Assembly: GCF_032444005.1 (NCBI RefSeq) | Contig: NC_091282.1 | Span: forward strand, 1,134,228,001-1,134,292,000 | Direction: 5' to 3' | From: Ranitomeya imitator | Lineage: Eukaryota | DNA length: 64,000 nucleotides | Shown: positions 1 through 64,000 of the stretch, one piece after another | Numbering within the stretch: the stretch's first letter is position 1 | How the letters are laid out: each line of letters begins with the position of its first letter | The notes under the pieces: model-generated | Database searches by the model: none | Told to the model about the DNA's origin: nothing | What the model saw: the letters and a program-made list of their open reading frames with translations, nothing else | Program-made: the position numbers and the translations under genes

Positions 1-736
1 ACAGTTTCACCTGTCTTTCACTAGGGGGACTTTTCAGGGAGTCACAAAAACACTGAACTTTAGGAAGGCAAAGTTTGACCAGCTTAGAGATGCCCTTAAT
101 CTGGTAGACTGGGACAATATCCTCAGAAATAAGAATACAGATAATAAATGGGAAATGTTTAAGAACATCCTAAATAGGCAGTGTAAGCGGTTTATACCTT
201 GTGGGAATAAAAGGACTAGAAATAGGAAAAACCCAATGTGGCTAAACAAAGAAGTAAGACAGGCAATTAACAGTAAAAAAAGCATTTGCACTACTAAAGC
301 AGGATGGCACCATTGAAGCTCTAAAAAACTATAGGGAGAAAAATACTTTATCTAAAAAACTAATTACAGCTGCCAAAAAGGAAACAGAGAAGCACATTGC
401 TAAGGAGAGTAAAACTAATCCCAAACTGTTCTTCAACTATATCAATAGTAAAAGAATAAAAACTGAAAATGTAGGCCCCTTAAAAAATAGCGAGGAAAGA
501 ATGGTTGTAGATGACGAGGAAAAAGCTAACATATTAAACACCTTCTTCTCCACGGTATTCACGGTGGAAAATGAAATGCTAGGTGAAATCTCAAGAAACA
601 ATGAAAACCCTATATTAAGGGTCACCAATCTAACGCAATGGTTAGCACAGCAGCCTTGCAGCGCTGGGGTCCTGGGTTCGAATCCCACCCAGGAAAACAT
701 CTGCAAAGAGTTTGTATGTTCTCTCCGTGTTTGCGT

Positions 737-767
<31 letters not shown>

Positions 768-2526
768 ACATTCCAAAGACATACTGATAGGGAATCTAGA
801 TTGTGAGCCCCATGAGGGACAGTGATGATAATGTGTGCAAAACTGTAAAGCGCTGCGGAATATGTTAACGCTATATAAAAAATAAAGATTATTATTATAA
901 ACCCAAGAAGAGGTGCGAAACCGGCTAAATAAGATTAAAATAGATAAATCTCCGTGTCCGGATGGCATACCCCCACGAGTACTAAGAGAACTAAGTAATG
1001 TAATAGATAAACCATTATTTCTTATTTTTAGGGACTCTATAGCGACAGGGTCTGTTCCCCAGGATTGGCGCATAGCAAATGTGGTGCCAATATTCAAAAA
1101 GGGCTCTAAAAGTGAACCTGGAAATTATAGGCCAGTAAGTCTAACCTCTATTGTTGGTAAAATATTTGAAGGGTTTCTGAGGGATGTTATTCTGGATTAT
1201 CTCAATGAGAATAACTGTTTAACTCCATATCAACATGGGTTTATGAGAAATCGCTCCTGTCAAACCAATCTAATCAGTTTTTATGAAGAGGTAAGCTATA
1301 GGCTGGACCACGGTGAGTCATTGGACGTGGTATATCTCGATTTTTCCAAAGCGTTTGATACCGTGCCGCACAAGAGGTTGGTACACAAAATGAGAATGCT
1401 TGGTCTGGGGGAAAATGTGTGTAAATTTGTTAGTAACTGGCTTAGTGATAGAAAGCAGAGGGTGGTTATAAATGGTATAGTCTCTAACTAGGTCGCTGTG
1501 ACCAGTGGGGTACCGCAGGGGTCAGTATTGGGACCTGTTCTCTTCAACATATTCATTAATGATCTGGTAGAAGGTTTACACAGTAAAATATCGATATTTG
1601 CAGATGATACAAAACTATGTAAAGCAGTTAATACAAGAGAAGATAGTATTCTGCTACAGATGGATCTGGATAAGTTGGAAACTTGGGCTGAAAGGTGGCA
1701 GATGAGGTTTAACAATGATAAATGTAAGGTTATACACATGGGAAGAAGGAATCAATATCACCATTACACACTGAATGGGAAACCACTGGGTAAATCTGAC
1801 AGGGAGAAGGACTTGGGGATCCTAGTTAATAATAAACTTACCTGGAGCAGCCAGTGCCAGGCAGCAGCTGCCAAGGCAAACAGGATCATGGGGTGCATTA
1901 AAAGAGGTCTGGATACACATGATGAGAGCATTATACTGCCTCTGTACAAATCCCTAGTTAGACCGCACATGGAGTACTGTGTCCAGTTTTGGGCACCGGT
2001 GCTCAGGAAGGATATAATGGAACTAGAGAGAGTACAAAGGAGGGCAACAAAATTAATAAAGGGGATGGGAGAACTACAATACCCAGATAGATTAGCGAAA
2101 TTAGGATTATTTAGTCTAGAATAAAGATGACTGAGGGGCGATCTAATAACCATGTATAAGTATATAAGGGGACAATACAAATATCTCGCTGAGGATCTGT
2201 TTATACCAAGGAAGGTGACGGGCACAAGGCGGCATTCTTTGCGTCTGGAGGAGAGAAGGTTTTTCCACCAACATAGAAGAGGATTCTTTACTGTTAGGGC
2301 AGTGAGAATCTGGAATTGCTTGCCTGAGGAGGTGGTGATGGCGAACTCAGTCGAGGGGTTCAAGAGAGGCCTGGATGTCTTCCTGGAGCAGAACAATATT
2401 GTATCATACAATTAGGTTCTGTAGAAGGATGTAGATCTGGGGATTTATTATGATGGAATATAGGCTGAACTGGATGGACAAATGTCTTTTTTCGGCCTTA
2501 CTAACTATGTTACTATGTTACTATGA
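1..2526 (+). mobile_element. CR1-clade LINE, copy 1 (5' part outside window), inactivated ORF2 and (TATGTTAC)n 3' tail
   Basis: ORF pieces 913-1491, 1498-2124 and 2152-2415 carry RT motifs ([31 protein letters not shown]). Stop at 1489-1491 is TAG where copy 2 has TGG. Tail ttactaactatgttactatgttactatg ends at 2526. About 98% identical by eye to 6365-8711. Confidence 0.95.
635..899 (+). mobile_element. tRNA-derived V-SINE with L2-like 3' tail, inserted in CR1 copy 1
   Basis: Absent from CR1 copy 2, which reads caccaatctaacccaagaag uninterrupted. A-box-like tggttagcac, B box GGTTCGAATCC (~675-685), V-domain-like core gagtttgtatgttctctccgtgtttgcgtgggtttcctccggg, and tail tgtaaagcgctgcggaat...attattat. 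Junction homology is only ~3 nt (aac). Confidence 0.88.
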
Positions 2527-3278
2527 GATGCTTTGTTTCTGCTGATCGGGATGACTGGGTGTCCTTTTTGCCTTTGGCTGAGTTCGCCCTTAATAATCGG
2601 GCCAGCTCGGCTACCTTGGTTTCGCCATTTTTCTGCAATTCTGGGTTCCATCCTCGTTTCTCTTCAGGACAGGTTGAGTCTTCGGACTGTCCTGGTGTGG
2701 ATACTGTGGTGGACAGGTTGCAGCAGATTTGGACTCATGTAGTGGACAATTTGACCTTGTCCCAGGAGAAGGCTCAACGTTTCGCTAATCGCAGACGCCG
2801 TGTGGGTCCCCGACTTCGTGTTGGGGATCTGGTTTGGTTATCTTCTCGTCATATTCCTATGAAGGTTTCCTCTCCTAAGTTTAAACCTTGTTTCATTGGT
2901 CCGTATAGGATTTCTGAGGTTCTTAATCCTGTGTCTTTTCGTCTGACCCTTCCAGATTCTTTTTCCATACATAACGTATTCCATAGGTCATTGTTGCGGA
3001 GATACGTGGCACCTATGGTTCCATCTGTTGATCCTCCTGCCCCGGTTTTGGTGGAGGGGAATTGGAGTATATTGTGGAGAAGATTTTGGATTCTCGTGTT
3101 TCTAGACGGAAACTCCAGTATCTGGTTAAATGGAAGGGTTATGCTCAGGAAGATAATTCCTGGGTTTTTGCCTCTGATGTCCATGCTCCCGATCTTGTTC
3201 GTGCCTTTCATGTGGCTCATCCTGGTCGGCCTGGGGGCTCTGGTGAGGGTTCAGTGACCCCTCCTCAAGGGGGGGTAC
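2527..3278 (+). mobile_element. Chromovirus (Ty3/Gypsy) internal 3' fragment: integrase C-terminus, chromodomain, PPT
   Basis: ORFs 2523-3257 and 3062-3286 (EYIVEKILDSRVSRRKLQYLVKWKGY, frameshifted). PPT AAGGGGGGG at 3267-3275, then TAC and the LTR. Homologous to 45298-46050 and to the minus-strand copy. Confidence 0.93.
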
Positions 3279-4080
3279 TGTTGTGAATTCTGTGGCAGAG
3301 CTCCCTCCTGTGGTCACAAGTGGTACTTCGGCTGATTCTCTCTGTGAGCTTCTGTTGGTGGAGGGAAGTGGTACTGCGGCTTCTGAGTTTCCTCCCTCAG
3401 GTGATCTGGTGAGGTCGTTAGGTGCTTCTCTACTTAACTCCACCTAATGCTTTGATCCTGGCTTCCTGTCAATGTTCCACTGTTGGACTTGCTTTTCCCT
3501 GGATCATTCCTGTGGCCTGCTGCTCTGCATAGCTAAGTTCTTCTTTGCTATTTGTTTGCTATTTTTTCTGTCCAGCTTGTCTAATTTGTTGCTGGAAGCT
3601 CTGGGACGCAAAGGGTGTACCTCCGTGCCGTTAGTTCGGTACGGAGGGTCTTTTTGCCCCCTTTGCGTGGTTTTCTTTAGGGTTTTGTGTAGACCGCAAA
3701 GTTACCTTTTCTATCCTCGATCTGTTAAGAAGTCGGGCCTCACTTTGCTGAATCTATTTCATCTCTACGTTTGTCTTTTCATCTTAACTCACAGTCATTA
3801 TATGTGGGGGGCTGCCTTTTCCTTTGGGGTATTTCTCTGAGGCAAGGTAGGCTTATTTTCTATCTTCAGGCTAGTTAGTTTCTCAGGCTGTGCCGAGTTG
3901 CATAGGCAGAGTTAGGCGCAATCCACGGCTGTCTCTAGTGTTGTTTGGAGAGGATTAGGGATTGCAGTCTGCAGAGTTCCCACGTCTCAGAGCTCGTTCT
4001 ATGATTTTGGGTTATTGTCAGATCACTGTATGTGCTCTGACCGCTATGTCCATTGTAGTACTGAATTGCCTTTCATAACA
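3279..4080 (+). mobile_element. Chromovirus 3' LTR, subtype A (802 bp)
   Basis: TG...CA ends (tgttgtgaattc...cataaca), directly after the PPT. Near-identical to the reverse complement of 53595-54397 and 58592-59394. Confidence 0.95.
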
Positions 4081-5117
4081 GGCGAGTTTTGCGCGTGGCG
4101 AGTTTTATGTGTGGTGCCTTTTGAGTATGTGCAAGTTTTGTGTGAGGCAACTTTTGCATGTGTTGCAACTTTTGTGCATGTGGCAATTTTTCCGCGTGTG
4201 CAAGTTTTGCGTGTGGCGAGTTTTCCATGAGGTGAGTTTTGCACTTGTGGCGAGTTTGGCAAGAGCCTAGTTTTTGCATGTGGCGAGCTCTGCGCGTGGC
4301 GAGTTTTGAGTGGCGACTTTTGTGTTTAGACTTTTATGTGGTGAGGTTGGTGTATTTGTGGTGAAATGTGTGCTGAGGGTAATATGTGTTCAAGCACGTG
4401 GTAGTGTGTGGCGCATTTTGTGTGTGTTCATATCCCCATGTGTGGTGAGTATCCCATGTCGGGGCCCCACCTTAGCAACTGTACGGTATATACTCTTTGG
4501 CGCCATCGCTCTCATTCTTTAAGTCCCCCTTGTTCACATCTGGCAGCTGTCAATTTGCCTCCTACACTTTTCCTTTCATTTTTTCCCATTATGTAGATAG
4601 GGGCAAAATTGTTTGGTGAATTGGAAAGCGCCGGGTTAAAATTTCACCTCACAACATAGCCTATGACGCTCTCGGGGTCCAGACGTGTGACTGTGCAAAA
4701 TTTTGTGGCTGTAGCTGCGACGCCTCCAACACTTTTCCTTTCACTTTTTCCCCATTATGTAGATAGGGGCAAAATTGTTTGGTGAATTGGAAAGCACGGG
4801 GTTAAAATTTCACCTCACAACATAGCCTATGATGCTTTCAGGGTCCAGACGTGTGACTGTGCAAAATTTTGTGGCTGTAGCTGCGACGCCTCCAACACTT
4901 TTCCTTTCACTTTTTCCCCATTATGTAGATAGGGGCAAAATTGTTTGGTGAATTGGAAAGCACGGGGTTAAAATTTCACCTCACAACATAGCCTATGACG
5001 CTCTCAGGGTCCAGACGTGTGACTGCAAAATTTTTTGGCTGTAGCTGCGACGGTGCAGATGCCAATCCCGGACATACACACACACATACACACACACATT
5101 CAGCTTTATATATTAGA
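4081..5117 (-). mobile_element. Non-autonomous Helitron-like element, 5' portion (interrupted by the chromovirus)
   Basis: Minus strand reads A|TCTAATATATAAAGCTGAATG(TG)n, the same TCTA-TATATAA plus microsatellite 5' architecture as the element at 37910. Contains internal gcgtggcgagtttt repeats and a 165-bp tandem array. The 3' CTAG end is not in the window. Confidence 0.55.
4562..5050. repeat. Tandem repeat, ~165-166 bp unit, 3 copies
   Basis: acttttcctttca starts at 4566, 4731 and 4897, and the intervening sequences are near-identical. Confidence 0.9.
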
Positions 5118-5149
5118 TAACGTGTTCTTTATATTGTCTCTATTTTTTT

Positions 5150-5650
5150 TTAGACTTAAATAGAGAAAAAAACCTCACATGGTAATCAACTCCCCAGGAT
5201 GTTGAATCTTGGAAAATGTAGGAAAACTTGCTAAATACCAGACGATGCCAATCTGGGTAATCTCTAATTATACGTCCAGTGGACTTGTGAATGATAAAAC
5301 CTATATTCTGTGTTGACTCAGAGGAAGCATTGCAGAGGGCTATGGTAAACGAATCCGCTCTTCCATGTCCTTAATATGCTAATGTTTAATTTCCTCTGAC
5401 AGATTAATACAAGCCTCCGTATGCTTCACTGAGACTAATTGATGGGAATATTTCAGTTACCAAGAGAAGTGTTTTAAGTCTAGATCATTGATTTTAGAGA
5501 TTAATTATTTAATAAAAAGCTAAATAGTAAAGCTTGAAAAAATTCACCTCCAGCTCCTGGGATAAAATTTCCAAATTTCTTTATTCGAAAAAACATTAAA
5601 ATTCCATTAAGGACTCCGGGACAGAAAAACATCAGACAGATGAAAGAGCT
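5150..5650 (-). mobile_element. Possible highly degenerate Penelope-like RT C-terminal remnant
   Basis: Minus-strand translation across stops and frameshifts gives HLSDVFL (cf. YIDDVFL), SLMEF, EVNFFKL (cf. INFLDL) and NLSEE...KDMEER in the expected order. The resemblance is weak. Confidence 0.3.
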
Positions 5651-5770
5651 CTTTCATCTGTCTGATGTTTTTCTGTCCCGGAGTCCTTAATGGAATTTTA
5701 ATGTTTTTTCGAATAAAAAAATTTGGAAATTTTATCCCAGGAGCTGGAGGTGAATTTTTTCAAGCTTTAC
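5527..5770. repeat. 244-bp palindrome, 122-bp arms, no spacer
   Basis: Centred on GAG|CTC (5646-5651). Arms run gtaaagcttgaaaaaattcacc... to ...ggtgaattttttcaagctttac, with one mismatch seen (5579). Confidence 0.95.
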
Positions 5771-6364
5771 CATGTATTCACGTCTGACCAGGATGGCCCT
5801 CCGTGCACCGGTGTTTCATTAGGTGAGCTGGCTTTTTTTCTCTTTTTGTCCACAAAAAGCTAAATACATGTAGAAATTTCCTGTCCTGCATTATAGTTTT
5901 GTACAAAATGTAATTATTTTATTTTATTTTGCAGTTTAAAAACTAAAGGAAATTTGTTTTCCCCAAGGGGCAATTGGGATGGTTCCGGATATGAAATGTC
6001 TGTAATAGGGCCTTGATAAGTAGAATAGTTTGCTACCTGTTACATTACTTTTATTAAGGTAGATAGACTTTTGTTAATGTGATAATACTAATTATAGATA
6101 CTTACAGTGGGGCAAAAATGTATTTAGTCAGTCAGCAATAGTGCAAGTTCCACCACTTAAAAAGATGAGAGGCGTCTGTAATTTACATCATAGATAGACC
6201 TCAACTATGGGAGACAAACTGAGAAAAAAAAATCCAGAAAATCACATTGTCTGTTTTTTTAACATTTTATTTGCATATTATGGTGGAAAATAAGTATTTG
6301 GTCAGAACCAAAATTTCATCTCAATACTTTGTAATATATCCTTTGTTGGCAATGACAGAGGTCA

Positions 6365-8711
6365 GCACTTTTAGACCTAATACTATCTAATAGACCTGAC
6401 AGAATAACAAATCTGCAGGTGGTTGGGCATTTAGGAAATAGCGACCACAATATTGTGCAGTTTCACCTGTCTTTCACTAGGGGGACTTGTCAGGGAGTCA
6501 CAAAAACATTGAACTTTAGGAAGGCAAAGTTTGAACAGCTTAGAGATGCCCTTAATCTGGTAGACTGGGACAATATCCTCAGAAATGAGAATACAGATAA
6601 TAAATGGGAAATGTTTAAGAACATCCTAAATAGGCAGTGTAAGCGGTTTATACCTTGTGGGAATAAAAGGACTAGAAATAGGAAAAACCCAATGTGGCTA
6701 AACAAAGAAGTAAGACAGGCAATTAACAGTAAAAAGAAAGCATTTGCACTACTAAAGCAGGATGGCACCATTGAAGCTCTAAAAAACTATAGGGAGAAAA
6801 ATACTATATCTAAAAAACTAATTAAAGCTGCCAAAAAGGAAACAGAGAAGCACATTGCTAAGGAGAGTAAAACTAATCCCAAACTGTTCTTCAACTATAT
6901 CAATAGTAAAAGAATAAAAACTGAAAATGTAGGCCCCTTAAAAAATAGTGAGGAAAGAATGGTTGTAGATGACGAGGAAAAAGCTAACATATTAAACACC
7001 TTCTTCTCCACGGTATTCACGGTGGAAAATGAAATGCTAGGTGAAATCCCAAGAAACAATGAAAACCCTATATTAAGGGTCACCAATCTAACCCAAGAAG
7101 AGGTGCGAAACCGGCTAAATAAGATTAAAATAGATAAATCTCCGGGTCCGGATGGCATACACCCACGAGTACTAAGAGAACTAAGTAATGTAATAGATAA
7201 ACCATTATTTCTTATTTTTAGTGACTCTATAGTGACAGGGTCTGTTCCGCAGGACTGGCGCATAGCAAATGTGGTGCCAATATTCAAAAAGGGCTCTAAA
7301 AGTGAACCTGGAAATTATAGGCCAGTAAGTCTAACCTCTATTGTTGGTAAAATATTTGAAGGGTTTCTGAGGGATGTTATTCTGGATTATCTCAATGAGA
7401 ATAACTGTTTAACTCCAGATCAGCATGGGTTTATGAGAAATCGCTCCTGTCAAACCAATCTAATCAGTTTTTATGAAGAGGTAAGCTATAGGCTGGACCA
7501 CGGTGAGTCATTGGACGTGGTATATCTCGATTTTTCCAAAGCGTTTGATACCGTGCCGCACAAGAGGTTGGTACACAAAATGAGAATGCTTGGTCTGGGG
7601 GAAAATGTGTGTAAATGGGTTAGTAACTGGCTTAGTGATAGAAAGCAGAGGGTGGTTATAAATGGTATAGTCTCTAACTGGGTCGCTGTGACCAGTGGGG
7701 TACCGCAGGGGTCAGTATTGGGACCTGTTCTCTTCAACATATTCATTAATGATCTGGTAGAAGGTTTACACAGTAAAATATCGATATTTGCAGATGATAC
7801 AAAACTATGTAAAGCAGTTAATACAAGAGAAGATAGTATTCTGCTACAGATGGATCTGGATAAGTTGGAAACTTGGGCTGAAAGGTGGCAGATGAGGTTT
7901 AACAATGATAAATGTAAGGTTATACACATGGGAAGAGGGAATCAATATCACCATTACACACTGAACGGGAAACCACTGGGTAAATCTGACAGGGAGAAGG
8001 ACTTGGGGATCCTAGTTAATGATAAACTTACCTGGAGCAGCCAGTGCCAGGCAGCAGCTGCCAAGGCAAACAGGATCATGGGGTGCATTAAAAGAGGTCT
8101 GGATACACATGATGAGAGCATTATACTGCCTCTGTACAAATCCCTAGTTAGACCGCACATGGAGTACTGTGTCCAGTTTTGGGCACCGGTGCTCAGGAAG
8201 GATATAATGGAACTAGAGAGAGTACAAAGGAGGGCAACAAAATTAATAAAGGGGATGGGAGAACTACAATACCCAGATAGATTAGCGAAATTAGGATTAT
8301 TTAGTCTACAAAAAAGACGACTGAGGGGCGATCTAATAACCATGTATAAGTATATAAGGGGACAATACAAATATCTCGCTGAGGATCTGTTTATACCAAG
8401 GAAGGTGACGGGCACAAGGGGGCATTCTTTGCGTCTGGAGGAGAGAAGGTTTTTCCACCAACATAGAAGAGGATTCTTTACTGTTAGGGCAGTGAGAATC
8501 TGGAATTGCTTGCCTGAGGAGGTGGTGATGGCGAACTCAGTCGAGGGGTTCAAGAGAGGCCTGGATGTCTTCCTGGAGCAGAACAATATTGTATCATACA
8601 ATTATTAGGTTCTGTAGAAGGACGTAGATCTGGGTATTTATTATGATGGAATATAGGCTGAACTGGATGGACAAATGTCTTTTTTCGGCCTTACTAACTA
8701 TGTTACTATGT
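6365..8711 (+). mobile_element. CR1-clade LINE, copy 2, 5'-truncated
   Basis: Begins in the end of the APE endonuclease (LLDLILSN...GNSDHN) and ends with ttactaactatgttactatgt. Tc1 sequence flanks both sides with no long TSD. Confidence 0.96.
6419..8608 (+). CDS. CR1 ORF2 remnant: uninterrupted 729-codon frame with APE tail and complete reverse transcriptase
   Basis: ORF track gives 729 aa with [33 protein letters not shown] and FADD motifs. It lacks the N-terminal endonuclease and a native start, so it is unlikely to be expressed as such. Confidence 0.85.
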
Positions 8712-9691
8712 AAACGTTTTCTGTAAGTCTTCACAAGGTTGCCACACACTGTTGTTGGTATGTTGGCCCATTCCTCCATGCAGATCTCCTCTAGAGCAGT
8801 GATGTTTTTGGCTTTTCGCTTGGCAACACGGACTTTCAACTCCCTCCAAAGGTTTTCTATAGGGTTGAGATCTGGAGACTGGCTAGGCCACTCCAGGACC
8901 TTGAAATGCTTCTTACGAAGCCACTCCTTCGTTGCCCTGGCGGTGTGCTTTGGATCATTGTCATGTTGAAAGACCCAGCCACGTTACATCTTCAATGCCC
9001 TTGCTGATGGAAGGAGGTTTGCACTCAAAATCTCACGATACATGGCCACATTCATTCTTTCATGTACCCGGATCAGTCGTCCTGGCCCCTTTGCAGAGAA
9101 ACAGCCCCAAAGCATGATGTTTCCACCACCATGCTTTACAGTAGGTATGGTGTTTGATGGATGCAACTCAGTATTCTTTTTCCTCCAAACACGACAAGTT
9201 GTGTTTCTACCAAACAGTTCCAGTTTGGTTTCATCAGACCATAGGACATTCTCCCAAAACTCCTCTGGATCATCCAAATGCTCTCTAGCAAACTTCAGAC
9301 GGGCCCGGACATGTACTGGCTTAAGCAGTGGGACACGTCTGGCACTGCAGGATCTGAGTCCATGGTGGCGTAGTGTGTTACTTATGGTAGGCCTTGTTAC
9401 ATTGGTCCCAGCACTCTGCAGTTCGTTCACTAGGTCCCCCCGCGTGGTTCTGGGATTTTTGCTCACCGTTCTTGTGATCATTCTGACCCCACGGGGTGGG
9501 ATTTTGCGTGGAGCCCCAGATCGAGGGAGATTATCAGTGGTCTTGTATGTCTTCCATTTTCTAATTATTGCTCCCACTGTTGATTTCTTCACTCCAAGCT
9601 GGTTGGCTATTGCAGATTCAGTCTTCCCAGCCTGGTGCAGTGCTACAATTTTGTTTCTGGTGTCCTTTGACAGCTCTTTGGTCTTTACCAT
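8712..9691 (-). pseudogene. Tc1 transposase (paired-like HTH plus DD34E), one premature stop, C-terminus split by CR1
   Basis: ORF 8984-9691 ([16 protein letters not shown]...WSDETK...KHGGG) continues in frame after a TAA through QHDNDPKH and [11 protein letters not shown]. The last codons lie left of the CR1 at ~6325-6364. Confidence 0.92.
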
Positions 9692-12414
9692 AGTGGAGTT
9701 TGGAGTCAGACTGTTTGAGGGTGTGCACGGGTGTCTTTTTATACTGATAACAAGTTTAAACAGGTGCCATTACTACAGGTAATGAGTGGAGGAAAGAGGA
9801 GACTCTTAAAGAAGAAGTTACAGGTCTGTGAGAGCCAGAAATCTTGATTGTTTGTTTCTGACCAAATACTTATTTTCCACTATAATATGCAAATAAAATG
9901 ATAAAAAAACAGACAATGATTTTCCGGATTTTTTTTTCTCAGTTTGTCTCCCATAGTTGAGGTCTACCTATGATGTAAATTACAGACGCCTCTCATCTTT
10001 TTAAGTGGGGGAACTTGCACTATTGCTGACTGACTAAATACTTTTTTGCCCCACTGTATATTTTGGGGTATTGTTTTAGTGCGCAATGTTAATTTTTTGC
10101 ATTGTAGATTAATTGCTGTACTGTTCATCTTCAGGAAAAAAACAAGAATATACCTAAAGGGTAATCTGTTTAACAATAATGTGTGTTATTGTAATTAATA
10201 TCTTCATATACTACATATTTCTCTACTTTTAAAATATTCTTGTCATTTCAAATATATCTTCAGAAAAAGCAACCACATAAGGAATGATACTATTGTAAGC
10301 ATTATGTCTTGTTTTTACCGACTGCAGGCTATATATCTACTTTTATGTTCTCCCTGAACTAGTGGGAGAAGAATAGATGCTGTGATGTCTCCCATGTACA
10401 GTACCAAGAAACAGAGGGATTCCTGCTTTTCTTACCTGGGTTTAGGACTTATTCAGAACTAACAGCAGCTAATATACATCTGTCTGGAGGAATTCATACA
10501 GCAGTACTGAGCTGTGTGACTGTAATTCCAGCTCCTGGATTAGCTAATTAATTCACTAACTGCAGCATGGTTTACCTGTTTCTGTCTCTGCTTGTTTTGC
10601 CACCCTGCTCCACACTCCTCCACCCTCTCCTCTCCATAGGCTTTAATACTTAGTAGTAATATGACACTTCACTGTGCTGGTTGTCTGTCTTTCTTTGACC
10701 AAGAAGGATTTTAGTAAATTTTTTGGGGGTGAATGGTGAGTTCAGGACACATGGGGAGGGGAAGACATGTCTCATAAGTGGAGAAACAAGAACATTTCTC
10801 AGATAGGATATATGCAGAATATATTTCAAAATTGCTTGAACTATTGATTTATGCAAATTGTGTTGAAATGACAGTGACCATTTACATTAATATTGATGGC
10901 ACATTATAAAGGTTGCATAATCATGACAATTCCATTTCGAAAATTAAGCAGGCAATTAAGCAACTAGCTGAGCAACGCAGAACTTATGTAACCCCTGGTG
11001 ATCAGCTGTTTTGGCAGAGGGAAGCTGCGGCTCCGAGCACAAAGAAAATGTAAAAATAGAAAAAAAAAATCTAAATCAATTATTCCATTAAAATTTATTA
11101 AACGATCTCATTCTTTTTTAAGATATCTAAGATATTACAGCCCAGTTAACGTCAAGGACCCAGATATTTTTTGTCTTTGAGCACCAAAAAAAATACATTG
11201 TAATTTGCAGGTGAAATCGGTCTTAGCAGTGAAAATTGGTCACTCATTCTCTTATATGCAACCTAATAAACATCTGGCTTCTTATATATGAAGAAATTAG
11301 CATTCTTAAATATTGGATCCCTGTGCAGGTGCATAAGCAAAACATATAATATTTTTCCTCGATGAATGAATTTTCGAAATAATTGAAATTACCCCAAATA
11401 TATATCATAATTAAAATAAAAAAAATCAAATATATAATGGGTGTTGATCATAAAAACAATGATTGAATAATAATAATAAACTAAGTCTATTGACCACCGA
11501 TACCTATAAAAAGATGCACTTCCTACTAATAGTTTATGCTTTTACTATTTAACATTATTACTACGTGCTGCACCACTCTGCATTTGCTAGAAGTTCATGT
11601 ACCTGTTTATATTTAATAGACAGCAAGCATTTAACATGTAACCGGGACGATGTGTGCGCAGTGTACTGATATAAAGTCCAAAAATCAGCAAGCATGAAGA
11701 ATAAATTAGACCTCTTCCCGGGAGAGGGTGTTCCCTTCCACTGAATTGGCTTTCAGATATGGTTAGAGAGCTCTGATTTTCAGCTGCCATGCTGTTTCTG
11801 ACTTAAAGATAACTCAACCATTTCACGTAATGCAGCTGGCTGACAATTTTGGCTCTTACAGACAGTTACAACAACAGAAAAATGAATGACCTACTAAAAT
11901 CAACCATTGTCAATCCCATATAGAACCGACTAAGAGAAATCAATAAAAGTATCTGTGCTGTAAAATGCTTTTGCAGAAGCTGCTCTCTTCTCCTTTTTTG
12001 CTCTATTTGTCACGTTAACTCATTTATTTAGAGCAGCGCTGTCTTGACATCTTGTAATATATTGTACTGGTTTATTTAATGTGACAAGGCCTTGGTTTCA
12101 CTTACTGGTCATAAGAGAGGTGTAGTTGTAATCTTTATCAAGGCAAGATAAAAGTTATTAGTCGTGTGCCTGCATATTTTATACGCGTCTATTACAACTA
12201 TAGGGTGAGCGATAGTTGAACAATACTGAAAACAAGCAATTTTGCTGCAAACATTTGTGACGAGACTCAAGGAAGAGTTCCTGAGTTTTGTGTATACATA
12301 ATGAAATTACACAATGTAAATGTAAATAACGCGATAGAACTAGGAAACTTACACCCAAGTGTTCCCAAAGAGATTAGGCCGGGTTAACATTAGTGTATGT
12401 GTGCGCAGCGTATA

Positions 12415-13536
12415 TGTAACACCTCAGGGTCCTGGTTGTTACAGTGGCATTGCTTTCCTCACGGGGAGAGTGATGTCACGCTTGGAAGCGAAGGAAGATC
12501 TCATTTTATCAGGTAATCACAATGCACACAACATGTTCACACTCCAGGCCAGAAGGGGAGCTCACAGCCCGGACTAAGGGGAACTTCCCTAATATAGAGT
12601 CTGGTCTGGAGGGAAAGTGAGTTAGTTAGTGCCTGACAGTAGACTAGAGCAGTCTGAGGCAGAGAGACGTGTTTGGGGCCGTGCAGTCAGAGTTGCTGCA
12701 GCTCCAGGATTAAGAGATACCAAAGGAAGAACAGTGTTAGTGAGCATGCAGGAGAGTGGAGCACAGGAGAGTGACACCAGGGGAGAATAGCAGCATTTGG
12801 GCTACCTCCCTGGCCGAGCGCAGATTCCGGTAGCCGGAAGACCGAGGTTGTGTCGGACTCCAAGAGGCACAGCAGAAACTGGTAGGACAGCTGGATTATT
12901 ATAAGTAACCTGTCCAACCTAATACCCAGGAGGCACAGTGGCACATAGTGCCTGGGTCGTGATAGAGACCCTGTAAAAAGGCTCGCGCCACCTGTTATAT
13001 GGGTTTGTGTCCCAACCTTCATGGAGGACAGAGAGAATTGTGAGGATCTTGCCAGAAGCCAAAGGCAGTAAGGGACTACAAGATCATCATGCTAATAGAA
13101 AGGCTCCAAAAAAACTCCACCTAGTAAAGGGGACTCTGAATTTGCTTCCGAGCCGAACGGAATCTGCCTGTACCTGTGATCTGGTGCCCTGGACTGCGGT
13201 TGCCTGAAGCCTTCAGTAAACCAGGTAAAGAGACTGCAAGCCTGTGCCCTCCGTTCTTTACTGCACCACTCACCAACCTCATCTACACACCAGGAGTCCT
13301 GGGGACCTGCTTCATCTGTGGGAAGTTATACCATCTAGCTGCCATAACATCACCCCAGAGGACCCCTTTAAGCAGCGTCGGTCCCCACTGACCAAACACC
13401 ACAGGTGACATCACGAACACAAACTTTGTTCCAAATTCGCTTTTAAAGACCTTCCCTTTTATTTGGGCACCCAGGGACATGGACCGGGTCGCAGCCACTG
13501 TGACATCCCCTTTAAGTACCCCTGGCGGGCGACTCA
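12415..13536 (+). mobile_element. Solo LTR (1122 bp) with 4-bp TATA target-site duplication
   Basis: TATA|TGTAACACC...GGGCGACTCA|TATA (12411-14 and 13537-40). Unrelated to the chromovirus LTRs. Strand is assumed. Confidence 0.8.
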
Positions 13537-14276
13537 TATACCTGTGTACGTCTTGCATACATATATTTAACATTGTGTATGCATGGCCATGCACTTGCAT
13601 ATGCTCGCATGCGGATGCATACACATGCGTTGTTTCGCGGTGTGCGGCGAACGCAACATGCTGCATTTTTTGAGGGGTCAATTTAGCGTAGACTTACGCA
13701 TGAGGCTTAGTGCGTCAAAACAACGCATTACTGTCTATGGGAACACATTGGTACGCAAGGACATGCGTTCTTCACAATAATCATATCCAGGAAATGATGT
13801 CACCACCTGCAAAATCCCTGCTGTATTAAAGGGGGTCTGGAGACAGGAAGTCCATTACCCTCAAGACTCTAGATGCGAGCACAAGACTCTGGATGTAAGT
13901 ATAGAAGCTTTGAAATGTCTGTCTGTCTCTCACTGCATTCTGTACTCTGTACTTATGTTTTGTTTTCTGTTCCTTCTAGACTGTGCGGATTTCCTGTCCT
14001 GGACTCTTTGCCTAGATTTCTCATTCCTGTCCATGATTACCTGTCGTGGATTGCTCCTGTGTCCCTGTGTAAGTATGAGTGTGTGTACTTTTACTATGTT
14101 GCTCTGCCCAGTCTCACACTCCACCCAGTTTCACATCCTTTGTCACTTTGTGTCTTATGTTTTCCTATTTTTTCCTTGTAGACTGTGCGGTGCTGCTGTC
14201 ATGGTGCTGTGCTGCTGTTCTGGTGCTGTGCTGCTGTCATGGTGCTGTGCTGCTATCACGCTTCTGTGCTGTCTTA

Positions 14277-14587
14277 GGCTTGGTTCCCATTGCGTTAATG
14301 GGAAAGCGCTAACGGACAGCGTTGCACGGCGAAATTAACGCCGTGCAACGCGTCCGTTAGCGCGCCCATTCACGGCAATGGGAACTCGCAGCACTAGCGC
14401 GTGCCATGTTCGGCATGCGCTAGCGACGCGCCGGTGTTTCCTGGCGCGCCGCTGACGCTGCTTGCAGCGTCCGAGGCGCGCCCGCGGTCCGTTCCCCGCT
14501 CTCGCAGATCGGGGATCTGCGAGAGCGGGGACGTTACTGCGACCCCTAGCGCTAAACGGATTGCACTAACGCAATGTGACCCTAGCC
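14277..14587. mobile_element. Harbinger-type MITE
   Basis: TTA|GGCTTGGTTCCCATTGCG...CGCAATGTGACCCTAGCC|TAA. TIRs match 15/18, with TWA-type flanks. Related to 34427-34743. Confidence 0.85.
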
Positions 14588-15906
14588 TAATGTGCTGTTG
14601 CACTACTGCCTGTAATGTAAGTATTGGGCTTCAAATTTTTTTGTTTTTGCTTTGGCTACATTGTGTTTGGCTCTTTTATACAAGTTCAATTTTTCTCATC
14701 TGTTCTTTTCTGTAGTGTTTCACTGACTGCTGCCTGCTCTTCAAACATGTCCTCCAGTGAAGAACTGACCGCTTCCCAGGGTGGACATGACAATGATTAT
14801 GTAATCACATTTGATATACTGATTGGTATGTATTGACTGGCAATACTACACATGTGGTAAATCATGTATTTTCTTTACAGCAACCTTCCAGTGTGGAAGA
14901 GCAGGAGCAGTCAAGTGGAAATGAATCTTCCCAGGGTCCTTGGGTTCAAATTCCTGAGGAGGAAAGATGGGGTGTAAGTATTCTTTTCATTATCACACCT
15001 GTAATTGTATTTTTTTTTTTCAGTTTTGTATCTTTAAAACTATATGACTTATTAATTTTTTTCTTATTTTATTTGATCTAAAGGTTCGACAACGTGAGGA
15101 AGGTCAACATGTCATTCACAGTGACCTACTCATTACACTGGTTCAAGAGCGTGTAGCGTTGTGGAACCCCCGTGATCGTAATCATTCCGACTCAGTATTG
15201 ATTCGACGACTCTGGGAAGGAGTGGCCAGATCGCTGTTGAATGATTGAAACCATGCAAGGCCACAAGTTAGAAAGGATTTTCATAAGTATAGCAATGTGG
15301 TCTTATGTGTCTGTTTAGCTGTAAATGTTGGTGTCTTTTTTGTACAATTACTTTTTTTCCTTCCCCCTTCACAGTGAAGAGAGTAAAAGTTTGTTGGCCT
15401 TCAATGAAGGATCGCTTCAATAAGGATATCAGACAGGAGATTCAGGTTAAAAGTGGTGCTGCTCCAAAGCTCTCGAAATTTAAATACAACCATATGCTTT
15501 CTTTTCTTAGGTTTGTGTTTTCTCAGTTAACGTGAATATCTTTTCTGTTGTCTTACTAAAAATTTTTTATAATTTATATACCTAGTAATGTTTTTCTTTC
15601 ATTTTCCACACAGAACCTGGAGCAGCACTATACAACCTGGATCTTCCTCTGTTGGAGCGGTCCCTCATCGACTAGCCAACGAACTGTCCCAATCATCCAC
15701 CAGCGATGGAGCAACCAAGCAGGCTTCACAGTCTGGGGAACAGGCAGCAGGTTCATCAGGTTTTCCCCTCTCCCAGCCCTCTGCCACTACTTTTCTTGGG
15801 ACTTCACGTCAGCGGCAGAGGGCCTGGGAGAGGTTAGTCATGCCCAAGTGTATTCACTTAAGCTCGATCTTCCAGGATGGGATGAAGGTGATTTAAGATA
15901 TTCTGG

Positions 15907-16699
15907 TGTTGTGAATTCTGTTGTCGAACTCCCTCCTGTGGTCGTGAATGGTACTTCGGCGAGTTCTGTCCATGGACACCCTCTGGTGGCTGTGAGTGGA
16001 GCTGCTGCTTCTGAGGTTCCTTACACAGGTGACGTGGTTTATCCTTTGGTTGGCTGCTCTATTTAACTCCACTCAGATCGTTACTCCATGCCAGCTGTCA
16101 ATGTTCCTGCATTGGTTCAGTTCGCTCTTGGATCTTTCTGGTGACCTGTCTTCTCCAGCAGAAGCTAAGTTCCTGATAGTTATTATTTGTTCATTGTTTC
16201 CTTGTCCAGCTGGTTATCATGATTTTGTCTTGCTAGCTGGAAGCTCTGGGATGCAGAGTGGCATCTCCGCACCGTTAGTCGGTGCGGAGGTCTTTTTGCA
16301 CACTCTGCGTGGTCTTTTGTAGTTTTTGTGCTGACCGCAAAGATACCTTTCCTATCCTCTGTCTGTTTAGTAAGTCTGGCCTCCCTTTGCTGAAACCTGT
16401 TTCATTTCTGCGTTTGTGACTTTCATCTTAACTCACAGTCAATATATGTGGGGGGCTGCCTTTTCCTTTGGGGAATTTCTCTGAGGCAAGGTAGGCTTTA
16501 TTTTCTATCTCTAGGGCTAGCTAGCTCTTAAGCTGTGAAGAGGCGTCTAGGGAGTGTCAGGAACGCTCCACGGCTATTTCTAGTTGTTGTGATAGGATTA
16601 GGGCCTACGGTCAGCAGAGCTCCCACATCCCAGAGCTTGTCCTGTGTGAGTTTAACTATCAGGTCGTGCCGGTTGCTCCTAACCACCAGGTCCATAACA
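15907..16699 (+). mobile_element. Chromovirus solo LTR, subtype B (793 bp)
   Basis: tgttgtgaattc...cataaca, closely similar to the LTRs at 42161 and 46051. Flanks are TTCTGG / GACTGG. Confidence 0.92.
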
Positions 16700-16986
16700 G
16701 ACTGGACAGTGGGTTCACTCAGGTGAACACACTTTTCCAGGATGTCCACAGACACCTTGACCACCTGGAAGCCGATCTTAAGAGACCGGCGAGACTTTTT
16801 TTTCAGCAATAGAGTGAGGCGTGTTGGAAAACCTTATGCCTGAACTCCAGCTGAATGTCATGCAGGCTTGCCAGGCTGCTTACAGTCAGGCATTACAGCA
16901 GCAGTCCAGAAGCTATCAGCCGCAGGCTGGATTTTGCGAGCATCAAAAAGCACAGCATCACTGGCCTGTTCCCCCAGTTCACAGTT

Positions 16987-17215
16987 ACACCATGCTCCAG
17001 GGTGCAGCAGCCCTGCAGCAAGCAGCATCCACCATGCTCCAGATTGCAGCACCCCTGCAGCAAGCAGCATCCACCACGCTCCAGTGTTCAGAACCCCAGC
17101 AGCAAGCAGCATCCACCACGCTCCAGAATGCAGCAACCTTGCAGCAAGCAGCATCCACCATGCTCCAGAGTGCAGCACCCCTGTAGCAAGAAGCAACCAC
17201 CATGCTCTAGAGGGT
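16987..17215 (+). repeat. 42-bp coding minisatellite (~5.5 units, consensus TMLQxAAxLQQAAS)
   Basis: Unit accatgctccagggtgcagcagccctgcagcaagcagcatcc, giving a 14-aa period in ORF 16821-17186. Confidence 0.88.
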
Positions 17216-17678
17216 AGCACCACACCAGCACACTGATACAGAGGCCAAAACTCCCACTCATTCAACAAAGAAACACAGAAAGACTCCGACTATTGACTCA
17301 GCGCCGCACTGAAAAATGAAGACCCGGAGCAAGAAATCTTGCCTAAAAATGGTCCTACCACCTCCACCCTCACCTCCCAATGTGCCTCTGTCTAATATGT
17401 CACTACGTTCTCCTAGATCTGTCCCTTTCAATTTGTCTATCCCTTCCCACAGTTCAACTGCTAATGTGTCGTCTACTCCCAATGTGTCCAGTCCCATCCA
17501 GGAGCCAATACTTCATTTTATTGCCCCTTCCCCTGTAACCCCCTTCATCATTGAATGTTACCCAATCATCACAGCTCCACACCCCCAAGGTCCACAATAT
17601 TTCACCGTCATACAGACATCGAACATAAAACTAATTGTTGTTTAATGCAAAGTAATCAGATAGTTATGGTTGTTGTTA

Positions 17679-17693
17679 AATAAAATGTTTATT
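17679..17693. terminator. Back-to-back poly(A) signals between the convergent Harbinger genes
   Basis: AATAAA on + (17679-84) and TTTATT, i.e. AATAAA on - (17688-93), lie 3 nt apart, downstream of both genes. Confidence 0.5.
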
Positions 17694-17847
17694 TTGCTTG
17701 CACAATCCATGCGTTTTCTTTGTCTCTTTATGTGAAAACACACACATGTGTGAATTGTATTGTTGAGTCAAGCTGTAACGGGTGTTTAACTCAAGGTGTC
17801 TTATTAGTAGTAAAGTCAGCAAACATATAACATTTACTTAAAGTGTA

Positions 17848-19145
17848 TTAAACCATATCGTCTTGCCATGCAAGTCGTCCAATATCTGAAACAAAGTAAG
17901 CAGCAAACTTAACCCTCATCTGGGCAACTTCCACTGTAGTCCTCAGAGGGTGATCACAGTAATCCTGCAAAGTGCTAGAAACTGGTTTGTCAAGTTCTAA
18001 TTGTTGTCGCTCTTTTGCTAGGATGTAATTGTGCATAACAACACACACTTTGACCACATCATCAATTGTATGAGTTTTTAGATTAATTGCTGTTCCCAAA
18101 ATGCGCCATTTAGATGCCAGCAAACCAAAGGCACACTTCACAGTTCTTCATGCCCATGTCAGTCGGTAGTTGAAAATCCTTTTGGTGTGATTCAAGTCCC
18201 GACTCGAGTATGGTTTTATGAGGTTGGCACACATTTGAAATGTCTCATCCCCAACCACAGCAAACGGCATTGGCGGTCCTTCAGTGCTTGGAAGAGGTTG
18301 TGGTGGTGGAAAATTAAAATTATTACCATACAAATATTGGCCTATGTCAGAGTTTTTGAAAGTCTGTGAGTCATTTCCTCATCCAAATGAGCCAACGTCA
18401 ACGGCGACCAATCGACACTCAGCATCTGCAATCGCCATGAGAACAATCGAAGTGTATTTTTTGTAATTGAAATACTCGGATATACTTCCAGCAGGTTTCA
18501 GAATCCGAATGTGTTTGCCGTCCACAGCCCCCACAGCGTTTGGAAAATTACAAATTTCCTTGAAGTTTGCAGCATTTTCCAGCCAGAGTTCAGTTGTGGG
18601 TTGGGGGAGGAATTCTGCACGCAGCATGTCACATAAAGCACTAACAATCCCAGAAAGGGTGGACAATCCAATCCGGAATTGAAAATGTAGAGATCTTAAG
18701 GTCTCTCCGGTAGCCAGGAATCTGCTGAACAGAAAATGGAAAAAAAAAGGTACATGGCTGTTATAACAATAATACAAACGACATGTGTTTATTTTTCAAA
18801 ATTATGCACCTCTGGTCACCAACAGACATTCCTCAGCAGAAATTGCTGGATGTAGTTGTGTGTCCTGCCTGGTGATGGATCCTCAGACACGTTGCAGCAA
18901 TTCATCGAAGCTCTGTTCCGACATCCTTGTGAATTAGAAAAACTTCTCCGGGTTTTCACGCAGCTCCGTGTACAACGTGTGTTAGAGTGGTAGGCTCCAC
19001 GGCTCTCTCGGACTTCAACAATGGGGTGTTGCCAGTAGCGACGACGACTTCTTCTCCGTCTTGCTCTTCTTCTTTCTTCTTCACAAGCCACAGCAAAGGC
19101 AAAAGCCAATTTCAATTCCAAATCCAGATTACGATAGCTCTCCAT
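17848..19145 (-). pseudogene. Harbinger DDE transposase (HARBI1-like), one intron (~18722-18813), disrupted
   Basis: Motifs FLATGETLRSLHFQFRIG, GAVDGKHIRI, YFNYKKYTSIVLMAIADA, VGDETF, RIFNYRL, CAFGLLASKWRIL and VCVVMHNY. ATG at 19145. Contains frameshifts and stops. Confidence 0.9.
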
Positions 19146-19595
19146 GCCAAGATCCATCTTGCAGCTGGATAAAGCAGCAAAAGATGAGGATTTCATCTCT
19201 GTAGGGTCTATATACCCAGATTCCCAATGAGACACGCCCATTGGGTGTTGCTTTTGTCATGGAAATTTCTGGGAACAGCATTTGCCGCATTACAAAACTC
19301 TTTGAAAATTCAAAAGCATGCGCTGAAAAAATACGAACGCATGCAAAAACGTATACAAACGCAAGCGCACGCAGCATTTTATTGGCATCATGCGTAAGCT
19401 GATGCGGATAAAAAAACGCAGCACAACCATGCGTTTGAATGCATTTTGGCATCCGTTTGCACATGCAGATGAGATGCTAATGTGAACTTAGACTTGTGTG
19501 CTGTTCAGTTTATTCTGATAGACTTTCAGCCATACATGGACATTTATGCAATGGTAATATACTTAGTTCTATCATCTATTGTATTTGTTATACTT

Positions 19596-19614
19596 TGCTG
19601 CCATCTACTGGCCA
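19596..19614 (-). promoter_or_regulatory. Candidate CTCF-binding motif
   Basis: Minus strand TGGCCAGTAGATGGCAGCA fits the CCASYAGRKGGCRS core. Motif match only. Confidence 0.35.
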
Positions 19615-21794
19615 TTACTGTATTACACTGTAATATTTTGTTATGGTACTTTCCTATAATACCTCTCTGTCTATAGCTCCTCCTATCTTTTTCCTTCTCT
19701 TCCTGTTCATACTCCGTGCCATCGTAGAACACACATGTGCTGCAGAGCCAGAGAAAGGATTCTCTTGTTACCTGGAGCTTCTATTATCTTTAATCTGGTG
19801 CTTCTATAACAGCTCTAACCTACAGTCCTCACTCCTACCTCATCTTCATTTCTTCATTTTCCCTGACGTCTCATCTCATCAAGGTACTGTAAATAAAGTC
19901 TGTTTGAACTCATCACTGCATCATCCTTTCGGACCACCACACGCAGCTGATAAGGACTAGGAGCACAGGTTGGCGAGTAGCGCTATCCGCCATTGTTTAT
20001 ACAGAGTATTGTGATCACATCCCTCACACACATCTCATCCACGTATATTGGTGGCAGAATAACTTGGTTTGGTTATATCTGCCTTCAGTGTAAAATAAAT
20101 TTACACACTATGATCACACTCTATAAGTGTTGCTAATATTAGAAAAGTTCCACTGTAGATTTTCTCCTAAAAATATTGCCCTCTTTGATCAGTTGTAAGT
20201 TTGGTTTCAGAAGTGTATATTGAAAAATGGAACAATCGGGACCACAAACTGCAGAGATGATTGGCTCAGTGTGCAGCTCTTTGTACTCTTCCGCATTGCG
20301 GACATGTGCTGGAGTTGACTTTGCATTGCATATATTAGTCTGGTCTGTAAACTGGATCAGAATAGTGCTTGCTGTGATTTTTTTTTATCCTTGAAGACCA
20401 TCTGTTCATGTGGAAAATCAACCATGCGCACTGTCAAATTGGCTTTAATGTGTCTTTTGTGCTCTCTGTGTGTGGTCTGTTATATGCTCGTCTGAACACG
20501 CCCTAAAGCAGGATAATAAAAGGAGCACTCCAAGAAAAAAAATATTGCATTAACTGCTTGCAATGCAGAAAAAGTAGTTATGGATTATTCTCAACATTGA
20601 AAGTTATTACCCATCCACAAAACAGGTATTTACACATTAAAACTCAAATGGATGAGACCCCCACTAATTGAACAAGGTCCTGATATGCCCTGCATGAATG
20701 AGACTGCTCCAATTATTGTCAATTATACTTGCGTAAAAAGCAGAGCGCTGCACAGGCCCACCGAGAAAATTACTAGTAGAGATGAGCGGATCAGGCAAAA
20801 CTTTGAATTTGCCTGTTCTTGCATTTTTTGTTCCTGGGAAATTTGATTTGTGGAGAAGTTTTTGTATGTGAATTTAATATCCCCTATTACGATCTCAGAT
20901 TCTTCAGTTCCCATAGCATTTTAAATATGATATGATAAAAAAAAAAAATAAATTGTTATACTTACTACTGACCTCTTCAGCCCATCTGCTACTCACTGCC
21001 AGCCATCCATTCCTCATCACATCTTCAGATCGACATTGGCAGGGGTGAAATTCTTGTACTCGGTGGCTAGGCTGAGGCTTCTGGGTTTGCTAGGCCCAGA
21101 AGGGTTCTGCCCATGTGCCCACAAACACAGCAGCATCATATGTCTCGACATGGGCCGCAACCGTTGTGGGCGCGTGCGCAGAGGCCTAAGGATTTCACCA
21201 CTGCCGACATCGATTCAAAGATGCGATGAGGAACCACTAAGTGGTGGTGAAGAGAGGAGGAGCTGAAGAGGTGAGTCTAAGAATTATTTTTTGGTTCAGA
21301 ATTTAATGCTTCAGAAAAATGTTGGCTGTCCTTTGCTGAATCCATGCGAATAAGAATTTTTGCAAAATTCAAGTACACTTTATTTTTTTACAATGGATGT
21401 ATATGCATTATTTCTTTCTTTTTGCTCTCAAAATTTTGTTTATGCAGAACCATATTCAGTGGTAGCATTAGGTTCTTTTTTTGTGACTTGATAAATTGTT
21501 TCTATTGGTGAACATTACCCACAATCAGAGTTACTGAATTATTAAGTAACTTATGTGATTCGTTCTTATGAGAGCACTGATTTGAAGAATAAATAGAGAC
21601 AGTGACTTTTGACGCCACCTTGGCAAATCCTTACCTAGATCTCTCACTAGTCTCTATACACCATGCCTGGGAGCACAGGGAATGGTGGAAGACGTAAACG
21701 TGTTGCCATTGAAAAATAATGGGTTGAGATAATGCTTTTTTTTATATACGAGACACTTGGATGCACAAAAAAATCTTTAACAAAAACTATACTA

Positions 21795-22703
21795 CCGTAT
21801 TTTTCGGACTATAAGATGCACCGGACCATAAGACGCACCCAAAATTTGTGGTGAAAATAGAAAAAAAGATTTTTATAAGATGGGGGTCCATCTTATTGTC
21901 CAAATTTAAGGTATCTTACCTGAGGGCTGGCGGTGGTACAGCAGGGTCACAGCAGGCATGGTCCCTTCCTCAGGATGAGTCCAGTCCGGTGTCGGCGGTG
22001 CTGATGTTTGGTGTGGGCTGTGAGGAGTGCACCTTAGCAGGGTCCTTTCCTGCTAAGGTGGGCGATGCCGTGACTTGGTGTCCAAGGGGGGTTGCGGCAG
22101 TGGTGTGGCGGCAGCAGAGGTGCGGCGATGCTGAGGAGTGGTGGGCAGTATGGCGTGCACCTGAGCAGGGTCCCTTCCTCAGGTGAGGTAACACTGCAGC
22201 CCGGTATCCAAGGCGAGCAGCAGAGCCAGGTTAATCAAGTGTTTCTCAGTGGCGGCAGTCAACTTCCTGAGGCCATGAGTGCGCAGATTGAGTACTCTGC
22301 TTACATTTTCCAGAAGCCGAGATCTCAATTTGCGAACTCAGCTTCAGAAAAATGGTGATCTCAATCTGTGCACAAGCATCCTCCCGTGGTCATTTTCCTG
22401 AAGCCCCAGGAGGCAGAGAACTCAATCTGCACATGCATGGCTGCCGCCATGGATAAACCTGTGATTCACCCTGCTCTGCTCACCGTTGACACCGTGCAGC
22501 GGTGTCACCTCACCTGAGGAAGGGACCCTGCTCAGGTGCATGCTGTACCGCCCACCGCGCCTCAGCATCACCGTACCTTTGCCATCGCACCACAGCACTG
22601 CTGCAACCAACCGGTAAGCCTGCGTTCGATCTATAAAACGCACACCCATTTTCCTCACCATTTTTCTGGGGAAAAAGTGCGTCTTATAGTCCAAAAAATA
22701 CGG
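21795..22703. mobile_element. Tc1/mariner (pogo-like) MITE, 909 bp
   Basis: TA|CCGTATTTTTCGGACTATAAG...CTTATAGTCCAAAAAATACGG|TA. Confidence 0.88.
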
Positions 22704-23317
22704 TAACTGGATCAGCTTTGTTATGGGAATAACCGTACATTATGAGTTTTTCCAGAATTTGCCCCAGCAAGTAAAATATGTGTGGAAGTATTATAAAGTA
22801 CTGTTATTCAACAATAAGGTAACAGGATTAACTGGAGCTTATACAGCTTTTACATCCTTACGACCACCTCTATTAATATAGGAACTTCTTGCCAATTGAA
22901 AAAAACACACTATTGCATTACCCAGAATTTTCAACTGTAGATATAAATTGTGCCTTCATTTCTATGACAAGCAGAAAAATGATTTCTCACCAGGCAATAC
23001 AATATAGTAGGTAACTAAATGTTCTTACTTGATGAGCATATTCTAAATTTAAATTAAACTGGCAAATTCCAATATTTCGTCTAATTTATTTCCTAAAATT
23101 AAGTCTTTTGTGCAAACTGTTTTTTTACAGAAAAAAATCAATGAAATTCTGTGATCTCATTTCTATAGTCTCCCCTGGACATGGCTGCCTGCTGACAACA
23201 TGCCAAGAGAGCTGTTACTCACTGAGGAAACATGTTATCCGACAATTCTGGCTTTCTTTTTTCTCAATTGCTAAGCAAGGCACGATTATATAGACTAAAA
23301 TCCATTTATCCATTTAA

Positions 23318-23691
23318 AGTGAACCTGTCACCAGGTGCACTTCTCTCAACATGGCAGAGAGAAGTACGCCTGTGCAGGAGCGCGATGCTGGACACTGTGT
23401 GGATGACATAAGATGCGTCATCCACATGAAGCAGGGAAGGAAAACGGCGATCGCAAGAAGAGAGAAGGTGTCTGACCAATACCAGCAATGCCCATCGGAC
23501 CCAACTTCCCAGTAGGTGAGTATAATCAAAGGTCTTTTTCTTTTCTTGCAGTAGGTGAGTATAATTAAAGGTCTTTTTCTTTTCTTGCAGGCCAGATAGG
23601 GGGCAGATATACAGCATATTAGAATGCTACACATGTGGGCTTACAGGTACTGTCCTTACCTCATATGGAAAAAACTGGCGACAGGTTCCCT
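23318..23691. mobile_element. TTAA-specific MITE (Kolobok/T2-like)
   Basis: TTAA|AGTGAACCTGTCA...CGACAGGTTCCCT|TTAA. Same TIR type as 42002-47286. Confidence 0.82.
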
Positions 23692-23960
23692 TTAAGGGCT
23701 TGCTTCCAGGTTTTATTATAGAACATATTTAAACCAGATTTAGCTTATGAACCTTTTTTTTTTTTAGAAAATATTATTAATGTCCTGTTTTGTCATTTTG
23801 TTTGTCCCAATCGATAAACATCAAAAATACATATAAAAGAAAAACAAGCCCTAGCCCATATCACATACTGTATGAGTCCAAGGCTACATTGTAGGAAAAA
23901 TAGGGCTAGTAAAAATATGATTGTCAACGTGCTTTCACTGAAGTCATACTATAATCATGA

Positions 23961-24824
23961 GATACTTGAAAGTATCGGTATCGGATAGTATCGGCCGATA
24001 CCCGAAAAGTATCGGATATCGCCGATACCGATACCCGATACCAATACAAGTCAATGGGACACCAAGTATCGGAAGGTATCCTGATGGTTCCCAGGGTCTG
24101 AAGGAGAGGAAACTCTCCTTCAGGCCCTGGGATCCATATTAATGTGTAAAATAAAGAATTAAAATAAAAAATATTGATATAATTACCTCTCCGGAGGCCC
24201 CTGGACATCATCGCTGGTAACCGGCAGGCTTCTTTGTTTAAAATGAGCGCGTTTAGGACCTGAGAATGACGTCGCGGCTTCTGATTGGTCGCGTGCCGCT
24301 CATGTGACCGCCACGCGACCAATCAGAAGCCGCGACGTCATTCGCACGTCCTAAATTCCTAGAATGAGGAGTTTAGGGCCTGAGAATGATGTCACGGCTT
24401 CTGATTGGTCGCGTGCCGCTCATGTGACCGCCACGCGACCAATCAGAAGCCACGACGTCATTCTCAGGTCCTAAACTCCTCATTCTAGGAATTTAAGACC
24501 TGAGAATGACGTTGCGGCTTCTGATTGGTCGCGCGGCGGTCACATTAGCGGCACGCGACCAATCAGAAGCCGTGACGTCATGGAAGTACCTAAACGCGCT
24601 CATTTTAAGCAAAGAAGGCTGCCGGTTACCAGCGGTGATGTCCAGGGGCCTCCGGAGAGGTGAGTATATCAATATTTTTTATTTTAATTCTTTATTTTAC
24701 ACATTAATATGGATCCGATACCGATTCCCGATATCGCAAAAATATCGGAACTCGGTATCGGAATTCCGATACCGCAAGTATCGGCCGATACCCGATACTT
24801 GCGGTATCGGAATGCTCAACACTA
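23961..24824. mobile_element. hAT MITE (left TIR lost) with three internal CCAAT/CpG hairpins
   Basis: Same family as 27351-28114, with gatacc/ggtatc subterminal repeats and right TIR GCTCAACACTA. About 20 bp of the left end is missing. Confidence 0.85.
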
Positions 24825-26964
24825 ATGATGACCTAATGACCTTAATGTAATATAGTTTACATTTTTTATTATAATTTTTTTTCATTTTTTTTAATCATTA
24901 TTTCTGTTTCCTTAACTTATTTAAGATTTACCGTATAACTTTTTCTAAAATTTAAAAGAACATTTTAGGACAAATGTTATAAATCTTTTACTAATAACAA
25001 TTGTTTAATTTGGTAAAAGGATTCCAGTATTGTTTCTGATGCCAAGGATGGGCCATCAGCATGTTATGGTATGGTAGGGAGCTCCAACATGGACCACCAA
25101 AGATCAGAATTCGTTCATTTTCAGCTTTCTTATTATCCAAGAACTGTGTATGTGTTTGTTCCTGGTACTGTAGCTCCTGCACCCTTTCTTCCTTAGATCA
25201 CCATGATTACACATTAATGGTTTGTCCTAGGTAGAAGTCATCAATGTTTTCTTCACGAGAAGATTTCAGCAAATTCATAACATTAAGAGACTATTATTCT
25301 TTTGATAAAAACTTCAATATCATAGATTTTTTTTGTTTATTACAATAGGTAAAGTTTTACTGGGTAAAGTAGCTTAGGCTCTGTTCACATCTCATTCTAA
25401 GTCTATGGGGACATCTAGCACTGTTGGTGACTGTCGTGTGGCAGATCCGACACTTCAATATTATAATTTTTCTATTTCTAAGATACAAAATAAAATCTGT
25501 AATTAACAACACAGATGTGAATTCATCCTTAGAGGTTAGTGCTGCTACTGTACAATATAAGAGCTTCATCAATTAAACCCAAGCATTTGTGTGCTCTTTG
25601 TGTTTGCATTGGCTTCCTTCCACTCTACGAGAACATTATTATCATAACCTTAGAGATTTAATTAACCACATCTTAAATATAAGATGGCTTTATTTCTACC
25701 GATATATTTGGTTTGTTTAAATTTTCAGGTGTTATGTAAAAAAAATCTTCACAGGGTTGATTGCTTTGGTAAGCCCATTGTCAGTTTACCTATCATGCAG
25801 TTCTGAATTAATAGAGGGAGCTATCTCTCTTTGGAGGCCCTAGTTCTTATGTAACTTACGGTAATTTCCCCAAAGGTGGCACTGCAGAGAAAGGGAAAAC
25901 TTCCTATTAGGAATCTAGACATATTATGGCTTATTGCTTAGGTTCCTAACAATAGGACACCTGCGATTAGCCAATTCTTGAAGAACTGTTCTTACAAAGA
26001 ATGAAGTTTGAGTACTTAATCTTTATAAATCCAGCATTAAAACAACATGGAGCATAATGTCCTTTGCATGTATTCCCATCACTCGCTGCATCGGATTTTC
26101 TATATGTGTATGCTGCTCCACTCCTTAACTAATATATTTGTGTGTTTTTACTAAAGAATATTATTATTAGAGCTTCTCTCTTTATTCCTTATTATCATTG
26201 TTTCCCTGGCCAAATTTCAGAACATGCACCCTGCTGAAATAATTATTATTTTACAACACATTTTAAATGAATGTCACCGCTGGATACACGTGCTTGCTGG
26301 CCAAACACTTGAAAAGATTTCATTCAAAGACTTCCGATGGTAATCCTTCACATTGCTATAGGAATGTTATTCAACCTACACACTTACTCTGGATGCTGCT
26401 GGGAAAATGTTTGAATTAGGACTAATTAATGGAATGATTCTGTCTGAAACATAATATTTTCTTGGCCATGGATACTGCCATTTATTTTTTTGCATATCTT
26501 TGTCTCCTTCTCTGAGAATTCTGTATACGGGTGGACTATTACTTTAAATGATGCCTCCTGCAAATGATCACATTTCTAGGTCTGTACTAGTTCCAGTACC
26601 CAGAGCATACTTACCAACCAACACTTTAAAGTAAAAATTTGGAACATTTAAGCCCTGCCTCAAGGACTATCCTCGAAAGAAACCCCAAATGACCAGGAAT
26701 GCTTTAGATTTAATAATCATTTCTCTTTTACAGACTGGTTTTTGACACTATCCCAGTACCGTCCTTGAAATGCATTAGGCAAATAAGGGCCCCTACCATA
26801 CTTCTTTATACCTCTGATATCAATGCGTTTTTTTTCTAGAATCTGCTTGGAAGAAAAAGAGTAAATTGTGCATTACATGTGGTATTACACAGGGATCCTG
26901 ACTTGCTTTAAATGACAAATATATCTATCATAAGGCACTAAGGGCTCACTATGTTGCTGTATGT

Positions 26965-28757
26965 ATCCAGGATTCTGACACGGTCTCCCTTGCTGCAATT
27001 TCCCTTGGTGGCTTACAATTCTCCCATTCCACGAGACCCACAAACAGACCTGGTGGTGGAGTCGGCATACTCCTGTCCCCACAATGCACTTTCCAGGTCA
27101 TCCCCCCAGTTCCATCACTCTCATTTCCTTCTTTTGAGGTTCATAACATCAGGCTCGTCCGTCCCCTCTCCCTCAGAGTAGCGTTCATATATCGGCCCCC
27201 AGGCTCGCCCACCCACTTCCTTGACCACTTCTCAGCCTGGCTGCTGCACTTCATGTCCTCAGAACTCCCAACCCTTATCCTGGGAGACTTCAACATCCCC
27301 ATAAATAGTCCCACCTCCACATCTGCATCCCAGCTTCTATCACTAATCACTAGTGTTGAGCGATACCGTCCGATACTTGAAAGTATCGGTATCGGATAGT
27401 ATCGGCCGATACCCGAAAAATATCGGATATCGCCGATACCGATATCCGATACCAATACAAGTCAATGGGACACCAAGTATCGGAAGGTATTCTGATGGTT
27501 CACAGGGCCTGAAGGAGAGGAAACTCTCCTTCAGGCCCTGGGATCCATAGGGATGTGTAAAATAAAGAATTAAAATAAAAAATATTGATATATTCACCTC
27601 TCCGGCGGCCCCTGGACTTCACGCTGGTAACCGTCAGGCTTCTTTGTTTAAAATGAGCGCCTTTAGGACCTGCGAATGATGTCGCGGCTTCTGATTGGTC
27701 GCGTGCCACTCATGTGACCGCCACGCGACCAATCAGAAGCCGCGACGTCATTCGCAGGTCCTCAATTCCTAGAATTAGGAGTTTAGTGAATGAGAATGAC
27801 GTCGCGGCTTCTGATTGGTCGCGTGGCGGTCACATGAGCGGCACGCGACCAATCAGAAGCCGCGACGTAATTCGCAGGTCCTAAAGGCGCTCATTTTAAA
27901 CAAAGAAGCCTGCCGGTTACCAGCGTGAAGTCCAGGGGCCGCCGGAGAGGTGAATATATCAATATTTTTTATTTTAATTCTTTATTTTACACATCCCTAT
28001 GGAACCGATACCGATACCCGATACCACAAAAGTATCGGATCTCGGTATCGGAATTCCGATACCGCAAGTATCGGCCGATACCCGATACTTGCAGTATCGG
28101 AATGCTCAACACTACTAATCACTTCTCTCGGCCTCTCACAGCTCTCAATCTCTGAAACACACAAGGATGGTAACACCCTTGACATGGTCTTTGTCCGGCT
28201 CTGTTCAATCTACTACCTAGAAAACTCACCACTTCCCCTCTCTGACCACAACATTCTTTCCTTCACGCTCACAATTCCTCCCCCACCCCAGCACACTCCT
28301 ACCTACCACACATTCAGAAATCTACAAGCCATTAACTCTCATACACTTTCAGACTCCCTACACTCATCATTGTCCCCAATCTCCTCTTTTTCCTGTCCTG
28401 ATCTGGTGGTACATCACTACAATGACAGTCTCAGAAGCACCCTGGACCAAGTAGCTCCCCTCACCTTCAGAACCTCCAAGCACAGAGTAAAAGAGCCCTG
28501 GCTCACATTGCCAACTTGACTTCTCCAGTGATGCTCTAGAAGTGCTGAACGCTTATGGAGGAAAACTCACACCCCAGATTATTTCATCCACTACAAATTT
28601 ATGTTAACAACCTATAACTCTGCCCTTCACCTCGCCAAACAGACCTACTACACCACCCTGATATCCTCACTATCCAACAACCCCAAGAAACTTTTTGACA
28701 CCTTTCACTCACTCCTCAGGCCAAAAGCACTAGAACCTATCACAGACGTTTGTACTG
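26965..28757 (+). mobile_element. L2-clade LINE fragment (APE endonuclease and linker), split by a hAT MITE
   Basis: After removing the MITE, translation gives RPGGGVGILL, IYRPPG, LILGDFNI, THKDGNTLD, LSDHNIL and EPWLT. Confidence 0.85.
27351..28114. mobile_element. hAT MITE, 764 bp, perfect 8-bp TSD
   Basis: CTAATCAC|TAGTGTTGAGC...GCTCAACACTA|CTAATCAC. The interior is largely self-complementary. Confidence 0.93.
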
Positions 28758-29812
28758 CTCCACAAGCTTGCTTCATTTGATTACTCAGATAGAGGTGCAA
28801 TCCTCTAATTTTATTCACATAGCTACAAAGTTAACTCTCTGGATATGCTTTATTGAGTATATAATTTGAACTTCCTCCAAGGTACAGTAGGTTTCACTAC
28901 TATTCAAAGCAACAAACTATTTTGGCTATATATAATAATGAGGCATAGGCTATTATTAAAGGGGTGGTTCAAAACCTAACAGTGAACCTAATATCTAACT
29001 ATTTAATTTTGAAACCAGACTATTTTCGTAATGTTCACCAACCAAAAATTCCCTATTGTGCCCACAGTGTTTTAATTTACTGTGTTTTTTTTCCACTTAC
29101 AATGTAGTTTCATTTGAGTCTTCCAGCATGCTCTGGAGATTCTGAAACAGAATGTAATCAGTGGGGCAGGGCTACTGTCACTCAAAACTGCTTTTGCCCT
29201 GAAATGGGTCATCATCAGGGGAATAGCGGTGCAGTCACTACTCACAGCTGCTATCATCGCCCTGAAAATGGACATCATCATTTATTGGGCTTAGTCTACT
29301 ATTTTTCTACTGAGCATGAACTGGTTGTCAATTATGACACATGCTCAGTATGCTCTCCCTGCTTACAATGTTCTTTCCCTTTCAATGCACATAGGCAGTG
29401 TGTCGCAATATGCCTCTCTTTGGCTTTAAAAGTTGGTAGATATGCCTTTATGTGACTATCTCATGCACTATGACCCGACCTATTCCACCACATATTTTTT
29501 TCTTTTGAAGAGAGCGCTCAATTTATACTTCTGCCATGGGCCCCAATTATTTCTGTGTGCAATGCTGATGGTGATTACATTTCACAAAATACATCAGCTT
29601 AGGAAAGATGGTCTAGCCTCATGAAATTGAACTGACTCTGCTCCGCATCTTATCTAAGTGCAGCAAGTGAGGGATCACTAACGAAGAACTGCTGTGCACT
29701 AACACACAGTCTCCCTTGCCTTCTGCTTGTGATAGGTTCCTCTCTGTTAGCTCTCAGTAGGAGCAGGCAGGGTAGAATGATGTGGAACAACATTTTATAG
29801 GATACACTAGAG

Positions 29813-30340
29813 CAGGGGTCCCCAACCTGTAGTTCGGGAGCCACATGTGGCTCGCAGTCCCATTAATTTTGGTTCGCGGCTGTCTGTCAGCTTGATGAAT
29901 TAGCTCCAGTTCTAGCAAACAGGTATGAAGAGCAAATCTGAAAATGGTGAATTTTGTGGGCAGCTCTGCACAGAAGAGCAGATCTGGACGCACACATCCT
30001 GGTCTTAGGGGTTTTGAGATGATTTAAATATGATACGCTGGAGACAAGATGATACCACCTGTCAGAGGAAATGTTTCAAGCTGGATGTGACAGTGTCTTG
30101 GGAGTGGTTTACAGGAGAATACTGAATGGGGGTATTGTGGGAACCCCTGGATCTTAGTATACTGCTTTGATGCAATTTTTGTGGAAAAGCTTTGGTTAAC
30201 CATTATGCCTGTAATAGGGGCTGTTGTGAGGGGGGCGGGAGCTGAATGTGGCTCGCGACCCACTCTCAAGACTGGATGTGGCTCCCGACCCTCTCTGAGC
30301 TGAATGTTGCTCTCAAGGTCAGAAACGTTGGGGACCACTG
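29813..30340. mobile_element. hAT (Charlie-type) MITE, 528 bp, perfect 8-bp TSD
   Basis: CACTAGAG|CAGGGGTCCCCAAC...GTTGGGGACCACTG|CACTAGAG. Confidence 0.92.
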
Positions 30341-31095
30341 CACTAGAGATACATACTGCAGTCAGCACGCACAGTGTATCAACTGATCAACAGTGTATCA
30401 CACTAACTACTACTATTACTACTGGTGAGTTAGCACAATAAGTAAAAAAAAATATTGTAGTGTAACTTAAAGTTTACCTTAATATAGTTGATATTTCATT
30501 ATATATGAATACTTTTTCTGTGTTCTGTTTAGCAATGATTCCGTTATATATATTTATTACTCTATTCAGTAATGTAAGAATCTTATATAAAAATCTTGTA
30601 TAAAAACAATGGATTGAACTGCATTGGTTGGAATGATTCATGCAATGTTTAATAAATGTAGACTTGAAGCTGAAACTCTTATAATTTTATTTCTGTTTTA
30701 TGATATTACTATCAAAATATAAAAGTCATGGTGCCCCTTGGTGATCTGTTTCAAGAAATTTCAAAGATATCTTTCAGGAACTTTACATTTAAAAGAGATG
30801 TATTTTTCTATAAAGAGCACCTGTAGAATCAGATAGCTGAGCAAACTCTGAATAGCAGAGTTTTACTTGTTTGAAATGTTTCATATTTGATGATCACTTT
30901 TGTCTAGTAGATGTGCCTTCATTTTCCTACATAGTTAACTCAAAGTATTCAAAATTGATTCAGCCATCTAATTGGGTCAGAGCTGAGAGTTCTGGCTGTT
31001 AATTATTTCATTATTAAAGGGCTGTGTTGTGAAGACAATTTTTTCTAAATTCTGATGATCAGCGATTATTGCTTAAATAATCCATAGCCAGCCAC

Positions 31096-31397
31096 TAGTG
31101 ATGAGTGAGTGTGCTTGTTACTCGAGTATTCCCGGGCATGCTCGGGTGTTCTTTGAGTATTTGGGTGTGCTCGTAAATTTAGTTTGTGTCGCTGCAGCTG
31201 CATGATTTGTGGCTGCTAGACAGCCTGGATACATGTGGGGATTTCCTAACAAACAGGCAGCCCCTGCATGTGTTCAGGCTGTCTAGCAGTCACAAATCAT
31301 GCAGCTGTGGCGACAATTACGAGCACGCCCAAATACTCGGAGAACACTCGAGCATGCGTGGGAAAACTCGAGTAACGAGCATACTAACTGATCACTA
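31096..31397. mobile_element. hAT MITE, 302 bp
   Basis: CCAGCCAC|TAGTGATGAG...GATCACTA|CCAACCAC (TSD 7/8), with an internally inverted structure. Confidence 0.85.
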
Positions 31398-34275
31398 CCA
31401 ACCACGTATTTCACCTCCAGTGAACTTGCTCCAAAAAAGTAGCATTACACGCTGGTTAGTTAATGAATGGTCTACAACTAAGCATAAATATCCATGAGCC
31501 ATAACTGTAGAAAAAAAGACATCCAAAAATTTACCAAACTGAGGTTCTTAGTTTAACATTCTGATCAGACTGTATGAAGTGGGTCCCTAACCTAAAAGGT
31601 GTGGCGTCATATGCCGACCACTATGAAAAGTGACAGTGCACCAGGAGGGGGAATGACCTGGTGGTCCACAGCACCTATGATGCTATCCAAAGACCCGTTG
31701 GCACAATGCCACACCACCCAACAGGCACACCACCATAGCAGCATCAATATATGTTTTTAGGGTATGTGTTCCATGTATTTTTTCCTACAGGTATGACATA
31801 TTGCTTGGATTAACACTCCACCCATTTGACCCATGTGTTTTTAAATTAGCAGGAGGCTGCCAGAATGGTTCGGCCTATTTTTGCTCTCAGATCACAGTCT
31901 GAGAACATGTGGGAGGTGAGTTTTGTATAGATTTATTCATTATTCACTCATATTGTTGCTGCGTGAAGGCCATTGCTGCTTTGATAATGTGTCTGTGGTA
32001 TGGTATGGCCTGGAGCCAGGGCCACCATCATGGCACTACCACCCTTACTGGTGTATGGGGCCTGGTGAGCAGAATCAAAGAGGGGAGTCCAGACTGTGTG
32101 AGACACGCTGATGCCCCTCTTTTTCTTCTGCTCAGTGGACCCCGGATTATGAGTGCAGTGCCCCAAATCTCAGTTTAGATTTTTTTTAAAAAAAAAACCT
32201 TTACTTGTGAGTAGGGGTCGGATTGGTGAAGTCATTCAGTTGAAGTATATTGAGGAGCGACATGGAGGGACAAGGCTAAATGAGCTACAGATAACCAGGG
32301 AGAAGGAAATACAAGGAAAGAAAGAAAAGAGCGGGAGATAGAAAAGATGGAAAAAGTGCCAAGAGACAGAGAGGCAGGGCTCACCAGAGTTAGAGACAGA
32401 AGACAAGAGAAAGGCAGGAAACACAAGAGAGACAGGTGAGGGGTATGTATAGAAGACACTTGCTGACTCTTACTCGACGTACCCCCTTTTTTGCTGCACT
32501 GTAGTCCCTCTTGTCTGGCTGCAGTATATTGGCAATGCATGCCAGTACTGCTTGTCATTTATGATAAATTGAATGTATTATTGTGTGTCCTTTTCTTCAG
32601 CTTATGATGTTATAGGCTGTCAGAATAGGACGTAATCGCGTATTGGGGCTGTTGACTGCCTCATGCTAGTAGGACAACATAAGTAAGGATATGGATTAAG
32701 TGATATGTAATCTCCATATATGCACAGGGATGTTGCCTGGGATTTTGGTTTTCCCAGTATACCTTAACTCAGTTGTCTGATTGCCTATGATGAATTACCT
32801 TTTAACCTGTAACACCTTTTTGTACATTTGGTGTTTTTGAAATGCTGAGGCACTGGCACTTTATGAATAGAATTTTGAAAAACATTTTTCCATGATCCAG
32901 CCCCCATGTCTGCTATACACTTTTTTGGATGAGCTGGTTATCCTGTTCCCACCGAGCCTTTCATTTTTTTCCTTGCCTTTATTTATATAATGTCCCTTTT
33001 TTGTCAATATAAGTATTTTTTTAATAAACTTTGTACTAATTTTTGAAAGGATTGTTGCTCCTTGTTTTTGGTATTTAAATGGTTATGATGGAGTGTTCAT
33101 AATACAGTTGGCCTATTTGAGACAGCAGGCCTCAACATTGATAATTTTATGCCACTGTTATATCTGCTCTAGGATTATTGTTTTCATAGAATGGGATTTG
33201 GCTGGTTCTAGCTGGTTCAGGGGAACCGATTGTTCAAACTGCAGCGTGTTCCACGATTCGGTTCTGTGTGCAACCTATTTGAACTCACATTCAGTTGAAG
33301 TATATTGTGGTACAAAAAAGCCACCAGCTTCAAGCACTGCAATAGTTAACATCCACCAGCCAATCAGAGGCCAGCAGCTGAAGTTCTGACCCTCCATTGA
33401 TTTACATAGTAAAAGTCACTTACCGAGCACAAAGCACAGCACAATGCAGAGAGTCTGAAGAGTGGTGAAGTCAGTGAGAGGAGGAGTGGAATGGTGCGGG
33501 ACATTGGAGAAGATGACGGTAGATGTTTTTTCATACAGAGGCACCACATGCACAGACACACGGTTTAACCTCTTGTCACTAATTCCACCCATCGGCGCCC
33601 TTGTCACATGACTGCGGGTTGCCAATGGGTTAGCATGACAACCCAGGGTCTGCAGCAGACCCCTGTGCTTATCATTGTCGGTTTGCTATTAGTGCCGCCC
33701 AGCAGTCTTCGCTCATAGCAAGTGAGCATCTCTGCTACATAGAACAGGGCTGAAGCCCCACAATAGTTAGCACAGGCAATCAGATGATCGCAGCTTCTAG
33801 TCTCCCATAAAGACTATTGAAGCAAATGAAAAGTTAAAAAAAAAATGTTTTTAAAAATATTAAAAAAGTAAAAACATAAAAGTTTAAACCACCCTCCATT
33901 CGCCCGATTCAAAATAAAACAATTAAAAAAAATTAAAAATACACATACCTGGCAACGCCATGTTCAGAATCGCCTGATCTATCAATACATAAAAAGAATT
34001 AATCCGATCGGTAAACGGCGTAGTGAGAAAAAAAGTCAAAATGTCAGAATTACGTTTTTTTGGTCGCCGCAAAATTATATTAAAATGGTCGATTAAAAGA
34101 TCGTATCTACACCAAAATGGTATAAAAAAAAACGTCCGCTCGGCGCGCAAAAAATGAGCCCTCATAAACCCCAGATCATGAAAAATGGAGACACTATGAG
34201 TCTCGGAAAATCACACATTTTTTTTTTTAACAAACTTTAGATTTTTTTGTCATCAATTAAATAAAAAAGAACATT

Positions 34276-34320
34276 CAGCTCTGGCAAAAATTAAGAGACC
34301 ATTGCAAACTTTTCTGTGAA
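34276..34320. mobile_element. Isolated Tc1 terminal inverted repeat
   Basis: CAGCTCTGGCAAAAATTAAGAGACCATTGCAAA is the reverse complement of the end at 37528-37560, apart from one mismatch. Confidence 0.75.
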
Positions 34321-34426
34321 CAGAACCAGACCCCAATAAAACAATCCTTATCTAAGAACTGGCCCAATATTTATGGACATAACTGTTTATCACTCATGGT
34401 AATTCTGCTTCATGTCACCTGTCTTA

Positions 34427-34743
34427 GGTTAGGTTCACATTGCGTTAGTGCAGTCTGTTTAGCACATACGCTAACGGACTGCGTTAATGCAATTGCCAAA
34501 AAGGGATCGTGTTATGCTCTATCTGCGCTAGCGGGAACGGACCCAAAAACGCTGAAGGCAGCGTTCGAGGGTCCATCACAAAATAACGGCACATCACTAA
34601 CGCATGCCAATAATGGCATGTGTTAGCGATGCGCTACATAATTGCGGTCAATAGGTGCGCTAACGGATCCGTTACATAGCGTTAGTGCCACTATGAAACG
34701 GATTCCGTCAGCGGACACCCACTAACACAATATGAACCTAGCC
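34427..34743. mobile_element. Harbinger-type MITE, TTA TSD
   Basis: TTA|GGTTAGGTTCACATTGCGTT...AACACAATATGAACCTAGCC|TTA. Confidence 0.87.
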
Positions 34744-34822
34744 TTATCCATGCTTTTTCCCTATTTTTTCTCTATGCTATGTTGTGCATAAATATGTGAT
34801 TCTTCAGAATTTGTTTTAGTCT

Positions 34823-34863
34823 TTGCCTGATGAAGAGACTTGTGTAGTGTCGAAAGCTTGCAA
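34823..34863 (+). ncRNA. Minimal type-I hammerhead ribozyme motif (Penelope-like pLTR remnant)
   Basis: TTGC-CTGATGA-A-GAGAC(ttgtgta)GTGTC-GAAA-GC-TT-GCAA. Core CUGAUGA and GAAA are intact. Stem I has 4 bp, stem II has 4/5 pairs, and a palindromic AGCT replaces stem III. Confidence 0.65.
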
Positions 34864-35069
34864 TTTGTTACCATCTTTTCAGTTAGCCATTAAAAGGTAT
34901 CAACCACTGAGGACTCTCAATTCTAAATATTTCTCCATTGTATCAGGCATTATTCTGAATTCAAACCTTGTGTCCAGGGTTGCCAACATGACTCTTTCTT
35001 TTTTTCTGGACAGCTTATCTAGGTTTATATAATTTTGGCTTTTCTGGCTCATTGTCTCTGCTTTATTAT

Positions 35070-35072
<3 letters not shown>

Positions 35073-35127
<55 letters not shown>
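35073..35127. repeat. (AT)n microsatellite
   Basis: About 27 uninterrupted AT units. Confidence 0.97.
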
Positions 35128-35132
<5 letters not shown>

Positions 35133-35148
35133 TATATATATTTATATA

Positions 35149-36308
<1,160 letters not shown>

Positions 36309-36764
36309 GACACAGAAAATCTGGAGCTAAACAACCACCAATTAGATCACAAAAAAGTTTTTTAATGGTACAATAGTATTAAAAATGTACAAAAAGATCA
36401 CATTTATCACAGAACAATTGTGAGAAAACAGAGAAGTTCAAATGAGGTTCAGGTACACCCAGAAAGTGTCACATCAAGAACATCATGACATAGTAATCAC
36501 AAGGATATAAGAAACCGCTTTAAAAAATATATAGTGCCATATAAAGTGGCAGATCAATGTTGCATAATATGGGGTAACAGAGTCCCCAATACTACATGCA
36601 AGAAATAGTGAAGGTATCATAAATTTTAAGAGTCAGTGACCACTAAATCACTATATGTAGTTAGGGGATTAGTATTTCTATCATCTATTCTCACCCATGT
36701 CAGTGACCATAGATGCAAGCACGCACCCCCTGAAGCATCCCTAGATCAACACCTTGTCGTCTAA

Positions 36765-37560
36765 TGGTTAGACGGAGACCTGGAGAGGCGTACAAGCCAC
36801 AGTGTCTTGCACCCACTGTGAAATTTGGTGGAGGATCGGTGTTGATCTGGGGATGCTTCAGCAAGGCTGGAATTGGGCAGGTTGTTCTTTGCGAAGGATG
36901 TATGAATCAAGCCGCATACAAGGTTATCCTGGAAAAACAGTTGATTCCTTCTGCTCAGGCAATGTTCCCCAACTCTGAGAACTGGTTTTTCCATCAGGAG
37001 AATGCACCATGCCACACAGCTAGGTCAATCAAGTTGTGGATGAAGAACCACCACATCAAATCCCTGCCATGGACAGCCCAATCTCCAGACCTGAACCCCA
37101 ATGAAAACCTCTGGAATGTAATCAAGAGGAAGATGGATAGTCACAAGCCATCAAACAAAGAAGAACGGCTTACATTTTTTAGTGTGAAAGACTGATGGAA
37201 AGCATGCCAAGACGCATGATGAAAGTTGTGATTAAAAATCATGGTTATTCCACAAAATATTGATTTCTAAACTCTTCCTGAGTTAAAACATTAGTATTGT
37301 TGTTTCTAAATGATTAGAAACTTGTTTTGTTTTTTTGCATTAATTGAGGTCTGCAAGCAATGCATTTTTTTGTTTTTTTTGACCATTTCTCATTTTCAAA
37401 AAATAAATACAAAAGTTATTACTTGAAACTTCGGAGACATGTTGTCAGAAGTTTATAGAATAAAAGGCCAATTTACATTTTACTAAAAAATATACCTATA
37501 AAGAGAAAAATCAGACAAACTGAAAATTTTGCAGTGGTCTCTTAATTTTTGCCAGAGCTG
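36765..37560 (+). mobile_element. Tc1 element 3' half: transposase catalytic domain plus right TIR
   Basis: ORF 36764-37195 (TVKFGGGSVLIWGCF...HQENAPCHTA...SPDLNPNENLW). Ends ...TTTTTGCCAGAGCTG|TA. Confidence 0.9.
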
Positions 37561-38152
37561 TATATATGGTAAACTTTATTATTGCACCTTATATATATGA
37601 TAAACTTTATTATTGCACCTTATTTGGCGTCGTTATATTTATTCCTTGATTCATAGTGTTAATTGCCACATCATTTGTGTTGATTACCATATTATTGCAC
37701 TACTTTATTTTTTGGTGCCTATTACAGACTCCATATGTTGTATTTCCGCATGTACACCCATATAACTATTTAGGGCTATACTTATATGCCCCTTTTGTAG
37801 TGTGGTGGGTGTTATACTAATAGCAGTACACATTGTGTATGTCAGCTTTGTTTTTTCCTGTTTTTAATTGTTTTTAATAGTGCATGTTTTTTGTCTCAAT
37901 AGAATATTATCTACTATATAATTGTCTAAGGGTCACTTCCGTCCGTCTGTCTGTCTGTCTGTCACGGATATTCATTGGTCACGGCCTCTGTCTGTCATGG
38001 AAATCCAGGTTGCTGATTGGTCGTGGCAAAACGCCCACGATCATTGCCACGATCAATCAGCGACGGGCACAGTCCGGCGGCAAAATGGCCGCTCCTTCCT
38101 CCCCGCAGTCAGTGCCCGCTCCATACTCCCCTCCAGTCAGCCCTCACAGAGG

Positions 38153-38310
38153 GTTAATGGCAGCGTTAATGGACCGCGGTGTAACGCACTCCATTACCAC
38201 AGCTATTATCCCTGCATACGCAGCATCAATAGTAAAAAGTTGGTCACGCAGGGATAATAGCTGTGGTAATGGAGTGCGTTACACCGCGGTCCATTAACGC
38301 TGCCATTAAC
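38153..38310. repeat. Perfect inverted repeat, 63-bp arms, 32-nt loop
   Basis: gttaatggcagcg...ttatccctgc (38153-38215) pairs with gcagggataa...ctgccattaac (38248-38310). Confidence 0.93.
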
Positions 38311-38529
38311 GGCGGCAGGTTCTGGTGCCAAGGATGCTATGTGAGAAGGACCTTCCATGACATCATGGTCATGTGACCGCGATGTCGTCACAGGTCCTGC
38401 GCTCATACCCACCCTGGGACTGAAAGCTGCCGCGTGCACTGCACACAGGTGTCAGGACTTCAAGGGGCCTTCGGAAGGTGAGTATATGTTTATTTTTTAT
38501 TTTAAGTCTTTATTAACCACGCATATAGT

Positions 38530-39005
38530 GCCCACATGGCTATATACTACGTGGGCTGTGTTACATACTGCGTGGGCTGCGTTATATACTACATGGCTGC
38601 TATGTACTACATGGGCAGTGTTATATACTATGCGGGCAATATTATATACTGCGTGGGCTGCGTTATATACTACATGGCTGCTATATACTATGTGGGCAAT
38701 GTTATATACTGCGTGGGCTGCGTTATATACTACATGGGTGCTATATACTACGTGGGCAGTGTTATATACTGTGTGGGCTGCGTTATATACTACATGGCTG
38801 CTATATACCACGTGGGCAGTCTTGTATACTATATGGGCAGTGTTATATACTGTGTGGGCTGCGTTATATACTGCATGGCTGCTAAATACTTCGTGACCAG
38901 TGTTATGTACTATGTGGGCAATGTTATATACTGCGTGGGCTGTGTTATATACTGTTTGGGCTGTGTTATATACTGCGTGGCCACTGTTATATACTGCATT
39001 GGCTG
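38530..39005. repeat. Minisatellite of ~18-21-bp units (tatatactRcgtgggcWgYgt / tatatactacatggctgc)
   Basis: More than 20 variant units inside the Helitron-like element. Confidence 0.9.
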
Positions 39006-41159
39006 TATTAATGCATCTAGTGTTTATACTGTATATAGGCGTACTTATCCCTTTTTATGCTCTTTTCCATATTTTATATCAGTTTTTGCTTACGGATTTA
39101 GCACCTGTTTTTCATACGTGCTGTGAGTCTTTGTTTGTGTTATACAATATTTTTCACTGATACATTGTAAAACCATAATAAAGCATTCTGACTATAAGTG
39201 ATACATGTCTGCAGTCTATAATTCTGATATGAAGACTGCATTCACTATAAACTTGTAACATGATGATAATTACAGTCAAAATAATCTGCTCAAGTTTCTT
39301 CAGTTTCAAACAAATTATGGCCGCCTTAAATTTTTTGTTACGTTCAGGTAAAAAAAGTGCCCTATTTTTATGGACTGTCTTGAAATTTCAGGACAGTTGT
39401 CAACCCTGCTTCTGTCATTCCTGTCCATACCAGTTCCCTCAGTAAACGGTGCTTGTGTAGTGACTCAGTCCAGACTGGGTATGCCCTTTTAAGTTAACCC
39501 TGGACCATGAGTAGCTTCTGTATACTGCAACTCATTCCTAAGTTATCCTCTTACTCTTCCTCAGGTATGTGTTTCAGTGTCCTATTAAGTGCACTTTTCA
39601 TTTGTAGTGTTGCTTTATATATTAATCTCACAATGTGAAGTCTGACACAAGAATTGAGTAACCCCCGGAAGAAGCATGGAGGATCAGAAGTAGGGGGACA
39701 TGACCGGTGCAGGTTGCCAGTGACCAGGTGATTGGGGATTTTGGGAAAAGGCAGGGAGAACAGCAAGGAAGGAGGAGGGAGGTAGTAAAGGATTGACAAA
39801 GGGGAAATGACATAGGGGAAGTGACCTAGGCATGGGGAGGAGGGAGATCAAGGGGGATAAAAGGACGCAGGGAGGAACCATAACCCTCTTTCACTCCCAG
39901 GACGGCTGGACAACAAGCCCCACCCACCCATCCCAGAGGAGGAGAAGAACGACTGGGTCGCAGTGGCCGGATCAAATATTCAAATAATGATATGAAGGAT
40001 ACTTATGCAAACGTGTTTAATTTGGCAGTTACCTTTAAGCCCAGGGGAAGGGCAATCAAACGCCATGGTTCCCTGGAGATTTCCCCCACAGGAGTTTTTT
40101 CCTCTCCTGACTGGTGGCGGATGGCTCTTCGTGAGCCTGAGGTTCTGTTATAATGAACGGAATAATGATTTGAGCACTGGTGCTGGTGGGTCCTCGAAGC
40201 TGGCAAAAAAGTTCGGTATGGGGGAGTTCTTGCACTGCGGTGCCCCCCCTACAGTGGATGGTTACAGGTTGTTGGTGGTTTGGTGAGACTTGGGTGATAC
40301 TCGATGAGGCAAATCAGGGTCACATTATCATGGGACCCGGAGGGCCACCCGATGTTGGAGGTTGGGTGCGTGGTACCGATGGGTGGGTACCTGAAGATGG
40401 AAGTCAGGTACAGGTTTAATGGTGTGGAGGCAACCTCTTCCCTCAATTCATGGTGCTTCCGAGCCTGGAGGAAAACGCGGCTGGAAGTAAGGCTGGGAGG
40501 GAAGAGGCAATGCCGATGGTTTAATCACCAGACCAGGATTGGGTTAACTTTGAGGGCCCCACCAAGTGTCTTTAATTATTATTATTATTATTATTATTAA
40601 TAATAATAATAATAAATTGGCTGCTGTGGCCATTATGATCCAAAAGTACTGGTGTGGCGTGTTTATTCAAGGGAAAAAGGGGGAAGGTCACGGAGAGTCA
40701 ACCTTGCGAAGGTCAAGAGTTATACTATTGGTCAATGACCCTGTTACCAAGGTTCAATAGGAGGAGCTACCTCCACTCTCTGTGGAGACAAGACAGAGAT
40801 CTGGAAAGATGTGACCCAGAGCAGATCTTTGGTGAGGGTTCTCCTAACCCCTCCAGACTCCAAGTCTGGAGGTTCATCCTTCTCTTCATCTCAAGACTTA
40901 TAGCCAGGCCTAATACCTTGTGTCGTCCCCTGACTTCTACAGCCAAGACAGCTAAAGGCTTTTAACCCTCTTAACCCTGAATCCCCGCTGTCCGGTTTAA
41001 GGCGTGTTTCTCCAGCATTAGGTTACACTAAATGAGTACAGAAGAACCTATTGCTCTGCTTGTTGAGGAAATCAAGGGTCCTCCACCTCACTGCAAATTA
41101 TCCGTTATTTACTTTAAGTATATTTCTGCACGTACCGTGACCAGCTGAGAAAAGGAATA

Positions 41160-41528
41160 CGGGATTTCAGGTCTGTACATCGCGCATCACCCCTACTCTG
41201 GAACTCTCTACCACAACACATCAGACTCTCGCCTACCATCAAAACCTTCAAAAAGAACTTGAAGACCCACCTCATTCAACAAGCCTACAACCTGCAGTAA
41301 CCACCGATCGACCAAACCGCTGCACGACCAGCTCTACGCTCACCTACTGTAATCTCACCCATCCCTTGTAGATTGTGAGCCATTGCGGTCAGGGTCCTCT
41401 CTCCTCCTGTACCAGTTGTGACTTGTATTGTTCAAGATTATTGTACTTGTTTTTATTATGTATACCCCTCCCCACATGTAAAGAGCCATGGAATAAATGG
41501 CGCTATAATAATAAATAATAATAATAAT
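41160..41528 (+). mobile_element. L2 LINE 3' end with (AAT)n tail
   Basis: ORF2 end (FKKNLKTHLIQQAYNLQ*), 3' UTR gtagattgtgagcc...tgtaaagagccatgg...ggcgctata, then the tail. Confidence 0.85.
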
Positions 41529-42160
41529 ATATTCCCTCTTCTGCCTTTATACTACCATGAGACTTTGAACTCTCTTATAATTACCTGCAAGTACTGCTTC
41601 TAACTAAAACAGGTTCTTAAAGCTCCAGAACCTCAATTCTGTGTCAGAATCCAACCCTGAACTGCATTGGCCATGGAATCCCCACGTGAACTGTAAACTA
41701 CTATTTCCATGTTATATCTCCCCGTTCTGCTGAAGTAAAGCAGCTGTTATCTCCGAGACCTGTTGTCTGTGGTTATTCAATCGGCTGTGGACACTGTGTG
41801 GGGGTGGATAACAGGGAACGGAATAGCTCAATACCAGGCTTTCATGAGTAAGTCTCTTCTGGACCCCAAAGAAGCTGCTGAAGGCTCATACTATGAGCTG
41901 GTGTATTCTCAGTCCACACTGACACAATAATTGCTCCTACGGTCCCACAGAATCTCTTCCAGCTAAACAGCTTTGCTTTCAGTGGAAACACTTAAGCTTA
42001 AAGGGAACCTGTCACCCCGAGAATCGCATTCTGTAATGCTGTAGATAAGCCCCCGATGTTACCTGAAAGAGGAGAAAAAGACGTTAGATTATACTCACCC
42101 AGGGGCGGTCCCGCTGCTGGTCCGGTCGGATGGGTGTCTATGGTCCGCTGCGGCACCTCC

Positions 42161-45100
42161 TGTTGTGAATTCTGTTGTCGAACTCCCTCCTGTGGTCATG
42201 AATGGTACTTCGTCGAGTTCTGTCTATGGGCTCCCTCTGGTGGCTTTGAGTGAAGCTGCTTCTTCTGAGGTTCCTTTCACAGGTGACGTGGGTTATCCTT
42301 TGGTTGGCTGCTCTATTTAACTCCTCTCAGATCGTTACTCCATGCCAGCTGTCAATGTTTTTGCATTCGTTCAGTTTGCTCCTGGATCTCTCTGGTGACC
42401 TGCCTTCTCCTGCAGAAGCTAAGTTCCTTATAGTCTTATTTTGTTCTCTGTTTTCTTGTCCAGCTGGTTTTCATGATTTTGTCTTGCTAGCTGGTAGCTC
42501 TGGGATGCAGAGTGGCCCCTCCGCACCGTGAGTCGGTGCGGAGGTCTTTTCTGCACACTCTGCGTGGTCTTTTGTAGGTTTTTGTGCTGATCGCAAAGTT
42601 ACCTTTCCTATCCTCTGTCTATTTAGTAAGTCTGGCCTCCCTTTGCTGAAACCTGTTTCATCTCTGCGTTTGTGACTTTCATCTTACTCACAGTCAATAT
42701 ATGTGGGGGGCTTCCTTTACCTTTGGGGAATTTCTCTGAGGCAAGGTAGGCTTTATTTTCGATCTCTAGGGCTAGATAGTTCTTAGGCTGTGACGAGGCG
42801 CCTAGGTCTGGTCAGGAGCACTCCACGGCTATTTTTAGTGTGTGATAGGATTAGGGCTTGCGGTCAGCAGAGCTCCCACATCCCAGAGCTCGTCCTGTAT
42901 GAGGTTTAATTATCAGGTCTTTCCGGGTGCTCCTAACCACCAGGTCATAACAGTACCACGCCTTTGGCCAAGAATAAGCCTCAGTACTGGACTCAATTGA
43001 CCATGTGCATGGCTCCTGCACATCAGGAGGATATTCGCTTTTTGGTGTTGCATAATCTGCATGATGTGGTCGTTTTGGGGTTGCCATAGCTACAGGTCCA
43101 TAATCCAGTGTTGGATTGGAAATCTATGTCTGTGTCCAGCTGGGGTTGTCAGGGGGTACATGGTGATGTTCCATTGCTGTCAATTTCGCCATCCACTCCT
43201 TCTGAAGTCCCTGAGTTTTTATCAGATTATCGGGATGTATTTGAAGAGCCCAAATCCGGTGTCCTACCTCCTCATAGGGATTGCGACTGTGCTATTAATT
43301 TGATTCCTGGTAGTAAGTTTCCTAAGGGCCGTCTGTTTAATTTATCTGTGCCAGAGCACGCCGCTATGCGGAGTTATATAAAGGAATCCTTGGAGAAGGG
43401 TCATATTCGTCCGTCGTCGTCACCATTGGGAGCAGGGTTCTTTTTTGTGGCCAAGAAGGATGGTTCTTTGAGACCTTGTATTGATTACCGCCTTCTTAAT
43501 AAGATCACAGTCAAATTTCAGTATCCTTTGCCGCTGCTGTCTGATTTATTTGCTCGGATTAAGGGGGCTAGTTGGTTCACCAAGATAGATCTTCGTGGTG
43601 CGTATAATCTTGTGCGAATTAAACAGGGTGATGAATGGAAAACGGCATTTAATACGCCCGAGGGCCATTTTGAGTACCTGGTTATGCCATTCGGGCTTTC
43701 TAATGCTCCATCTGTGTTTCAGTCTTTTATGCATGGCATCTTCCGAGAGTACCTGGATAGATTCATGATTGTATATTTGGATGACATTTTGGTCTTTTCG
43801 GATGATTGGGAGTCTCATGTGAAGCAGGTCAGAATGGTGTTCCAGGTCCTTCGTGCGAATTCCTTGTTTGTGAAGGGGTCAAAGTGTCTCTTTGGAGTTC
43901 AGAAGGTTTCATTTTTGGGTTTCATTTTTTCCCCTTCTACTATCGAGATGGACCCTGTTAAAGTTCAGGCCATTTACGATTGGATTCAGCCGACATCTGT
44001 GAAGAGCTTACAGAAGTTCCTGGGCTTTGCTAATTTTTATCGTCGCTTCATCGCTAATTTTTCCAGTATTGCTAAACCGTTGACTGATTTGACCAAGAAA
44101 GGTGCTGATGTGGTCAATTGGCCCTCTGCGGCTGTAGAGGCTTTTCAGGAGTTGAAGCGTCGTTTTGCTTCTGCCCCTGTGTTGTGCCAGCCAGATGTTT
44201 CGCTCCCTTTTCAGGTTGAGGTTGATGCTTCTGAAATTGGAGCAGGGGCTGTTTTGTCGCAAAGAAGTTCTGATGGCTCGGTGATGAAACCCTGTGCCTT
44301 CTTTTCTAGAAAATTCTCGCCTGCTGAGCGCAATTATGATGTGGGCAATCGGGAGTTGTTGGCCATGAAGTGGGCATTCGAGGAGTGGTGACATTGGCTT
44401 GAAGGAGCTAAACATCGTGTGGTAGTCTTGACGGATCACAAGAATTTGACTTATCTCGAGTCTGCCAAACGGTTGAATCCTAGACAGGCTCGATGGTCGC
44501 TCTTTTTCTCCCATTTTGATTTTGTGGTTTCATACCTTCCGGCATCTAAGAATGTGAAGGCTGACGCCCAGTCAAGGAGTTTTGTGCCAGACTCTCCGGG
44601 TGTTCCGGAGCCGGCGGGTATTCTTAAAGAAGGGGTAATTTTGTCTGCCATTTCCCCTGATTTGCGGCGTGTGCTGCAAAAGTTTCAGGCTGATAGACCT
44701 GACCGTTGTCCTACGGAGAAACTGTTTGTCTCTGATAGATGGACTAGTAGAGTTATCTCTGAGATTCATTGTTCAGTGTTGGCTGGTCATCCTGGAATCT
44801 TTGGTACCAGAGATTTGGTGGCTAGATCCTTTTGGTGGCCTTCTTTGTCACGGGATGTGCGTTCTTTTGTGCAGTCCTGTGGGACCTGTGCTCGGGCTAA
44901 ACCCTGCTGTTCTCGTGTCAGTGGGTTGCTTTTGCCCTTGCCGATCCCGAAGAGGCCCTGGACGCATATTTCCATGGATTTTATTTCTGATCTCCCTGTT
45001 TCTCAAAAGATGTCGGTCATTTGGGTGGTTTGTGATCGCTTCTCTAAGATGGTCCATTTGGTACTCTTGTCTAAATTGCCTTCCTCCTCTGATTTGGTGC

Positions 45101-46843
45101 CATTATTTTTCCAGCATGTGGTTAGTTTGCATGGCATTCCAGAGAACATCGTCTCGGACAGAGGTTCCCAGTTTGTTTCGAGGTTTTGGCGGTCCTTTTG
45201 CGCTAAGATGGGCATTGATTTGTCTTTTTCTTCGGCTTTCCATCCTCAGACTAATGGCCAAACCAAACGAACTAATCAGACTTGGAGACATATCTGAGAT
45301 GCTTTGTTTCTGCTGATCAGGATGATTGGGTGTCCTTCTTGCCTTTGGCTGAGTTCGCCCTTAATAATCGGGCCAGCTCGGCTACTTTAGTTTCTCCTTT
45401 TTTCTGTAATTCTGGTTTCCATCCTCGTTTCTCTTCAGGGCAGGTTGAGCCATCGGACTGTCCTGGTGTGGATGCGGTGGTGGACAGGTTGCAGCAGATT
45501 TGGACTCATGTGGTGGACAATTTGACATTGTCCCAGGAGAAGGCTCAACGTTTCGCTAACCGCCGGAGTTGTGTTGGTCCCCGACTTCGTGTTGGGGATT
45601 TCGTTTGGTTGTCATCTCGTCACGTTCCTATGAAGGTTTCCTCTCCTAAGTTTAAGCCTCGTTTCATTGGGCCATACAAGATTTCTGAAGTTCTTAATCC
45701 TGTGTCATTTCGTTTGGACCCTCCAGCTTCTTTTGCCATCCATAATGTGTTCCATAGGTCGTTGTTGCGGATATACGTGGCGCCTATGGTTCCCTCCGTT
45801 GATCCTCCTGCCCTGGTGTTGGTCGAGGGGGAGTTGGAGTATGTGGTGGAGAAGATTTTGGATTCTCGTGTTTCGAGACGGAAACTCCAGTACCTGGTCA
45901 AGTGGAAGGGTTATGGTCAGGAAGATAATTCCTGGGTTTTTGCCTCTGATGTTCATGCTGCCGATCTGGTTCGTGCCTTTCATTTGGCTCATTCTGATCG
46001 GCCTGGGGACTCTGGTGAGGGTTCGGTGACCCCTCCTCAAGGGGGGGTACTGTTGTGAATTCTGTTGTCGAACTCCCTCCTGTGGTCGTGAATGGTACTT
46101 CGGTGAGTTCTGTCTATGGGCTCCCTCTGGTGGCTTTGAGTGAAGCTGCTTCTTCTGAGGTTCCTTTCACAGGTGACGTGGGTTATCCTTTGGTTGGCTG
46201 CTCTATTTAACTCCTCTCAGATCGTTACTCCATTCCAGCTGTCAATGTTTTTTGCATTCGTTCAGTTCGCTCCTGGATCTCTCTGGTGACCTGCCTTCTC
46301 CTGCAGAAGCTAAGTTCCTTATAGTCTTATTTTGTTCTCTGTTTTCTTGTCCAGCTGGTTTTCATGATTTTGTCTTGCTAGCTGGTAGCTCTGGGATGCA
46401 GAGTGGCCCCTCCGCACCGTGAGTCGGTGCGGAGGTCTTTTTTGCACACTCTGCGTGGTCTTTTGTAGGTTTTTGTGCTGATCGCAAAGTTACCTTTCCT
46501 ATCCTCTGTCTATTTAGTAAGTCTGGCCTCCCTTTGCTGAAACCTGTTTCATCTCTGCGTTTGTGACTTTCATCTTACTCACAGTCAATATATGTGGGGG
46601 GCTTCCTTTACCTTTGGGGAATTTCTCTGAGGCAAGGTAGGCTTTATTTTCGATCTCTAGGGCTAGATAGTTCTTAGGCTGTGACGAGGCGCCTAGGTCT
46701 GGTCAGGAGCGCTCCACGGCTATTTTTAGTGTGTGATAGGATTAGGGCTTGCGGTCAGCAGAGCTCCCACATCCCAGAGCTCGTCCTGTATGAGGTTTAA
46801 TTATCAGGTCTTTCCGGGTGCTCCTAACCACCAGTTCATAACA
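42161..46843 (+). mobile_element. Chromovirus, LTR subtype B, internally deleted (no PBS, gag or most of protease)
   Basis: LTRs at 42161-42952 and 46051-46843, PPT 46039-46047, flanks ACCTCC / GCCTCC. The internal region jumps from GTAC directly to late-protease sequence. Confidence 0.95.
42957..46058 (+). pseudogene. pol remnant: RT (YLDD), RNase H, integrase, chromodomain
   Basis: ORFs 43108-44391, 44419-45297 and 45282-46058, with one stop (CGA>TGA at 44389) and one frameshift near 45285. Confidence 0.92.
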
Positions 46844-49800
46844 GCCTCCCATCTTCATTCCAAGACGTCTTCTTCTGATCTTCAGCCACGGCTCCAGCGC
46901 AGGCGTACTTTGTCTGCCCTGTTGAGGGCAGAACAAAGTACTGCAGTGCGCAGGCGCCGGAAAGGTCAGAGAGGCCCGGCGCCTGCGCACTGCAGTACTT
47001 TGCTCTGCCCTCAACAGGGCAGACAAAGTACGCCTGCGCCGGAGCCGTGGCTGAAGATCAGAAGAGGATGTCTTGGAATGAAGATGGGAGGTGCCGCAGC
47101 GGACCAGAGACACCCATTTGACCGTACCAGCAGCGGGACCGCCCCTGGGTGAGTATAATATAACGTCTTTTTCTCCTCTTTCAGGTAACATCGGGGGCTT
47201 ATCTACAGCATTACAGAATGCTGTAGATAAGCCCCTGATGCCGGTGGGCTTACCTCACCCGCGATTTTCGGGGTGACAGGTTCCCTTTAATTGTGGAGAA
47301 ATACTTGAGCATTCTGCATCTCCTGGCCTTTGACTTTGGCTGTACTCTTAAGACTGTTACCTTGCTCACTGACACACCTCGCATTGTTTATATATGACCC
47401 TACTTGCAATGAGCAGGTCCTTATGACAGTATATGTGGTCCTTCTACCCTCCCCAAACTCTCTACTGCCAAACTCTCTATTTTAACCACCTGTCCTGTCA
47501 TGACCTCTCACCCTACTATTGTACTGGTGCAATAATGCCACAATTCTTACCAGCAAGTTAGCATTGGGCTCCTTGTGGATGTGCACTGACCCATGGCAGT
47601 TCCTCCCTCTCAAAGCTGACAACCAAGAATTGGTGGGACTGACTTATTTGGTGTTTGCATCCACCTGAACTGGAGATATTAGTTGGATGCTCTGAGAAAT
47701 ATAAAAATAATGCTGGGGTGTCAAAACTAGAGTAAAGCAGCGATATTCAGACAAAGGAGCTACACATGTATTATATAGTTCAATTGAAAAATTACAACAA
47801 TTTGCCTGTTTGGAATCAATTATGGCATTTGAGTGGTTGAGAAGCAGGGATTGTAGATATCTATGCTTCCTCAGAAGCACACTCCAAGATGTTCTTTCCC
47901 CTGTGCAGTCTTACTGACGTTACTCTAGTCTACACCATAAAACCTTTAAACAAAGGTATAGTTACCTTGCAATGCACTACAGGGTTAAAGTATAGAAAAT
48001 ACTGCTTGCTTCATTGATTTAACACGGATAAGCTCAAAATTGTGCAAATTCAGCCAAAGCAAAAAACGCTGGGCTTTCTTGGACTAATTGTTTGAGCTCT
48101 TCACGCGATTTACAAGTCATGATTTATGTGATTGAGCTATGTTTTTGGGAGGGGTTAGCTCAGCAACTATAATCATCATAGGATTTTGATATTTTTGATA
48201 TTTTTTCAGGAATATTCCATGGACAAATAATATTTGGTATGTGGCACTAGTCAGCAAATTCATTAAAATTCAAACTCTGCATACACCATTGTTAAAGCAT
48301 TATTCTGAATTCATTAACCTTCTCGGTGTCCTGATTTGTGATGTGGCGATGCATTATATCTTAGACATGAATGTTTATTTAGTCATTTACACTACTCACT
48401 GTATAAGTTGCTGCTTTGTAATGCGGTGCTAAGGGCACGGGTGCTGCTGGCCATGCGCTTTCTGGAAGGACATATCTAATGCACTGTGGTGCACATTATT
48501 TAGTGCTGAACAGGCTTCGCCTCTGTTGTTGTGTACAAGCTGGTGTGACCTGCAGCTAAATAAAGGAAGCACAAGATGTTCGGTACCATTAGTTATTCTT
48601 TGTGGCATGCCTTTGTCACTGATAAAGGATGCAGGAGATGTTCAGAACCATTAGCTATTCTTCCTAGCATGCGTTTGTCACCAGGATAGAAAATGTGCCA
48701 ACTGTGGAGTGTGAGTTCAATAACAATTTTCTTGCTTTTTATTTTTGACGGAGCAAACATTATATTAATCCTATTCTGCAATTATACAAAGCATATATAT
48801 ATTTTTCCTGATAGAGAAAAAATACAATTCCAGGTCTGACAGGGTTTTTGTGGATAAATGTATTGATTTGAAAACTTACGGTAATATTTCATATCACGCC
48901 ATGATAAATGAAGCTCTTGGGCACATTCTATTGTGTTCTGATGCCATTGAAAACCAGAGGGCATTATATAATGAGAAACTATTGATGCGTCCTGTTGAGA
49001 AACCCTGACAAAGTGTCTAAAAAAATGTTTCTGCACCACAACATGTGGATTTGCCTATTATAATTTTGATATGTAAAATAAGAAGAAAAAGGGAGGGAAT
49101 CGGCTCACCGAACCAGCAACGAATGTTAGGCGCAACAGGATTCCATTTTCTGTGTAGTGTATGGTATCTCGCCACCCAAAGAGAATATGAAAGACAATCC
49201 AGTACATAAATGGTAAAATCCAGCACCATGAGAGTTAAGAGTAAACGTCAGCACATTTCTGTATGGGTGTGTAGGCAATTGACCCTCAATACCAATGATA
49301 TCTTTTCTTGTATAAATTAGAGAACTCTAGTGTAGAAGCCACATGCAGATTAGACTGAAGTCATTGTGGGTGTGACAGTGCACATCAGAGAGCCAGTCCA
49401 GGGAGTTGACACCCCCCCATTGCTCATCCAGCTAATTTGCATATGACTTCTAGAATAGATATCTTAGCACTGGCACATCAGATTTCTATAAAAAAAAAGG
49501 TATGACTTACTTTGGGTGACAAGTTTCTATACATCCATACCAATAATTCCATATCTAAACAGGTGCTCAAGGGTTCCCTGAGCAAATTTGTATTAGTCCA
49601 TATAAAAAAATATGGAAATGTGCTGGAAGTTAGAAAAAAATGTTGGGTTTCATGTGTAACCAGTAACCACTTTTAGCTTTGGCCACAAGTGGCTACATCT
49701 GAAACGCATACTTTTTTTTTTAAGACTTCTAACACATTTCTAAATGTGTTTTTTATTTAGAAAAAAATAGAATTTGAGAGTTTTAACTCTTTTAACCCTA

Positions 49801-50408
49801 GAATTTACCATTTATTTTTTTGATGGTCTGATATGATTTTGACTTTGAGTGCTAAAATATTTGAACCAAAAGATTCATCAAGGATGTCCACTATCATGAT
49901 AAAATAATAAAGCCTATACTCACCTCCTGTATCGGCTGTTGACACTCGCTCTCCTCGGGGCTCTCGTGCGGTGTTGTGACATGTGACGCAAGTGACCAAT
50001 CAGCGCTGATGTCACTGTCTCCGCCTTCAGACATACTGAACATGAAGAAGAAGCCAGAGATCAGCTGCAGCCCGCACTTCCTCTTTGTGTTCATGTTATC
50101 GTACAGTGCTGATAATGAAAGCCTATTGCTTAGATCATTGAAAGTGGAATTAGAGGATTCCCCAGTGGGGCCAAGTTATGCCACAATAATGGATATTACT
50201 ATTATTATAATAAATTTCTACATATCCTCTGGGCCATAGTATGCTGCAATGGTTCTATGGGTAAATACCTTCACAATATGGAGACTGATGCTGCTTGCTA
50301 TTATTATTGCAATTAACGTGGTGGAAGTCTGAGAGTAAACCTCTGTGTGCACTAAAGTACATTACACATCCATAACAGGCTATGGAGTCTGAGCTATATA
50401 ATAGGTAT

Positions 50409-50590
50409 ATTAACCTCCTTACACCTCAAGCCAGTGTTCACCTTCCTGACCAGGCCAAATTTTATAATTCTGACCAGTGTCAATTTATGTGATAATAACT
50501 CTGGAACTCTTCAACGGATCCCACTGATTCTGACCTATTGAATGTCATGAAAGTGGTAAAAATTTTTCAATGCAAAGACATTTGATATTG
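50409..50590. mobile_element. Probable terminal fragment of a TTAA-type non-autonomous DNA transposon
   Basis: ttaacctccttacacc...ttcctgaccaggcc start resembles piggyBac-like frog elements. No partner end was found. Confidence 0.35.
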
Positions 50591-50599
50591 TACCACATA

Positions 50600-50860
50600 A
50601 CAGCTTTAAGCCTACAACCTGCAGTGATCCTCAGTCTACTGAACCGCCGCAAGACCAGCTCTACCCTCTCCTACTGTATCCTCACCCATCCCCTGTAGAC
50701 TGTGAGCCCTCGCGGGCAGGGTCCTCTCTCCCTCTGTACTTGTGTGTGCCTTGTATTGCTCATGTTTATTGTACTTGTCTATGTATGCCCCTTTTTCACA
50801 TGTAAAGCACCATGGAAGAAATGGCGCTATGAAAATGAATAATAATGATAATTATAATTA
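50600..50860 (+). mobile_element. L2 LINE 3' UTR fragment
   Basis: gcctacaacctgcagtga...gtagactgtgagccc...tgtaaagcaccatgg...ggcgctat plus an AAT-rich tail. Homologous to 41282-41528. Confidence 0.82.
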
Positions 50861-50959
50861 TACTGAAGGTACAGAAGCAAGGACTGGGAGAAACTATATG
50901 CAGATGGGTAAGGAATTGGCTAAAAGGCAGAAAACAAAGAGTCGTCATAAATAGTATCT

Positions 50960-51933
50960 TATCTAAATGGGATATAGTCAGCAGTGGGGATCGTAGTTAT
51001 TTGTACTAGGACCGATTCTTTTGTAACCTCTATTAATGACCTAGTGGATGACATTTAGAGTAGCATGTCAGTCTTTGCAGATGACACCAAACTTTGTAGG
51101 ATACTAAAATCTGACCTTGACATTACAATGTAACAATATGATCTGGATAAGATGTCTGAATTGGAAAACACTTGGCAAATGAGGTTTAATGATGATAAAT
51201 GTAGAGTAACGTACCTAGAATGGAGTAATACTATTGCTGCATATACATTAAATGGGAATATACTCGAGACTACAGAACAGGAGAAGGACTTGGGTTTTCT
51301 GGTTACAAGTAAGCTGAACAGAAGTACTCAATGTCAAGCAGCAGCTGGAAAAGCAAACAAGATTTTAGGATGTATAAAAAGAGAGATAAAAGCCTGCAAT
51401 CCCAACGTATTATTACCCCACTATAAATCACTGGTGAGGTCACATCCAGAATATGGGATCCAGTTTTGGGCTCCACAGTTTAAAAAGGATATTCGGATAT
51501 TCAGAAGTTAGAGTCAGTTCAAAGGCGGCAATTAGATTATTACAATGGATAGAAGGCCTCTCATATGATGAGAGAGTGGAAAGGTTGCGCTTGTTTAGCT
51601 TAGAAAAAAAGACACCTCAGAGAAGATCTCATTTACATGTATAAATGTATGTGTGTGGTCAGTACAAAGGACTTGCACATAACTTATTCCCTCCAAAAAT
51701 CATACTAAGGACCAGGGGGCACTCATTAGGGGTGGAAGAAAGGCAATTCCAGTGGCTAAATAGGAAAATGTTCTTTACAGTTAGAGCAGTCAGACTATGG
51801 AATGTCCTACCACAAGAGGTAGTAATGGCAGACACTACAACAGCTTTTAAAAAAGGGCTTGATGAGTTGGTGGAGAAAGGTTGAACTTGATGGCCCTACG
51901 TCTCTTTTCAACCTATGTAACTATGTAACTATG
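50960..51933 (+). mobile_element. Older CR1 subfamily fragment (RT C-terminus and tail)
   Basis: FADDTKL, QMRFNDDKC, EKDLG and QCQAAAGKANKILGCIKR, with many frameshifts. Tail is (TATGTAAC)n. Confidence 0.88.
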
Positions 51934-52062
51934 GAATATGACTTGCGTTTATTTGTGAAAATATCAGAAATTTGTCAAAAACATTGAAAATGTCCACAAT
52001 TTTAAAACTTTTAATTCTTATGCCCTTAAACCAGAGAGCTATGTCACACAAAATAGTTAATA

Positions 52063-53159
52063 CCATATACACTCGAGTATAAGCCGACCCGAGTATAAGC
52101 CGAGGTGCCTAATTTTGCCACAAAAAACTTGGCATACTTATTGACTCGTGTATAACACTAGGGTGGAAAATGCAGCAGCTACTGGTAAATTTCAAAAATA
52201 AAAATAGATACCAATAAAAGTAAAATTAATTAAGACATCAGTAGGTTAAATGTTTTTGAATATCCATATTGAATCAAGAACCCCATAAGATGATCCATAC
52301 AAAATAAGCCCCATATAATGCTCCATAAAGTTCATGATGGGCCCCATAAGATGCTCCATACAAAAATATGCCCCATATAATCCTGCATAAAGGTTAATGA
52401 TGGCCCCATAAGATGCTCCATAGAAAAATATGCCCCATATAATGCTGCACAAAGGTTAATGATGGCCCCATAAGATGCTCCATATTAAAATATGCCCCAC
52501 ATAATGCTCCATAAAGGTTAATGATGGCTCCATAAAGTGCTCCATATTAAAATATGCCCCATATAACGCTGCACAAAGGATAATGATGGCCCCATCTTAT
52601 GATGCTCCATAGAAAATGTGCCCCATATCATGCTCATCGTATAAGTGCAGTTTATTATGATATGATTACTGTATATCTGCTGCTGCAATACAAAAGAAAA
52701 AAATTGCATACTCACCTCTCGTTGCTGCCCGCTGCTCCTCAGCGTAGCTGGGTCTCTGCAGTGACTGTTCAGGCAGAGGGCACACACTAACCACATCATC
52801 GCACCCTCTGATCTGAACGTCACAGCCAGACCAGGAAGACACAGCGTGGCGGTGGAACGGGGACATATGAATATCGCAAGTGTCAGTGTCCTGAGCAAGT
52901 GGAGGCACAGGCACCTGGCCCCCATAGCGCGCTGGTGTCCCCGCCTGCTCAGGACATCGGCACTTGCCCCGGTGCCAACGCTGACCCCTGGCCCTGTCAG
53001 CAGCCACCGGAACACTTACTGAGGCTGCAGGGAAGCGCGGACATGTTCTGGAGATGCCGGGGACCTTCTCACTGGGACCGTGATTCATGTATAAGCCGAG
53101 GGGGGTCTTTTTCAGCCAAAAAAGGGGCTGAAAAACTCAGCTTATACACAAGTATATGG
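52063..53159. mobile_element. pogo-like MITE with internal ~63-bp minisatellite
   Basis: TA|CCATATACACTCGAGTATAAG...CTTATACACAAGTATATGG. Tandem ccccataagatgctccata...ttaatgatgg units at ~52290-52640. Confidence 0.82.
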
Positions 53160-54389
53160 AAGGGGATGAGGAAACCAGCCCTTTAAGAATTGGTTATGTT
53201 ACATGTGTTGGACAAATTTATTATGCTACTGCTACATTATTATGTGTATTACCATTCCCCAGATGCGTGTTTGTTGGTACTGCTACACTACTTTGTGTAT
53301 TACCATGTCATACATATTGCTAATGTTCTTTTTCCCTTCTTTGTGTCTGTTGAATAGAGAAACTGTAGTGATGGAGTTTGGCCACTAGATGGGGGCATCA
53401 TGTAGTTAGTTACTAGTTAATGTAGGAGGGGTTGGCAGCAGGATAGAGAGGGGGAACTTCCTCATTTAGATCGTAGGAGCCTGGGTGCCCAGCAGTCCAT
53501 ACAGGCTTAATTGCCCTGGGACACTAGCTTCCACCGTGCAATGTTGTGCAAGGAAGAGCCCAGCTATTGATGGCATCGTTAGAGAACAGCGAGGTGTTAT
53601 GATAGGCAATTCAGTACCACAATGGACATAGCGGTCAGAGCACATACAGTGATCTGACAATAACCCAAAATCATAGAACGAGCTCTGAGACGTGGGAACT
53701 CTGCAGACCGCAATCCCTAATCCTCTCCAAACAACACTAGAGGCAGCCGTGGATTGCGCCTAACTCTGCCTATGCAACTCGGCACAGCCTGAGAAACTAA
53801 CTAGCCTGAAGATAGAAAATAAGCCTACCTTGCCTCAGAGAAATACCCCAAAGGAAAAGGCAGCCCCCCACATATAATGACTGTGAGTAAGATGAAAAGA
53901 CAAACGTAGGGATGAAATAGATTCAGCAAAGTGAGGCCCGACTTTCTTAACAGAGCGAGGATAGGAAAGATAACTTTGCGGTCTACACAAAACCCTAAAG
54001 GAAACCACGCAAAGGGGGCAAAAAGACCCTCCGCACCGAACTAACGGCACGGAGGTACACCCTTTGCGTCCCAGAGCTTCCAGCAAAACAATTAGACAAG
54101 CTGGACAGAAAAAACAGCAAACAAATAGCAAAGAAGAACTTAGCTATGCAGAGCAGCAGGCCACAGGAATGATCCAGGGAAAAACAAGTCCAACACTGGA
54201 ACATTGACAGGAAGCTAGGATCAAAGCATTAGGTGGAGTTAAGTAGAGCAGTACCTAACGACCTCACCACATCACCTGAGGTAGGAAACTCAGAAGCCGC
54301 AATACCACTTACCTCCACCAACAGAAGCTCACAGAGAGAATCAGCCAAAGTACCACTTGTGACCACAGGAGGGAGCTCTGCCACAGAAT

Positions 54390-57300
54390 TCACAACATTA
54401 CCCCCCCTTGAGGAGGGGTCACCGAACCCTCACCAGAGCCCCCAGGCCGACCAGGATGAGCCACATGAAAGGCACAAACAAGATCGGGAGCATGGACATC
54501 AGAGGCAAAGACCCAGGAATTATCTTCCTGAGCATAACCCTTCCACTTAACCAGATACTGGAGTTTCCGTCTTGAAACACGAGAATCCAAAATCTTCTCC
54601 ACAATATACTCCAACTCCCCCTCCACCAAAACCGGGGCAGGAGGGTCAACAGATGGAACCATAGGTGCCACGTATCTCCGCAACAATGACCTATGGAATA
54701 CATTATGTATGGAAAAGGAATCTGGAAGGGTCAGACGAAAAGACACAGGATTAAGAACCTCAGAAATCCTATACGGACCAATGAAACGAGGTTTAAACTT
54801 AGGAGAGGAAACCTTCATAGGAATATGACGAGAAGATAACCAAACCAGATCCCCAACACGAAGTCGGGGACCCACACAGCGTCTGCGATTAGCAAAACGT
54901 TGAGCCCTCTCCTAGGACAAGGTCAAATTGTCCACTACATGAGTCCAAATCTGCTGCAACCTGTCCACCACAGTATCCACACCAGGACAGTCCGAAGACT
55001 CAACCTGTCCTGAAGAGAAACGAGGATGGAACCCAGAGTTGCAGAAAAATGGCGAAACCAAGGTAGCCAAGCTGGCCCGGTTATTAAGGGCGAACTCAGC
55101 CAAAGGCAAAAGGACACCCAGTCATCCTGATCAGCAGAAACAAAACATCTCAGATATGTTTCCAAGGTCTGATTGGTTCGTTCGGTCTGGCCATTAGTCT
55201 GAGGATGGAAAGCCGAGGAAAAAGACAAGTCAATGCCCATCCTACCACGAAAGGCTCGCCAAATCCTCAAAACAAACTGGGAACCTCTGTCAGAAAGATA
55301 TTCTCTGGAATACCATCTAAACGAACCACATGCTGGAAGAACAATGGCACCAAATCAGAGGAGGAAGGCAATTTAGACAAGGGTACCAGATGGACCATCT
55401 TAGAAAAGCGATCACAGACCACCCAAATGACTGACATCTTTTGAGAAACGGGAAGATCTGAAATAAAATCCATAGAGATATGTGTCCAAGGTCTCTTCGG
55501 GACCGGCAAGGGCAAAAGCAACCCACTGGCACGAGAACAGCAGGGCTTAGCCCGAGCACAAATCCCACAGGACTGCACAAAAGTACGCACATCCCGTGAC
55601 AGAGATGGCCACCAAAAGGATCTAGCCACTAACTCTCTGGTACCAAAGATTCCAGGATGACCAGCCAACACCAAACAATGAACCTCAGAGATAACTTTAT
55701 TCGTCCACCTATCAGGGACAAACAGTTTCTCCGCTGGACAACGATCAGGTTTATTAGCCTGAAATTTTTGCAGCACCCGCCGCAAATCAGGGGAGATGGC
55801 AGACACAATTACTCCCTCCTTGAGGATACCCGCCGGCTCGGACAAACCCCGGAGAGTCGGGCACAAAACTCCTAGACAGAGCATCCGCCTTCACATTTTT
55901 AGAGCCCGGAAGGTACGAAATCACAAAGTCAAAACGGGCAAAAAACAGCGACCAACGAGCCTGTCTAGGATTCAACCGCTTGGCAGACTCGAGATAAGTC
56001 AAGTTCTTATGATCAGTCAATACCACCACGCGATGCTTAGCTCCTTCAAGCCAATGACGCCACTCCTCGAATGCCCACTTCATGGCCAGCAACTCTCGGT
56101 TGCCCACATCATAATTACGCTCAGCAGGCGAAAACTTCCTGGAAAAAAAAGCGCATGGTTTCATCACTGAGCAATCAGAACCTCTCTGCGACAAAACAGC
56201 CCCTGCTCCAATCTCAGAAGCATCAACCTCGACCTGGAACGGAAGAGAAACATCTGGTTGACACAACACAGGGGCAGAAGAAAAACGACGCTTCAACTCC
56301 TGAAAGGCTTCCACAGCAGCAGAAGACCAATTGACCACATCAGCACCCTTCTTGGTCAAATTGGTCAATGGGTTAGCAATACTAGAAAAATTGCAGATGA
56401 AGCGACGATAAAAATTAGCAAAGCCCAGGAACTTTTGCAGACTTTTCAGAGATGTCGGCTGAGTCCAATCATGGATGGCTTGGACCTTAACAGGATCCAT
56501 CTCGATAGTAGAAGGGGAAAAGATGAACCCCAAAAATGAAACCTTCTGCACACCAAAGAGACACTTTGATCCCTTCACAAACAAAGAATTAGCACGCAGG
56601 ACCTGAAAAACCATTCTGACCTGCTTCACATGAGACTCCCAATCATCCGAGAAGATCAAAATGTCATCCAAGTACACAATCAGGAATTTATCCAGGTACT
56701 CTCGGAAGATGTCATGCATAAAGGACTGAAACACTGATGGAGCATTGGCAAGTCCGAATGGCGTCACTAGATACTCAAAATGACCCTCGGGCGTATTAAA
56801 TGCAGTTTTCCATTCATCGCCTTGCTTAATTCGCACCAGATTATACGCACCACGAAGATCTATCTTGGTGAACCAACTAGCCCCCTTAATCCGAGCAAAC
56901 AGATCAGATAACAATGGCAAGGGGTACTGAAATTTAACCGTGATCTTATTAAGAAGGCGGTAATCTATACAAGGTCTCAGCGAACCATCCTTCTTGGCTA
57001 CAAAAAAGAACCCTGCTCCTAATGGCGATGATGACGGGTGAATATGCCCCTTTTCCAGGGATTCCTTCACATAACTGCGCATAGCGGTGTGCTCAGGCAC
57101 GGATAAATTAAACAGTCGACCTTTTGGGAATTTACTACCAGGAATCAAATTGATAGCACAATCACAATCCTTATGCGGGGGTAGGGTATCGGACTTGGGC
57201 TCATCAAATACATCCCGGTAATCAGACAAGAACTCTGGTACCTCAGAAGGGGTGGATGACGAAATTGACAGAAATGGAACATCACCATGTACCCCCTGAC

Positions 57301-58456
57301 AACCCCAGCTGGACACCGACATGGATTTCCAATCTAATACTGGATTATGGACTTGTAGCCATGGCAACCCCAACACGACCACATCATGCAGATTATGCAA
57401 CACCAGAAAGCGAATATCCTCCTGATGTGCAGGAGCCATGCACATAGTCAGCTGGGTCCAGTACTAAGGCTTATTCTTGGCCAAAGGTGTAGCATCAATT
57501 CCTCTCAATGGAATAGGACACTGCAAGGGCTCCAAGAAAAACCCACAACGCTTAGCAAACTCCAAGTCCATCAAATTCAGGGCAGCGCCTGAATCCACAA
57601 ATGCCATGACAGAATACGATGACAAAGAGCAGATCAAGGTAACGGACAGAAGAAATTTTGACTGTACCGTACCAATGGTGGCAGACCTAGCGAACCGCTT
57701 AGAGCGCTTAGGACAGTCAGAGATGGCATGAGTGGAATCACCACAGTAGAAACACAGACCATTCAGACGTCTGTGTTCTTGCCGTTCAACTCTGGTCAAA
57801 GTCCTATCGCACTGCATAGGCTTAGGTTTAATCTCAGGTAATACCGCCAAATGGTGCACAGATTTACGCTCACGCAAGCGTCGACCGATCTGAATGGCCA
57901 AAGACATAGACTCATTCAGACCAGCAGGCATAGGAAATCCCACCATGACATCCTTAAGGGCTTCAGAGAGACCCTTTCTGAAAATCGCTGCAAGCGCAGC
58001 TTCATTCCATTGAGTGAGTACGGACCACTTTCTAAATTTCTGACAATATACCTCTATCTCATCCTGACCCTGACACAAAGCCAGCAAATTTTTCTATGCC
58101 TGATCCACTGAATTAGGCTCATCGTACAGCAATCCGAGCGCCAGGAAAAACGCATCAATATTACTTAATGCAGGATCTCCTGGCGCAAGGGAAAATGCCC
58201 AGTCTTGAGAGTCGCCACGCAAAAAAGAAATAATAATTCTCACTTGTTGAGCTGGGTCACCAGGGGAGTGAGGTTTCAAGGCCAGAAACAGTTTGCAATT
58301 ATTTTTGAAATTCACAAACTTGACTCTATCACCATAAAACAAATCAGGAATAGGAATTCTTGGTTCAAACATAGACTTCTGAACCACCAAATCTTGAATC
58401 TTTTGTACATGTATAACGAGATTATCCATTGAAGAGCACAGACCCTGAATGTCCAT
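54390..58456 (-). pseudogene. gag-pol polyprotein (Gag, zinc knuckle, protease, RT, RNase H, integrase, chromodomain), two nonsense codons and frameshifts in integrase
   Basis: CFYCGDSTHAISDC, FVDSGA, YLDD, DASEIG, H...GHPG...C..C, WTHISMDF and VKWKGY. ORFs 58094-58519, 57464-58087 and 55787-57445 are all in one frame. Confidence 0.93.
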
Positions 58457-58579
58457 GTCCACACCTGTGTCCTGAACCACCCAAATGTCTAGGGGAAAAA
58501 AAGGCAAAACACAGTGCAAAGAAAAAAAAATGGTCTCAGAACTTCTTTTTTCCCTCTATTGAGAATCATTAGTACTTTA

Positions 58580-58589
58580 GGCTTCCTGT
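58580..58589 (-). promoter_or_regulatory. Non-tRNA primer-binding site ACAGGAAGCC (candidate self-priming site)
   Basis: Starts 2 nt after the 5' LTR and lacks the TGG of tRNA PBSs. It is the exact complement of GGCTTCCTGT in the same LTR (59213-59204). Confidence 0.8.
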
Positions 58590-60229
58590 ACTGTTATGAT
58601 AGGCAATTCAGTACCACAATGGACATAGCGGTCAGAGCACATACAGTGATCTGACAATAACCCAAAATCATAGAACGAGCTCCGAGACGTGGGAACTCTG
58701 CAGACCGCAATCCCTAATCCTCTCCAAACAACACTAGAGGCAGCCGTGGATTGCGCCTAACTCTGCCTATGCAACTCGGCACAGCCTGAGAAACTAACTA
58801 GCCTGAAGATAGAAAATAAGCCTACCTTGCCTCAGAGAAATACCCCAAAGGAAAAGGCAGCCCCCCACATATAATGACTGTGAGTAAGATGAAAAGACAA
58901 ACGTAGGGATGAAATAGATTCAGCAAAGTGAGGCCCGACTTTCTTAACAGAGCGAGGATAGGAAAGATAACTTTGCGGTCTACACAAAACCCTAAAGGAA
59001 ACCACGCAAAGGGGGCAAAAAGACCCTCCGTACCGAACTAACGACACGGAGGTACACCCTTTGCGTCCCAGAGCTTCCAGCAAAATAATTAGACAAGCTG
59101 GACAGAAAAAACAGCAAACAAATAGCAAAGAAGAACTTAGCTATGCAGAGCAGCAGGCCACAGGAATGATCCAGGGAAAAACAAGTCCAACACTGGAACA
59201 TTGACAGGAAGCCAGGATCAAAGCATTAGGTGGAGTTAAGTAGAGCAGTACCTAACGACCTCACCACATCACCTGAGGTAGGAAACTCAGAAGCCGCAAT
59301 ACCACTTTCCTCCACCAACAGAAGCTCACAGAGAGAATCAGCCGAAGTACCACTTGTGACCACAGGAGGGAGCTCTGCCACAGAATTCACAACAGCGAGG
59401 CAAGTAATACAGTGGGAAAGCACAAAGGCAGAGACAGTATGGGAGGCACAGTTGGCTTCATCATGTGGCAGCTTATAGCCTGGGTGGATGTCCTCAGCAT
59501 TGGGGAGAAATGGTTGCAAAGTAAATCACTTGACATAGCGGACACAGAGCTGGAGTGTGCTGAGTCAAAGTGTAGTACTGGAGGACAGATCACTAACTAA
59601 ATGTCAGCTAGCTGCGGAGACAGTAACTCCTTTGTCCAGTACAAAACAGTTCAAGAAGGGACTGACCGCTGTGGAGCTGGATTGGCAGGACTTAGAAGAG
59701 ACCTGTGGTACGGTCCGTCTCGAGCACGTACAGAGTGAGGGGAAGGAGATGAAAGGGAAATAAGCTAATCAATCTAATGGCGTTCTCACTGATGATGCTG
59801 TAAGAATTGTAAATGTGCTGAAGAAAAGTAAAGTTATTTGTTTGAAAATTCAACCAGACTGTGTCTCCATTGTTATATGACCCACTGATACAGGCTCACA
59901 AGAAGAAAGGAGTGATCCTGATGGTGAGGAAGAGAGAGATGCAGGTACATGTGAAGAAGGACAGAGTGTGCATGTTTTGAGAGGCCAGGGCACCGAGGTA
60001 CCAGAGAGTTTAGCCACGACGACAGCCCTGGCCCAGCTCTCTACATATATATGGTAAATAATATTATTTACCACATGTGTACTTTACATCTGCATAATTT
60101 TTGAAACATTATTTTTTTATTAGGGAGATAGAAGGCTTAAAAGTTGTTCAATATTTAGAAAATTATTTTTTTTAGGGACCAAATCACATTTGAAGTGACT
60201 TGGAGGGCCTATGTGACAGAAAATACCCA

Positions 60230-62050
60230 AAGTGACGCCATTCTAAAAACTGCATCCCTCAAAGTCCTCAAAACTACATTCAAGAAGTGTGTTAACCCTT
60301 CATGTGATTCACAAGAATTAATGCAATGTGAAAGGAAAAAATAAACATTTTACTTGTTTTCATAAAAAAGTATGATGAGCCTAAACAGAGAAAATCCCCC
60401 ACAAGTGACCCCATTTTGGAAACTAGACCCCTCGAGGAATGCATCTAGATGTAAGTTGAGCACCTTCTACCCCTGGGTGCTTCACAGAAGTTTATAACAT
60501 AAAGCCATGAACATAAAAAAGTCATATTTTTCCCACAAAAATGTTCTTTTTGCCCTAATTTTTTTTATTTTCACAAGGGTAACAGGAGAAATTGCACCAT
60601 AAAATTTGTTGTGCATTTTCTCCTGAGTACGCCGATACCCATATGTGGGAGAAATCTACTGTTTAGGCGCATGGCAGGGCTCGGAACAGAAGTAGGACTA
60701 TTTGATTTTTTTAACGCAAAATTGGCTAGAATAGTTAGCAGAAGCTATGTTGGGTTTTGCAGAGCCCTGTTGTGCCTAAACAGTAGAAACGCCCCACAAA
60801 TGATGACATTTTGGAAATTAGACCCCTCAAGGAATTTATCTAGACATGTGGTGGCTTGGGTACTTTGAACCTGCAGGTGCTTCACACAAGTTTATGATGT
60901 TGAACTGTGAATATGAAAAAATATGTTTTTCCCGGAAAAATTTTGGTTTTGCACCAAATTTTTAATTTTTCACAAGGGTAACAGTAGCAAAATGTACCCT
61001 ACAATTGGTTCAGCAATTTCTCCCGAGTACACCAATACCACATACTGTATGTGGTTGAAAACTACTTTTGAGACACAGTGCAAAGCTCAGGAAGCAAAAA
61101 ATATCATGTTGGAGTTCAGATTTTGCTGGAATGGTTTGAGGGTGCCATATCACATTGGCAGAGCCCCTGAGGTGCCAGAACAGTGGAAACCCCCCATATG
61201 TGATTTAATTTTACAAGCTACATCTCTCAATGAATTCATCTAGGGGTGCAGTGAGCATGTTGACACCACATGTGTCTCACAGAAATTTATACCAATGGGC
61301 AGTGAAGAAAGAATAATTACATTTTTACCACTAAAATGTTGTTTAGCCCCAATTTTTTTATTTTTAGAAAGGCTAATAGGATAAAATTGAAGTCTAAGTT
61401 TGTTGTGCAATTTCTCCTGAGTACACCAATAACATTCATGTATTCGGGAACTACCTTCAAGTCACAGTACAAAACTCAGAAGGGAAGGAGCGCCATAACT
61501 TGGTGCAGAGTTTACTGCTATGGTTTGCAGGTGCCATGTCCCAATCGGAGAGCCCCTGAGGTGCCAGAACAGCATAAACAACCCCCCATAAGTGACCCAA
61601 TTTTACAAACTACACCTCTCAATGAATTCATATAAGGGTTCAGTAATTACATTGACACCACAGTTGTTTTACAGAGTTTTATACCATTGGATACTGAAGA
61701 AAAAATAATTACATTTTTGACACAAACATATTGTTGTAGCCTCAGATTTTACATTTGCACATGGGGAGATTACAGCCAAATTTGTCAATTTCTGCTGAAC
61801 ATGGATATACCCCATATATGGCTGTACAATACTGCTTAGCCACATGGTGAGACTCGGGAAGGACGGAACGCCATTTGCTTCCTGGAGCGCATATTTTCCT
61901 ACAACAGACTTCATATACAGAGCCCCTAAGTGCTAGAAGAGCAGGATATCCCCTCAAGTGACCCCATTTTGGAAATTATACCCCTTTGTGAACTTATCTA
62001 CATGTGTAGTGATGATTTGACTCCATGGGTCTTTTGCAGAAATAAGCAGC
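60230..62050. repeat. Degenerate ~395-bp tandem array (~4.5 units) inside a large non-autonomous element
   Basis: tttctcctgagtac-like motif at 60617, 61017, 61411 and 61789. gtgaccccattttggaaa-like motif near 60403, 60799, 61197, 61591 and 61957. Confidence 0.75.
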
Positions 62051-63413
62051 AGTAGTGCCTATACATTGTAGTGTGCAGTACTTTGTAGTGCCCAGTACGT
62101 TATGCTATAGAAATGCCAAACATGTTGATGCTACACGTGGTTTAGTCACACTGTGGGGCGGCTCAGAAGTAAAAGGGGAATTTGGATTTGGGAGTGCAGA
62201 ATTCTCTGGATTTCTTTTGGGGTGGTGAAGAGCCATAGCGCTTTTCCAGAACCTTTGTACTACCAGCAACGTGGAAGCCCCCTTAATTTCCATTAACAAA
62301 TGACAGACCTGAGTGAGGACTTCCTTTTTGGGGAGACTGAGTTGAAGCTTTTATTGGGAACATTTTACATAACATTTGGGTTCATATTTATCCAGCCCTC
62401 TACGCTGAGCAATTACTTCAGGGTTTCCATTTAAATCCCCGAATGACATGATTCAGGAGAAACTACCCAGGGAGCCATTCACTATAATGGGGCAGCAGAG
62501 TTTTTCTGTGTCTGTCTGGCCTCTGTTCAGCAGTGTCCTTCTTTTCAGAGGTGCACAAAACTGTGTCTGACAGCACTTTTATGAAAGCCTAAAAAGACGG
62601 ACACCGCTGGATTATAGACCAGACAACATCCAAAGTACAGTAACTCCATCTGCCTCATTATAGGGTATCTTCCATCAGTTTTTCTGTTTCAATAACTTAG
62701 AGATTCTCACAGAAACCCCGCTGTAAGAGCTCAGTGTGGAGCGCAGGATAAATGTGAGCCGAGCCTTACTGCGATCTTTGGGAAGTGGAACAAACCAATA
62801 GCAGGTCAAAACATGGTTTTATTTATCTTTATGCCATTCTTTGTATGGTATAAGTGGTTAGGTGACTTTATTCTTTGGGTCAGTGCGATTACAGGGATAC
62901 CAGATTTATAGCTTTTTATGTTTGTCTGCTGTCACACAATAAAAAAACGTTTTTTTTTGCAAAAAATAGTTTTTGAATGGCCATGTTTTGAGAGCTACAA
63001 TTTTTCAATATTTCTGTGAAAAAAGTCATGTGAGGGCTTGTTTTTTGTTGGACGAGATGAGGTTTGTATTGATACCATATTTGGGGACATGACTTTTTTT
63101 TATAGCTTTTTATTCTGATTTTTGGGAGTCAGAATGACAAAAAATAGCAATTTAGGAATTGTTTTTTAATTTTTTTATGCTGCTCTGCTTGTAGTAAAAT
63201 TGATAAGGCAGCTCAATTCTTTGGGTCAGTACGATTACAGCGATACCACATGTATATAATGTTTTATGTTTTGGTGTTTTTACACAATAAAAACTTTTAT
63301 AGAAAAAAATATTTTTGCATCACTTTAATCTACATTTTTTATTTTTCTGCTGATGGAGTTGTATGGTGGCTTGTTTTTTTTTGCAGGACAAGATTTCATT
63401 TTTAGTTATACTA

Positions 63414-64000
63414 CCGTATATACTCGAGTATAAGCCGACCCGAGTATAAGCCGACCCCCCTAATTTTGCCACAAAAAACTGGGAAAACTTATTGACTCGA
63501 GTATAAGCCTAGGGTAGAAAATGCAGCATTTACCGGTGAATTTCAAAAATAAAAATAGATGCTCCATACCGTTCATTATTGCCCCATAGATGCTCCATAT
63601 ACAACTGTGCTATATAGAATGCTCTGCACCGTTGATTATGGCCCCATAGATGCTCCTTATAATGCTGTGCCATATATGCTCTGCACCTTTGATTATGGCC
63701 CCATAGGTGCTCCTTATAATGCTGTGCCCCATTTATGCTCTGCACCTTTATGGCCCCATAGGTGCTCCTTATAATGCTGTGCCCCATATATGCTGTGCAC
63801 CTTTATGGCCCCATAGGTGCTCCTTATAATGCTGTGCCCCTTATATGCTCTGCACCTTTATGGCCCCATAGGTGCTCCTTATAATGCTGTGCCCCATATA
63901 TGCTCTGCACCTTTATGGCCCCATAGATGCTCCTTATAATGCTGTGCCCCATTTATGCTCTGCACCTTTATGGCCCCATAGGTGCTCCTTATAATGCTGT
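63414..64000. mobile_element. pogo-like MITE (runs off window) with 55-bp minisatellite
   Basis: TA|CCGTATATACTCGAGTATAAG, same family as 52063. Unit gtgctccttataatgctgtgccccatatatgctctgcacctttatggccccatag has a 55-bp period (63761, 63816...). Confidence 0.88.

Follow-up and report, generated by a model that had tools for sequence, protein, structure and literature searches.

How is reverse transcription primed in an LTR retrotransposon whose 5′ LTR is not followed by TGG? The question is raised by an element lying on the minus strand, at positions 59394–53595, of the 64,000-nucleotide stretch of Ranitomeya imitator DNA analysed here (the window); its features are all read on that strand. Bounding the element are two 803-nt LTRs of the form TG…CA, at 58592–59394 (5′ LTR) and 53595–54397 (3′ LTR), with 7 differences between them in the LTR alignment, and outside these are the left (59395–59400) and right (53589–53594) copies of a 6-bp target-site duplication (TSD), recognized by flank comparison. 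Domain search and copy alignment place gag (CCHC motif at 57754), a protease motif (57595), reverse transcriptase (RT) and RNase H in one frame (55787–58456), interrupted in the window copy by stops at 58096 and 57466. Pfam matched RT and RNase H and, in the integrase region (54390–55890, in several frames in the window copy), a zinc finger, SH3_Tf2-1 and a chromodomain; PF00385 (chromodomain, E = 1.8e-13) and PF24626 (E = 2e-18) both fall within 54390–54911, the integrase C terminus. A polypurine tract (PPT) ending in GT, then 2 nt (AA in this copy), leads to the 3′ LTR (54398–54409). The TG…CA LTRs, the order gag–PR–RT–RH–IN, the PPT, the TSD and the C-terminal chromodomain are those of a Ty3/Gypsy chromovirus. 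Owing to its stops and integrase frame changes, the window copy cannot serve as an active template as it stands. Among 13 aligned copies, gag (with the CCHC motif) and pol share a frame in 9, without any common stop, and a slippery −1 frameshift site considered at the gag/pol border found no support in these copies. Neither AATAAA nor ATTAAA occurs on the element strand of the LTR at 58592–59394.

In a 39-row RT–RNase H tree, whose rows were hand-picked and comprise neither of the named references sushi-ichi and Amn-san, the element falls into a clade of fungi and vertebrates (support 100/98) and within it into a vertebrate clade (97/83), apart from the seed-plant rows, the grouping expected of the Tf1/sushi group (GyDB Fungi/Vertebrates cluster). 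Fish and amphibian elements surround it in the tree, two Xenopus tropicalis proteins among them; none of these bears the name Amn-san or sushi-ichi. Ranitomeya imitator supplies the closest named proteins, many of them at 93–99% identity, which marks the host as a dendrobatid frog.

The initial annotation had read the 5′ LTR as ending TAACA at 58592, followed by GT (58591–58590) and then by ACAGGAAGCC (58589–58580) with no TGG, and had located the exact complement, GGCTTCCTGT, inside the LTR at 59213–59204, 29 nt past a TATA-like TACTTAA (59242–59236); all of these letters are as described, the 29 nt counting from the first T of the box. From the match it had proposed that the element, in the manner of Tf1, primes with its own capped 5′ 10-mer, in a duplex bounded at 10 nt by the next LTR base, C 59203. 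That base indeed cannot pair, and self-priming is strongly supported below by covariation of LTR and PBS across subfamilies; the length of 10 nt is not, since the duplex common to the family has 9 bp. The predicted self-primer is accordingly the 9-mer GCTTCCTGT (59204–59212), whose first base lies 30 nt past the first T of the TATA-like box, and ACAGGAAGC (58581–58589) is the primer-binding site (PBS), separated from the LTR end by the GT spacer (58590–58591). The box (59236–59242) has T at its third place in most of the 106 copies compared. Immediately 3′ of the primer is a near-invariant CAATGTT (59197–59203, 97–100% conserved). The 3′ LTR of the window element also contains the 9-mer, with A in place of G at the preceding position (54216), the first base of the 10-mer.

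Taken singly, this match is only suggestive, because a 10-nt complement arises by chance in the LTR in 0.56% of 20,000 dinucleotide shuffles, or in 1.5% with the spacer free at 0–5 nt. For a 9-nt complement the corresponding values are 1.9% and 5.2%.

Related copies lie elsewhere in the window. On the plus strand, a 5′-truncated subtype-A copy (2524–4080) ends in an LTR at 3278–4080, which is preceded by a PPT and is thus a 3′ LTR; LTR comparison finds the same 10-mer in it at 3460–3469, the initial annotation having expected a transcription start at 3460. This copy is flanked by a pair of related RT frames, probably of LINE type (258–2124 and 6356–8608), neither of which matches RNase H or integrase. 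A subtype-B copy (42161–46843), about 75% alike, has its 5′ LTR on the plus strand at 42161–42952 with the primer variant GCCAGCTGT at 42344–42352; a deletion starting 4 nt past this LTR has removed the PBS and gag, and the first primer base of its 3′ LTR is changed. Because its PBS is deleted, this copy is unusable for covariation. A subtype-B LTR at 15907–16699 stands alone, and its flanking duplication is badly preserved. The window further contains long inverted repeats resembling MITEs or foldback elements (24212–24832 and 27372–28122; 46845–47221; 5521–5776) and minisatellites (38458–39020, 52301–52610 and 63638–64000).

Other copies in the genome settle the point. A pattern with five PBS bases left open found 20,660 LTR–PBS junctions genome-wide, and one with five primer bases open found 129,620 promoters; control patterns gave 0 and 2 matches, respectively. 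Of the first 30 junctions by position, 28 have the promoter. In 25 of these, a perfect complement to the copy's own 9-nt PBS stands at a single fixed distance from the TATA-like box, L061, L065 and L066 among them probably representing one duplicated locus; the other three of the 28 have one mismatch each. When the PBSs were permuted among the 28 copies, matches averaged 11.3 and reached at most 20 in 20,000 trials, against 25 observed. Eleven matched primer/PBS types are found, in which pairs 3–7, five of the nine, vary on both sides, and the GC and GT ends are constant.

A blind scan of 106 aligned leaders ranked primer:PBS first in covariation excess among 499 helices of at least 5 pairs that are retained at 85% of weight or more. 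Left out of this set were 30 loci that had been chosen because PBS base 8 was mutated, a single duplicate, and any copy lacking a full promoter or junction. Pair counts in these leaders are 81 CG and 23 TA at 59210, 65 TA and 38 AT at 59209, 83 CG and 18 GC at 59208, and 60 TA and 44 AT at 59206. On an LTR tree built without the primer and PBS columns, each of these four scored pairs requires 3–5 changes; as the copies are related, the independent events are few per pair, though repeated, and do not number hundreds.

A prediction made in advance also held. For 20 LTRs with primer variants absent from the PBS sample, the expected PBSs were written down before the sequences were fetched; 14 proved to be 5′ LTRs, and each of these has CA, then GT and then a perfect complement; four previously unsampled primer/PBS types account for 13 of the 14. 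The other six LTRs have no junction. The GT spacer is thus present in 14 of 14 copies chosen without it, and is conserved at 99–100% in the 106 leaders, part of which were chosen by a pattern containing GT.

Rare variants count against this pattern. Twenty LTRs with a rare change at primer base 7 yielded 12 with a readable PBS, of which 4 match and 8 do not, and several uncompensated variants carry the change in both LTRs, as judged by the positions of the matches. Twelve mismatched copies were fetched whole, and 8 of them have a usable 3′ LTR: in three the primer change is confined to the 5′ LTR, in three the PBS is odd, and in one both LTRs differ from the PBS at base 9; the rest of the twelve yielded no matching 3′ LTR. 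These copies fit post-insertion decay or first-generation errors, the primer copy in an LTR presumably deriving from the 3′ repeat of the parent. Copying of the primer into the PBS, a form of self-compensation, was considered and found unsupported: besides the 8 of 12 rare base-7 variants, all 25 PBS base-8 mutants with a promoter are uncompensated, and A at PBS base 10 is not enriched for T before the primer (12/26 versus 16/28).

The duplex common to the family has 9 bp, 59212–59204 with 58589–58581, beginning at G 59212, and a tenth pair is optional. The position preceding the primer (59213) is G in the window copy and T, G or C elsewhere, and may be read either as that optional pair or as position −1; among 90 matched junctions, a set enriched for G by the way in which copies were chosen, 46 have G here, 42 have T and 2 have C, and PBS base 10 (58580), C in all 11 types, is C in 87. 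Within the B and C lineages this base is T in 31,489 LTRs and non-T in 2,069, and primer base 7 differs in only 159; being far more variable than base 7, the position lies outside the constrained helix. At most, then, G-type copies like that in the window have a tenth G–C pair and thereby the 10-mer. Were transcription to begin at G 59212, the first T of the box would lie at −30 and T-type copies would have a pyrimidine–purine step; both are usual for RNA polymerase II (Pol II).

Substitutions at this position are skewed. The first 100 non-T variants listed comprise 70 G, 29 C and 1 A, whereas the first 100 of 1,108 variants listed for a control T four bases upstream comprise no G, 95 C and 5 A. 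Many of the variant matches are paired about 5 kb apart, that is, they occupy both LTRs, and on a tree of 71 B/C-type LTRs, blurred by LTR recombination, G occurs in six separate clades. Either of two processes would account for the excess of G: copying of the cap, which requires priming on uncut RNA, or selection for a tenth G–C pair with the start one base earlier.

According to the second of these, transcription of G-type copies starts at 59213 and the primer has 10 nt, the extra pair being selected. This is possible, although we consider it clearly the less probable course: G 59213 can pair with the invariant C 58580, the window copy has a TG step at 59214–59213, and G has arisen at least six times among the 71 LTRs, with the bias of 70 G to 1 A noted above, but T-type copies are equally common and keep an unpartnered C at base 10 (40 of the 90 matched junctions), the 3′ LTR of the window element has A at this position, and cap copying would also yield an excess of G.

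The first process depends on a primer cut from one packaged RNA often priming on the other, uncut RNA. Such priming in trans, to which we give a low probability, would let RT reach the capped 5′ end and so explain the excess of G; L070, L082 and L092 (the last chosen for its rarity) are mismatched and have a PBS of another type, which also speaks for it. Against it, the helix folds readily in cis, selection for the tenth pair explains G equally well, and recombination explains the mixed copies. In its full form, the proposal is that the 9-mer's m7G cap takes the part of a tenth base facing the invariant C of PBS base 10, and that copying of the cap by RT is frequent enough to produce recurrent T-to-G changes, in both LTRs, at the position preceding the primer; from an m7G cap, MMLV RT is able to template C (PMC6885630). 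We regard the proposal as a tentative lead that is unlikely to hold in full. If it did, genome copies would map the transcription start and reveal trans priming on uncut partner RNA, which the literature cited here, in its available portions, does not show for Tf1, and, with the 11 natural compensatory types, a family of about 130,000 LTRs would provide genome-scale evolutionary proof of self-priming in a vertebrate.

Covariation demonstrates pairing, not priming. The 9-bp helix could be real and serve packaging, dimerization, export or translation control, with priming achieved otherwise, and other helices in R–U5 do covary as well, so that the leader is structured beyond what priming needs. 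We nevertheless judge this improbable: the helix sits exactly at the position of a PBS, 2 nt from the LTR end; its other arm keeps a fixed distance from the TATA-like box even in L061, L065 and L066, where a 4-nt duplication has been inserted just after the primer in the 5′ LTR (it is missing from the 3′ LTR of L061); its 3′ end mirrors the PPT junction; and Tf1, of the same group, has this geometry. The weakest alternative, that the 3′ end, half or fragment of a host tRNA primes and the LTR match is incidental, gains from one abundant PBS type with TGG 4 nt past the LTR, which matches the tRNA-Cys 3′ end over 6 nt, and from an alignment that covered tRNA-Lys and tRNA-Cys (36 distinct sequences, from an Rfam search and 20 genomic stretches) and so leaves room for other tRNA fragments, but it is highly improbable, because the window copy, which has no TGG adjoining the LTR, and the other three sampled PBS types match these tRNA ends over 1 nt at most, and because a host RNA, being fixed, could neither follow 11 PBS variants nor make the LTR vary in step with them. 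The genome has a tandem array of tRNA-Lys(TTT) at G000:C4, about 660.78–660.84 Mb, with a spacing of about 1,008 nt, and tRNA-Cys clusters on C1 and C2.

Self-priming is thus the reading that we prefer: judged from sequence, the LTR 9-mer, an exact complement of the PBS, very probably primes reverse transcription as the capped 5′ end of the element's own RNA. Pol II would start at or adjoining G 59212, 30 nt past the TATA-like box. The first 9 nt pair with the PBS about 620 nt downstream, as the covariation shows, covarying R–U5 helices compacting the intervening loop. By analogy with Tf1, the RNase H of the element would cut after U9, before the conserved CAAUGUU (that is, before 59203), and RT would extend the 3′ end of the primer, copying GT and then U5 and R. 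In the sequence, the predicted primer of the plus strand likewise finishes in GU, and ACTGTT opens either strand; the cDNA would thereby gain a putative 2-nt extension at each end, which integrase would trim after CA, leaving the 6-bp duplications that are observed.

The ends of the element bear on these predictions. Among 14 whole copies with a true 3′ LTR, 13 have a G-rich tract ending in GT and then AC before that LTR; the window copy, which is not one of these 14, has AA. This mirrored AC supports the suggestion in the initial annotation that the 2-nt spacer equals the dinucleotide trimmed by integrase. The shared GU terminus of the two predicted primers, and the ACTGTT with which either DNA strand would open, also support cleavage behind base 9 and cDNA prolonged by 2 nt at both ends. 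A TSD of 6 bp is found in 10 of the 14 whole copies and in all 7 solo LTRs that show one; the solo LTRs come from 18 flank–flank candidates, and the 11 without a TSD are mostly 5′ or 3′ LTRs whose junction is altered.

Thirteen natural leaders were folded from the presumed start site, a choice that favours the primer:PBS helix; the minimum-free-energy structure contains the full helix in 11, while of the other two leaders one forms 8 of the 9 pairs and one forms none. The pairs of the helix have a mean probability of 0.43–0.99 over the 13 leaders and of 0.67 in the window copy. Changes on both sides are also found in nested R–U5 helices spanning 58678–59075 (59075–59066:58687–58678, 59066–59057:59013–59004, 59052–59042:59035–59025, 58984–58973:58710–58699 and 58775–58771:58754–58750). 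A U5–leader stem spotted by eye in subtype A is missing from the family-wide helices. The three-duplex 'pretzel' of Tf1, described together with 5-bp TSDs in bioRxiv 10.1101/2022.12.06.519325, was not clearly recovered in the 106 leaders, its side duplexes being invariant or one-sided: a 4-bp TGTT:AACA, which CAATGTT could form with the LTR-terminal AACA, is paired in 105–106 of the 106 but is invariant and so uninformative on pairing, and a 6-bp candidate side helix (59194–59189:58576–58571) is paired in 88–106 of the 106, with mostly one-sided changes.

Two arrangements of the copies were noted in passing. L022 and L023, about 5.0 kb apart on G000:C1, include an LTR that both follows a PPT and precedes a PBS, as in tandem elements sharing one LTR, which may have arisen as in integrase-independent Tf1 insertion and are explained equally by unequal recombination. 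On G000:C1 at about 197,000–271,000 are some 15 same-strand LTRs of one primer type, spaced by 3–11 kb, probably an array or segmental duplication.

The mechanism itself is already known. Tf1 primes by self-priming with 11 nt released by an RNase H cut (PMC7175516), the same type has been implicated from fungi to vertebrates (PMC4600332), and self-priming is stated to be a common feature of the Tf1/sushi group (PMC6317226; bioRxiv 10.1101/2022.12.06.519325), the statements for this group citing Butler et al. 2001, in agreement with the background given in the initial annotation. It is proven in fission yeast, and in the cited literature, as far as its available portions extend, it is proposed for vertebrates from inspection of sequence. 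To this the frog family adds natural compensatory mutants at five base pairs, a primer length of 9 nt and base-exact predictions of start and cut, by which the old proposal becomes directly testable through 5′-end sequencing. What makes the family valuable is this run of natural compensatory types, which is unusually strong evidence, along with the predictions to the base, the TSD of 6 bp and the lead on the cap. Titles and abstract openings, a search with most subscription journals outside its coverage, returned no covariation or mapped start for an amphibian chromovirus. Amn-san, described with the V-clade in PMC4131045 and PMC2774666, is the most abundant LTR type of frogs, mostly with a chromodomain, and the available portions of these two papers make no mention of a PBS or of self-priming. 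Another poison frog has 1.0 Gb of Gypsy elements (PMC6278860); additional context is given in PMC3601003, PMC2864245 and PMC7472051. With 129,620 promoter matches, a tRNA-independent element forms a visible share of a 6-Gb frog genome. Such a family would be expected, from the review literature available to us, to escape PBS-directed silencing through fragments of tRNA 3′ ends, and it would probably be missed or misjudged by annotation tools for which a tRNA PBS is obligatory.

Among known systems, the best solved relative of the RT is that of Ty3 (4ol8 and 7q5b, E about 1e-84), a tRNA-primed member of the Metaviridae that, unlike the frog element, uses a tRNA-iMet primer with a bipartite PBS, and whose PBS is not inherited from the primer (PMC5371799). 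Self-priming has likewise been predicted from PBS–LTR complementarity in plant Tcn1-clade chromoviruses and TAR-clade copia elements, which belong to other hosts and clades; the seed-plant matches lie outside the clade of the frog element. Fish and amphibian chromodomain elements, among which it is nested, are 56–68% identical to it in RT–RNase H. Non-yeast members of the Tf1/sushi group reportedly use mostly a −1 frameshift, whereas the frog family has gag and pol in one frame in the majority of aligned copies noted above. This single frame is shared with Tf1 and Tf2 of Schizosaccharomyces pombe, as are the chromodomain integrase, the lack of a tRNA PBS and the complementarity between 5′ LTR and PBS (found also in Tj1, Tosmo1–3 and Tcry1), and the window copy shows the following features of this group: no TGG PBS, in a comparison with tRNA-Lys and tRNA-Cys, and a PBS complementary to the 5′ LTR segment at the predicted RNA start. 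The differences are of detail. The Tf1 primer has 11 nt against 9 (10 at most) in the frog family; in Tf1 the cDNA end gives the PBS motif directly, a PBS copy being retained in about half of the cDNA (PMC11042837), whereas 2 nt separate LTR and PBS in the frog; the Tosmo LTR is about 395 nt long and the frog LTR about 800 nt, hence the loop of about 620 nt; TSDs are 5 bp in Tosmo and, more broadly, in fission-yeast and lycophyte relatives, against 6 bp here; the fission-yeast elements have no gag CCHC motif, which the frog family has; and the pretzel of Tf1 is not clearly present in it. With these differences, the frog family in all probability works like Tf1.
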